Of a stretch of DNA of 64,000 nucleotides, positions 1 to 64,000 are shown one piece after another (positions within the stretch are counted from its first letter, which is position 1; every line of letters begins with the position of its first letter). This stretch comes from Dicyema japonicum (lineage: Eukaryota > Animalia > Dicyemida), in assembly GCA_011109175.1 (NCBI GenBank), contig RDEW01000047.1, positions 206,324 through 270,323 on the forward strand. Direction: 5' to 3'. The notes below the pieces were generated by a model, which saw only the letters and a program-made list of their open reading frames with translations, was not told the origin of the DNA and did not search any database. A program made the translations under genes and the position numbers.

Positions 1-2610
1 TGGGTACTTACAAAAAACGAAAGTTACTTGTAGCCTTGATGAGAACTTTGGCGAATATCGAATTATATGTCAGCCGAGCGACTCAAAACATTATGGACTT
101 GGATTTGCCATCCACTCAAAGTTGACAAGTGCAGTCCACCGTATATGTAGTGTGAATGACAAGATCTGTGTTATACAAACCGACTTACCACCTTCGAAGA
201 GCTTTCTGACAATTGTAAATGTTTATGCGCCACACTGCGAAAGAGTAGCGAAAGATCCGACAGAACTAGACGACTTCTATTCAACACTGTTACGGACGTA
301 CAACGAATATGAGTCGTCATCACTAATACTCATTGCTGGGGATTTGAATGCAAAAGTCGGGATGAAGAATAACCCGGATGATGTTTTCTTGGGAGAACAT
401 GGACGTGGAATAAGAAATTTACCCGGGACAATACTTGGTCACTTTTGTATGGCAAACAACCTTTTCCTATGCAATACTGCATTTACGCATCCTGCCTGCC
501 ACAAAACTACGTGGATGGGGAAGCGAAGGAACTCAGAAGGAAAGCTGGTTCCAATATACAACCAAATCGATTATGTCATATGCCGGGCTAAAGACAAACA
601 CCTTCTAGTAAACGCACGTTCATATGAAGGTTCGACGACTGTCAGCGACCACAAGATGGTTATTGCGACCTTCACCCTGAAAAAACATGCCACTAAATAC
701 AGGAATGCAAAAAATCACGAATTTGAAAAAATCAGAGGCGACTACGCGACTGAAAGGCTGATTTCTCAACCGGAGATTACTGAGAGATATCAACAATACA
801 TTCAGACTAATTTGCAGGACGTATTGGTGGATACCACGCTAGAAGACGCCTGGAAACGCACAAAGGACACCATCAACGAAGCTGCTGAAGCATGTCTTGG
901 CAAAAGGGAGAATAGTAAAATGCACCTGAAGGCTATTCATCCAGATGTTCCCGAGCTTGCGAAAAGTCTAAAAGAAATAAATATGAGAAAATCAAATGCC
1001 ACTGACACTAATGCGATAAAAGCCCTTCAAGGCGAAAGACAACGTGTCAGAAGAAAAATAAAGGGTCTGAACAAGAAGCTTTTCATAGAAGAAATAGCCT
1101 CCTGTATAGAAGAAGTAAACAAAGTGAAAGACAACGCACAGGTGTACGTCGCTGCCCGTTTGTTGCGGCGAACAAACCAAAGTCGACTAACCATAAAAGA
1201 CGAGAACGGTAAGCTGATACTGAACACCAAAGAACAAACTGAAGCCATCGCGGCTCACTTTGAGAAGCTTTTCAACATCAAAACCATAGAAATCCACCCA
1301 TTTGATGGAAGGCCAAGACATTACGCAAAGTCTGGGCAAACATTGTGCTTGAACGAATAAAAGGACCTGCTTACAAATACCTATCAGATAGTCAAAGTGG
1401 TTTTCGAGAAGGGAGATCCACAGCTGATGCGGTCTGGAGTCACAGACGGAGGTGTGCAACATATCAAAGATACCGTAACGCCACCAATATTTTGGGAATT
1501 GACCTATCAAGAGCTTTTGATACGGTTAACAGGAACAAATTAATGGGGGTACTGAGCGGATTTCTTGATGAATCGAGTCTAAGGATGATCCGAATTCTAC
1601 TTTCTAACACTGAGCTCCTTGTGAGAGTCGGAAAAACCTATTCAAGAAAATTTGAAACAAATACGGGCACTCCACAAGGAGACTCTCTTTCTCCTCTACT
1701 ATTCACAATTTATTTGGAAGCCGCTATGAGGGAACTTAGACCGTCATACCAAGGAAAGACGGAAGAAGTAATCTACGCGGACGATGTAGACCTAATTTCT
1801 GAAGACAAAGAGGTCCTGGAAAACCTATTAGAAAAAGCACCAGATGTACTAGGGAAATGGTTTCTTACTGTGAACAGAGAAAAAACAGAACTCACAGAGA
1901 TAAGAAGGATGAGTAACGTCCTAGAAGAGAAGTGGCGACAAGTAAAGAAACTCGGTTCACTTATGGGAGATAGCGAAGATATTTTACGTAGGAAAACTCT
2001 AGCCAATGCTGCGTTATATAAACTGAAGAATTTATGGCTCAATCAAAAAGGCATCGACACGAAAATTACTATACGACTCGACTCATTCAACTATACGACT
2101 CATTCATAAAACCCGTACTTTTATATAACGCTGGAACTTGGGCGACCTCATCAGCGGATATGGAAAAACTAGACTCGTTCCTACAGAGGTCAGCTGAGAA
2201 AAATAACAGGAACTACTTGGCCTACGAGAATATCGAGGAATGCTTTATATAAGAGATGCAGCACTAGACCTATCAGCTTAGAAGTACTGGAATCCCGATG
2301 GAGGCTCTTCGGACACGTGCTGAGGATGGAATTAACATCCCCACCGAACATATCTATGGAAACATACTATGTTAGTCAAGAAGGCCGCTATCGGGGAAGA
2401 CCAAGAACAACACTGCCAATAGTCTTACAAAAAGACCTGGTCAGTATCAAAAAAATCTAATAAATGCCGACGACCTGGACAGCATGAGAGCCTTGGCTAG
2501 GAACAGGGGAGCATGGAAAAGGATGACATCTAACCTTGTTTCTTTTGCTGCACATGCGGGGCTATAATTAGTATGGCTCTCGTGAAGTGCTTAAATAATA
2601 ATAATAATAA
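1..2610 (+). mobile_element. RTE-like non-LTR retrotransposon (APE + RT), defective, 5' end at or beyond the window edge
   Basis: APE motifs (VNVYAP, IAGDLNAKVG, NQIDY, SDH) in ORF 122-1360. RT motifs (QSGFR, DLSRAFD, GTPQGDSLSPLLF, YADD) in ORF 1345-2109. Frameshifted RWRLFGHVLR/GRPRTT C-terminus, 3' stem-loop 2559-2579, (TAA)n tail 2593-2610. Comparison with the 15.5-15.9 kb copy suggests an internal deletion near 1318. Confidence 0.9.
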
Positions 2611-2711
2611 GCAGGTATTGAACGTGACGAAGATCAGACATATCTTCACGCACAGTAAACAAACGTCAAAAGTAGGATTCCAAATACTCAGCTTATTATT
2701 AACGGATGAGT

Positions 2712-2950
2712 CTATTTATTCACCCCAAATACACCGAGAAAGAAGTTAACAGTAAACAACTAATTAAGTGTTACCAGTTTCCACTATTACAGAAAGAGTC
2801 CTTCCACTTTACACAAGTCCATCTGGAACCAGCATAAAAGGTAAAAACGTCCATTCCTTGTAGTTGTGGGAACCCCTCCAGTGAAGTGGGGAAGCAAATG
2901 ATCTTTTTTCATGCCAGCCTGGCACTGAAATTGTTGTAGTGTCACATTCA
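2712..2950 (-). mobile_element. 5'-incomplete short non-autonomous element of family B
   Basis: Colinear similarity with 50897-51209; same 3' end (CACTTAATTAG...CTCGGTGTATTTGGGGTGAATAAATA). Confidence 0.7.
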
Positions 2951-2959
2951 GCTACAGTC

Positions 2960-3135
2960 CTTGACTAACGCGTTAAAGAAATTTGATATGCCTCATGGAC
3001 GGGAAGGACTTGACAGGCTACGTGCATGGCAAAGAGTCACAAAAAATGTAAGAAGCTAACTAGTAAGTTGATTGTTTGTGTTGCACGTGCTTTGTCACGT
3101 CCTATGACGTATCGTAAGCCCCAGTGATAATAAAC
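2960..3135 (+). mobile_element. RTE-like LINE 3' fragment
   Basis: DLDRLRA-like C-terminal coding remnant; GTTGCACGTGCTTTGTCA resembles the 59290-59520 remnant. Confidence 0.5.
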
Positions 3136-3180
3136 CAATTTTAATCATAGTTTTATTTAATATTTTTTAAGCGATTTTCT

Positions 3181-4250
3181 TCAGAAATATGTGAAAGGCA
3201 TGATTTCAATGCATCGAAATCTCTGCAGAAAACTGCAAAAATCCAGCTTAGAATGGTGGAGACGCATCTGATCAAGTTAAGTCTTTTCCACGTGGTTAAA
3301 ACTCCACATAGTCGAACCTTAAATATCAATATAAGAAAACATCTGGCTTGAAAATATTATGTCCGGTTGAATTTAATGACGTTAGGTTGGTATAATTGCC
3401 AATGCACGTGTCTCCATCAAAAGCCGCCAGACTGGCTGAAAATGCGATCAGGGAGAGAATCAAGGCGGGAGTTGAAGGCTTCATAAACTCTCTAACTATG
3501 TGAGATTTTTCCAAATTGAACTTGATTCTAGCAGAATTATCAAATATTACATGTCGATGAGATTCACACTTGAAAAGACAAGGCACACGTGGTATATTAT
3601 TGCCAAATACTTTGAACTGGACTGCATTGATCTCAACAGACTCTGTTTGCTGTCAAATTTATATGTATAAATGGTAACAATCTAAAATTATGGCGACCTC
3701 GGACCTGCCAAACTGCGATTCCTGCTAAAATTGACTGCAGGAACATTGCAATTGTTTTGAAGTTATTCTGCATGCTGATTGCGTCATTAATGCTGTCGTT
3801 TTGGGTCTCCATGAAGTAATTTTTTTGTGGATTAAAAGACTCTGATCTCGTCAGCTTCCCATTAATAAAGTTCTGGCGACCAACGCTTTTAAATTTATCT
3901 TAAATAAACTGAAAAGTTACCTTTGTTTTGCAAGTAAAGGTACTTTGATGGTTGGCTGATTACGGTAGATTGGGGGAGTATAGGAGCTACTCCAAAATCA
4001 TTCTCGACTATGAAAACGTCAGCCTTCACTTTTTCGACATCTTTTGAAATTCCTGCGAGTTGAGAATTTCTCTTCGATCTAATGGTGGTCAAAAATTATA
4101 CCTAGATGTCTTCTTGGAAGGTTTTCCACCTTCTGATGGTCTCTGAAATAAATGATAGGTTTCACATTATCTTGGAGACTGGGCAACGGTCGGGATCTTC
4201 TTTTTGGTTCCTTTAATAATGCGAGGTATTACAGTTGTTTTTCTAGACAT
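3181..4250 (-). CDS. Unidentified multi-exon protein (~300 aa) with tiny introns
   Basis: ATG at 4250 (MSRKTTVIPRIIKG...). Removing 22-23 nt GT-AG introns (e.g. gtgaaacctatcatttatttcag, gtataatttttgaccaccattag, gtaacttttcagtttatttaag, gttttcttatattgatatttaag) joins ORFs 3895-4092 and 3326-3586; stop at 3181. One internal junction near 3660-3710 is uncertain. Confidence 0.55.
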
Positions 4251-4418
4251 ATCAATTCCGTTACTATGGATTTAATATTATTATAGATGTTTCTCTGAAT
4301 TTTTAGCACTTTTACAAAATTCGTGTAATATTCATAGGATCTGGATACTCCGCATATACAACATTTCATCGTTCGGTTTTAGACGTCTTCCTAGTTTTTC
4401 ACTTTAACCATCACCTTA

Positions 4419-4741
4419 TTTATTTAAATCCTGAAATATACTAGAAAAGGTTAAAGTACACCAGTCCACACAATCAGAGTGAGAAGCATCCCTTTAAGTA
4501 TTACGTCCTTCCATATTCGCCATTGTGAGAACCCCATTACTAGACTGGGGACGACAGGGTTCCTTTTGGATGCCGATCAAGCATTAACCGTTTCTTGAGT
4601 TAGAAGGATCTTATGACCCCTTTAAAAGACTGAAGAAAGTAAAAAAACAGAGCAGAAACCTTCAGCCAAGTAGGTAACGGTATGAAACTCGAACCCACAG
4701 CAAATCGCGACACGAGGGACGAAATCAACCACTACCTGGTC
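4419..4741 (-). mobile_element. Candidate tripartite SINE: tRNA-like head + family-B-derived body and tail
   Basis: A-box-like GGTAGTGGTTGA (4725-4736), B-box GGTTCGAGT (4687-4695). Body aligns with 50897-51209; family-B-type tail ending AAATAAATAA. Flanking 13-bp repeats match 11/13 (4406-4418, 4742-4754). Confidence 0.6.
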
Positions 4742-4888
4742 ACCCATCCCCTTAGGGCCATTCAAGTGATGTAAGCAAGGGAAACAGAAGCACACCAATT
4801 CAGCCACTTTACTCTAAAAATTTAACTAATAATATAAAAACAATCAATCAAAAATAGATAAATAAGACAAATAGAATTATAATATGAA

Positions 4889-6275
4889 TTATCTACAATC
4901 CCACACTCTCACACTCATATCATTACTACTGCTAACAGCCAAGGACATCCGTGGGTGATACTCTTCACTTTAACATAACAACTACCAAAACAAGTCACAA
5001 AATTATCATGAACTCCCACACACTTTATTAAACCGCATTTTTCAATCTCCCAGATTCTCACATGCCCATCATCAGCCGCACTGGTTATGATCTTCCCTTC
5101 AGGATGGAATACTACATATCTCACCCAGTTGTCATGCCCACCCTACCCTCATTCAAAAAACTACCATTTTTCCAATACAAACTCCAGAATCTGCATTCCA
5201 CAGGAGAACTGTACGGTCCCGACCACCAGATGCGATCAAATGTTCTGTATCGGACTTACACCAGGCCACAGCCTCAACCACGTGCTCATGTCCGTACAAA
5301 ACCGTAGCACAATCGCCTGTGCTGACATTCCATACCCTCACGGTCTCAGATCAGAACACAGAAAACTTGGTCATTGGAACAGCTGGCCAGAAGGGTACCC
5401 GTCTTATTGGTTTTGACCATTCTGACCCAATCTGTGTGACCCACAAGAGTTCGAGTACAATATCTAAGGTTACGGAATGGTTTTACCCATTAGATACTTC
5501 CCAAACCTTAAGAGTGCAGTCTCTCGAGGCAGACACGATAAAATCGGTAGAAGGGATCAAGGTGACAGAGGAGACTGTATGATCATGTCCATAGAGAGTT
5601 TTGCGACAACTTTTGGAGACCAAATCCCATATTTTCAGAGTCATATCCGTAGAGCAAGTGTCTAAATATAAAAAAGCAAAAAATACACAAAATTTGACCA
5701 TCCAGAGAGAAACAAAGATCTGTTACCACGCTTGTGTGGCCCTTGAGAGAGTAAAGGAACTGGCCAGTCTCAAAATCCCACATTTTTATGCTTCCGTCGT
5801 AACTTGAAGACCCAAGTTCATTGAAGACCGGATTGAATACCACACGTGTCACAATTCCTTGATGACCAGTGAGGTTAAATTTGGTCGGAAGAACGGGGCA
5901 AAAACGAGGAAGTTCTTTTCTGACTTCCCCATTAATGGTGATCTCATCTTTTACGAGAGATTCGAGTTCAAGGACCTTAATAAAGCGGTAGAAAAACCCG
6001 TTTCTGTAGTCTGACCACGGAAGTCCACTTGTTTGCGAGCAAGTCCACGTATTTGTCATTGTTCATCGAATTTTCATCCTTAAGTAAAAATAGAGGTAAA
6101 CCAAGCCAGTTTCTGAGATGAAAGCGTTGAGGGAATTTGTGAGCGAATTGGCTTTGAAGTAGGCGGCAATTGCCAGATTTCTATAAATAAAACCGCAAAT
6201 TTGGAATATTGGTTTTATTATTTTGCATGTAATAAGTACTTACAGGTCTTCGGTTTGCTTGGAAGATAAAACCAT
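4889..6275 (-). CDS. PAFAH1B1: Lissencephaly-1 homolog (LisH, coiled coil, WD40 propeller)
   Basis: Spliced translation [18 protein letters not shown]...[17 protein letters not shown]...[15 protein letters not shown]...GHDHTVSSV...HEHVVE...GHDNWVR...VRVWDCR*. Eight introns of 63, 23, 22, 25, 23, 22, 22 and 23 nt. Confidence 0.95.
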
Positions 6276-6559
6276 CAAGTCGGAATAACCGTTATATTCT
6301 AAAAAATAGTACTGAAAGATGATTTATTTTTAGAAAAAAAGCTTACACAAAGCAGCTTTATATTCAAAAGTTTTAAATTTTAAAATATTTTTATTCCATG
6401 TTTATATATTTATTAATAATTAAACTATAAGTGAAATATCTATCTACTTATTCATATATCTTATTATTTTTGGATTTAATAATCTGTTAGTCCACTTGAA
6501 AACTTGATTGATAATTAATTACTTTTTCTTTTTCTGCTGTTTTCATCGGATCCACTTTA

Positions 6560-6960
6560 CTCGGGAATCGTCGAATGACTGGCAGGCATTCAAAAAAAAT
6601 CCGTATCATCATTTCACAGAGAGACTATTTCCCTGGAGACGTGTTCTGCCATTGAGGTCAGCATCCCGGACAATGTCCTGCTTGGATGAAGGTTCTACTG
6701 GAATTTGTCTCTTTCTTCACAGAAATCGTTCATATCCCCTCTGCCCACATCCAATTTAGTGTCCTCATAATAATCACATGCCAGTTTCACAAGTTAGTTG
6801 AGAGTAGATATGAATTCATCTTCGTCGACCTTAATCCCATGCCTATGTTCGATGGTCATACTTTCGAGAGTTTTCTTACGCACGACTGACTGGATGCAAA
6901 TGGATGCATATTATGGCATCATTATGTCTTTTTTTGATGACGCCTCATCATACTGAACAT
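6560..6960 (-). mobile_element. RLE-type (R4/NeSL-like) non-LTR 3' remnant
   Basis: Encodes IQSVVRKKTLESMTIEHRHG, matching ORF 42257-42589. Confidence 0.65.
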
Positions 6961-7649
6961 CCGACGTAAAAGATGTGGGACTCATCTTGAAGATCCAAAA
7001 ATGTCCCTTGACTTCTCGCTGTGCTTACTTTTCCTTAGAACATTGATCAACTGGAATTTATGACCTACCATATGACTGCAACTTAATCATTACCGACATT
7101 ATTCCATCTTCTCCCGTACAACGATCCAATGATCCTTGGTAAACTACAGAATAACAAAATGGGATGATTTTATTTATGGATAATTTTACCTTCCAAGATT
7201 AAGCCTTAGTCTTTTTTAACTCAGCTATATTATCAAGTGACAAAAATTAATCTTCAGAGATTCATCCGAAGGTACAAACCTTACTTAAATAGTGAAATCC
7301 TAGACCTCACTCGCAGCAGGAAACGCTTGAAATCGATAACACCTACTCATGAACCTCAAACCGAACAATCCTTATTGAATGAAAATTTTAACTGACTTCA
7401 AAAGTCGAAGATGAAAAAATAAGCTAAATTTATCTCTCATCTAAACCCAAAATCAAAACCTTGAAAATTCTGGAGGTTTGTTAAAGGTGTTTAGGTCAGT
7501 CAAACTGATTTTGGCTTCTCTCATGGAGTGGCATTTAATTAAGATAACCGAACTAAAGATTTTTATTGTCAGGCAAATGACATTATGATCCTTTATATTT
7601 TTATATATAAATATATTCGACCTAAATAATCAAACCACTGAGAGGTTCG

Positions 7650-8170
7650 AGGACTAATATCTATGTTTCAGTCCTAAAATACCCCCAGCTCTCTTGTCAA
7701 AAATCCAGACGGCATATGTATCTTCAACTTGAAATTTTTCTAACCAAACGGGCTCCGGGGTCTCAAGGGTTTTATGAATTCTGGCTTTACAGAAACGACA
7801 TAAATCAGCTGATAAAAATTGTAAGCATCTAATGGTCGGATAAATTAAACAACAAGACTCTTTACGAACTATTTTAAGTGATAAAATTTTGCTGGCGACT
7901 TTTTGGGCATATTTGTTGTATGGATATGGTGGCATTATTTAACCTCATTATGGAGGATTTTTTCAATCAAAATGTGACTGGGGTTATACGTGGTCGGCAG
8001 AAAACAATGTTTCCCTTCTGTTTAGATCAAGGTTATGCCTGTTTGAAAAATAAGAACAACGGACGACCTTGATGAAATACGGAAAAGTTTGAAGAAGAAA
8101 GTTGCATGGAGAAAACTTGCAGAACGGATAGGAAACAGCACGGAACAAGCAGAACTCTAAGTATTCATAT
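7650..8170 (+). mobile_element. RTE-like LINE 3' fragment
   Basis: WRLFGHICCMD and GRQKTMFP remnants, homologous to the C-terminus of 1-2610. Confidence 0.7.
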
Positions 8171-8329
8171 TCTTATGGGTAACACGAAGTGGCGATCCTA
8201 GGGGCAGCCGGAAGCACGGTGTAGGAGGTAGCAGATCCAAGCCATAAGGGCAGCAATCCAAGTCATAGAGTTAACATTATTAAGTTATACTCACTTTTTT
8301 CGATGTTTTTTCATTATAAACAAAATCAC

Positions 8330-8830
8330 CTGCCAATGATCACTGTTTTCTATTGACTTCGAGCGTACTGGTTTTAATCGATGTCAGATAAATGTTCGCT
8401 GTGAATTCCCATATAGATCTTCTGAAAAGCGTGGTCAGTGACCTTCTCCTTGTTATGACAACATTGTCACGCTTGCGCAGCATATCGTGCGAGGAGACGG
8501 TTGTTTTCCCTTGCTACAGTATTCTGTTTTGATTTCTTGCGTGTATAAATGAAAGATATCCTGATGCGTGAATATTTGGATTTTGCAGCAAGACATGAAA
8601 AATCATGCACGATTGATTACAAACTCCAAGAGCAAATTTTGAGTGAAAAAAGAAATGACGACTTAGTGTTGATGGAATTTTTGATGTTTTTCTTGCAAGA
8701 CAGCAAATTTAATTTTGTTTCTCTTAATTTTTTGGAGCCCTATTCTTTCATCAGTATAAAGTGACAAAACGTTTAAAAGATCCCAAGATTGATTTAATTC
8801 AGGCAATCGATGACCTTATACAATTTAATA
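8330..8830 (+). mobile_element. hAT-like transposase remnant (second copy of the 62830-64000 element)
   Basis: Long nucleotide similarity to the reverse complement of 63500-64000 (e.g. AATCAATCGTGCATGATTTTTCA, CAAAATCCAAATATTCACGCAT); DPKIDLIQAIDDL-like peptide. Confidence 0.65.
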
Positions 8831-8846
8831 AACTAATAATTATGTT

Positions 8847-9166
8847 GCTTAGTGGTTAGATGTCGGGCTTAAGTGGCTTAGGCTACGGGTTCGAATCTCG
8901 CTGCTGTCCACCTGGTGGAAGGTTCCACGCATCTACGATGCAGAAATGGTTTGACGAGTGACGCCGTCATCAGTGAATACTCACTGCGGAACTGGATTGT
9001 CTAGAAAGGACACTCACACAAGAAAAAGAAAAAAAGAAGTTAAGATCATTCCTTGGTTCTACGATTAGTTAAAATTAACTGTTCTTTACTTAAATAAAGT
9101 GTGTGTCCTGCCTATGCGGAGCTATAAAATACTATGGCTCTCGTGAAAAGGCTTTATTATTATTAT
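8847..9166 (+). mobile_element. tRNA-derived SINE with RTE-type 3' tail
   Basis: A box (T)TGCTTAGTGG 8845-8855; B box GGTTCGAATC 8888-8897 inside a T-arm-like stem. No run of 4 or more T in the body. 3' stem-loop 9119-9140 matches LINE 2559-2579; (TTA)n tail; perfect TSD TAATTATGTT (8837-8846, 9167-9176). Confidence 0.85.
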
Positions 9167-9208
9167 TAATTATGTTAGTAAACGAATGAAAGTTCAAGTT
9201 AGTGAGAT

Positions 9209-11517
9209 TTAGGTCAGTCTCATTTTCATAAACTAAGGAATAATTTTATAATTTCTAACCTGTTGAATGTCACACTTTTTACTTCCCTCTTGTAGCATCT
9301 CATCAAATTGCCCTAAAAATATTTAGAATTTCAAACTGCAGCAGTTTTTTAGTTTCACCACACAATTGAAAAAAGCATCAAATGCTAATTTTTTATCTTT
9401 ATTTGTGTATTTTTTCGCCAATATATTTAATTCAGGTATTCCAATCCTGCAGCCTTTTGTCATTTAACAATTCAAACCGAAATCCTTGAAGGCTTCTATC
9501 ATATCCGACGATTTAAGTTTTCCATCATCTTTAGATGCATATTTCATAAATGACTTCTAGAAATGAAATAAAACCTCAAACTTCGGCTTTGCACAACATG
9601 TTCCATAATTCTTCGAATTGCTCATAACTAAGTTTTACTTCCGACTCTTTCTAAGAAACATATATTCAAATAAAACCAGGCTATTTAAAAAAATCTCATT
9701 TACAAGCAACCAACTGAACGTTGGTTCATTTGTAGCTAAAATAACTCTATTGGGTACCTGACTTTTTTAATTCGTTTAGAAGTTCCTCTAGTTGAATTCT
9801 ATCAATTTTCATTTCAGAATCTCCATGTTTCTTAAATTTATTCGTCACTTCAGGTGTCATCGAGTTTTCAAAATTAAAATTTGCCTAAGAGTAATCATTT
9901 AAGTCACTTTTTTAGCAACTTCTGTATCTTGTTTCAGACTATAATTATGTTTAATTAATATTACTTTGCTGCAAAGTTACCATCCGAAATTAATCTAAGG
10001 AAAGAAACTTCATCTTCAAAATTGTTTTTTTTCAATTTAAGTTTATATCTACCAGGCTTTAATTTTTCGCAACAATGGTGCTGCTCAAAATAGTCCGTGG
10101 ATGAAAATATTAAAGATCTATAATCTTTGATTTTTTATACCCATTCATAAAAATCTCTATCGTCGTATGAGGAGTGTAACTGTTTCTTCCATTTTCTCGA
10201 TACCCGGACAGAGAGAGACAAGTATAAAATATTAGATCTTCTAAGACGTCAATTATAAATGTCACGGATGAATCTAACAGCGTTAAAATAACAGAAACAT
10301 TCATTAAATAAGTCAACTGCCCAGTTTATATAAAATGGAATAACCTTCATATTATTGGTGACAGGATTACAAATCGTCAAAAAGCCGAAATATTTTTCAA
10401 AATAATCTATGCCTATACTAAAAAAGTTTTATATTCAGAATACAAAAATTCCCCATCCTCCTTAGCTTTTTGTTTCAACTTTTTTATGGTTTCAGCATCT
10501 ACATCATCCCATTTAGACGAATAATCCGACCATGGACCTCTCCATTCCCCCTGTCCCCATGGATTTCTTAATCGCACCAATAAATTTTTATTGACAAAAA
10601 CGAGATTTATGAAAGAATAGGCATGTCCTGGGACAAGTCCAAAATGCTCTACATGACGTTCATTACCCTAAAACTTTATGTAAATCAACGACTGATATTC
10701 CGGTAAGCGCGAAACCATTCAATTCAAAAGCTTCTTCGAATATTTTTACTAACTTATCATGGTTTGTAATTGTATTTGCATAATAAGTCACTGCAATTCC
10801 GCCTGTAAGGGCAACTATTCCTTCCGCCAAACCTCCACCTTCTAAATTATAATAACCATTGTAATATCTGCATATTACCAACATTTCAATACTTGGCAAA
10901 GGCTTTCTCCAAGTAACTTACCCAACTGTCTTTCATTGAATGCGCGAACTTAAGTTTATTGTTTTCAAAAGGAAGCAAACTGTCAACAACGATAGCATAC
11001 CATTCTCCATTTTTCCATAAAGTCATAGCATAAATATCTGCTGATTCGTCTTCTAAGCAAAGTTGGAGAACATGGTTCAGATCATCTGGACGTGTTGCTA
11101 CTGATGCAATTGCAGCTAGAAGCCAGCAGTCACCTATAAATTAAGTCTAAATTAGCATCACCTAGTTCTCCTTGATTTACATCAAATCTTGTAGCACCAT
11201 CATATATGAACTTGTTATCCGGAAAAGCCTCCTACAAATAAATATTTGAATTGAAAATTTTAAAACTAACACAAACTTAGAGTACCTTATAAGATTTTAG
11301 AACGGATCCGTCTACAATAACTTATAAAATAAACGAGGAAATTTAAAATGTTTATCGACATAGTTGCGACCTTGAGTCCTTCGCAATTGCCTAAATCTGT
11401 CTGCTCCTATAATCATTATATTTTTTGGCGCAACTTAACTTTTATTCTCTTGTTAAATCGGTTATATAGCGAATATCAGTTTAACTAGAACGATTTTTAT
11501 TGACCTAAATTATTCAT
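9209..11517 (-). CDS. Classical calpain (CysPc, C2-like and penta-EF-hand-like regions)
   Basis: Catalytic triad motifs QGELGDCWLLAAIAS, GHAYS and RNPWG; also LEKAFAK and LEGG. Many 20-30 nt introns; probable start 11517 and stop 9209. Exon boundaries in the 3' half not fully traced. Confidence 0.85.
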
Positions 11518-12149
11518 ACATTTGACCTAAAAAGTGTCTAACATTTGGACAGTTTTTTTATTTAAAACCAAATTTATCTGCCAAATACAACATTTAAACA
11601 TAAAGTTAACCAAGATCTTTATTAAAATAGGAAAATATTTGATGCAAAACGTATTTATTTTAAAATTTTGTTTTTTAGGTAGCATAATAAAAAAATTCCA
11701 TTCGATATTCAAAAATATAAAAGAATTTATATAAAGTTAAATTCGGAAAACGAAATTAGCTTCTTTTTCATTTTCCTACGAGAAAAAAGCTTTGTGGACA
11801 TAGTCTTGACTATTTATGTATCGAAGGTTATTAATAAAATTATAGAATTAATCAATCTGATTGAAACATTCTCTAAAGTTGTTTTTAAATTAACCTTGGC
11901 ACGATTCTACTTAAAAAAATAAAATAAAATTCCATTTATCCTGGTCTTAACAGATTTTGTAATGTTAATAGCTTTTCTTAACAATCCAACAGGTTACCAG
12001 CTATATCATTAATACACTTTTTCTTGATGACGTTACAGTCCATTCGAAACTATTATTTATCTTTTTGTTAAACTTAATATTACATCACTAAACCTCAGTT
12101 TCATTCGTAACTGAACATCAAGTCACTCCAAAGTCTTTATTACCATCGA

Positions 12150-13780
12150 TTGAATGTATGTGTGCGTTCTTTCAGTGATATTTAACGATATTGAACGCTT
12201 CACAGAACTAAAAAACGTTATATTAACTAAGGTTCCGTTTGTGCCACACGTTTCGAGATTTGCTTCACTAGGCGTCTCCATCGCCCTCTGTTTTGCGCTT
12301 CTGTTTGTAGATCTTCTAGGTATTCGGCAGATTTAAGTTTTCTTTCAATTCCATTAAGATCCTTGTTCAGAACCACGTGGAGGGTGACTCTGGGTCTTCC
12401 TCTGAACGATGGTTTTTCCTCATTATTAAAGTAATTGTCCATTATTATATTTGTAGGTCCATTATTATATGTCTATTCTAAGCACGTGCCAAAACAGTCT
12501 CCATCTTGATTCAATAATGTCGATGCTTTTTGGTCTCGATTGTGCCACAGAATATAATTTCTTATTTGAAATCTTTTGGGCCAACCTAGACCCATTAAAT
12601 TGCGTAATTGGTTTCGATGAAATATATCCATTTTCTTGAGCTCTAGCTCTGTGACCCCCCATGTACCCGAGTTGCACATAAGCACCGGCTATATATATGA
12701 GTTGTATAGTCTTATTCTTAGATTAGTTTTTATTATTTTTCGTCGACTTCATATCTTATGTATTTTTTATACATGACAGTGGCTAGAACTCTTCTATACA
12801 TCATGTCCTCACTATCACCAAGTAAGGATCCCAATTTCCTTTTTTTCTTCCAACTTTCATCAATATATTTTAATTCCCTTGTGATTCTTATGTGTTCAGT
12901 CTTTTCCTGATTAACTCACAGAGACCAATTCTTAATTTCCAGATAATTTTCTGACACACAATCTATGTCATCTGCATATATAATCTCCATCGACATGCAT
13001 CGTTCACATTTTGTTCTAAGAGCTCTCAAAGGCGCTTCCAGGTATACGACGAATAAAACCGGAGATAGAGTCCCCCTGAAGTATTCTAACTGTTACCCGA
13101 AAGGTTTCGATGTTGTGTTCCGTTAATTCCGTGTTAGATAATAGGAAACGGACAAGTCTTGTGTTATTATCATCAAGGAAACTCCCAGCAACATCCAACA
13201 GTGTTTTTCTGTTAAGTGTCAAACGCACTAAATATTTCCACTCCCAAAATCTTAAAATCACTCCTGTATCGTTGACATACGGCACATATCCACCTGTGGG
13301 ACTAAACAGCATCTGCGGTCGAGCGTCCCCTTCTGAACCCACTCAGTCCCGGCGACAAAAATTCATAAAAATCAAAAGATATCCGACTAAGGGTTATCAG
13401 AGATAGTATTTTCCTAAATGTTCCCGTTATATCACTAGTCTTAGATTTTCCTTGCTCTTTCCTGGTTTATGCAGAGGAATCAAAATTCCATTACCAAGTT
13501 TCAAAGGCGAATGAGTCTCAAGTACCTTATTGAAAATATTTGTAATGAGGGTTGTCAGAATGCATGTTATTTCAATTTTTGACTGACCTTGAGAAAAAAT
13601 CTTCCATGTGTCTTCGAAGGGCAGGAATTTTGCGGGTCTTAAAACAAAGGAAAACACATATGACCACTATCGCAAGATTTATTGCACTCAAATACAATGT
13701 GAATGATTTATCTAACTTGAAAAATGACATTATAAAAAAAATATCAAAAGAAGAATTATTTGGAGAAGACAAATCAGAAA
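12150..13780 (-). mobile_element. Degenerate RTE-like LINE (RT and C-terminus)
   Basis: LGNGILIPLHKPGK, ILQGDS, YADD region, RWRLFWHVLR and FRGRPRVTL in broken frames. Confidence 0.8.
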
Positions 13781-14329
13781 TTGATTTATTCAAGTGTTTT
13801 GAAAATACGAATGTAGAAATCAATGGATCAACAGAATGGCTTACTGAGGGAAACAATAGTCCAAGGTCGGAAGCAATGTACTGCATGATACAGGATCGGA
13901 ATCTGCTTTTTGAAGAGATGAAAGTAAATTTCACTCATTGTGGAGCCAAAAAGAGTGTGGATCACCAGGATGCTTAGCGGTATATGCAGCGACATAACGA
14001 TAACAATTTTTGACTACTAAAGTTCAACCGGAATGGTAGATCAATATTCGGGTTCTTAGCTAAGATTTTATTTGGAAAGGAAATATCTGCTTGCATAAAC
14101 ATGGACTCTTCCTAACATTTATTACGTTTCCTAATAAAACTGTTTGATCCGAAAACAAATACTATCAAGAATCCTTTCTTTTTAACTTTTTTGGTTTTCC
14201 CCTACTATCATCCTTTTGCAATGTATGATGTGTAAAGGGATTCGCACGACGTACGTCTAGGGACATGCTCTCAAGGGTTTTTTGAGCACAAAAAATAAGA
14301 GAAACTTAATTATTTAATCACCATTTTTT

Positions 14330-16090
14330 AATTGAAAATAAGCGCGATGAGACATGGAACAACTACCGACTGATTCTCTTCCCGACTGAATGCAAGCACT
14401 ACGGCATGGGATTTGCCTTACACGTGGATTACCTCAAAAAACTACATCGCTATTGGAGAGTTAACGACCGAATATGTGTCCTACAAGTCAAACTAAATGA
14501 TTTATGCCCGTCCAAGAGTCTATTAACTGTCATAAATGTCTATGCACTACACTGCGGACGAGCTCGAGGAATTCTACTCAGAACTATCAAGCACATACTT
14601 TAATAATGCTTCCCTTGTCTTTGTTGCGGATGATATGAATGCAAAGGCCGGAATGCGAATGGGATCCGAAGAATCCTCTATTGGAAGACACGGGCGCGGA
14701 AGGAGAAATGCATATGGAGCCTCTCTGGTGAACTTCTGCGAGGCAAATAGCCTATTTTTGTGCAACACATCCTTCACGCACTCAGCTTGCCACAAGACGA
14801 CATGGCACGGACAAATAAAAAACTCTGCCGGGGAGACTGTGAATATATACAATCAAATCGACTAGATTATCTGCCGAAAGTCTGATAACACCGGCTAAAT
14901 GATGCACGTTCCTACCAGGGGACAACAACTGACAGCGACCATAGGATCGTTATTGCAGAACTGTCTGTAAAAAAGCACTTGACTGGGAAAAAATATATTG
15001 AAAACGCGAAGAAGGCGAGACAAAGGCCCAATATATACTTTCAGACAGAAAAATTGTGGTTAGAGCCCACCTGTAGGGCTAAATATCACGAACAAATCGA
15101 GACTCTCATGGAGAAAACCGCACCGGAATCATCAGTACGAACTCTGTGGGATCAAACAAAGCAGGTAATCTCCAAGTCGGCCGATATATGTCTTGGAGTT
15201 CGAAATCATCATGCCCTAAAATTGGATCACCACCCGAACGTGCCAGATATGGCAAAGCATTGCAGAGAGCTATGGATAAAAGCGGCAAACACGCCAGACG
15301 AGAGTATAAAAAAAGAGCTTAAAGTTCAGCAAAAAGAACTAAAATGGAAAATCAAAAAGATGAACAGACAACATTCACGAGAAATTATTACATCCCTATT
15401 AAAAGATGTGGAATGTCTAAAGGACAATTCAAGGATGATTGCGGACAAAGAAAGGACAAAACGTCATTCACATCAAAGCTAAAGAAGGAAAATTTGTGGA
15501 TAACCCAAAAGAAAAAGCCGAATTGATTGCACGACATTTTGAAATATTGTTGAATACAGAAAATGAGGACTTTCCCCCTTTCCAGGGAGAATCGTGGGAA
15601 CTAAAGAATCCAATCACAGTGGAAAAAGTGGAATCAGCTCTAAATGAATTGAAGAATAACAAGAGTGCAGGGCCAGAAAACATAAGCCCTGAGCTTTTAG
15701 GATATGGGCCAAAAAACTTTGCGAAACAATTGCAAAAACCCTAAATGACATCTTTGAAACCAATACCGATCTAGGACTTGGAAATGGTTTATTAATACCC
15801 ATACAAAAACTGAACAAAGCAAAAGGACCAGTAGAAAATTTCGCCTACTTCTGAACTCGTTACGCAAGGTATTGGCAAACATTGCAATGAGCCGGATAAA
15901 GGGTGTGGCGGATCTATATACCTACCAGCAAGTCAAAGTGGGTTCCGAAAAGGGAGGTCTACGGCAGACCTCACTCTTGGTGAAGTTAAAAATGGTAGGA
16001 ATTGCCATTATGAAGTTGCTGGATGGGTTCCTAAGTGAAGAAAAGGACAGTCCTTTGGAATATGTATATCGTTTCACGAAATGAAGGATT
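14330..16090 (+). mobile_element. Degenerate RTE-like LINE (APE and start of RT), 3'-truncated
   Basis: GFALHVDYL...WRVNDRICVL, FLCNTSFTHSACHKTTW, NQID, KSAGPENISPELL. Confidence 0.85.
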
Positions 16091-16287
16091 CAACTAATAT
16101 TCTATCTGAAAGCAATGCATCTCCAGGGTGAATACGTCTTTTTGATAAATCAATACCACGTGTTTATTAAACTGTGATGGAATAGAGATACTTGGTTGAC
16201 TGGGAACTACAAGCACTTCATGAAGTCTTTTATTCTCTATTAGTGACTGAAAAAATCTTTGACATATTTGTATGACATTAAATCAAA

Positions 16288-16545
16288 TATTTATTATCCC
16301 AAGGCCACCGGGTTAAAGAGAGTGTCCACAACTACGTGATCCCAGTTCTCACGGTCATAGTGAAACGTATCCTTTCCAAGCATCACTTCCATTTAAGTCC
16401 GCTATTGTAGAAACCCTTCCAGTGGAGTTGAATCACTGAAATCCTTTTTGTATGTTGAGCAGGCAAGGAGTTGGATCCCATGACGTGTCTTGGAATTAAG
16501 AAGGCAAAAACAGAAAGGAATCAAAAACTTAATTCTTTGTAAAAC
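16288..16545 (-). mobile_element. 5'-incomplete short non-autonomous element of family B
   Basis: Aligns with the 4419-4640 and 50897-51209 bodies; 3' end GGGATCACGTAG...CCCGGTGGCCTTGGGATAATAAAT. Confidence 0.6.
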
Positions 16546-16725
16546 TATTTATTTTTGTGTAATAACAAGACTCTACAAGTAGCTGTCATTAAATGGGCAA
16601 TAATAGTAACGAAATTTGGAAACAAGACATGCAAATCGAGTTACAAACATTGCTTAAATAGGTAAATTCTCAAATAAAACAGAAATACGTGATTATTAAA
16701 GGTTTAATATCATTTTATACACGAA

Positions 16726-19005
16726 ATGGGCAGACTTAGTATGAGTGACACTGATTCTGATATATCATTCTTGCCGACGATCATTGCAATCACAGGGAGG
16801 ACTACAACAACCAGTGAGCCTAGAACTGCGACCACTTCAAAAACAGTACTCCCTGAAAATATTCCCTTATTATCTACCTCTTTTCCAAAGACTACAACAT
16901 TCACAAAGTCTATTCTCGACAGCATCAAAACTTTTATGCATAAAAAGTTAAACATCCCGGCAAGAGTTACAAGTAGAAGACGTGTAATAAATTATGTATG
17001 TAAAAATTTTTCATTGAGTGATGTCATAATTATTCCAAATTTGACTAAAACATTGACAAGTTCGGAAGATTCTAGCCAAACTGATACAAGTTGGGATTGG
17101 TTTTCAACCTCCAAATTTAGAAGATTTAAAAGGTCAAGAGAAAATTCATCAATAGTCAAGTCAACCCCAAATTTGGAAATTTGGAAACCCAAGGAGGAAA
17201 CTTCACAAGCAGCAAAGGAAAAATCCATTGAGGAAATTTTACAGACACCATATGAAAAATCAACCGAGGATACTTTAAAAGGACTAAAGGAAAAATCAAT
17301 TGAGGAAACTCCACATGAACCAATTGAAAAATACATAGAAAAAACATCACAGGGGGTAAACAAAAAAGCCATGGAAGAAACCTCACAGGAAGAAATGGAA
17401 AAATCAATGAAAGAAAGTTCACACGGAGAAATGGAAAAATCAATGGAAGAAAGTTCACAGGGAGAAATGGAAAAATCAATGGAAGAAATTTCACAAAGAT
17501 CAAGCAAAAAAACCACGTCAGAGACTTCACATGTACCAAGCGAAAAATTCATGGGGGAAACCTCACATGCACCAAGCGACAAATTCACGGGGGAAACCTC
17601 ACATGCACCAAGCGACAAATCCCTGGACGAAACTTCACATGGACCAAGCGACAAATCCATGGAGGAAACTTCACATGGACCAAGCGACAAATCCATGGAC
17701 GAAACTTCACATGGACCAAGCGACAAATCCATGGAGGAAACTTCACATGGACCAAGCGACAAATCCTTGGACGAAACTTCACATGCACCAAGCGACAAAT
17801 CCATGGAGGAAACTTCACAAATATCAAGCAAAAAATCCATGGAGGAAACTTCACATGCACCAAGCGACAAATCCCTGGACGAAACTTCACATGCACCAAG
17901 CGACAAATCCATGGAGGAAACTTCACAAATATCAAGCAAAAAATCCATGGAGGAAACTTCACATTCACATGCACCAAGCGACAAATCTCTGGACGAAACT
18001 TCACATGCACCAAGCGACAAATCCATGGAGGAAACTTCACAAATATCAAGCAAAAAATCCATGTTGGAAACTTCACATGCACCAAGTGACAAATCAATAA
18101 GGGAAACTTCACAAATATCAAGCAAAAAATCAATTGGGGAAATTTCGCAGACGTCAAGCAAAAAATCCATGGCGGAAACTTTAAAGACACTAAGCGAACA
18201 ATCAATGGAAGAAACTTCACAAATGTCGAATGTTGTTGCAGCAACATCAGACCTTGACTTAGAATCCACAATCGAAAGTCGAATGACATTCCTGGAGGAT
18301 ACACTCCCACATCATTACTTTAAAAACGAATCCGTTAAAAGTTTTACTATAATGTGATATTTTAAGGTTATCCGTGCTTTAATCAACTACTCCACGAGCG
18401 AGAAGTGAACTCAGATTCTGGCTGCCGCCCTAGATATCCATTTATGGAAGTCACTCCAAAGAAGGAAGTTTCGCAGGTATTCAGCGAACTCTCTGTGACA
18501 CAATCAATTGATATAACTTCTACCACCGCAGAGATTACCAAAATCAGGACCAAAGCCTCAAGAAACTCACTTATCGCCAAATCTATCCTATCATTATTCT
18601 TAGTAGCCCGTATTTATAAATAAGTAATTTTTAGTGTTGTTAACCTCAATTTTGATACCACTGAGAGTCAGTAAAAAATCAATTCCGCTAGAAAAAGTGG
18701 CAATAAACTCAAAAATCTGTTCCCTCATGTCCTTGGATTGTGGCTATTTGGAGATTAACACAAAATTGAATTTCACGAATATTTTGGAAAACAGGTGGAT
18801 CCAATATAGGTCGCCTTCTATGGAAAATTATTATTATGGCTATTTTGTTAATGAAATTGGAAAATATGGCTATGGAACTTACTTAATTCAGAATGAGAAC
18901 TCTGCAAACAAGGTTAGTGTTTACATTCTCACCAAAAATGAGACCTTGACCAAAATATATTCGAATGATGCCAATATTGCCTGCAAACTCTACCTTAATG
19001 ATTAA
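16726..19005 (+). CDS. Ser/Glu/Lys-rich 12-aa tandem-repeat protein with a probable single TM segment
   Basis: 543-aa ORF with about 30 degenerate-to-perfect ETSHAPSDKSME units. A 26-nt intron (gttttactataatgtgatattttaag) joins it in frame to 18405-18623, and a further short intron to 18634-19005. Hydrophobic stretch SILSLFL/VLLTSILIPL spans that junction. True 5' end uncertain. Confidence 0.7.
17190..18225 (+). repeat. Coding 36-bp minisatellite with 108-bp higher-order repeat
   Basis: Unit GAAACTTCACATGCACCAAGCGACAAATCCATGGAG and variants; trimer SLD/SME/QISSKKSME repeated three times. Confidence 0.95.
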
Positions 19006-19689
19006 TATAATTTAATCTAACGGTCTTGGTTTGGTTAATTTATTTTTGTTTATTTTTTATTTTTTAAGCCACAAAGAGATTATTGAAACTATATTACATC
19101 CAAACAGAAACTCAAAGACTTAGTGGACTCCCGATCATATTGAAAAACATTAGCGATCACCGAATCCTAGTAGTAGGCTGAGATTTTAGTCTTTATGGAA
19201 TAACATATCGAACTGTGCTAGGCTGGAAAAACCAAAAGACAGTGCACTGTTCACCCACGTGCTGTAAAGTAATACCAAATTAGGTGTTGTACGATCTACA
19301 CTGTCAATAAGTTATTACAGTGAAAATCAATCGTATCCGTCACAATTTTCTTCCCAAATTTCTTAACTTTCTAATTAAATGCAATTTCTTTTGGAGTCTT
19401 TTGGACCAATGGTTTTTTCAGAAGCGAATAACTTTCATTCGTTTGGGAAGCTACGTTGATACGTACTCTATGATTTTATATTTATAATTGGGGGAATCGG
19501 TTTGAAGTCTCCTGATGATTTGGCCAATCAATGCTATCTGTTGTCCCCCGCAAGCTGCCTTGCCTTGTCCTACTCAATCTTATGTTTTTGCCATGAATTG
19601 AGTCTGGACCCTGTGGTTGATGCGATCGTCCATGGAGTCAAATGAGACCTGTAATAACAATTCTATAAATAGACTTACTTTTTACTTTA

Positions 19690-20360
19690 AATTACACTAA
19701 ATGCGAAATCTACAATTTCGGAATTTCAAAGAGCATTCAAAAGCTGCGTCGTCTTTCGTGAATTTACTACCTGGAAGTATTTCCATGCCCGATGAAAACC
19801 TTATATTCCTCGGTTCCCCAATCATCATGCATGAATTAGGGAGAGCTATACGTGAAAAACGACTGTTACTTGGAGAAACTCTAGGCCGCTTATGTTTACT
19901 CAAGGGCGTACCAAAGCTCTATGCTGCCAGGAGCAGTCTATGATAATGATGTCCCTTATAAATAACTCAAAATAATCGGGAATAAATAAATCAATGCTGA
20001 TCAAAGATAAACTTGACAGGTGCTGATCTGACATCGATGACCTCAAATATGTTTGTATCTGTTTTTTTAATTATTCCAATTTATTAAACCGCCTACATAA
20101 TCGACGTTGCCACTTGGGACAGAGATCAAGTGGAGAAGCCACTGAGGTATCTCCATCAGACTTGGACTCACAAATTCCGGATTGGTGGCACTGTCGACTA
20201 TTATGGACACCATGCCCTTTCTTGTTGAAGAAGTGGAGGACGATTCCCAACAACGTAATTGTCAAGCTAGCCCTGGAATCTGCTGAATACCCCTCCATAC
20301 TTGAACTTGTTGGCTTGGACAAAGAAGACGGAAAACGGCCTGACGGAATCACAATTTGAG
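19690..20360 (+). mobile_element. CRE-like non-LTR remnant (RT thumb and RLE)
   Basis: FLGSPI; KLALESAEYPSILELVGLDKEDGKRPDGITI matches the CRE-clade EPxGLxRxDGKRPDG RLE signature. Confidence 0.75.
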
Positions 20361-20619
20361 AACTGAAATCAACTTCTTATAAAGGAAATTGTAGTTGGTA
20401 ACAAACGACGCAATAATTATAAAAAAACTGATTTCCACCAAACGAACACAAACGATACTATGGAATATTATTTATGCTGGCATCTCTCACAACATAAAAA
20501 AGATTGGATCAAAAAGAGATGAATTGAGATGAGTTTATCAATTCATTTTAGTTATTTGACTATTACTTTAATCAGTTATATTTTAATATACCAAAAGTTT
20601 TATTAAAGAAAGAAAATAG

Positions 20620-21110
20620 AGAGGATGCACCGACTGTGTGGCTATTCCCTCTCAAGATAGCGAGCGAGATTCGCTCAAATAACCACCAGCGCTCACGAGG
20701 GTCTCATTTTCATGTAGCGATCCGATTCCCTAGACGACTCAAGAATTCCAGCGTCGCAGGCGCAAGGGAACCAGACGTTTCAACGGGGAGTGGAACAAAC
20801 AAAAAATCCTTGGGTAGGAACGTGTACTTTTCTCGTTTCATCTTCTCGGCCTTCTCAGCGGTAGAACAGGCTCCAGACGCACTCTGGAGTAGGTTGCAAG
20901 AGGCAAATGTGTCGGTGCAGGTAACGTCCCAGACAAGAGGTTTTCTGGCTTCAAAAAAAAGATTGTCATCCCATCTGGTAGTTTCCTGTCTTTCCTATCC
21001 CAAGTTCGAGCGTGGAGGGGTGTCCGGCGGCGTCCAAAGCTCGTCTAACGACTTCGTTCAAGGCCATGTGTCTGATAAATCTGCCTGCACTCTTCCTGCA
21101 GGAGAGGTTT
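20620..21110 (-). mobile_element. CRE-like non-LTR 3' remnant
   Basis: [54 protein letters not shown] on the minus strand. Confidence 0.85.
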
Positions 21111-21250
21111 TAATTTTATTTATTTATTTAACCCCAAGACCACCAGGAAAGATATGTCAAAACTAACTAATTAGGTAATCCGAGCCTCCAGCAACATACG
21201 AACTCTCTTCATTTGATCTTCTGAGGATCCAACCGCAGGTTTTAATATAC
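21110..21250 (-). mobile_element. Family-B LINE 3' stub
   Basis: GGATTACCTAATTAG...CCTGGTGGTCTTGGGGTTAAATAAAT terminus. Confidence 0.7.
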
Positions 21251-21649
21251 GTCAATTGGTCAGCGGAATTTAACGATTAGAACATTTAAAACAAAATAAT
21301 AACAAATTGTATAAAATTGAATAATTAAAATTGAATAAAGTGTGAGGACTTTTCAAATTAAACAGGTTTTGTACGTCCATGTGTTCAATAAAATGGTTAG
21401 ATAAAGGTCACCGTCCATACGTGGAACTTCACTAGAACCAATCAAAATAAAAATTAGTTCCCTTGATATTTCAGATTTTCTGAGTTGAATGGTGTAATTT
21501 TTGTTAAAATCGTAAATATTTTAAAATCATAAAGTAGCAAAAATTCAGTCAATATGAATGATATTTTATTTTTAATTAACAAAAAAAATTATTAATAGTT
21601 AATCGACTCTCGAAAAAATGGTGATTCTGAATACCCGAAATCTTCACAA

Positions 21650-23200
21650 AGACACCTATCCGAAGAAATGACAGCCCAACCTCCCCCGATATATCCATTG
21701 CTTCCTCTAGGATTGCCCCGAAGATTTCATGGAACGTCTCCTACGATTTTCATAGTGATCATAATCCGATTATATTAAAACTGAGCCGATTCAATAACAC
21801 ACGGAGAATTAAAGCAACCTTCAAGGTCTACAAGAAAGCTGACTGGTCGAATTTCAAGCTCTTTATTGACAATAACCTAATACATTTTGATCCCACCTCA
21901 TTTTGCTCCATCGACAAAACAGTGGACCATCTAAACCATTAATCCTTCAAGCTGAAAAGTTGTTTGTACCACGTGCAGTTTACAAATCCTACAAGCTTAC
22001 TCTGGACTCGGAGACTCGTCTCCTCGTCAAACAAGGAAACTCCCTGAAGATAAATCATCTGCAAACCTCTTCTGAATTGCAAAATATAAAATGCTTAAAT
22101 CAGAGAATTACAAAGCTCATCAGAGAAAAGAAAGATAAAGCGTGGAAGCGCCTATTATCATCTATTGGATATATGAAATCCACGAGTCTTTTATGGAGAA
22201 CTATTCGTCGAATCAAGCTAAACTTATCAGATGAATCAGCTCCAAATATCGAGGTCCCGTCTGCAAGATCGAGGTCCCGTCTCCTACCAAATGGCGTCCC
22301 TCAAGGATCGCTTCTCTCTCCGGCATTATTCAACTTGTTCCTCAACGATTTACCCTGCCCTGGAGGACCAGATTCAATGCTTCTCACTTATGCTGACGAC
22401 CTAATCATCGCTAGCAGGAACAAATACGTGGGTACAGCAAAATCAGAGCTTCAGTCACATATTGACGACCTGGGAGCCTGGTTGAAGTTGAATCGTCTCT
22501 CCGTATACAAGGATAATTCAACGTATACAATCTTCACCACGGACAGAAAATAAAAACATACACTGGATTTGAACATTTATGGAGACTCCTTACCGCTACA
22601 GATTCGTCCAACTATCCTGGAAGTGATTTTTGACCCTTTGATGACATTTTCTCAACATGTGAAGAACGTTATGACAAAGGGTCTCAGGAAACTTAATATA
22701 ATCGAACCGCTCTTGAAGTCAAGGCCGTCACAGGAATGCGTCGTCGTCTTGTTCAATCAACTCCTAAAACCGACGATAGAGTATGCTTGTGCCTCATGGG
22801 CCTATGGAGCTTTGATATTAAATCCACTCAAGATCTATTCCCTAATTGGCAAACTACCACGTCTAACGAATCTACCCCCGATCTTTTCCCCCCAATGCTT
22901 GACCACGCAGGAATCAAAAATAATGGCTCCGGCTTCATCGGTCTGTGTGGCCAAGAAACAAGTCGTTTCTTCCATTCAAGACTAGAGGCCTCAAATACAC
23001 GAAATTTGGAGAAAAAACCCACCCCTCTTCAAACTCTAATGAAAGATGATCGTCGTCTATTCAGGAAATCCGTGGGTACTCTGGAGGAACACAGGAAAAA
23101 CCTCTCGATCCTGTTGAGGCGTACCGGGATCACTTAATTAGTTGGTTTACTCCTTCTTTTTTTGTGTTCTTTTTTCGGGGTTATTAAATAATAATAATAA
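21650..23200 (+). mobile_element. Family-B APE-RT LINE, internally deleted and frameshifted
   Basis: SDHNPI, GVPQGSLLSPALFNLFLNDLP, LLTYADD; ORF ends RRTGIT*, followed by the conserved 3' end and (TAA)n. Confidence 0.9.
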
Positions 23201-23279
23201 TTTCTGCACATGGTTTTAAGCTTCAAGTTGAACATGGATGAGTTGCGTCAGATAACCGAATATCTTGATTCGCATTTTT

Positions 23280-23460
23280 CCAGAAAGTGTAAATATCTCA
23301 AATGTTCCAGAAATTTTTTAAACCCATGGACCACCTATTATACTTCAAACAGACAATGGTCTGGAGTTCAGAAACCCTTTCTCAAGGAAATTGTGACAGG
23401 CTAAATGTTGACAAGATTAGACGGTGCATAGCAGTCACTCGGAGTAGAATAAAAAAATTA
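23280..23460 (+). mobile_element. Integrase (rve) core remnant
   Basis: HGPPIILQTDNGLEFRNPFLKEI...QSLGVE resembles the DDE core (LQSDNGxEF; QSxGxVER) of Gypsy/Ginger-type integrases; interrupted by stops and the gap. Confidence 0.65.
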
Positions 23461-23475
23461 ATTGAATGTTTTGAT

Positions 23476-24190
23476 NNNNNNNNNNNNNNNNNNNNNNNNN
23501 NNNNNNNNNNNNNNNNNNNNNNNNNNNNNNNNNNNNNNNNNNNNNNNNNNNNNNNNNNNNNNNNNNNNNNNNNNNNNNNNNNNNNNNNNNNNNNNNNNNN
23601 NNNNNNNNNNNNNNNNNNNNNNNNNNNNNNNNNNNNNNNNNNNNNNNNNNNNNNNNNNNNNNNNNNNNNNNNNNNNNNNNNNNNNNNNNNNNNNNNNNNN
23701 NNNNNNNNNNNNNNNNNNNNNNNNNNNNNNNNNNNNNNNNNNNNNNNNNNNNNNNNNNNNNNNNNNNNNNNNNNNNNNNNNNNNNNNNNNNNNNNNNNNN
23801 NNNNNNNNNNNNNNNNNNNNNNNNNNNNNNNNNNNNNNNNNNNNNNNNNNNNNNNNNNNNNNNNNNNNNNNNNNNNNNNNNNNNNNNNNNNNNNNNNNNN
23901 NNNNNNNNNNNNNNNNNNNNNNNNNNNNNNNNNNNNNNNNNNNNNNNNNNNNNNNNNNNNNNNNNNNNNNNNNNNNNNNNNNNNNNNNNNNNNNNNNNNN
24001 NNNNNNNNNNNNNNNNNNNNNNNNNNNNNNNNNNNNNNNNNNNNNNNNNNNNNNNNNNNNNNNNNNNNNNNNNNNNNNNNNNNNNNNNNNNNNNNNNNNN
24101 NNNNNNNNNNNNNNNNNNNNNNNNNNNNNNNNNNNNNNNNNNNNNNNNNNNNNNNNNNNNNNNNNNNNNNNNNNNNNNNNNNNNNNNNNN
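23476..24190. other. Assembly gap (N run)
   Basis: Run of N. Confidence 1.
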
Positions 24191-24560
24191 GCCTAAAATA
24201 ATTAGGAATCAAAACATTTTTGATTAAAATTTCATTTTCAATTTTAATAATTTCTGGAAGTTTCTGGAAGATTCTGGAAGTAATTTTGGCTACTTTTAGC
24301 CAGCTTCTCCATCTTGTGACAACAACTTCGGGTGGATTTCCTATTTATAAAAACATTTCACAGCGTATTTTGTTCTTCACCGTGGCAACCTTTACAGAAG
24401 AAATCAGGTTATCAACATCTGTGAAGTAGGATTTTAATGTAATAGATGTGAACAAAAATGACGTGGAAAATATTTAAATATAAAAATTTCATTGAGGTCC
24501 CAGCTAAATTTAAATTTATTCCTACCACTTGTCATTTATCTTGCGGAATCTGTGACGAAT
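24191..24560 (-). mobile_element. hAT-like DNA transposase remnant
   Basis: VDNLISSVKVATVKNKIR...IGNPPEVVVTRWRSWL resembles the PPxPVxTRWGxWL motif. Confidence 0.6.
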
Positions 24561-24625
24561 AAGAAGATCTTTTTACGTTCAATTAAAATTTTTTTCATTA
24601 TTTTATCAACTTCAACACATGTCAG

Positions 24626-24875
24626 TTTGAATAATAGAGCCACGTGGCGCCATGTGGTGCTATGTGGATAGTTTGTCAAAAATTCTTTTTTCCTTCCGAT
24701 GGCGTCACTGGATCCACCTTACTGAGGAGGCGCCCAATGCCTGGCTGGCATCAAGAGGATCCAACAATTCTTCCCTGGGGACAACGCCGTTACCTGGTGA
24801 CAAGTTCTGGAATGCTGGAACGAGTCAGGATCGATGAGTTAGTTAGTTTGGTTACCCTTGGTCTTTGGAAATAAT
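24626..24875 (+). mobile_element. Bipartite short non-autonomous element of family B
   Basis: Starts GCCACGTGGCGCCATGTGGTGCT (shared with 51209-51180). Middle aligns with the 5' end of the 29.9 kb LINE (AAGAGGA..CTTCCC..GGGG). Ends in a family-B-like terminus. Confidence 0.75.
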
Positions 24876-24899
24876 TTTAATTTTTTTAGAAGACAAATC

Positions 24900-25570
24900 G
24901 GCCTTACTTCGACTCCTAGAGGTGACATCTGTATCTTAACACCTGGCACCTGCTGAGCTGAACAGATGGCCCTCTGAATGAACACCGCAAAACTGACATT
25001 GTGAAAATCAGGAGAATGGCAAGCAGATCAAGTGAAACATTGTTCAAAGCAAGCAAACTTTCCTCTTTACTTGGAGACAGCCAAGATGTTGTCAGAAGGA
25101 AGGCCTTCGCTTGGGTAGCAATGAACAAGTTGAAGAAAGAGTGGATTGGCAAACGGCGATCCTGCACATCACTTCGTTTGAGACTTTATGAAGCCTTTGT
25201 CAAGCCGATCCTAGTATACAGTTCATCGACCTGGGGGTGTCCAAAACCGAACAACTTATACTAGATTCTTTCCACCAAAGACAACTTTGATCTTTACTAG
25301 GACTGAATTGGCCAACAAGAATAAACAAGGACTCACTAGATAAGACATGTTGTACAGGTTTATTGAGTCTCGAAATTGTTGAGGCTATTTGGACATACCT
25401 TACGAATGGACTTGGGTGCTCCATCAAACATAGCAGTGTAAAATTACTTCATGAGACAGGGACTGTGTTTCCGTGGACGTCGACGTATTACACTTCCAGA
25501 AGCACTTGATGGAAATCTCTAGCTTGTAAACAAAAGTCTAAGAAGTGGAAACGATCTAGGCGAGTTGATG
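24900..25570 (+). mobile_element. RTE-like LINE 3' fragment
   Basis: LSSLLGDSQDVVRRKAFAWVAMNKL, LYEAFVKPILVY, FRGRRRITLP. Confidence 0.8.
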
Positions 25571-25664
25571 AATAACAAAATAAATGTCGTTAAATCGTTA
25601 TAGTTTATTTATATTTTAAAAAAATATGCCGATTATTATTTTATTTTATTTAAATCAAACCTTG

Positions 25665-26111
25665 ATGACGTTGATCCAATCGTTAGTCATTCCTGAAGAA
25701 TTTTCTTCATCCTTCCATGTAGACCGTCAGATCATATGTCCACATTTGATAAGAGTTTTCTGCAATATGGGAAGACATATTGAATTGAACTCTTTCCGGG
25801 ATGATCAAGTCCCAGGAGGTGAGTTCCAAATATACACGTGGATGGATGCCTCCTTAACGGAGCTTTGTTGTTTGATAAGGCAGGTGAAGCCAGAAATTCG
25901 TCGTAGAGGCACTGTTGTTAACTTTAGTGAGATTATGCCTGAACACCGAAGCAATAAGTTTACGAGGAGGGACATTGGGACTATCATTGTTGGGGAAAGG
26001 ACCGATGATGACGATTTGACACTACATTCCAGGAGGTTTACTATAGGGAATTACATATCTGTGTCCATAAGTCTTCCAAATATTCAGAAAAGGAGATTCA
26101 ATTATTACTGA
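25665..26111 (+). CDS. SAP18: Histone deacetylase complex subunit SAP18 (ASAP/PSAP component), intronless
   Basis: VDRQIICPHLIRVF, FQIYTWMDASLTELCCLIRQV, RFTIGNYISVSI match SAP18 motifs; likely ATG at 25665. Confidence 0.9.
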   Translation: MTLIQSLVIPEEFSSSFHVDRQIICPHLIRVFCNMGRHIELNSFRDDQVPGGEFQIYTWMDASLTELCCLIRQVKPEIRRRGTVVNFSEIMPEHRSNKFTRRDIGTIIVGERTDDDDLTLHSRRFTIGNYISVSISLPNIQKRRFNYY

Positions 26112-26189
26112 TGATTTTTTGTTACCATTGATTTGTGTTCATTATGTCAGGAGTCAAATTTTCAAGACTTGCTCTTTAGGTCAGGTTAT

Positions 26190-26830
26190 AAGCACCACGT
26201 GCTTATCCATTTAGTCTGGCGTTACGTGATTTACTGATTTTGCAAGTTTTGTTAACACTCGGAGGGCATCTAATGTTTCTCCTAAGAGGGTCGGTGACCA
26301 TTTACTTCTGAGGATATTCTTCTTGGCGACATGCACTTTCATCCTCAACTATCTGGAAAGAACCCTCAGTTCACCGAAGAGGAGGAATATGATATTAAGA
26401 AAATTTTTGGAACTATTTTCTTTTCTGATGGAGCTGAAGTTTGACATTGCATTGATTCAAAAAACGAAATACCTTTCAATCGGCCTATTCACTTGGAACA
26501 AATGGAAAATTACCATTTTGAACATTTACGTACCCCCTCCTTGTTTTTGTCTGAAACATTATACAATGCACGATTTATAAACTTTTTCTTTTTTGAGACT
26601 GTGATTATTGGTGGAGACATTGACGCTAAGTACCCCTATGGCTGGTTGGCAAACCATCCAATACAAGAGGTCTTTCACTCATCACGAATGATTCGTCAAA
26701 CCATACGAGAATCCCTTCAGGGGGACAAACCAAATAACTTATTCAATATTACGCTTTGTTCTATCGACTTTTTCAGTCACTTACAACTCATGAAGTGACC
26801 ACAACCTCATTAGAAAGAAATCTCGACTGG
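26190..26830 (+). mobile_element. Family-B LINE 5' end and APE remnant
   Basis: 5' segment aligns with 29900-29990 (AACACTCGGAGGGCATCTAAT vs AACGCCCAGAGGGCTTCTAAT); DIALIQKT, NIYVPP and IGGDIDAK remnants. Confidence 0.7.
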
Positions 26831-26974
26831 GAAAAAGTTTCCACACAACTTCTACAACATTACCGTGCATTTACTGACAGCATTTTGCAGAACCTTTACA
26901 TGTATGGTTGTACCTCCAGACAGAGCAGTAGCTTATGTACTGTCTTGGATGCAAGATCTGTATTTTAACATCAC

Positions 26975-27560
26975 TTTAACTACGTCATGTGGTTTGACAG
27001 GATGGACATAGCTAAAGAAAATCTCAAAAATTCTGATTGTTTAACTACGGAGGGTTTTGAACACTGAAATATAAACCAGGGAGCTCAAATCCCAGAAATC
27101 AATGGTTATATGTGATTTGAATCAATTAGATCCACCACAGAAGTTTGTAAGATCAATCTGATAAAATATTACGTAAAAATATCCCCAAGGACCATGAGAA
27201 ATTGGGCATACCCCTATTATCTCAAAAAAGGAAAACAACCTACTCAACTGGCTTGATGATCACGGAATTGTGACGTTGACGAGGAGATAAAATATTACGT
27301 AAAAATATCCCCAAGGACCATGAGAAATTGGGCATACCCCTATTATCTCAAAAAAGGAAAACAACCTACTCAACTGGCTTGATGATCACGGAATTGTGAC
27401 GTTGACGAGGATATACAACCACTCGACCAATAAAATTATTATCCCATTTGAAACCCAGAAAAACAAACAAGACCCGGCTTCACATATATGTATCGATAAT
27501 CTATTCGATGTCGAGACTGGTTCTCTAAAAAGACTTTTGTCCAGACATGAAATTTAAGCA
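26975..27560 (+). mobile_element. Family-B LINE remnant with 5' hallmark
   Basis: CGTCATGTGGT at 26983-26993, then CAAAAATTC and AACTACGGAGGG; later an RPIKLL-like remnant. Confidence 0.55.
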
Positions 27561-27714
27561 TGGATTCAGAGAGGTCTACTTTGAAGTTAAAACCAATAAA
27601 GCACAATTTCCTCAGAAAACAAAGTTCAGTTATTTTATATAATTAGATGGACACGTGGACACAAACATACAACAAAAATCAAGAGAAAACTCAATTTATT
27701 GGGAAAATGAACAA

Positions 27715-29596
<1,882 letters not shown>

Positions 29597-29894
29597 CAAA
29601 ATTAATTTGGCGGTCGATAATATAAAAATTGGTAAATAAATAATTAAATAATATATTATTAAAGTATTTATAAAATTACTTAGTTTAAATAGTCCAAGGT
29701 ACTCGAAAATTCTCCACACTCATCGAAATTAATTTGGCGGTCAATAATATAAAAATTTGTAAATAAATAATTAAATAATATATTATTAAAGTATTTATAA
29801 AATTACTTAGTTCAAATAGTCCACAAAATTAGAAAAAAAAAGTCCATCAAAATTATTTTAATGTTTAATTTTCCGAAGTCAATTATTACACTGG

Positions 29895-32800
29895 TTAAAA
29901 TGGTAGCGTGCCGTTATGTGGTCCACCAATTCAAAAAAATTCAAAAAGATTTGGCAACGCCCAGAGGGCTTCTAATACCCTCCCGAAGAGGACCATTAGA
30001 CCCCTTCCCCCGGGGTCATTATCGACCCCTGGCAATGTGTTTAAAGAAAGTCCAAACATTCCCGGCGAAAACCCTCAGCCCACTGTGGAGAAAAGAAATT
30101 TACTGCTCTCCAATTAAACATAAACGGAATTAAAGGAAAGGTCAGGGAACTCCGTTCAATCCTGGCAAATCAGAAGATCGACGTGGCCATGATGCATGAT
30201 TCCACTACTTCATTCCCCGGATACGAGGCAATCAGGGTGGACCGTAAAAAGAGAAGAGGGGGTGGACTACTTACTCTATTCAAAAAGAACCTGAAATGCA
30301 GAGAGATTACTTCGGAAGTGAGGAAACTTTGTTGGAAATGACGAGGTTACTGAGGCAATTGGAATCTCGCTTGGGACAACGAAAGGAAGTATGTGCCTCG
30401 TGAATATCTACTTGCCTTTTCCCGGCTCCTGCCCAAAGGACTATGTTATTCCAAACCTATCAAGATTGGCTATCTACGATGAGATCATCATATGTGGAGA
30501 TTTAAACGCAAAGCACCCATTATGGTTGTCAACCCAACAGGCCGACACGAGAGGGAAGCTATTGTTATTGAAATCGGACTCCCTAACGATACTGAACGAT
30601 CTAGCGAAAATTACAAGGACCCCACTCAGAGAGACAGATCAGCCTACCTCACCGGATGTAACACTCTGCTCATCGTCGCTTTCATCAAAAATTGATTGGT
30701 CAGTCCTCTACGAAACAAGAAGCGACCATAATCCAATTGTGATGAAGGTCATGAGAGAAGTCAGAGTGAGGAGAACACCTGCTAGTTATAACTATAAAGC
30801 TGCTAATTGGGAATTGTATCGCGCAATCTCTGATGATAGACTGAAGAATTGTTACTTGGTCAGCTTCAAATCGCTAGAAAAAGCGATCAAATACTTTACT
30901 TGCACAATCCTAGAAGCAAGATCATTGGCTATTCCCAAATATCGTCTAAACTCCTCTAATGGTCGAGGGAAGTCGGCATTGATCAAAGAAATAAATCACC
31001 TCAAAAAATTAATTGGATCACATTAAAAACGAAACTTCGGATCAGAGCTCTAAACAACGAAATAAAGGCCAGAGAGTTCAAGGCCCAGAAATTGAAGTGG
31101 AATCGGATTCTTACAAAGGTAAATCGCAATCGTAGTACCGGAGAAGTGTGGAAAGCCATCCGAAATGTTGCAAAGGGAGAAGAAACTTCCCCCGAAAATG
31201 ACTATACTCAACGAGACGTTAGCAATTTGATAAAATTCTACCCAAAAATTTTGTACAAGGAACAAGAAAGTCGGAAGTGCTTCTCTCTTCATGGAGAAAA
31301 TTGAAGAAGGATTCTAACCCAGTTTACTTCTCGGATGAAGATGTGAAGAATGCCCTGCATTTTACAAGAACAACGTACTCTGCCGGTTCCGACAACATTC
31401 CAGTAGTGTTATTGAAGAACCTTGGAGATATTGGAGTCGGTTTTCTAACGTCGGTGTATAACTATTCAATTAATTGTAATGTAATACCGTTGTTATGGAA
31501 GCAAGCCAACATCCGACCTATACTGAAACCTGGAAAACCTAAGGAAGATCTAGCATCATTTAGACCTGTGTCATTGTTATGTTCCATATCGAAAATCCTG
31601 GAAAGGCTTTTGCTTGGGAGAATCAAGGCTTTCTTACTAGAAAAGGATTTTCAACAAGGTTTCAAGAACGATTGTTCTACATCAACGTACCTACAGAAAT
31701 TAACCAACTTCATTAGAGATGGTTTTTCAAACAAACCAAGGCATTTGAAGACAGTCTTATGTTCCATTGATATTAACAAGGCTTTTGATTCTATTTCGAG
31801 AAAAATATTATCAAAGAAAATTTTTTCAGTCCGAGATCAACGTACCTACAGAAATTAACCAACTTCATTAGAGATGGTTTTTCAAACAAACCAAGGCATT
31901 TGAAGACAGTCTTATGTTCCATTGATATTAACAAGGCTTTTGATTCTATTTCGAGAAAAATATTATCAAAGAAAATTTTTTCAGTCCGAGATCCCGGGGA
32001 AGCTTAAACTTTGGATAACAAATTTCTTAAGTGGACGAAGGGGACGTGTATGCCTAGGAGGACTGAAATCAGTCTTACGTCTTCTCCCAAACGGTGTCCC
32101 CCAAGGATCTCCTTTATCCCCCGCCTTATTCAATTTATACCTGGCAGACCTCCCGACACCGGAATCCAATAACGATGTTCTACTCACATATGCGGACGAC
32201 ATTGTTTTGGCATCGCATGATAGGGATATCCAAAATGCTAAAGAAAGATTACAAATTAACCTGGACCGACTCAACGCCTGGGTAATAAAGAATCGACTCA
32301 CGGTAAATACCAGAAAGTCGGTCACGTCTATGTTTACTTCGGACAAAAAGTTGGGGAAGATGACTGTCAAGTTAAAATTGGACAACATTGAAATCCCCTT
32401 CACCAAATGTCAGAAGATCCTGGGCGTGACACTGGATACACACCTATATTTGTCACCATACGTGGCAAACATTGTTCTGAAGTGCGAGAAGAGGATCAAT
32501 GTATTAAATGTTTATCTGGAATATGGAAGACAGGTACCCACTCAGTCTTGATGAACATTTACCATCGAACCATGCTTCTCGTACGTGTGTGCTTCGTGGG
32601 GACCTTCATTATCATGGACGAACAATAAGAAAATTAAGGACGTTCAAAAGAAGGCTTTCAGAATGACGGAGCGGTGGTCTTGTGGGAGACACAGAACCGG
32701 ACCGACTACTCTGGAGGTCCTCATTAAACAAAACTCCGGCATGCGGGAAGATGGCCCTGCAAATACAGTCAGCCGCCTTGACGAGCTTGTGTGGGTACGA

Positions 32801-32910
32801 GGGAGGAGCACCGGGAAAGAATGAGGATTTTGGTGGAACGCATCGGGATCACGTGATAGTTAGTTTTGGTTTTACCGTGGTCTTGGGTGTTAAATAAATT
32901 AAATAAATAA
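29895..32910 (+). mobile_element. Near-full-length family-B LINE (~3 kb, single APE-RT frame, no ORF1 evident), frameshifted
   Basis: 5' hallmark at 29912-29922; LQLNINGIKGK, ICGDLNAKH, SDHNPI, SFRPVSLL, DINKAFD, GVPQGSPLSP, YADD; GIT* terminus and A-rich tail. Confidence 0.9.
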
Positions 32911-32999
32911 AATTTAGCACACGTGATAAAATCATATTTTTCACCCCTTGAAAATTTGTCTTACGCTTTCCTCAAACTAGGACTTACCAATCGTAACCA

Positions 33000-34070
33000 A
33001 AACTATTGAAGCTAGTATCCAGATAAAAAATAACGAAATTTTTGGTTTGTCTGGAAAATCAGTATTTAGCGTGTCCCCTGTAGTGAATTATCAAGAACGG
33101 AAGGAAAGGGCTACCATGATATAGAAATCGCTTCTAAGATTTTACTTGAGTTTTTGATTTATGGCTTTCATGGATGGTTTGAAAGTGATGAGGTAAGTTC
33201 GAGGATGCATGCTATTAAATTGGCTTATGGACTTGATTTAAAATCAAAATTACCATTGAAAAATTATTGAAAGACTTGTAGAGATAAACCTTGTTTGGAG
33301 CAAGGGGTTGTAAAAGAGACATATGGTTTCTCGTTATAGAAGACCCCATCAACTAATACAAACTCGTTGGTTCTCCTAGACCTCATCAACCTCTCTAGTT
33401 AATAACAAGTTTGTTTTGACAATATAATGATGACTCGTAATATAAACTGTGCAAAATATGCGATATACATACGAATGCTAAAGCTGTGAATGTTGAGAAT
33501 GCTAAATAACTGAAAACAAAAATTCTGATGCAAAGAACTCTAATGCTACACCAGTACCCCCCTTGAGCGACTATAAGAGAAATTTCGAAGAGGACAAGGT
33601 AATAATGATTCCAGTACGGTTTCCGACAATACTGAGATTCCAAGAATTTGTGTTTTTTGAAATTATTCAAAGTCACTTTGATTTGGGTTTAACAGATAAT
33701 AATTTATTTACTTTGTCTGAAGAAGGATCAGCTATTTTCTAATCGCGGCACATTTGAACGTAGTGGATTCCCTTGTTCCTGGTAGAACTGAAGGAATCGA
33801 AGGGCATTCCTTCATATTGACGATTCCGACAGTGGAGTGATGAGGGTAGGATCCGTTAGACTCGGGAATAGGCGTAAAGTCTTCTCGAGTAAGAAGCTGA
33901 TTTCGTCCAACGACGACCCAGAAAGTACATACCTCCATGTATCACAGCAGGAACGATGGTTTTTCTGTATAATTTAGATGCGAGGATAATTTGCCCTTTG
34001 TTGTCTGAATGTTGTGTGCTGAGCCATAGTGGATAGTTCCCGTTCAGATCACATAAAACATGCATTGATT
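33000..34070 (-). mobile_element. Highly decayed family-B LINE
   Basis: CDLNGNYPLWLSTQHSDNKG (APE) and downstream RT-like remnants. Confidence 0.55.
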
Positions 34071-34564
34071 AATAAGCCTCTAAGAAGAAACTACCAAATG
34101 ATGATAAAATTAACAGATTCTCAATATTTTATTCCACATAAGCTTTAAGCATTTTTGGTTAATTTTAAGTAGCTTACTGGTCAAAGATTCTTTGGAAAGC
34201 CTATTTTTTGTTTAGTTCGCAGTCTTAATCATATGAGAATATTAGAGAATTTTACAGTGCTATCGTTCAACGCCAGGAGCTTTAACGATATTTCCAACCG
34301 AGGAGTCTTATGGATTATTTACAGTGTTGTATGCTTTGAAGAGACATGGGTCAAGAGCTGACTTGAGATGGATATGATTACCAGATCATCTTTCTATTAT
34401 AGTATTAACTGGTCCTATGACAAACTTTGTTACAAAATCTAAGAGGTTTTGGTGACGGAAAGAGCAGGACACTAGAACATGTAAGATTCTACAACTCAAA
34501 ACAGATTATACACGAAATATAATTTTAGAACAAATTTCAGTAAAAAATTCAAAGATTAAGAGGA

Positions 34565-35818
34565 TCAGTTAGAAGGGGCAACACAATCTAAACATCTTTC
34601 CATTTTTTGATGATATTCCTCAACTTGAAGATACATTTCGGAAAAGTTAAACTCACATCTGAGCTTTTCGCAGCATTCATTCAATATTTTGGAATAATCG
34701 CTGTTACTTTCTACAGTGAGATTATTAATACAACCAGTTGCCACGTGGGCCGCAATAACAAGCTTAGAGTGGGTTAGAGACCATGCTCTGACGTTGTGAA
34801 CAGCCATAACTCCTGGAATATTGGCCAAGCAGTTCCACAATCTGTTGAAATCTACTCCGACAGGAACAGCTACCACGAATTAATAATCAAGCCTCACCTT
34901 CCATTAAAACGTAGAATATATCCTTCATTACCTTATACATGCTAATAATGACGAGAACAGAAAATATAAAAGTACAAATTGGGTCCACGATAATCAAATT
35001 TGGCTAAATCTCACATAAATAAGCTCCACCTTGAAATAAATTATCAGAGCTGCTGTGAAGACTCCAACGCTTTGAATCAAATCTCCTATCACGTGGATGA
35101 AAGCAGCTGATAGACCCATACTTTTATGTTCATGTCTAGGCTCTGGGATATGGTTATTCCACTAAAACCATCACCGATGATGAGTTCTTGGTCGTCGTCG
35201 TGATGATGACTATGATTATGTCCCTGGTGGAGAATAAATACAAGTCTAAAAGTCATCATAGGAGCCAACAGAACATTGAAGACCACACCACAGCCGGAGA
35301 CAATCAACATTATCTTGGCATCAATCTTATAGTCCCTTCTGATAACTCTATGGACTGCTGCATAGTCCAGAATGACAGTCAGAATGATCAGAAGCATCAT
35401 AGAAAAAAGGGAAGCCAGGACCTCTTTGGTTTTTGAGTAAGTAAACCTATTCTGTGCCAACCAAAACTGAATTTTTTGGTGGAAGGTTTTGAAAGGAAAA
35501 CGAGTGATAGGTAGCTGACAAAGATGCTGATTACGTCTACCAGCATGTGGGCAGAGTCTGTCATCACTGAGATGCTGTTGGACATGAAGCCACCTAAGTC
35601 ATAATAGGAACTACCAATGAATTCTAGAAGAGTGAAGATCCCCGAAATTATAAAGGCAATGAGCAGTTTTTTCTTTGCCTTCTTTGTTGTGTGGTCATTT
35701 GAATTCTGTGAATGACAGTGACAGTTATTGAACGACTCATCATCTAAAAGTCAGAGACAATGGAAAGTCTGACGTAAAACAAGTAAAATTAATGCAAATA
35801 ACCGTTGACTTGACTCAT
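34565..35818 (-). CDS. Zinc transporter, SLC30/ZnT family (ZnT2/3/4/8-like)
   Basis: TDSAHMLVD and AAFIHVIGD (HD-HD site), FSFGWHR, His-rich loop HQGHNHSHHH, VHNVRAWSLT, C-terminal CLDC; introns mostly 21-26 nt. Confidence 0.92.
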
Positions 35819-36269
35819 TGAATTAATTATTAATTTAAAATTATATATATTAGATTTGGTACGCATATGCGACCTACTTTCAATGATTACATAATTAGGA
35901 CTGAACCCCACAGATTAGTCATATCACAGGTAACTTGACTCATTGAATTAATTATTAATTTAAAATTATATATATTAGATTTGGTACGCATATGCGACCT
36001 ACTTTCAATGATTACATAATTAGGACTGAACCCCACAGATTAGTCATATCACAGGTAAACCATATTAACTAAATCTCCCGTTTTGGATTTTGTGGATATT
36101 GAATTATTCAGAAATCGAATAATTATGTCATATGCGTTATAGGGCTGACAATTTCATTGTCACATTAAATTCTAATATCAAGTCGATTTTAAGGAAATTC
36201 ATGCAGGACACACTTGGAAGGTTTACATTGAATTATTCTCCTCTTAAAAAATTTTTATTAAAATAAAGA

Positions 36270-36420
36270 AACGATCAACCGAGGGTCATGCAGTAGCTGC
36301 CCTGATTGCGTGTCTATTCCTTTTCCGGATGGGGAGGGAGATTTGCTCAAATAGCCATCAACCCTGACAGAGATCTCCAATGGGTGTAGAAATCCGAATC
36401 CCTAGACTGAATAGTGGCCA
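36270..36420 (-). mobile_element. CRE-like 3' stub
   Basis: RLGIRI...WLFEQISL, homologous to 20620-20800. Confidence 0.6.
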
Positions 36421-37085
36421 ATATTACTAAACCACATATAATATGCCAACTGAAGAACTCATCACAATGCTATCACTCATAAACATCTGTGCTATATAAT
36501 TCTTTATAGAGATGCACTAAGGGGAGATTCGATAATTAATAATCCCATTATTCCTTCAAGACGGATATCTTTGACCAAAGCTTTGTTATAATCCAGGCTG
36601 GATTCCGACTCAACAGTTTTTTAAATGCAAAAAGTTTTTTAGTTCATTTTTAATCCATATATGCTACAGATGGTCCCATTATTCCTTCAAGACGGATATC
36701 TTTGACCAAAGCTTTGTTATAATCCAGGCTGGATTCCGACTCAACAGTTTTTTAAATGCAAAAAGTTTTTTAGTTCATTTTTAATCCATATATGCTACAG
36801 ATGGAGGGATTAAGACATCACAGTATCATCGATCAACCACAGCCAAGTTAATCGATAATTTGAAAATTTAGTATTCTCGGTTGTTTGTATGAAGCCGTAC
36901 TATTAACATAGGCACATATCTCACCGATTACCATTTTCCCGTCATTTTTGGCTCATATATTCTAATACTCACATGCAGTTCAAACTATTTTATATTATTA
37001 CAGTCTTTGTTCTGCCTCCAAGTTCTTTGTCTCCAAGAAATTACAGTCTGTCTCCAAGAAATATTTTTTTTAATCTATAAGGCTG

Positions 37086-37263
37086 CTCACTGCGGAACTG
37101 AATTGTCTAGAAAGGACACTCACACAAGAAAAAGAAAAAAAAGTGAAGATCATTCCTTGGTTCTACGATTAGTTAAAAATAACTGTTCTTTACTAAATAA
37201 AGTGTGTGTCCTGCCTATGCGGAGCTATAAATACTATGGCTCTCGTAAAAAGGCTTTAAAAAA
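37086..37263 (+). mobile_element. 5'-truncated copy of the tRNA-SINE at 8847-9166
   Basis: Near-identical to 8982-9155; flanked by AAGGCTG at 37079-37085 and 37264-37270 (7-bp TSD). Confidence 0.85.
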
Positions 37264-38239
37264 AAGGCTGTTTAACTTATTACACTGTCACTATCCCAGA
37301 TAAGAATATTTGTCTCTCAGAGCTTCCTTTAAACGACAGTGGGCCTGTCGTGTCTAATGTCTCACTAAATTGGCATCGATGTTTTAAAAAAACGTTGAGA
37401 TTGTTGCAAGTCTATTCCGTTTCATAAATAAACCAATTTTATGATAACAGAAATCAAAAGTTCATTGAAGTACTCGATCGGGTCTACAATTAACTAATAA
37501 TGAAGCTGACATCTACTTAAGTAAGAATAGATGACAATTACTTTTAACTTATTTGGTCATAGACAAGGAATTAAGATGACCTATCAAGAATTCATATCTT
37601 TTTATAACGAACTTGCAGTTATTGTGAACATCCCACTAGATGCTGAAAGAACAAGTCTCTAGTGTTGGACGCTCCCACAAGTCCCTTAGAGTCATTGATG
37701 GTCCTGGATCCGATTTGATTGATAATACCACTAAGCTAGTCTTGTGAAGAAACCAAAACTTAGATCCATCCCAAAGTAGAAATGTCCCGATAGGATATGG
37801 GATAGGGTTTTTCTGGAATCACTATCAAGGGTTCTCTCCAAATCGTCTATTGACTGGGAAGGGCCTTCCAGCAGCAAGTAAAAACGAGAACTAGAAAACT
37901 ATGTGATCCCGACACGCTTCAGAATAAGTCCATTCCTTATCTCATTAAGCCCCCGATGGACTGATGCTGTTAGACGTGATCTTCCAAGGATTATCCTTGA
38001 AATTGAAACAAATTATAATGAAATAAACTTTCATGATTAACCATAATAAATAAAATATAAATATTTTAATATAATTTTAACATGGTTAACCTAAATTTAA
38101 AATAATCAAATAACATGATGATTATTAATTCATGCTATTGTTGACCACTGTCCTTGTTCTATTATTCTGTTATAATATTTGTAGATCTTAAGGAATAAAT
38201 TAACAAAACAGAATTATATGAACATTAAGCATTTTGAGA

Positions 38240-39496
38240 ATGTCTATTAATATAAAAAGCACAGATGATGATTTTTTTCGTTACAAAATGCCACAGATTG
38301 TGATCAAGATCGAAGGGCGAGGTAATGGAATCAAAACAGTGATGTCTAACATTGGAGAAGTCGCCAAGGCCCTGGGCCATCCACCAATCTGTATAAGTTC
38401 TCGCAAATTGTAGACCCCACCAAGTTTATGGCCTACGAACTCGGAGCCTCAACTGTATACGACGACAAGAACGACCGCTATATTATCCGAGGGGCCCATA
38501 CTGCGGAGAAACTGCAGAGTCTCTTGAAAATCTTTATCTCCAAGTTCGTACTGTGCGACCAATGTGAGAACCCTGAGACCTCATTGGTTGTCGATCTCTT
38601 TAATTCCAGCAAACTTTGGGAACCAAAAAGAACCTGGTTTTGACCAAGAGCTGCAAGGCTTGTGGTTTTAGTGGGAAAATCGAATCGGCTAATCGCCTAA
38701 TGGCATTTGTGCTCAAGAACCATTCCCAATATGTCCGTTTCTCTGTTATTCTTAGTCTACTGGACCAGTTCCCTCCGTTGAGTCGCAGAAACCGGAGCAA
38801 GTGGAGGATGCGACAGTGGTAGATAAGGAGCCCAAGGAGAACACAAAAACGCGGATAAACTCGTTTTTCAAGTTCTTAAAGGTATTTGGTGGAGTTAATT
38901 GTAGAAAATGATAGATTCGGGAGTTGATGTTACTCAGAATGATGTGGTTATTCTGAGGGAGGCAGAATCACTGGAGGTTAGAAAGGAAGCCCCATACGTT
39001 CTGGTGGAGTTGTTGTTTGGGGATAACATCCTTGATGAAATTTCGAAGTACAGGAACGTGCTTCTGAGGGTGTCTGATGTTTTTACTGGAGATTTGCTAT
39101 GAGACGAAAGCTGCTCAAAAGTCGTTGATTTCTGCGTTGGTTCAGTTTATATTGGATCGGGGGATTGTGAGGAAGGGTGCTCATGTAATGAAGAAGATGT
39201 ATGATGAAGACATTTTGGAAGAGGAAGTGCTTATGGAATGGTTTGATAAGGTCGGTTTTTTGGTTACCTTAGAATACTAAAAAGGGGAAATGGCCCGAGT
39301 TGATGAGCGTGGTGAAGCCCTTTATTGAGTGGTTAAATGATGCTGAAGAAGAAACTGATGATGAAGATGATGGGGTTTGCTGTAGGAGGTATGCTAGGTT
39401 GTCATTTCTGCCACTGGGGTTGCTGGGATTCAAGTTGTGCCTGAGGTTAAGGATGATTCTGAGAGTGATGGTGACATTAATATCGACGATATCTAG
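38240..39496 (+). CDS. EIF5: Translation initiation factor eIF5
   Basis: [26 protein letters not shown] zinc ribbon, W2 domain acidic-aromatic boxes, C-terminal DINIDDI*; seven introns of 22-23 nt, all restoring the frame. Confidence 0.95.
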
Positions 39497-40019
39497 TCAT
39501 AGTTAACATTCTCCATTTATTTGTTCGTTAATATATGAGATTGGGTTTATTGCTTTCGTTTTGCTGTCAGTGGGCCTTGCCATCGAGATGTTTCTGTTGT
39601 TTAGGATTATGACAAGTGTTTTTAGATTATTAAGTTGTATTAACAGTGAAATTAATCATTAATATATCAATTTAGTGGTAGGATATTGATTACTATAATT
39701 TGCATTCTTTCTCAAGAATGTGACACGTTTCTCATGAAAAGATTAATAAAGTTATAATGGTAATTCTCAATCTGTCTCCAAGTTAAGAATTATATTGACG
39801 TATTTGTTGAATTATCTATAAGACTCGATTATTTTTAATTTTCTGATGATTAACAAAGATTAAATTTTTTATTCAAATTATTAAGAAAAAAAGTGGGCAA
39901 ATGGTCATTTAGCGACCGTCCCCTGACTGCTTGATTGTTTCCTCTCATATTGATTGACTAAGTAAAACGAGTAAATTATCTAATTAAGTGGATTTTAATC
40001 TAGATTGCTGGTAATCCCT

Positions 40020-40960
40020 CTCATTCTCTTAGAAGAAGAGTGTGCCATCAACTCCCTATTATTCCCCATCTCCACATATGTCTGTTAGAGTCCAGTAAGA
40101 TATCTTAAAGGCATACCAGTTCCACAAGTTGAGAGGTAGCAGAGGGGTACTCTTCATTAAAAATTTTTATCCCGTGTTTGTGCTCAATTAGAGAGTCCTT
40201 TTCAACACAACTGACTCGATGTAAGTTCTCATATTTTTGTTAAATTAGCACGCTTTCGAGAGTCCTTTTCAACACAACTGACTGGATTTAAGTTCTCGTT
40301 GTTCCTTAACAGATAGCTTATCCATATAATTTTGTAAGAATTTAGAGACAACTCCATCCCAAATCACCAGTGAGATAATCTTTATTTGACAATCGTAGAG
40401 AGGCGAAAGCCCACTTAGGAAGAAGTCGTACTTGTGATATTTTTCTACTTCCACCTGTTTTAGGCGATCCTGATTATTTTTAATATATAAGTCTTATCAT
40501 ATATCAGTATTTTTTTGGACGAAAAGTTAAAGTGTGCTTAATCCCATCATGGGAAACTTGGATACACCAATGTTCTGACTTGGAATCCAATTACAGTCCG
40601 ACCTCGATTTTAAACATCAAGCGTTCCAAAAAAACGAGGTTTTGACTTAAAAGTTATAAATTGTGGTAACAAAATAATGTTATCTATGATTAGACTGAAA
40701 TAAAATATCCTTCTTTTACGAGGATCTTCACCAGCCATCCACATGACTTCCACTTCCTCCTCGGAATGTGGGTCCGCCGCTTCGTCAATGTAATTAGTCG
40801 CCCGCTCTTACAGTCTCCTCGACGCGTAAAATATTTCTTCAATTGGTGTCTTGACTCCATGTTTGTGTTCGACAATAATACTTTCTAATGTTTTCTATAA
40901 CACCACCGATTAAATATAAACTCTTATTGACACATATATCGACAGAGCTTTCGAATGATT
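40020..40960 (-). mobile_element. Two RLE-type (R4/NeSL-like) 3' remnants
   Basis: EVEKYHKYD...KIISLVIWDGVVSK and LESIIVEHKHG peptides; 3' sequence GGCACACTCTTCTTCTAAGAGAA shared with 42270-42290. Confidence 0.75.
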
Positions 40961-41339
40961 TCTATAGCACGTGTAGATAATTCCATCCCATATCGAAACC
41001 ACTAACTTAATGAAATAATAATCTATAAAAAAAAAAACTTAAATTATATTGTGGTTTACTGGCAAAAAAATGTTCAATTTTACTAAATTCATATTTATTT
41101 TCAAAGTTTAGCTGTTGATTTTTCATAAACGAATAAAACTCAGGGAATCCGGAGCGATATCTAAATGGATTCTTTGATCATTAATTTGTCTGGTTCCTTG
41201 TTTCGTTTTCTCTTCATTCACCATAATATTTCATATATTTCTTGCTCGTGCATTCCTCTATAACTTCTCATACATTGAGGTTGTTTCTTTGTAAATATTT
41301 TGCCTCAGATATTAAAATCAGTGTCATAAATTAATGGTC

Positions 41340-41725
41340 ATCACATGGATTGACATCATCTTTACAGGATTGGACAATCATCGATGACTTGAGCAGATTC
41401 ATGTCTGAGAAAATATCAGTGAGCGTTGAGCCTAAAGCAAGACATTTTTTTGGCTACATGAAAATGTTGCGCCATCAACTCTGACGGGGTACAGGAGGCA
41501 AGTAAACTCCGAGTCTTCGGTAGTTAGCAAAAAGTGGGCAGGATGACAGTGAATGTAGTCTTTTCCTGTCAACTATCCCACCGCGTCGGCATCTGTGTTC
41601 CAAGTAGACATCGAGGCCTAGTCAAAGAGTAACCTTGGAGGCGGCCGGGATCACCTAATTAGTTTAATACAATTAAATTAACTATTGGTGTTCTTGGGTT
41701 AAATAAAAAAAATAAAAAAAAAACC
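41340..41725 (+). mobile_element. Family-B LINE 3' fragment
   Basis: GGGATCACCTAATTAG...GGTGTTCTTGGGTTAAATAAAA terminus. Confidence 0.7.
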
Positions 41726-42249
41726 TCATCACGAATAGTATCGCCATCCAGCAGATAATTTACTGCACGAACCGGGAAGTCAGTGAACCGAATTATTAAT
41801 TAATAATCAACAAATTTATAAGAATTTCCTTAGTTACAGAACTTAAGTTTTCTGTTTTTATATAAATCCCCTTGTTCCCCACTAAAATCATCTTTTTGTT
41901 TCCTTCAGTTTATGCGGTCAATTACATAGTTCAGTCACGAATCTAGATAAGCTCTGTTTTTCCTTATTCTCTAAGGTAGAAACATTCATTAAAGTCATCT
42001 TTAAGTTGTTTTACACATTTCTCAGCCATGAATCGAGAGAAACGGATTTTCTCCTTGCGGTCAAAATTGCTTTTGTCATTCTCAATATTTTACACTGATA
42101 ATATAATTAAAAAATTGACGAATAAATTGTATTTACGTCGAATAATAGTGAATAAAATCTTATGGAAATCAAAAGACCTAAAATATTAAAACAAATGAAA
42201 TCAGAATCTCTAACACACTTAATGTGTTCATCTAAATAACCTCCCGTAA

Positions 42250-42597
42250 TATTCCATTAATATCTTCTCTTAGAAGAAGAGTGTGCCATAACCTCCCTGT
42301 TACTCCGCATCTCCACATCATATTCAGTCAAAATATCTCCGTTAGAGTCCAGTGGGTTGTCTTCACGGCATGCCAGTTCCACAAGTTGGGAGGTAGCAGA
42401 GGCGTACTCTTCATCGTATACCTTCATCCCATGCTTATGTTCAATGAGCATACTTTCGAGCGTTCTCTTCAGTACAACCGATTGGATGTAAGTCCTCGTT
42501 GATTCTTCAATAGATAATTTATCCATATGATTCTTGAAGCATCTTGAGACAACTCCATCCCATGTCAAAACCACTGGAATAATCTTCACTTGGCATT
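42250..42597 (-). mobile_element. RLE-type non-LTR 3' remnant
   Basis: ORF 42257-42589 KIIPVVLTWDGVVSRCFKNHMDKL...YIQSVVLKRTLES. Confidence 0.8.
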
Positions 42598-42705
42598 NNN
42601 NNNNNNNNNNNNNNNNNNNNNNNNNNNNNNNNNNNNNNNNNNNNNNNNNNNNNNNNNNNNNNNNNNNNNNNNNNNNNNNNNNNNNNNNNNNNNNNNNNNN
42701 NNNNN
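42598..42705. other. Assembly gap (N run)
   Basis: Run of N. Confidence 1.
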
Positions 42706-45250
42706 TGTTGTGAAAATTGTTGTATAAGACTTTTCGGGACTTGTATGTAGAATGTTCTTAACGAGCCAACAGTTCAGATCGTCCAATGAAGCTTGTAGCC
42801 GGTAAATAGCAGTATGAACGCAATGGTCTTTGACTGCGACGAATATATCATTCGCATATGTCAGAACCAGAGTATTTTCACTGATAAGGGACCCAATTTG
42901 GAAGGAACTAAGTCACTGACCTAGTTTTTCCAGCAGTCACTCTTCCTCTTCTTCCATTTAAGAAATTAGAATCCAGATTTTCAGGTTGTTTGGGATTTTT
43001 GACATGAGAATCTTCCTTATCAAAAGCTCTCTTGGGACAGTGTCGAAAGCTTTTTCTATATCGATGGAGCATATCAATGACTTCTGATGAAGTTTGCGTT
43101 TTAAGTCATTCTTGATAAAATTTGTANGTCACTGACCTAGTTTTTCCAGCACTCACTCTTCCTCTTCTTCCATTTAAGAAATTAGAATCCAGATTTTCAG
43201 ATTGTTTGGGATTTTTGACGTGAAGATCTTCCTTATCAAAAGCTTTCTCGAGACAGTGTCGAAAGCTTTTTCTATATCGATGGAGCATATCAATGACTTC
43301 TGATGAAGTTTGCGTTTTAAGTCATCCTTGATGAATTTTGTAAGGCATGTAAGATGCGTTTCTGTGGAGTGCCCTTTTCTGAATCCGTGTTGAAAAGGTG
43401 CGTCAGGAAGGTATGGTTTGATTAGTTCAAGAATCAGCTTTTCCTGAATTTTTGATGTAACACATATGAGAGATATTGTTCTGTATGAAGCTGGTGATCC
43501 CTTTGGTCGCCCGGGTTTCAGAATAGGTCGTATGTTTGATATCTTCCATATGGAAGGAAAACAATTTTCGTTGATTGAAAAGTTGAAAATTTTGGTGAGG
43601 GCCATGATAGCATAGGGGTCTATGTTTTTCAGAACTATTGCAGGGATTCCGTCCGGACCGTAGGAGTAAGTTGACTTTTGACCCATAACCATTTTCTGCA
43701 CGTTCTCCACAGAGAAGACAATCGGGTAGGTAGTTCTTTTAGTTTAGAGGGCTAGGATGGATGGACCTTCGAATTTTTTGTGTGGGATGAAACTCGTGGA
43801 GGAGTAGTACTTCATAAGTTTGTTTAGCAAGACCTTGTTTTCCATTTCTTCACGTGCGGCCGGGTTGTCAGCGTTAATAAAGCTTCTAAGTGTTTTCCAC
43901 ATTTTTGTAAGTGAGTTCTGCTTGTTTAGATTGGACATGAGGTTTTTCCAAACTTTCTCTTGTTTCTTTCCATTGTTCCTGATCTCTCCTTCTAATTTAC
44001 GAATTCTCAATCTTGTTTCCCAGGATTGTATTTAAAGGCTTTTTAGGTAATTTCTTTTTTTATGAGTGGATCGGCTCTGGGAGAAGGCATCTTTCTTGAA
44101 CTCAATGGCCTTCTTTTAATACAAATTTTCATTCCCTCGCGTACCACTCTATTAAAGTAGTGTAGTGCTTTATCGATGGAGTTGAAATTGGATAAATGAA
44201 AGTCAAGTAGATAATAGTCGACAAAATTTGAGAAATTTTCCCAGTCGACATTTTTGTAGTCGGTAAATAAAACAGGTTTCTTTACAATTGACACTCTTCC
44301 TTCAAACTTAATCATAACGAGATTATAGTCACTGTTGGTCTCGTATAGCACTGTCCATTTTGTTAATGTTGCGATGTTTGGTGAGGCAAGAGTGAGATCG
44401 GGGGACGATGTCCTGTCATTCGATCTGTAGGGAGTCCTTGTATTGAATATAGGGTTGTTTAATATTACCAGTTCATCCAGATTTGATAACAATTGGTTTC
44501 CTCTGACATCGCATGGTTGGTTCTTGAACCATGTCGAATGCTATGTGTTTAGGTCTCCACAAAGTAACATATTTTTTGATTTGTCGACGTCTGACAAGGA
44601 GAAACTGAATTCCTTGAGGCATGAGTTAGGCGATGGTACATACACATTCAATATGTTTATGTTTCCGATGCTTGTCTTGACTGAAATACCAATATATTCG
44701 ACGGAAGACATTAAGTTGACAAAAGTTTCGTTTCCGTACGGAATTTCTTTTATGTTTATGTTTCCGATACTTGTCTTGACTGAAATACCAATATATTCGA
44801 CGGAAGACATTAAGTTGACAAAAGTTTCGTTTCCGTACGGAATTTCTTTTTTAATAAGGGTAAACAGTCCACCACCCATGCCAGCTGGGCGGTCACGCCT
44901 GATGACGTGATAGTTTGTAAAGACGGGAGTGGAAGAAGACGGAGTTAGTCTTGTTTCTTGAAGTAGGTAAATGTCAGTATTATACTTTTTTAAGAGGTTT
45001 ATGAGTTCGAGGATTTTCCTTTTCATTCCATTTATGTTTAGTTGAATCAAAATAAGGGGTTTTGGAGGTCAAGGATTAGGGTTTACATCACCGGAAAGCA
45101 TTCAAGACAAGAGAGAGAGGCAAGTGGGGCGACCGTCCAAAAAGGACATTTCTTTAAGATTGGACGTAGTGGATGGTTCTTTTGTCTGGGACATATAGTC
45201 CACAGTTTACGTCACCAAAAACGGCGAACCACATGACGTTCTAAGACACG
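42706..45250 (-). mobile_element. Family-B LINE with intact-looking 5' end, 3' part lost in the gap
   Basis: CGTCATGTGGT at 45238-45228; IQLNINGMKRK, LLQET, LCGDLN, SYRTISL, QHGFRKG, DIEKAFD. Confidence 0.88.
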
Positions 45251-45348
45251 CAAAAAATCTTAATGAGGACTCGAACAAAAAACTAATTAATGAAATTATA
45301 TTTACTAAATTTATTAATTTTATATTTAAAAAGTCTGTTCTGCGTATT

Positions 45349-46259
45349 ATGGACGTTGTGAATTTTAAATCACAAGCAGAAATGTATAAACTAAAATTAT
45401 ATATAGTCACACAAATTTATGCCAGAAGATCGGAATGGAACCTTTAAAGTACAAGCACGGTACAACCATATGTGGTCTGATCTTCAAGGTAGTCATTTAA
45501 GTATACAAAAGGACGGAGTTGTTCTAGCTGCAGACACAAGGGCCACCATGGGTTCAGTCATAGCAAATAAACACACTCAGAAAATAGTTCCTGTGGCTGA
45601 TAACATATAGTAAATTTGAATTTTTACATTTAGTGTAGCTGGGGCAGGGACATCAGCGGATCTGGATAAAGTCCCCCTGTTAATGAAATGTCAGCTGGAG
45701 TTACATTGCCAGACAACTCGAAAACCAGCACTTGCTTGTACAGCACGTGAGATGTTCCGTCAGCATCTGTTCAAGTATAGAAGCTGTCTCATTAAAGATA
45801 TGAAGGGCATTTGGGATGTCACATGGTGATGGGAGCTGTGGATAGGACTGGAAAGTATTTGTACCGAATCAGCAATAATGGGTACACCTCATCGACTCCT
45901 TTTGCTGCTGATGGTTGAATTGCCCTGTAATTGTAGGATCTGGCTGTCTTGCGGCTGTGTCCATTTTGGAAGCGTTCTACACCCATGACATGGATGAGGC
46001 CATGGCTATAAATCTAGCGGCAATGGCTGTGGACGCGGGGAGACAGCTTGATCTGGGTTCTGGGAATGATATTGATGTTTGTATTATTAAGAGTGACGGG
46101 AGTCGGCTTATCAGAGGATTTAGCCAACAGCCACCCTCAGTGTTGTTTTTGTGTTTATTCGATAGTGTCAATTCTATGACGTATCCCGCAAATACTACTT
46201 CCGTTCTTATGGAGAAAGTGATTGAGTATTCCGTGGAGACTGAAATGGTCATTGATTAG
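45349..46259 (+). CDS. PSMB7: Proteasome subunit beta type-7 (beta2)
   Basis: Propeptide then G|TTICG, ADTRAT, GAGTSAD, GSG, DLGSGNDIDVCII; six introns of 23-24 nt. Confidence 0.93.
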
Positions 46260-46479
46260 ATATAACTTTGGCTCTTGATTAGATTCCTTTCTTGCTTTTT
46301 ACTGTTAATATTTCAGCTTAGAATGGCTCTGGTGCGGCTGCATCCCCCAAATACTACTTCCGTTCTTATGGAGAAAGTGATTGAGTATTCTGTGGAGACT
46401 GAAATGGTCATTGATTAGATATAACTTTGGCTCTTGATTAGACTTCCTTTCTTGCTTTTTACTGTTAATATTTCAGCTT

Positions 46480-46640
46480 AGAATGGCTCTGGTGCGGCTG
46501 GAAGTATTACAGCCTCTTTCCTAAAGGAAATCGGGGGGGGGAAATTGGCCCACCGCAAGAAAGACGTGCGGGAAGCGGTCTGGCTGAGGAAACGCTTACT
46601 CCGTGATGTCAGCAGCCGCTCTCCCCCATAGTTAATAAAT
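46480..46640 (+). mobile_element. CRE-like 3' stub
   Basis: FLKEIG.KLAHRKKDVREAVWLRKRL followed by an AATAAATAA tail. Confidence 0.55.
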
Positions 46641-48429
46641 AATATTTTATTGTTAATATATTTTTCACAAAAAAAAGAATGCCTTTAATTTGACAAGTTT
46701 GATTTCTCATAAGCTTGAGATTTATCCTAAGAGAGAAGGTATTCGTGACTGTGATGGTACTACTTGCTTAAAGTTTTGAAAAAGGGTCGAAAGCTTCTAT
46801 CTTCCACCCAGAGGTAGACTGTCTACACAATAGGAGTTTGAGTCTCATCTTAACGGTCACCAGGAGCAGTAATTCTAAGCACTGATCTCAGGAGGTCTGG
46901 CTCCATTATTTTGTTATCTTCTGAGCCCAGTATGCCACAGATGGACACGAAGTCATGTATTCTTTCANATTTTTCACAAAAAAAAAGAATGGCTTTAATT
47001 TGACAAGTTTGATCTCTCACAAGCTTGAGATTTATCCCAAGAGAGAAGGTATTCGTGACTGTGGTGGTACTACTTGGTTAAAGTTTTGAAAAAGGGTCGA
47101 AAGCTTCTATCTTCCACCCAGAGGTAGACTGTCTACACAATAGGAGTTTGAATCTCATCTTAACAGTCACCAGGAGCAGTAATTCTAAGCACTGATCTCA
47201 GAAGGTCTGGCTCCATTATTTTGTTATCTTCTGTCCCAGTATGCCACAGATGGACACGAAGTCATGTATTCTTTCAATTTAGGTTTCGTTTTCTGACCGA
47301 GTCAAGATTTTCATTTGGTCATGTTATATTAATTGCTGGAGATGTTGTAAACTCTACATTCGATATGATAAGCTGGAAGATCTTTTTCTTTCAGTGTGAG
47401 TGGTCAACAGGAGTAGATTTTAGGGCATTATAGATCTAAAGGGTGAGTTCTGCACTGTGATAGTAGTTGAATTGCCTTCGGTATGTGATAAAGTTAATGA
47501 AGAATTCAACGGGGATGGAGACATGATATCGGTTTGACACAGTCTCCCGGAGAAGAAATTTGTGTACCAGGACTTCCAAACTGAGGGGATAGTCGAGATT
47601 TTGATTTTGCTGGAAAGAACTACAGGGGAAAATCGGTCAAATGTTTTTTCCCGGATTAATGGAAATATATACGGGTTTTTAGAGCAAAAAATTGTTGAAG
47701 TCGTCGGTAATAAACTGGAGAGGTTGGAAGTTGTCAAATGGAGGGGTCGATGTCTATGTTTTTAGTAAAGTTGAGGTGGCAGAAATTTCGGTAAAAGCTA
47801 TTCTTTCCAGAGTCTACGATATCTAGAGATCCAGATATCAGTTAATCCAAAATACAGAGACCATTATGGGCTTTTAAGGAGAGTTGGTTGGTTGCGATTG
47901 AATATATATGTTCTTACTCTCCATGGTGGTTGAACTTACTGTGATCGAATATCTTATGACAGAGAAGAGTCATATTAAAATAATAAACAATTATTCGCTT
48001 GAGGATTAAGACTAGAATCGATTTGGTTGAGCTGGTGAATTATTATAGTTTTGATTTTGGATCAAGACTAACCTAACTTTTGTTGAATCAAAGAGCATAT
48101 CCTCACGCTTCAAGTTCAGAGAAGACATGTCCTCCCCCGGAGTAAGAAGATGAAGTCGATAAGTAGATCATTTGATTCTAGTTCTCTGCATATGATGTTT
48201 TTAAAATTATGTAATTATTCATAGTTCAGCCGTTGTGGTAGTATGTGGGAGAAACATATAGTATGTTGGTATCCTCTCATTTTGAAATGTATTCCTGTGA
48301 CATGTTCTTAATTATTTTAAAGGATTTCTTCATTCAGAGCTGATGAATAGACAAAGAAGAATGATCAACCATTTCCTTTACAGTCCAATAACCACGATCC
48401 ACTGACCCCAATGATACTTTCGGTCAATT

Positions 48430-50200
48430 TATTTATAAATTCCCTCTTAAATGGTCAAAAACCGCTTAAAATATGCGAGAACGCGGGTCTTTATCTATAA
48501 AACCCTGAGGATAAAGCAAACCACTTCGCCAAACACTTCGAGACACAGTTTAATCCGTTGGGAGTGAATATACCTAAATTTATTGGAAATTTAAGACTTA
48601 CTAACAAAATTGCAGTAAAGGAAGTAACAAATGCATTCTATAAAAGCAATCGTTCAGCTGATGATGGCATCTCGGGCGAGTTACTAAAACATGCTCCGGT
48701 TATTGTTGGGAATATAATCATGGATATATTAAACAAGTCTATGGAACTTCACTGTTCACTTCCATTAGGGCATGGAGTTTAATTCCCATACTCAAACCTG
48801 GGAAAAGAAAAAGATCACTGGATGGATTAAAGCCTATTATTCTACTTTCAACTATCAGGAAGACATGATCGATCATAGTGCTTAACCGTATACCAGAGCC
48901 CCATACTCAAACCTGGGAAAAGAAAAAGATCACTGGATGGATTAAAGCCTATTATTCTACTTTCAACTATCAGGAAGACATGATCGATCATAGTGCTTAA
49001 CCGTATACCAGAGCCGGTGGACAAATACCTTTCCCAAAGTCAAAGTGGGTTTAGAAGTGGAAAGTCTACCTCAGATATCGTGTGGAGTCATCGGTGACTT
49101 AAATCAATATGTCAGAAATATATGAAAGTCATCTACATCCTAGGAATTGAACTAACGAAGGCTTTTGGCAGCATAAACAGCGAAAACCTCATGAATATCC
49201 TAAAGGAACTTTTTGACGAGGACTTCCTGAGACTAATAAGTCTATTACTTTCCTGAACTGACCTATCCGTGAGAATAGGAACTAAGTATTCAAAAAGTTT
49301 CAGTACTAATGTGGGTACTCCACAAGTAAATTCATCATCGCCAATTCCCTTGATGAATATCCTAAAGGAACTTTTTGACGAGGATTTCCTGAGACTAATA
49401 AGTCTATTACTTTCTTGAACTGACCTGTCCGTGAGAATAGGAACTAAGTATTCAAAAAGTTTCAGTACTAACGTGGGCACTCCACAAGTAAATTCATCAT
49501 CGCCAATTCCCTTGATCATATACTTCAAAGCTCCCCTCAGGGAGCAGAGGAAAGATATGGGTCCCAAATACGAAGACATAATCGAATTACTATATGCAAA
49601 TGATGTGGACTTTGTGTTCCTGACCAGTGAACACTNGGGCACTCCACAAGGAAATTCATCATCGCCAATTCCCTTGATATACCTCAAAGCTTCCCTCACG
49701 GAGCCGAGGAAAGATATGGGTCCCAAATACGAAGACATAATCGAATTACTATATGCAAATGATGTGGACTTTGTGTTCCTGACCAGTGAACACTTGACTA
49801 AATTTTACTCTAAGGCAAACTTATTTTGAAAAAATAAGATCTGTGTATAAACATTACAAAAATTGATTATCACGAATACAACGAGCAAAATCAAGAAATG
49901 GTGAATTCTGGAGACATCCAAACAACTCGGCTCACTACTAGGTGATGCTGAGGATATTTTGCCAAGGAACATGCCGGCTACCATAATTTCAAAAATGTAC
50001 AAATCTGGATAAAAAAAGCATGTATCACTGAAACTTCGTGTCAGACTATTCGACACGTTTGTTAAGCCAGTATTGCGATACAATTCCGGAACATGGGAAA
50101 TTTCTAAAAAACGATTTACTTTTCACAGAAGCCAACTACGCATATTGACTGGAATCTTCTGGCCGATAAAAATCTCAAACGAAAAATAATATGTTATTTT
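48430..50200 (+). mobile_element. Degenerate RTE-like LINE (RT region) with duplicated segments
   Basis: LPLGHGVLIP, SQSGFR, GTPQG, LLYANDVD, KQLGSLLGD, LFDTFVKP. Confidence 0.85.
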
Positions 50201-50259
50201 ATCGAGAACTATTTGGACATATTCTCAGACTGGACCCGACTACGTCATGTAACATGAAT

Positions 50260-50800
50260 ATAAATTACCACGGCATCGTGGACCATTTTCAAGGAAATCT
50301 CCCTTGAGACGTCATTACTATCGCAACAACGAGGACCTTGTAACCAAGCATCTGCCCAATCTCATTTGCAAGCAAGTCATACGTACTGTTTTTCTCCAAC
50401 CTCTATAGTCTGCAAACGGTCTTGGGACGTAATGCCAGCTTCTATATAAGACTTGGTCAGAATCCTTATCATATACCAAAATTTCAGGTTTATGAGGCTT
50501 GACTAGCACCGAGGTACGGATAACACTGTCTACCTTAATTTGGACCCAGGTGTTATCTACTACAGATTGCACCTTATGAGTCCGCAACTTTCTGGTGTAG
50601 CGAATACCATACTTATTGCATAGTAGAAGATGAAGACTCCTTATTACCTCGTTATGCCTCCACACATAGTCGTGGCAGACCATGGGTCCACACCGAGTAG
50701 CTAAATGATCAACCGACATGCTCCTTGACTTACAATGGGGACATGTATTTGTTGATCGACACTAAAAAATACAGCGCCTCTGATCGAGGTGAGTTGTCAC
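50260..50800 (-). mobile_element. RLE-type non-LTR remnant (zinc knuckle and PD-D/ExK region)
   Basis: SVDHLATRCG...HDYVWRHNEV...HKPEILVYDK. Confidence 0.85.
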
Positions 50801-50896
50801 CGTATTTTAGCCATATTGTCGACGAGTTAAGGTCGACATGTGGGTTGTCCAATGCTCTAAAGAAGACCTTATGAAGTTAAGTTTATTCTTTTCCAT

Positions 50897-51209
50897 TATT
50901 TATTTTATTTATTTATTAACCCCGGATACACCGAGAAAGAAGTTAAAGTAAATAACTAGTTAAGTGTATCCAGTTTCCACTTCTACAGAAACAGAGTCCA
51001 TCCGGAACCACCATAAAAGGTAAAAGACGTCCATAGTTGCAGTTGCGGAAACCCCTACAGTGGAGTGGGAGAGAGCAAATGATCCTTTTTCGTTCCAGCC
51101 TGGCACTGGGCGCCACTCTAATAGGAAGAGAGAGGAGGAACAGACGAACAAACAGAAACTTCAATCAATTAGCCACGAAGCACCACATGACGCCACGTGG
51201 CTATTTCAA
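50897..51209 (-). mobile_element. Complete bipartite non-autonomous element of family B (313 bp)
   Basis: Perfect 10-bp TSD TCTTTTCCAT (50887-50896, 51210-51219). Head GCCACGTGGCGTCATGTGGTGCT inside an 8-bp hairpin; family-B 3' stem-loop and (AAAT)n tail. Confidence 0.85.
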
Positions 51210-51598
51210 TCTTTTCCATCAAATTATTATGTTGTAATTCGATCAACGCCTTCACATTTACTAATCCACCATCATCAACACCATACATAGCTGACAAAAA
51301 AGGTCTGATAGTGCCTAGGTGTGTTTTCTGGGTCGTTATTATGGCGTGCTTCCTAGCAGACACACTTGACCCAGCTATCAGGGTGTCGTGCATTCGCATA
51401 AGGATGCGCTCACTTAGTTGGACTACTCCACACAGTCCACGGCCGAATTTATCAAAAAGTAAATATAGTCTCTCTTTACTGACTGTCAGCACATGGACAT
51501 GGTTCTCTCTGAGTACTCCACAAATAAATTGTTTTATTAATTTTTTTTAAAATTAAATAAACGATTGTTTTCAGATTTTCTATATCCTTGTTGTAAAT

Positions 51599-52635
51599 AT
51601 GAACGTGAAAAGACATTTGTTTGTAGGTTGTAATAAAATAATAAAGATCAAGGTGGACTGCCAGAGAGTGCCGATGATAAATTACTCGAAGCAATTTTTA
51701 CTCCTTTCGGTGAAGTATTAGAAGTTCAAATCCCAATGGACTACAAAACTGAAAAGAACCGAGGATTTGCCTTCGTAGAATTTGAGACTCCCGAAGAAGC
51801 AGCCTCAGCTGTCGACAACCTAGTAGATCCTTTACTCACATTAGAACGACTCCGAACTGTATGGGAGGACCCTCAAAGTTCACTACAACAATCCATCAAA
51901 AAGAGGAGAGGCCACTTCTAAGCCCGGTACTCATTTTAGTCATCCTAGTTTGGAACACTGAGGGATGGTTTGACAGATACACTGAAGCTCCCCCTCCTGA
52001 AGAAGGAGAGGAAGAACTGCCCGTTGTTCAGTCAAAGGAGACTGAGCTGACTGAACAGACGAAAGAAGAGACGGTTCCTGTTTCTGGTCCAAGTGGATTT
52101 CCCCTGGTGTACTTGGAGGTGACCATTGGGGGAGTAAAATCTGGGAGGATTTGCATTCAGCTGAGGACTGACGTGGTCCCTATTACTTGTGGTAAACTGT
52201 AGAAGTGATTTGTAGAGAATTTCCGTTGCCTGTGCACTCACGAGAAGGGGTTTGGGTTTCGTGGAATGGCCTTTTATCGAGTGATCCCAGACTTTATGTG
52301 CCAGGCAGGGGATATCGTCAACAACAACGGGAGTTTTGGGAAATCCATTTATGGGAGGAAGTTCAACGACGAGAATTTTGAGTTGAAGCACATGGGGCCG
52401 GGAACTGTGGCGATGGCAAATTCAGGGATAAATACGAACTCTTCCAACTTTTATATAACCTTTACGAAGACTTCGTGGTTGGATGGTAAGAATGTTGTAT
52501 TTGGGACAGTCATGGAGGGTATGACTGTGTTGTATAAAATTGCGGTAATTGGAGGTTTTACTGTAGGCTATGGGGACTAAGAGTGGGAGACCACGAAAAA
52601 AGATTACTGTGTTTGACTGTGGACAGATTAATTAA
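51599..52635 (+). CDS. PPIE: Peptidyl-prolyl isomerase E (RRM + cyclophilin)
   Basis: LFVGGL and RGFAFVEF (RNP2/RNP1); [47 protein letters not shown]; five introns of 22-26 nt. Confidence 0.93.
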
Positions 52636-52999
52636 TTTTTGTTAATTTTAATTTTCATTACCTGTTTGGTTAATTTGGAGGTTTTACTGTAGGCTATGGG
52701 GACTAAGAGTGGGAGACCACGAAAAAAGATTACTGTGTTTGACTGTGGACAGATTAATTAATTTTTGTTAATTTTAATTTTCATTACCTGTTTGGTTAAT
52801 TCTGTAAAATTTTTCCCCATTTTATATATTTTTTCTTGTCACCTTGAGTTGGAAAGGATACGTCTTAACCATTATTGAGAGACTTAATGCACGTGTATTA
52901 GAAATACATTAATTATAGGTCTGTGTTTGTTTACCTCACCACGTAAATATACATAAAATTATTCCAAAGACCAAGAGTTAAATCATGCGGTCATGTGCC

Positions 53000-54100
53000 G
53001 CTCAGTGCATGTTCTGCATGTAAAAGACACGTTTGACGTTCCCAACCCCTTTACGACCTTCATAAGGGTAGCCTATCAATTTCCCCGTTTTCTCTTTGCT
53101 ACTTCTGGGTGATGATATAGAACCTAATCAAGGAATCTGAAATACGACTCTAAACTGATTATTCCACAATTAAATGGAATCTGCAATAAAGTCAACTATG
53201 TTCCCTCTTACCCCATTTTAAAGTCGACATTGCTCACATTCAAGAATCAATGTTCTCTAGAACTTTCCTCACCCTTTGTTTTCCAAACTATTATGTACGC
53301 CTTGTCAAAAGTGTTAAAGAAGCTTGTAGTAATGTTAATCTCACATGTTCTACAATTCCCTGATTTTCAACATGGCTTCAGATCAGGTCGTTCTACAACG
53401 ACGCATTTGGGCTCTGTCTCCTAGTTCATCACAGAAGGCTTCAACTTGAAGACGCACTTACGTACGGCTCTGGTGTCTATCGATATACAAAATGCCTTCG
53501 ACTGTTTCGAGACACTCCTAACGAAAAAATAATTCGAGTTTATATCCGAACATCATGCTATGGTTCGAATATTTCTTAACTGGCCAACGTGGAAGAGTCC
53601 AAATTAGTAAAACTACTTCAAAATCAAGACTACTCCAATATGGAATCCAACAAGGCTCCCGTTTACCCCCTATCTTGTTTAACTTAATTCTATACGACAT
53701 ACCTACTACTAAAGATTATGACACAGTGTTTTTATCTTTCGCGGACGACCTGATTATCGGAGCAAGGGATAAATCTCCTTCCAGGGTAGTGGCGGTGGTT
53801 CAGTCACACCATAACCTGTATCTGCATCCAAATCTCAGTTCATCCTATTCATTAAGGACAGGAAATTTAAAGGTGGACTGAGGTATTCTCTGGAAACATT
53901 CCTATTCCTTCCACGCGAATTCAGAAGATCCTTGGAGTAACATTCGACTCCTTCAGTCATATGGAAATAGGGGCTTCGAAGTTGGAACGTTCTAAAGGCT
54001 CTCATAAAGAAGAGCAACGTCCCACCTGCAGCTTGTATAAGTAAACTCTATATTCAAGTTATTGTGCAGACAATTGAATATTCCTGTTCTTCTTAGCTCT
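53000..54100 (+). mobile_element. Decayed family-B LINE (RT)
   Basis: FQHGFRSGRSTTTHL, DIQNAFD, GIQQGSRLPP, FADD. Confidence 0.8.
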
Positions 54101-54199
54101 TTCCTCTTTGAGGTTCTGTCCTTTAGAAGGCCAGGCATTGGACGCCTCTTGAATAATGTGGATCCGATGAGAAAATCCTCAATAAAGTAGTCACATGGA

Positions 54200-55770
54200 A
54201 TCAGGCCCCAACAAAAATGTATCGATCAATATTAGGGAACCAAAAAAAGTGGTAAAAACAAATCTTGCGTTATCTTCAAGTATCCAAAATGTTGAACGGT
54301 AAAGCCTATGTGAATACCCAAAGAAACTCAACGAGGATGTTTTTCTTTAGAACGGATCGGTTATTCACTGCGTTAGCAATCAAAACACCAAATAAATTTA
54401 TGGTTTTTTGAGAAACATTGAAAAACCCAGCAATGGTTTCTCGTGAATTCCTCCGAGAGGAGAATTGTGCTGGATATATCACCGTGGTAATATGACGCAG
54501 TTATTTGATTGAGTTTAGTTTATCAACCTTGGAGGATACAATTCATTTAGGGTGTACTTCCATATTCATCACTTAAAAGCATTCCCGGATTTCCCAAAAG
54601 CATTTTAGTTCTTGGGGGTTCCGATTATGTAGTATTTTTTACTATCCCTTCTGTTAGATTTTTCATACAATTTTTTTCTTGCACACTTCTGTAGTTCATT
54701 GAGGTCTTCCACTATTTTTATTGGTGAAGGCAATTACTCTTCCTAACTGCTCCTCTATGAAACCATGAACAAGTACCTTAAAAACTGTCTTAGATACGAG
54801 ATAACTACATGTCTCTTCTAGAGAGCCATTTAGGATTCTCCTACAGGTCGGATAAGACCTCCCGATGTCGGTCTGAAGTCACTTAGTTGAACACTTTTGT
54901 TCCTTTTAACCCAGTGATCCGAAGCAACATAATAACTATATTTGTGTCATGCAGAATGTTGGAGCCAGTGTTGTAAAAGAATAAATCAAAGGCGCAGCAG
55001 AAGTTAGTCAAGAATGTCAATTCTTTGCGCCCTTCTATGTGCTTCAATCAAACGTTCCCATCCCATGCGCACTAATACTCTGGCATTACAGTCACCTTGC
55101 AATGAAAAAAAGTGTAGAGGAATACAAACAACCAACGGTCCGGGAGACAACCACGTAGAATACATCCAGCTCTTCCGGATCCTCCAAAACACGATCACTA
55201 TACGTTGACGCTGGACATTAATCTCCGAGATCTTTTGATCTCCATTGAAGTTGAAAAACTTGATCTATTAATTAGAAATTCATTAACATGATCAATTGGC
55301 TAAATAATAATAAATTGGGAAGAAATAATTCAAAGTGAGGATATTGCCTATCCGTATATCCTGGATAACTTAGTGTTCTCATTCTTTACAAAGTACTTGG
55401 AAATCCTGAAAATACAATGTATTCGTTTATATTCAGGTTACCTGAGAACTGAGTACTGAACGGATTCAATAAAGTCCTCGAAACCTCAGAGTTATTAAAC
55501 TTTATCGAAGAGGAAGGGTTTCTTAATTGGCTTGAGGATAAATTGAGCCAAAAGGGAAAACAATTATTAACACTCCCAGTTATGTTTTGTTAATATACCT
55601 GAATAAATTGGATTTTTGTCGATTATTGGTTACTACTTTGTAGAGGACCTGTTAGTTACTTCCACGGACGCCGTCCTGGTAGCAGATGTCAGAAAGATTG
55701 ACAAACTTTTCAGACGGAGATAACTTAGATAAGCTATGTGAAATGCTCGAACTAAGAAAATATGTATAAT
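54200..55770 (+). CDS. Candidate unidentified spliced gene (structure unresolved)
   Basis: Protein-like segments (NWEEIIQSEDIAYPYILDNL; LNGFNKVLETSELLNFIEEEGFLNWLEDKL) separated by ~21-nt GT-AG candidates; I could not build one stop-free model. Confidence 0.3.
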
Positions 55771-55852
55771 GGCGGCCACCGAACGGGTTCAAAATAATAA
55801 GACTCTCCAACTCACTAAGACAAGAAAATACAAAAATTTGTATAACAAGAAA

Positions 55853-56651
55853 TTATATTAATTTAAAAATCAAGTCATTTAGAAAAATTCCTTGATCCCC
55901 AAATCTTGTGATAAGCTGCTTACGATTCCTTAGAGCAACTCCAGTTTGCGAACCAAGTTTGAAGGTAGAAAGAAAACATGTAACCTCCCTGAAATAAGGT
56001 CCAACATTATATATATGGTGAACAAGGTCCTCCATACACACAATATCATATTTTCCTTAAATTATCACAAATATCACCCAAATTATCGCTAATAACAGCA
56101 TTTTTCGTTATTGGTTGGTTGTCCTCCACCGAACTTCCTCTCTTATAAATAAGGTTCCTCACTGTGCCGAGAGAAGGAGATCCCCAGATAATATACGAGT
56201 TTACAATTTTCAGTAAAACTTCGACAGATCGGTTTTTCTTAATAAATATTCCTTCTAGGACGTCATTCAGTCGAAAAAGTTCTAGAATCTTGTTCACTCT
56301 GGACGGGCATTGAGTTTTACTAGACTAATGACGAATATTACTTTTTTAGACGAAGAACGAACACGACGGATTCAGTATCTGTCAGTTCTTCGTTTGCTCC
56401 TTTTTTTGCATCTCGGAAGAACTTTCTTTTCCCATTTTCCATGCAGTGATAATTTATATAGAAATTCCTAGCACGTTTTGTTGTGTCCCTCTTCTTTTCT
56501 CTTAATTTCTTCTGTTTTTCTAGACGAATAAGTTTATTTTGTTTTCTAGTCTCCTCTGTGTCTCTTCTCCTCTTTAGAACAATTTCTGGAACTGGCCTCG
56601 GTCTATTATTCCTAAAAGTAATTTTAAGTCACACAACTCAATATCAGTCAT
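55853..56651 (-). CDS. RPL7L1: uL30-family protein, probably ribosome-biogenesis RLP7/RPL7L1 rather than RPL7
   Basis: PRPVPEIVLKRRR, KILELFRL, YIIWGSPSLGTVRNLIYKRG, CMEDLVHHIY; too divergent for canonical RPL7; short introns. Confidence 0.75.
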
Positions 56652-56749
56652 CTAACGTGCTATATATATATTTAAATTTTTTATTAAAAATAGTAATTAT
56701 ATTTTTTTTATTTTTTATTTAATTAAATCTTTAATTAGAAATTAAAATT

Positions 56750-57050
56750 AACAGTTAAGGGAGACTCTTGGGACACGTCCTGAGGTTGGACCCGATATCC
56801 AACCCGAATATCGCAATGGAAGACTACTACTTTTCCTCCAATGTAAAACGCTTTTGTGGAAGATCGAGAACAACTTTCCCGATCGTTTTTTAAAGCGATC
56901 TGAAAGCCGTGACGAAAAAAATGACATCTGGTGATGATCTGAAACTGAGGGATCTGGTTAAGAGCAGAAGATCATGGAGCAAGCTAACTCTTTCTTTTAT
57001 ATTTTTTTCCTGCACATACGGGGCTATAAATATTAAAGCTCTCGATAACT
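56750..57050 (+). mobile_element. RTE-like LINE 3' fragment
   Basis: RLLGHVLRL, then CTGCACATACGGGGCTATAAATATTAAAGCTCTCG, a variant of the RTE/SINE 3' stem-loop. Confidence 0.75.
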
Positions 57051-57699
57051 ACCCTAAGAACAAAAAATTGTCCGTATAACTAATTTCTCTACTCACCGTT
57101 CCCTCCATTACTCGACAACGCAAGAATCCGAAACAATGGTTCTGGCTTCATCACTCTTTGTGGCTATAAATCCGATCGCTTCAGCGATAAAAGTCGCCAG
57201 TAAACTTAAATTGGGGGAAAACCAACACATCCCTAAATTCTCATAAAAAAGGAACGCCGTGGTTTTAGAAAAGGTGTGGATACTATGGAGGAGCAAAGCA
57301 AAAAAGTGCTCGAAATAATAATAAACTTAAATAGCATTTAACATTGCCAGTTGTGTTTCAAAAGGAACAAAAAACATAAAAACAACTCGAATCTGCCGAC
57401 GACATGGACTCATTGAGAGTCTTAGCAAATAACAGAGGAGCGTGAAATATTAAAATTTATTTTCCTCATATATATGTGGATCTATGAATATTATGGTGTT
57501 CATGAAAGTGTTGATGATAATAGAATCTAAAATACGAAGATTCTTGGGTGGCTTTGCAATATTTATATTCTATCCTTGTCTTCCCTCGGACATTCTGGAT
57601 CCAACCTCGATTTTGGTATCCTTAACGATCCTTCTCAATTATCTGACAGTCGTTGCGACTACATCCTGTCTTCCCTTGACGTTTTGATCAATATTAACT

Positions 57700-59220
57700 A
57701 CCCAGAAACCTATCTGAATTAAAGACAGTCTCACATCTCAGAATTTATCCTTATGCAGTTCATCATTTGCAGATTATCTTTCATGAATGTCAGATATGGT
57801 TTCTCAAGGCATCAAATTCATATTGTGTTGAGACCAAGGGTCATGTGGTCCACAACAAACGACATATACTATTTTCTTCACTCCCTACGACGTGGAAACG
57901 ACTATTAAATTTCTATGACCCATCCGAGCCTGTGCTCCGACGGTGTCTGTGCTATTCATGGCCAAAATGGAAGAGTCCGGATTGGAAAAATTACCTCAAA
58001 ATCAAGCCTACTCGCTATTAGGGTCCCACAAGGCTCTCATCTGTCTCCTATCTTATTTAACTTATTTCTACACGATTTACCTACTATCAATGATCAGGAC
58101 ACTGTCTTTATCTTACGCGGACGACCTGATTATCTCTGCAAGTGATAAATTTCTCTCCAGGACTGTGGCAGTGGTTCAGCCACACCTCAACCAGGTTTGT
58201 GACTGGCTATCCATGAATTTGCTGTCTGTGTCTAGATCCAAGTCTCAGTTCACCCTATTTACTATGGACAGAAGATTTAAAGGTGGACTTGAGATATTCC
58301 TCGGAAACATTCCCATCCCTTACACGCGAATCAAGAAGATCCTTGGAGTGACTTTCGACTCTCTTATGACGTTCTCCAGTCACATGGAGGAAGTGTTAAG
58401 CAAGGGTCTTCGAAAATGGAACGTCTTAAAAGCTATCATAAAGAAGATTCCCTTCCCTCCTACTATTTGTATCAGCAAAGTATATCTGCAAGTCATTGTG
58501 CCGACAGTTGAATATGCCTGTTCTTCCTAGAGATTCGCTATTCCTTCTACGATGGTCGAGCGTATGAACTCTCTCAGACGGAAGATCATGAGGCATATGC
58601 ATTCAGACTTCACATCCATCCCCAGTCTCCTTTCGGAAAAGGCGACGGTGAGAAATGGCCAGGGCTTCCTACGTATGTGTAAGGAGCTAGGAAATCCATT
58701 CAGAGAAAGGGTGGTTCATGCAGAGGAATTCAGATAAGCATTAAAAAGTGCATTCCGATAGAATTCCTTTGCAAAAATAAAAGAAGATACTTCAGGAAAG
58801 CAGGAACGCTGTTGGTTCACTGGCAGAGCTTCGAAGAGAATACGAAAGATGAAAAAAATGTCTCTGTGTGAAATGAATAGTTGAATCCTTTAGAACGCTG
58901 GCCAGCCATTTAGTAAGGTGGATCCAATGACGCCCTCAGAAATAAGGAAATTTTCAACTAATTATCCACATAATAAAATGTCACGGTAACAATAAACTGA
59001 CTAATCATGTGATGCCAGTACACTCTAGCAGAGACCTTTACTTGGCCGATACTACTCCCTCAACTCCACATAAGCACGTATCGGCTGAATAATTGGATCT
59101 TCGTAGTCACAACGGTACGTTCTTTGGATCTTACGGAGGGCGATGAAAAGAAGCGGGATTACCTAATTAGTCTGAATACTATTACTTATTTATAGGTATT
59201 TCCTATGGTCCATGTTTTAT
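57700..59220 (+). mobile_element. Decayed family-B LINE (RT and C-terminus)
   Basis: RVPQGSHLSP, SYADD, KILGVTFD; ends SGIT* followed by TAATTAG. Confidence 0.85.
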
Positions 59221-59289
59221 ATTTTACATTTCAAAAATGTAAAAGAATCAGTTTTTCTTCTGTTTTTGTTGCCTGAACTATCAAATATA

Positions 59290-59520
59290 AGTTCACCTAA
59301 AATCACGGAGTCAAGATCATGACAAAGCATGTGCAACATGAAAACTTAACAATCTAATTAACGTCCCCCATCTTTTTCGATCCGTTGCCATTTTCCGTAG
59401 TGTATCCTGAGATCTTCATCTAGAATAACCGGCAGTGTTGTCCTCGGCCGGCCGCGGAAACGAGAAGCTTCTAAGACAAAATACTCCTCCATTGCTATGT
59501 TGGAGGGGTCCCCATATCGT
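59290..59520 (-). mobile_element. RTE-like LINE 3' fragment
   Basis: LWTHTPPRYG...SRFRGRPRTTLPVILDEDL. Confidence 0.7.
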
Positions 59521-59826
59521 GGCGGAGTATGTGTCCAAAGTAGTTAATAAAGTTTTTATTATTGAAATCCCTCCAATAAGAATTATATAGTTAATTAATT
59601 CTTGTTATAACATTAGTTTTAATTATTAAATATTTAATAATTACATAGTTTGTAGTTGTGATGAACCCTTCAATGCGTAGATTAATAAGAGACTTAACAT
59701 CCAAAGTAGTTAATAAAGTTTTTATTATTGAAATCCCTCCAATAAGAATTATATAGTTAATTAATTCTTGTTATAACATTAGTTTTAATTATTAAATATT
59801 TAATAATTACATAGTTTGTAGTTGTG

Positions 59827-60385
59827 ATGAACCCTTCAATGCGTAGATTAATAAGAGACTTAACAAAGTAATAACTGACTTTATATTACTAGAATGGAGA
59901 ATGAGGATAAATATGGGCTTAGTGCGACACCTACAGACGAAGACTTTTACGTTTGGGATGCTGTGATAGTGGGGTATTATAATATCTTAATAAAAGACCT
60001 GAGGACACCCCATATGCGAATGGAATATTCAAATTGAAGATGAACTTTACGCCGGAATACCCAAATAAGCCTCCAATTGTTAAGTTTGTTACTAAAATGT
60101 TTCACCCTAATAGTATTTATATTTAAAATTGTAGTTTATGCTAGTGGACATATTTGTTTAGACATACTAAATGAGAAATGGAGTCCTTCATATGACGTTG
60201 GTTCTATTTTAGCATCTATTCAATCACTCTTGGATGACCCATTTATTCAAAGTGCTGCTAACTTCCAGGCTGCTACTCTTTATACTAAAAATAAGAGAGA
60301 ATATGATAGGAAAGTTATGGATCTTATTGAAGCTAATGCTATGAGTGTTTCTGAGTTGGATAATAATGACCAACAAACTGACTAG
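59827..60385 (+). CDS. UBE2A: Ubiquitin-conjugating enzyme E2, Rad6 type
   Basis: [40 protein letters not shown] (catalytic Cys), WSPSYDV; introns of 25, 23 and 22 nt. Confidence 0.93.
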
Positions 60386-60494
60386 TCTTTTTAATAATAT
60401 TATTACAAGCAACCAATTTACTTCTTAATCATTTCACCCTTCATATGGCTAGCTAGGCTGGGAAATCATCACATATTTGTGTTATATCATCGCG

Positions 60495-60600
60495 GGTACG
60501 AGGGAGGAGCACCGGGAAAGAATGAGGATTTTGGCGGAGCGCATCGGGATCACGTGATAGTTAGTTTTGGATTTACCGTGGTCTTAGATGTTAAATAATA
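60495..60600 (+). mobile_element. ~105-bp 3' stub of family B
   Basis: Nearly identical to 32793-32897. Confidence 0.85.
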
Positions 60601-60639
60601 AATATACGTACCTTTTCCAATATGTAACCTCGCTCGAAT

Positions 60640-61200
60640 TCGATTTTCCACAATAAAGAAGATAATGTGATGGCCGTAGTATTAGTAGCTGTGTTTTCTT
60701 TGATTTAACATAATCCTACTTTTCTCAGACAATATCTCAATTCTTATAAAGTCTCGGAGGAATTGGAGAAGCATCCACTCATTTTTATGGGTAATGATAC
60801 AAGTCCATTTCTTGTCAGGTAAAGTCTTTGAGGCTTCAGTTAAATTCTATAGTGTACTAGGATCCCGCGAACGTTTTTGGTAGTTATGTCTATTACTTTG
60901 AACGAGTTACCAGAGTTCAATCAACGTTTTGTTTTTTCTATCCTCTAACATTCCAAGGTATCGATATCTACTCCATCAAGTAAACTATCTTCATATTCCT
61001 GCACAGACTTTTAATATGTCCGCTAAGGATACAGCTATGTCATTGTGGTCCTCAATTGTTGGCATGTCGTGTATTCAAGAGGGGATCTTTGTGGATCCTT
61101 ACTGGAAAGTGTGATCTTGAATTTGTTTCAGAATGGAACGGTAGGAAGACGGATCATCCTTCGATCATTGAGTTCTTCCAACTACTATGAAGTGTGTGGG
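60640..61200 (-). mobile_element. RLE-type RT remnant
   Basis: YRYLGMLED thumb motif and degenerate RT segments. Confidence 0.5.
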
Positions 61201-61759
61201 TATTGATAGAAACGTTATATAAATTTATTAACACGACGAGACCTTAGGAGCTTAAGTTGTATAACAAAGACACCGTCAGGACTACAGGCCGAGGTTGCAC
61301 ACAATGATTTAGTGGACTTACATCATGCCGATTAAAAAAATAGTTTCATTGGTTATTCACGAGTTTGCACATATTGTGAAGGACTAATAGTAATTATTCC
61401 GTTCTCCTTGTTCTTCAGGTCTTTACCCTCTTCAACATATGTCAGAAATTATAAAGGTGTCCAAACAGGCGACTTCATTCTTCGAATAATTTTTGAATTT
61501 TTCAAAAAAGCCGGTGAACGCAGATACGTCTTCATAGACATTCTAGTTTTTATGACTTGAGAAATCATATCGGATACTACATGAGATATAGTCTGCTAAA
61601 AATGAAATATCAAAAAAGCTGTTCCGCATTCCAGATGCAACATGGAAAGAATGAAAATATTACAAAGCGACCCCATTGAGTAAAGTAGAGAATATCAATG
61701 GTTATTTTTTGTGTGCATGACCACCACAGGTTAGGAAACCCTGAGATCTTTCGTATTTT

Positions 61760-62780
61760 ATATTATTATTTTAAAACCCCAAGACCACCAAGAAAGAAAG
61801 TATTAACTCACTAATTAAGTAATCTCAGCCTCCAACATCTCTCGAATGCTCCCCCAGTGATTCAACTACATTCCGGAAGTGTCTTCTTTTATATTTACAG
61901 AGGAATTCTATCCAAGTGAACTTTTTTATTGCCTATCTAAATTCCTCTGCATGGGCCACCTCTTTCCATGATGGGTTTCATAGCTCATTGCAGATACGTA
62001 GGAAACCCTGTCCATTTCTCAACGTCTCCACCTCTGAAAGAATACTAGGGATGGATATGGTATCTAATTGCATATGCCGCATGATCTTCCCCCTGAGAGT
62101 TCATACGCTATACCCTCGAAGAGGGAAGAACTATCGATAGATACCAGAGCCATCCGTAACTGCGTCTTCATGTTAAAGCTGTCTGTGATGAACTGGGAGA
62201 CAAAATTTAAATGCGTCGTTGTAGAACGGCCTGCTCTGAAGCCATGTTGAACATCGAAAAATTATAGAACAGGGGAGATTAACATTAATAAAAGCTTCTC
62301 CAAGACTTTTGACAAGACGCAAGTTATGGAGATAGGTAAGAGGATAGAATATCTTGATTTTCTATGCTTGAGAATTGGTTTAATCAGGGAATTTTTTATA
62401 TATTTGGTATTGCATGCGAATTGATTGTATAACCTCTATGTATAGCACTAACACCGTCAGGGCCACAGGCTCGAGTAAGGCGTAGAAAAATGATATTCTT
62501 GTCTTAATCATAGGGAGTGAAGAAGGCAGTATATGGAGGGGCGTGCTTTCTGCTGTTCGGGGAGAGTGTATGATAATGATGTCTCTTAAACTTAAAAATC
62601 GTGACAAAATAAATTATTTATTTAATAACCCCAAAAAAAAACACCAAGTAAGAAGGAGTAAACCAACTAATTAAGTGATCCCGGTACGCCTCAACAGGAT
62701 CGAGAAGTTTTTCCTATGTTCCTGAATAGACGACGGCTTTCCTGAATACCCACGGCTTTCCTGAATAGACGACGATCAGC
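61760..62780 (-). mobile_element. Two family-B LINE remnants
   Basis: Termini near 61770-61830 and 62615-62690 (the latter nearly identical to 23085-23190); RT C-terminal remnants between them. Confidence 0.75.
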
Positions 62781-62829
62781 TTTCACAAAATAAATTATAT
62801 TGTCATACATGAGAATAAATAAAAGATCA

Positions 62830-64000
62830 AATAATATTGAAGTGTATTATTATTTTATTTACTAAACAATAAATAAAAAGTCACTTACTTCCATGTCCAA
62901 TCGCTCCTTTGCTGTCAACAAAAGTCTGTACCACAGCTAATATCACTTCGCTTGTCAGGAATTTCTTTTCAATGCTGATGAAAGATGAACGTGACTGATT
63001 TGACATTCAAGACCTTTAATATGTGTTTATCTGTTTTAACTTTGAAAAATAACCTTCACGACAATAATTTGAGTAGCCAACTAATAAATGATATGCAATT
63101 CACAAAGTTAGAAAAACATCCAAGCCTGCTCAACTAATGAAGTATGAAAATCCTTCGCAGTTATGTTTCTACTCGGAAAAGACAGTCAACGATTTCTTAC
63201 TAGAGAGAAGATTAATTCACGTCAGTCACAAAAAGGTTAGCAAAATTCTGACCAGTGTCGTTTCAAGGTTTTCAAATGTTGTTTGTTTCAATTGAATTCA
63301 GCTTTACCAAGAATGAAAACTTGTCAACGAGCCTACAAATTTGTCATGACGTTCAGAAAGTTCGGCCTTCAGTCTGTTTGCGAATTTATTCATTATTCTT
63401 GTTAATTCATCAACTTAGGTCTTCGTCTTTTGTTCTCTCTCCAGGCATAATTTTCTTTCGCCTGACTCTTGCAAGGGGTACAATCCACTTCTAAAAGTAT
63501 TCTTATGCCGACCCGACTGCACTCAATGATGTATTCAGATTTAAGGTCAATGATTCTACTGAAGCCATCAAGGTCATCGCTTGCCCCAATTAAATCAATC
63601 TTGGGATTTTGTAAACGTTTGTCTGTACCAATGACAGAATAGGGAACCGAAAATTAAAAAAAGATAACGTAAATAGCTTAAAGGGGGAAAACAACATCAA
63701 CAATAAGTCGCCATTTCTTTTTTTCACTCAAAATATGCTCCTGGTGTTTTTAATCAATCGTGCATGATTTTTCAAATTTTCCTGCAAAATCCAAATATTC
63801 ACGCATTTCTGTGATCAGATTTCTTTCATCTTTATAAATACACACAAGAAATCAGAACAGAAGATTGCAGCAAGGAGAAATAACCGCAGGTTATGCTGTA
63901 CAAGCGTGATATCGTCGTCATAAAAGGAGAAACTCACTGACTGAGCTTCATTATGAATAGCGATAAGGGAATTCACGGCGAAGTTACAATCTGTATTAGA
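62830..64000 (-). mobile_element. hAT transposase pseudogene including the C-terminal dimerisation domain
   Basis: IAYHLL...CREGYFSKLKQINTY*RS*MS...FISIEK resembles hATC (ERSFSKLKLIKNYLRSTM...ISIE); multiple stops. Confidence 0.75.

Follow-up and report, generated by a model that had tools for sequence, protein, structure and literature searches.

SINE-1, a short non-autonomous retroposon of the octopus parasite Dicyema that probably joins a hairpin head to the two ends of a LINE-C-like element

Introduction

In the window, that is, the whole stretch of 64,000 nucleotides of Dicyema japonicum DNA that was analysed, perfect 10-bp direct repeats (TCTTTTCCAT) at positions 50887-50896 and 51210-51219 bracket a 313-bp element on the minus strand, which terminates in TTAATAAATAAATAAAATAAATA. 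The locus raises the question of what kind of element this is, from which parts it is built and which LINE would move it. The initial annotation had read it as a bipartite derivative of the LINE at 29895 (its "family B"), mobilised as a unit and parasitic on that family; the exact repeats and the (AAAT)n tail on which this reading relied are both present. The Dicyema genome paper reports many copies of LINE ORF2, and SINE or LINE families are not described there (PMC6736024). We present here the evidence that 50887-51219 is one copy of SINE-1, a short non-autonomous non-LTR retroposon of this octopus parasite, and discuss its relation to the LINEs of the same genome.

Results

Read on the element (minus) strand, the copy begins behind the 5' target-site duplication (TSD) at 51210-51219 (ATGGAAAAGA), an exact repeat of the 3' TSD at 50887-50896; its score was 10, against 8 for the 99th percentile of the control. 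Between this TSD and the conserved start sits a non-conserved, A/T-rich leader of 7 nt (TTGAAAT, 51203-51209), followed by the hairpin head that is the hallmark of the family (51170-51202, AGCCACGTGGCGTCATGTGGTGCTTCGTGGCT) and by a pyrimidine-rich spacer conserved among SINE-1 copies (51117-51169, TAATTGATTGAAGTTTCTG...CCTATTAGA). The remnant of a LINE-C-like 5' module occupies 51021-51116 (LINE-C 5' profile match at E=3e-10; z=21.7). Seen against long copies, this module lacks the first 27 nt of the pseudoknot described below, namely the 5' strands of P1, P2 and P3, and the deletion junction lies between 51116 and 51117. A linker without detectable LINE counterpart (50993-51020; consensus positions 186-232 against the whole of LINE-C, z=0.0) leads to the LINE-C-like 3' module (50905-50992, z=18.3), which holds a conserved long-range stem, GGATACAC...GTGTATCC, plus GGGGTTAATAAAT. 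The (AAAT)n-type tail at 50897-50919 is of the same kind as that which ends LINE-C and LINE-D copies.

The general plan of the family probably comprises ~300-327 nt: a 13-bp hairpin head, a ~55-nt spacer, a ~115-nt LINE 5' module, a ~30-nt linker, a ~87-nt LINE 3' module and the (AAAT)n tail. The 5' module starts close to the first nucleotide of the LINE itself, and the 3' module carries the conserved stem and GGGGTTA(A/T)TAAAT. The element is not bipartite as had been proposed, given the ~85 nt (head and spacer) ahead of the LINE 5' module and the unmatched linker of ~30 nt.

The search of the element's own genome (67.5 Mb) returned 1950 first-look candidates; all 40 that were scored were 80-94% identical, mostly at full length, and from sampling we estimate about 1500 copies. 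Mean identity of the copies sampled to the SINE-1 consensus was 92.7%. In a sample of 30 copies, which were the best matches to the 50887-51219 copy and are hence biased to full length, 24 started within 4 nt of one first base and all had the same tail end. The junction between the 5' and 3' parts was identical in all copies compared. Seven copies were met by chance in unrelated sequence totalling ~315 kb; the 5' truncations among them fall at positions 29, 90, 113 and 131. As for the two incomplete copies annotated earlier in the window, the one at 2713-2927 (minus strand) is a 5'-truncated SINE-1 copy (profile positions 113-311, 80% identical), but the other reduces to a distant relative at 16384-16532 (E=3.5e-6).

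Exact TSDs of at least 9 bp flanked 25% of the SINE-1 copies, compared with 2% of mismatched controls. Among the full-length copies, 7 of 27 had a TSD above the control 99th percentile, and another ~6 of the 27 showed probable TSDs beginning directly after the tail. In most of the copies with a clear TSD, a stretch of 7-20 unrelated nt separates it from the head; these leaders count against the explanation that we favour, since the SINE-1 model does not account for them. Because a single junction is found in all copies together with independent TSDs, SINE-1 appears to have moved, and to propagate, as a unit, and on this point the initial annotation is upheld. The family is short, dispersed, high-copy and non-autonomous, with TSDs and a simple-repeat tail, all of which are classical SINE traits.

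Among the LINE families compared by alignment, both LINE modules of SINE-1 are closest to LINE-C, an abundant and young 2.98-kb single-ORF family (APE+RT), with LINE-D more distant. Nucleotides ~85-200 of SINE-1 were aligned to the LINE-C 5' end (nt ~1-130) with z=21.7, compared with 8.9 for LINE-D and 2.8 for LINE-B; for nucleotides 229-315 and the LINE 3' end (the last ~87 nt in LINE-C) the values were 18.3, 11.1 and 1.1, respectively. The SINE-1 profile was also found at LINE 5' ends in three loci (L065, 1429-1581, E=3e-10; L067, E=2e-8; L066, E=1e-5), and of 43 LINE-C/D loci nearly all were matched at their 3' end by its positions 229-315, at E of about 1e-7 for each LINE-C copy. The 5' terminus of LINE-C was fixed from 40 copies and from TSDs, and four compensated pairs were observed in the tail stem of the 3' module predicted by RNAalifold (on A3). 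In the window, a 5'-truncated and internally deleted LINE-C copy, located by tblastn, lies at 21589-23200 on the plus strand; its tail (23107-23193) matches the SINE-1 profile and is the most like that of SINE-1.

Genome-wide, LINE-C copies are 88-96% identical in amino acids. Whereas LINE-C copies are 92-98% alike, identity between SINE-1 and LINE-C is about 70-75% in both modules, and because of this low value SINE-1 does not appear to have arisen recently by deletion from the LINE copies now in the genome. LINE families 60-71% identical in protein to LINE-C exist in the genome, and the true partner or ancestor of SINE-1 may be a family outside those sampled. In architecture only, the partner LINE fits the RTE clade: it measures about 3.0 kb, encodes APE and RT in one ORF of ~1000 aa and has a short 3' UTR. 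A word search for relatives of the LINE protein gave 22 at 22-33% identity; the best of them (30-33%) are unnamed, and the most distant alone bears a name, which is uninformative.

LINE-B, the former family B, extends over 29895-32910 on the plus strand (Pfam APE and RT; module in A2), and its 5' end takes the same fold as that discussed below. It had been proposed that the first ~190 nt of the element match the 5' ends of the LINEs at 29895 and 26190, and its last ~60 nt the family-B 3' terminus. For the former, neither blastn (word 7) nor an nhmmer profile of 30 copies gave any match at E<=10, the sole local-alignment likeness to the SINE-1 module being a 24-nt motif at LINE-B nt 9-33 (z=2.8); for the latter, the tail reached only the z=1.1 given above. 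A Pfam search of the 26190 stretch found no LINE domain.

According to these alignments, what family B seems to contribute is only the tail of a sister family, SINE-2. The copy of SINE-2 at 24639-24875 (plus strand) has the same hairpin head and spacer, an intact-looking pseudoknot and a LINE-B-type tail (z=11.5 against the LINE-B 3' end). This sister, first delimited as 24626-24875, had been said to share the head, and the likeness goes further, into the body, where it matches the SINE-1 profile over positions 2-140 (nhmmer, E=4e-12). On the minus strand at 4400-4760 there is another related family, in which a tRNA-like head with GGTTCGAG stands ahead of the same spacer; the spacer start TTGGYTGAAGKTTTCTG is common to this relative and SINE-1.

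The head hairpin of SINE-1 has 13 bp (MFE -19.4 kcal/mol, z=-4.4, with 0/200 shuffles as stable) and is conserved in 24/30 copies. The first ~85 nt, comprising head and spacer, are absent from all LINEs sampled. The hallmark head is not simply a LINE 5' end, as had been assumed, its likeness to LINE 5' termini being limited to their first ~25 nt, through a weak match of a 25-nt motif (z=2.2, 10/200 shuffles), and its best match in LINE-C corresponds to nt 9-38. A 17-nt motif of the head also opens the 5' ends of LINE-B, LINE-C and LINE-D, where it forms strands of pseudoknot P1 and P2. ARAGORN found no tRNA in any copy, and its search of 326 kb gave one unrelated tRNA-Glu (L020). Rfam returned nothing for the head alone (126 nt) at E<=10, tRNA model included, nor for three loci at E<=1 or the window at E<=0.1. 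A Pol III-derived head (tRNA, 7SL or 5S), the remaining classical SINE trait, was hence not found in SINE-1 by either program.

The 5' module common to SINE-1 and the LINEs is predicted to fold as a nested double pseudoknot resembling the HDV ribozyme, in the order P1-P2-P3-P1'-P4-P2'. In this model, drawn by eye from the same sequences that tested it, 91% of the cells pair, compared with 35-58% after sliding of the partners; double changes were observed in seven pairs (2/500 shuffles), and the covariation score was 0.308 vs 0.202 (0/500). Since nested MFE folding of the modules was no better than that of shuffles (z=-1.2 and z=-0.4), it is covariation that argues for the pseudoknot. The HDV-like families of Rfam left the SINE, LINE-C and LINE-B modules unmatched at E<=10, where LINE-C and LINE-B gave chance hits to unrelated families alone.

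The position after P4 (J4/2), which is equated with the catalytic C75 by position only, is C in LINE-B, LINE-C, LINE-D and SINE-2, G in SINE-1 and U in the element at 26216. Out of 40 LINE-C 5' ends none lay at G1, and they started 3-8 nt or more upstream of it; LINE-D starts 8 nt upstream of G1, and the GT that precedes G1 is conserved. In SINE-1 the fold is internal, has G after P4 against C in every LINE and in SINE-2, and the copies do not start at the predicted cleavage site, from which we infer that the modelled pseudoknot does not cut there. The 5' module is, moreover, a deletion hot spot in SINE-1: among the distinct deletions of at least 5 nt, 16/21 fall within the ~70-nt module, and the same 27-nt deletion was observed on at least three subfamily backgrounds. 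Because most copies, 50887-51219 included, carry a deletion within it, the pseudoknot would be either dispensable or lost at insertion.

Discussion

Taken together, we consider it likely that SINE-1 is a derivative of the front and the back of a LINE, provided with a hairpin head and moved as a unit, and that its partner is LINE-C-like. The RNA of SINE-1 would reach new sites through target-primed reverse transcription, with the enzyme of a LINE-C-like element recognising the shared 3' stem and tail. Families with a common head and body may swap tails and thereby change partner, in which case SINE-2 would have taken a LINE-B tail.

The first interpretation of this locus, a two-part (head and tail) element derived by internal deletion from the family-B LINE at 29895 and living as a parasite on family B, has become very improbable. 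The LINE-B start TAGCGTGCCGTTATGTGGTCCACC does resemble both the SINE head and the internal module at its beginning (the 24-nt match), the same fold accommodates the LINE-B 5' end, and the sister family has a LINE-B-like tail. Nevertheless, the comparison of the element with 29895-30400 gave zero blastn or nhmmer matches even at E<=10, both modules favour LINE-C by a wide difference (z=21.7 and 18.3 vs 2.8 and 1.1), and SINE-1 has ~85 leading nt and ~30 central nt that are not LINE-derived. There is next to no room for the view that no mobile unit exists, the element being a decayed, internally deleted LINE copy or part of a larger repeat spread by segmental duplication. It is true that the flanks of 50887-51219 are themselves a repeat, with at least 544 candidates, and that one other locus (L005) aligns with the window over the flanks and the element. 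However, the element in L005 lies 45 bp from the insertion point in the window and each locus retains the empty site of the other; these are independent insertions 45 bp apart, and segmental duplication is ruled out as the origin of the 50887-51219 copy. At the remaining SINE-1 copies the flanks are unrelated and the TSDs independent.

More weight, although it still seems unlikely to us, can be given to a classical tRNA-derived SINE, in which the head would be a rearranged tRNA remnant (tRNA-Arg) with an internal Pol III promoter, and only body and tail would come from LINEs. Inside the head there is TGGCGCCATGTGG, which we take to resemble a tRNA A box loosely, and about 35 nt downstream, at the place of a B box, GTTCGTCTG; the family at 4400-4760 has its tRNA-like head before the same spacer, and the variable 7-20-nt leaders would be in keeping with transcription that starts upstream of an internal promoter. 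On the other hand, ARAGORN and the Rfam tRNA model both miss the head, the latter even at E<=10, and the internal T4 run GTCTTTTACC is kept in most copies, with a second run, CTGTTTTG, in many. Such internal T4 runs are unfavourable for Pol III. A tRNA origin is also not needed, because the 17-nt motif is already the start of the LINE-B, LINE-C and LINE-D 5' ends. Returning to the LINE-derived SINE-1, it is less certain that its head arose by duplication and collapse of the LINE 5' terminus and that this head serves transcription or RNA stability.

A broader proposal can be put forward only tentatively, and we think it improbable as a whole. According to it, at least three dicyemid LINE families and their SINEs would share a selected HDV-like fold that does not cut the 5' end and has another role (translation start, or capture of protein in cis); in the SINE it would be disarmed by the change of C to G and be a hot spot of skipping by the reverse transcriptase, and the head, a collapsed duplicate of the LINE terminus, would have taken over transcription. 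If this were true, most new copies would carry a different deletion, and the SINE would consist entirely of LINE parts, with no Pol III gene involved.

The comparison with RIME made in the initial annotation is apt. SINE-1 is non-autonomous and unites a LINE 5' module with a LINE 3' end; of the known systems, R2 SIDEs and RIME/NARTc come closest to it. From the traits of SIDE, RIME and NARTc elements, the LINE 5' end joined directly to the LINE 3' end is present in SINE-1, but the LINE's own 5' terminus as the first and only component is absent (~85 nt ahead, ~30-nt linker). A LINE-shared 3' end, which is a SINE trait, is present too (positions 229-315 vs LINE-C, with a common stem). The eel pair UnaSINE1/UnaL2, a LINE-tailed SINE for which Kajikawa and Okada reportedly described in 2002 a 'stringent' recognition of the 3' end, has in common with SINE-1 a 3' stem-loop and a short tandem-repeat tail shared with the partner LINE, as well as TSDs, 5' truncations and high copy number. 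Unlike UnaSINE1, SINE-1 has no Pol III-derived head (tRNA, 7SL, 5S) that could be recognised, and its body is itself LINE 5' UTR.

The R2 SIDEs of Drosophila, which are moved by LINE machinery, also have an HDV-like 5' LINE module joined to a LINE 3' end, and their hybrids, in which 5' module and tail stem from different LINEs, parallel the common body and different tails of SINE-1 and SINE-2 (PMC3414825). R2 SIDEs are rare, specific to the rDNA site and begin at the ribozyme, which cuts (PMC3414825), whereas SINE-1 is dispersed and abundant, has ~85 nt ahead of a module that is usually partly deleted, and is without sign of cutting. In R2, tRNA or snRNA sequences were added at 5' ends by template jumps (Eickbush & Eickbush 2012, PMC3414825), and by analogy such jumps may offer a ready route to an extra head.

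In trypanosomatids, RIME/ingi, NARTc/L1Tc and the SIDERs (Pr77 hallmark, L1TcRz) share with SINE-1 a 5' hallmark that is common to several LINE families and has an HDV-like fold, and some hallmark lineages no longer have ribozyme activity (PMC3383444, PMC3185411, PMC4035085). Their hallmark is the very 5' end, with an internal promoter and an active ribozyme cutting at +1 (PMC3383444, PMC3185411, PMC4035085). Here, in contrast, the LINEs of an animal host are single-ORF APE+RT elements whose copies begin 7-8 nt ahead of the predicted cut, and in SINE-1 the fold is internal. The principle of a non-autonomous element made of LINE ends with a ribozyme-like hallmark is already established by the Drosophila R2 SIDEs and by RIME, NARTc and SIDER of trypanosomatids; SINE-1 is a new family, not a new principle.

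Half of the reduced 67.5-Mb genome of this parasite consists of repeats, for which the definitions of SINE-1, SINE-2, LINE-B, LINE-C and LINE-D are a usable annotation, and in an animal lineage about which little is known they bring out a clear partnership of LINE and SINE. The conserved, apparently uncut HDV-like fold, with the deletions concentrated in it, is a natural data set for the non-cutting roles of such folds in LINEs and for the relation between RNA structure and the errors of reverse transcription.

The element and its family

The element at 50887-51219 (minus strand) comprises 313 bp between perfect target-site duplications (TSDs) TCTTTTCCAT, located at 50887-50896 and 51210-51219 just as the initial annotation had described, and on its own strand its 3' end reads TTAATAAATAAATAAAATAAATA. 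The window has ~37% G+C and abundant LINE fragments; the published assembly of Dicyema japonicum comprises 67.5 Mb in 377 scaffolds, with 36.7% GC and 49% repeats (PMC6736024). The genome-wide search that had been suggested for this element, run over 67,542,437 bases in 377 pieces, revealed a multicopy family, here called SINE-1: there were 1950 first-look candidates, and all 40 that were scored (40/40) matched at 80-94% identity over almost the whole length. When 30 copies were aligned together with their flanks, the similarity had a single start base (AGCCGCGTGGCG...) and a single tail end (...CGGGGTTAATAAATAAAT), and the flanks were mutually unrelated. These copies show a mean identity of 92.7% to the consensus and 87% pairwise, and 24 of them start no more than 4 nt from the common first base; it should be noted that they were chosen as the best matches, and the sample is therefore skewed to full length. 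A less biased sample was provided by the chance copies present within ~315 kb fetched for other purposes. Seven copies were found there, which suggests roughly 1500 per genome, and 5' truncations were observed at profile positions 29, 90, 113 and 131, as is usual for LINE-driven copies. In the window, of the two incomplete copies originally proposed (2712-2950 and 16288-16545), the former contains a genuine 5'-truncated SINE-1 (2713-2927), but the latter holds only a distant relative (16384-16532). The family represented by the element at 50887-51219 is new, and its kind is a known one.

The LINE relatives of SINE-1

The initial annotation built the element from the ends of LINE-B (29895-32910), which carries APE and RT domains, and aligned its 5' part with LINE 5' ends at 29895 and 26190. 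No such match was found at E<=10 either by blastn with word size 7 or by an nhmmer profile of the 30 copies. Furthermore, no LINE domain was detected by Pfam in the stretch at 26190. Directly upstream of this supposed LINE lies a host gene, SAP18 (Sin3-associated p18), as an intron-free ORF at 25626-26111 (domain E=1e-32).

The tail of the SINE-1 profile (positions 229-315) matches 23107-23193, the 3' end of the LINE fragment at 21589-23200. A protein search with this fragment gave 3919 candidates, many of them 88-96% identical in protein, and showed that its family, LINE-C, is abundant and young. Full-length copies measure 2.98 kb and are ~98% identical to one another (L065 1454-4430 and L067 1449-4422; the copy in L066 has an internal deletion), and the first base, established from 40 5' ends and the TSDs of three copies, is (A)TTTTCGTGGCGTC. 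Positions ~52/90 to 185/198 of the SINE-1 profile match the 5' end of LINE-C (E=3e-10, 2e-8 and 1e-5), the homology beginning about the first base of the LINE (ATTAGAGTGGCGTC), and positions 229-315 match the 3' end of nearly every copy with E about 1e-7. When local alignments were compared with shuffles, the 5' module of SINE-1, that is, its LINE-5'-end-like part, scored z=21.7 with LINE-C, 8.9 with LINE-D and 2.8 with LINE-B (a 24-nt motif only), and the tail scored 18.3, 11.1 and 1.1, respectively. LINE-D is a second, very young family whose 2.98-kb copies are 99% alike and whose open frame reaches 1037 aa. Thus, the element is indeed made of LINE ends, but these are LINE-C-like and not those of LINE-B. 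Since the identity between SINE-1 and LINE-C is only ~70-75%, the present LINE-C copies would be relatives of the donor or partner, not the donor itself; intermediate LINE families appear in the protein search of the genome. The architecture of these LINEs seems RTE-like, and the best database relatives are unnamed and 30-33% identical.

The copy annotated as a sister at 24626-24875 (24639-24875 in our analysis) has the head, the spacer and the 5' module in common with SINE-1 (profile positions 2-140, E=4e-12). At its tail, however, the match is with the 3' end of LINE-B (z=11.5) and not with LINE-C or LINE-D. This is a second family, SINE-2, in which the front seen in SINE-1 is joined to the tail of a different partner, so "family B" holds for the sister but not for the element at 50887-51219. 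The feature first observed is real, though only in part as described, and the initial reading is partly supported: the kind of element was right, the LINE wrong and the anatomy incomplete.

Close to the 3' end, a long-range stem is common to SINE-1 (GGAUACAC...GUGUAUCC), LINE-B, LINE-C and LINE-D (GGAUCAC...GUGUUCC in the last two), and is followed by GGGGTTA(A/T)TAAAT and a simple-repeat tail. RNAalifold predicts this stem unaided, with four compensated pairs. By analogy with known stringent LINE/SINE pairs, it would be the feature by which the reverse transcriptase of the LINE is expected to recognise its template.

Head, spacer and linker

Consensus positions 1-85 and ~186-228 of SINE-1 have no convincing match in LINE-C. 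Positions 1-32 form a predicted hairpin of 13 bp closed by a four-base loop; its energy is -19 to -22 kcal/mol (z -4.4 to -5.6), a stability that none of the shuffles reached. The 5' strand of this head, GTGGCGCCATGTGGTGC, closely resembles the sequence that opens LINE-B, LINE-C and LINE-D (GTGGCGTCATGTGGTTC in LINE-C), and within the whole of LINE-C, positions 1-85 align best with nt 9-38, although weakly (z=2.2, 10/200 shuffles). On these grounds we favour, with low confidence, an origin of the head by duplication and collapse of the LINE terminus. No tRNA signal was detected in it by ARAGORN or Rfam. An internal T4 run is kept in most SINE-1 copies, and a second one in many; such runs are unfavourable for Pol III. 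In addition, a relative at 4400-4760 (minus strand) presents a tRNA-like head with a B-box-like GGTTCGAG before the same spacer; behind the spacer, the module is degenerate and the tail differs. Neither ARAGORN nor Rfam called a tRNA there. Heads have therefore been exchanged within this superfamily, in one direction or the other.

A predicted pseudoknot and its deletions

The 5' ends of LINE-B, LINE-C, LINE-D, the element at 26216, the long form of SINE-1 and SINE-2 can be drawn as P1-P2-P3-P1'-P4-P2', the nested double pseudoknot of HDV-like ribozymes. P1 is GGCGUC/GGCGCC in SINE-1. P2 is GAUCC/GGAUC in SINE-1, GGUUC/GAACC in LINE-C, GGCUC/GAGCC in LINE-D and GGUCC/GGACC in LINE-B, and P4 is GUGCC/GGCAC in SINE-1 and GUGUA/UACAC in LINE-C. 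In a MAFFT alignment of 14 modules (set A2), the same sequences from which the pseudoknot was drawn, 91% of cells pair versus 35-58% with slid partners, double-sided changes occur in seven pairs (reached by 2/500 shuffles) and the covariation score is 0.308 versus 0.202 (0/500). No Rfam family, HDV-like or other, matched the modules at E<=10. The base after P4 is G in SINE-1 and C in SINE-2 and all the LINEs. The predicted cleavage site is directly preceded by a conserved GT, and the LINE copies start 7-8 nt upstream of this site, so the genome gives no sign that the fold sets the LINE 5' end. At L051:2324-2563 (minus strand), two LINE-C-type modules lie in tandem ~175 bp apart, and the sequence after each of them (ATTMAATTTTTTTACGCATGCCGA...) bears no relation to LINE-C; they may belong to another non-autonomous element or to a small satellite carrying the module.

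The module is complete in only ~7 of the 30 SINE-1 copies. Eight others, among them the window copy, share a 27-nt deletion between two GTGGCG repeats, by which P1, P2 and P3 each lose their 5' strand, and most of the remaining copies have individual, differing deletions within the module. Altogether, 23 of 28 deletions of at least 5 nt (16 of 21 distinct events) overlap this ~70-nt region, a calculated excess of about twelve-fold per nucleotide. The 27-nt deletion is present on at least three subfamily backgrounds and is therefore recurrent or spread by recombination. The average of per-copy identities to the consensus is ~0.956 for copies with an intact module, versus 0.90-0.93 for the others. 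We infer that master copies retain the fold and that their copies often lose it, when reverse transcription crosses a stable structure or passes between direct repeats, or at a later time.

Insertion sites and other features of the window

Exact repeats of at least 9 bp flank 25% of full-length SINE-1 copies, versus 2% of mismatched flank pairs used as control, and with mismatch-tolerant scoring 7/27 copies exceed the control's 99th percentile. Examples are the TSDs of L003 (16 bp), L007 (13 bp), L011 (12 bp, or ~22 bp if one indel is allowed), L030 (17 bp, two mismatches), L023 and the window copy (10 bp each); ~6 further copies have 7-11-bp repeats beginning straight after the tail. In nearly all the copies with clear TSDs, a copy-specific A/T-rich stretch of 7-20 nt separates the 5' TSD from the conserved start (TTGAAAT at 51203-51209 in the window copy). 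Candidate sources are transcription that began outside the source copy, in its flank (5' transduction), and nucleotide addition at the 5' junction. In LINE-C copies, the few bases preceding CGTGGCGTC are likewise variable.

The window copy is nested in another repeat with at least 544 candidates. Its paralogous stretches are window 50300-51520 and L005:1155-2368, and in the latter SINE-1 has inserted independently, with the same orientation but 45 bp off, each locus retaining the other's empty site. This may reflect target preference or coincidence (rough chance estimate ~0.02).

Numerous head-to-tail duplications of 100-310 bp (94-100% identity) were also observed in the window, at 27160-27418, 29570-29823, 31681-31993 (which doubles part of the LINE-B RT), 35795-36058, 36543-36804, 42909-43347, 44652-44850, 46183-46500, 46660-47280, 48785-49015, 49191-49794, 52549-52801 and 59534-59865. 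Several touch single N's (43127, 46968, 49636), and their appearance suggests artefacts of gap closing or assembly, not biology. The 543-aa ORF at 16726-18357 lies in internally repeated DNA, with self-matches at many offsets (66-78% identity) and long ORFs also on the opposite strand. Runs of N occupy 23476-24190 (715 bases) and 42598-42705 (108 bases); the apparent ORFs at 23302-24212 cross the former and are not real.

Comparison with known systems

The closest analogues of SINE-1 are the R2 SIDEs of Drosophila, in which a 5' ribozyme is joined to a LINE 3' end; they include hybrids bearing the tail of another LINE, and R2 5' ends can carry tRNA or snRNA sequences added by template jumps (PMC3414825). 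Next come RIME, NARTc and SIDER of trypanosomatids, which have the Pr77/HDV-like hallmark in common with ingi and L1Tc (PMC3383444, PMC4035085). SINE-1 differs in presenting an extra head and spacer, a fold that is internal and apparently uncut, and a deletion hot spot; in contrast to the trypanosomatid elements, its host is an animal. The SINE and LINE families reported here are not described in the Dicyema genome paper (PMC6736024). For specialists, the features of value are the conserved, apparently uncut pseudoknot and the deletions centred on that structure.
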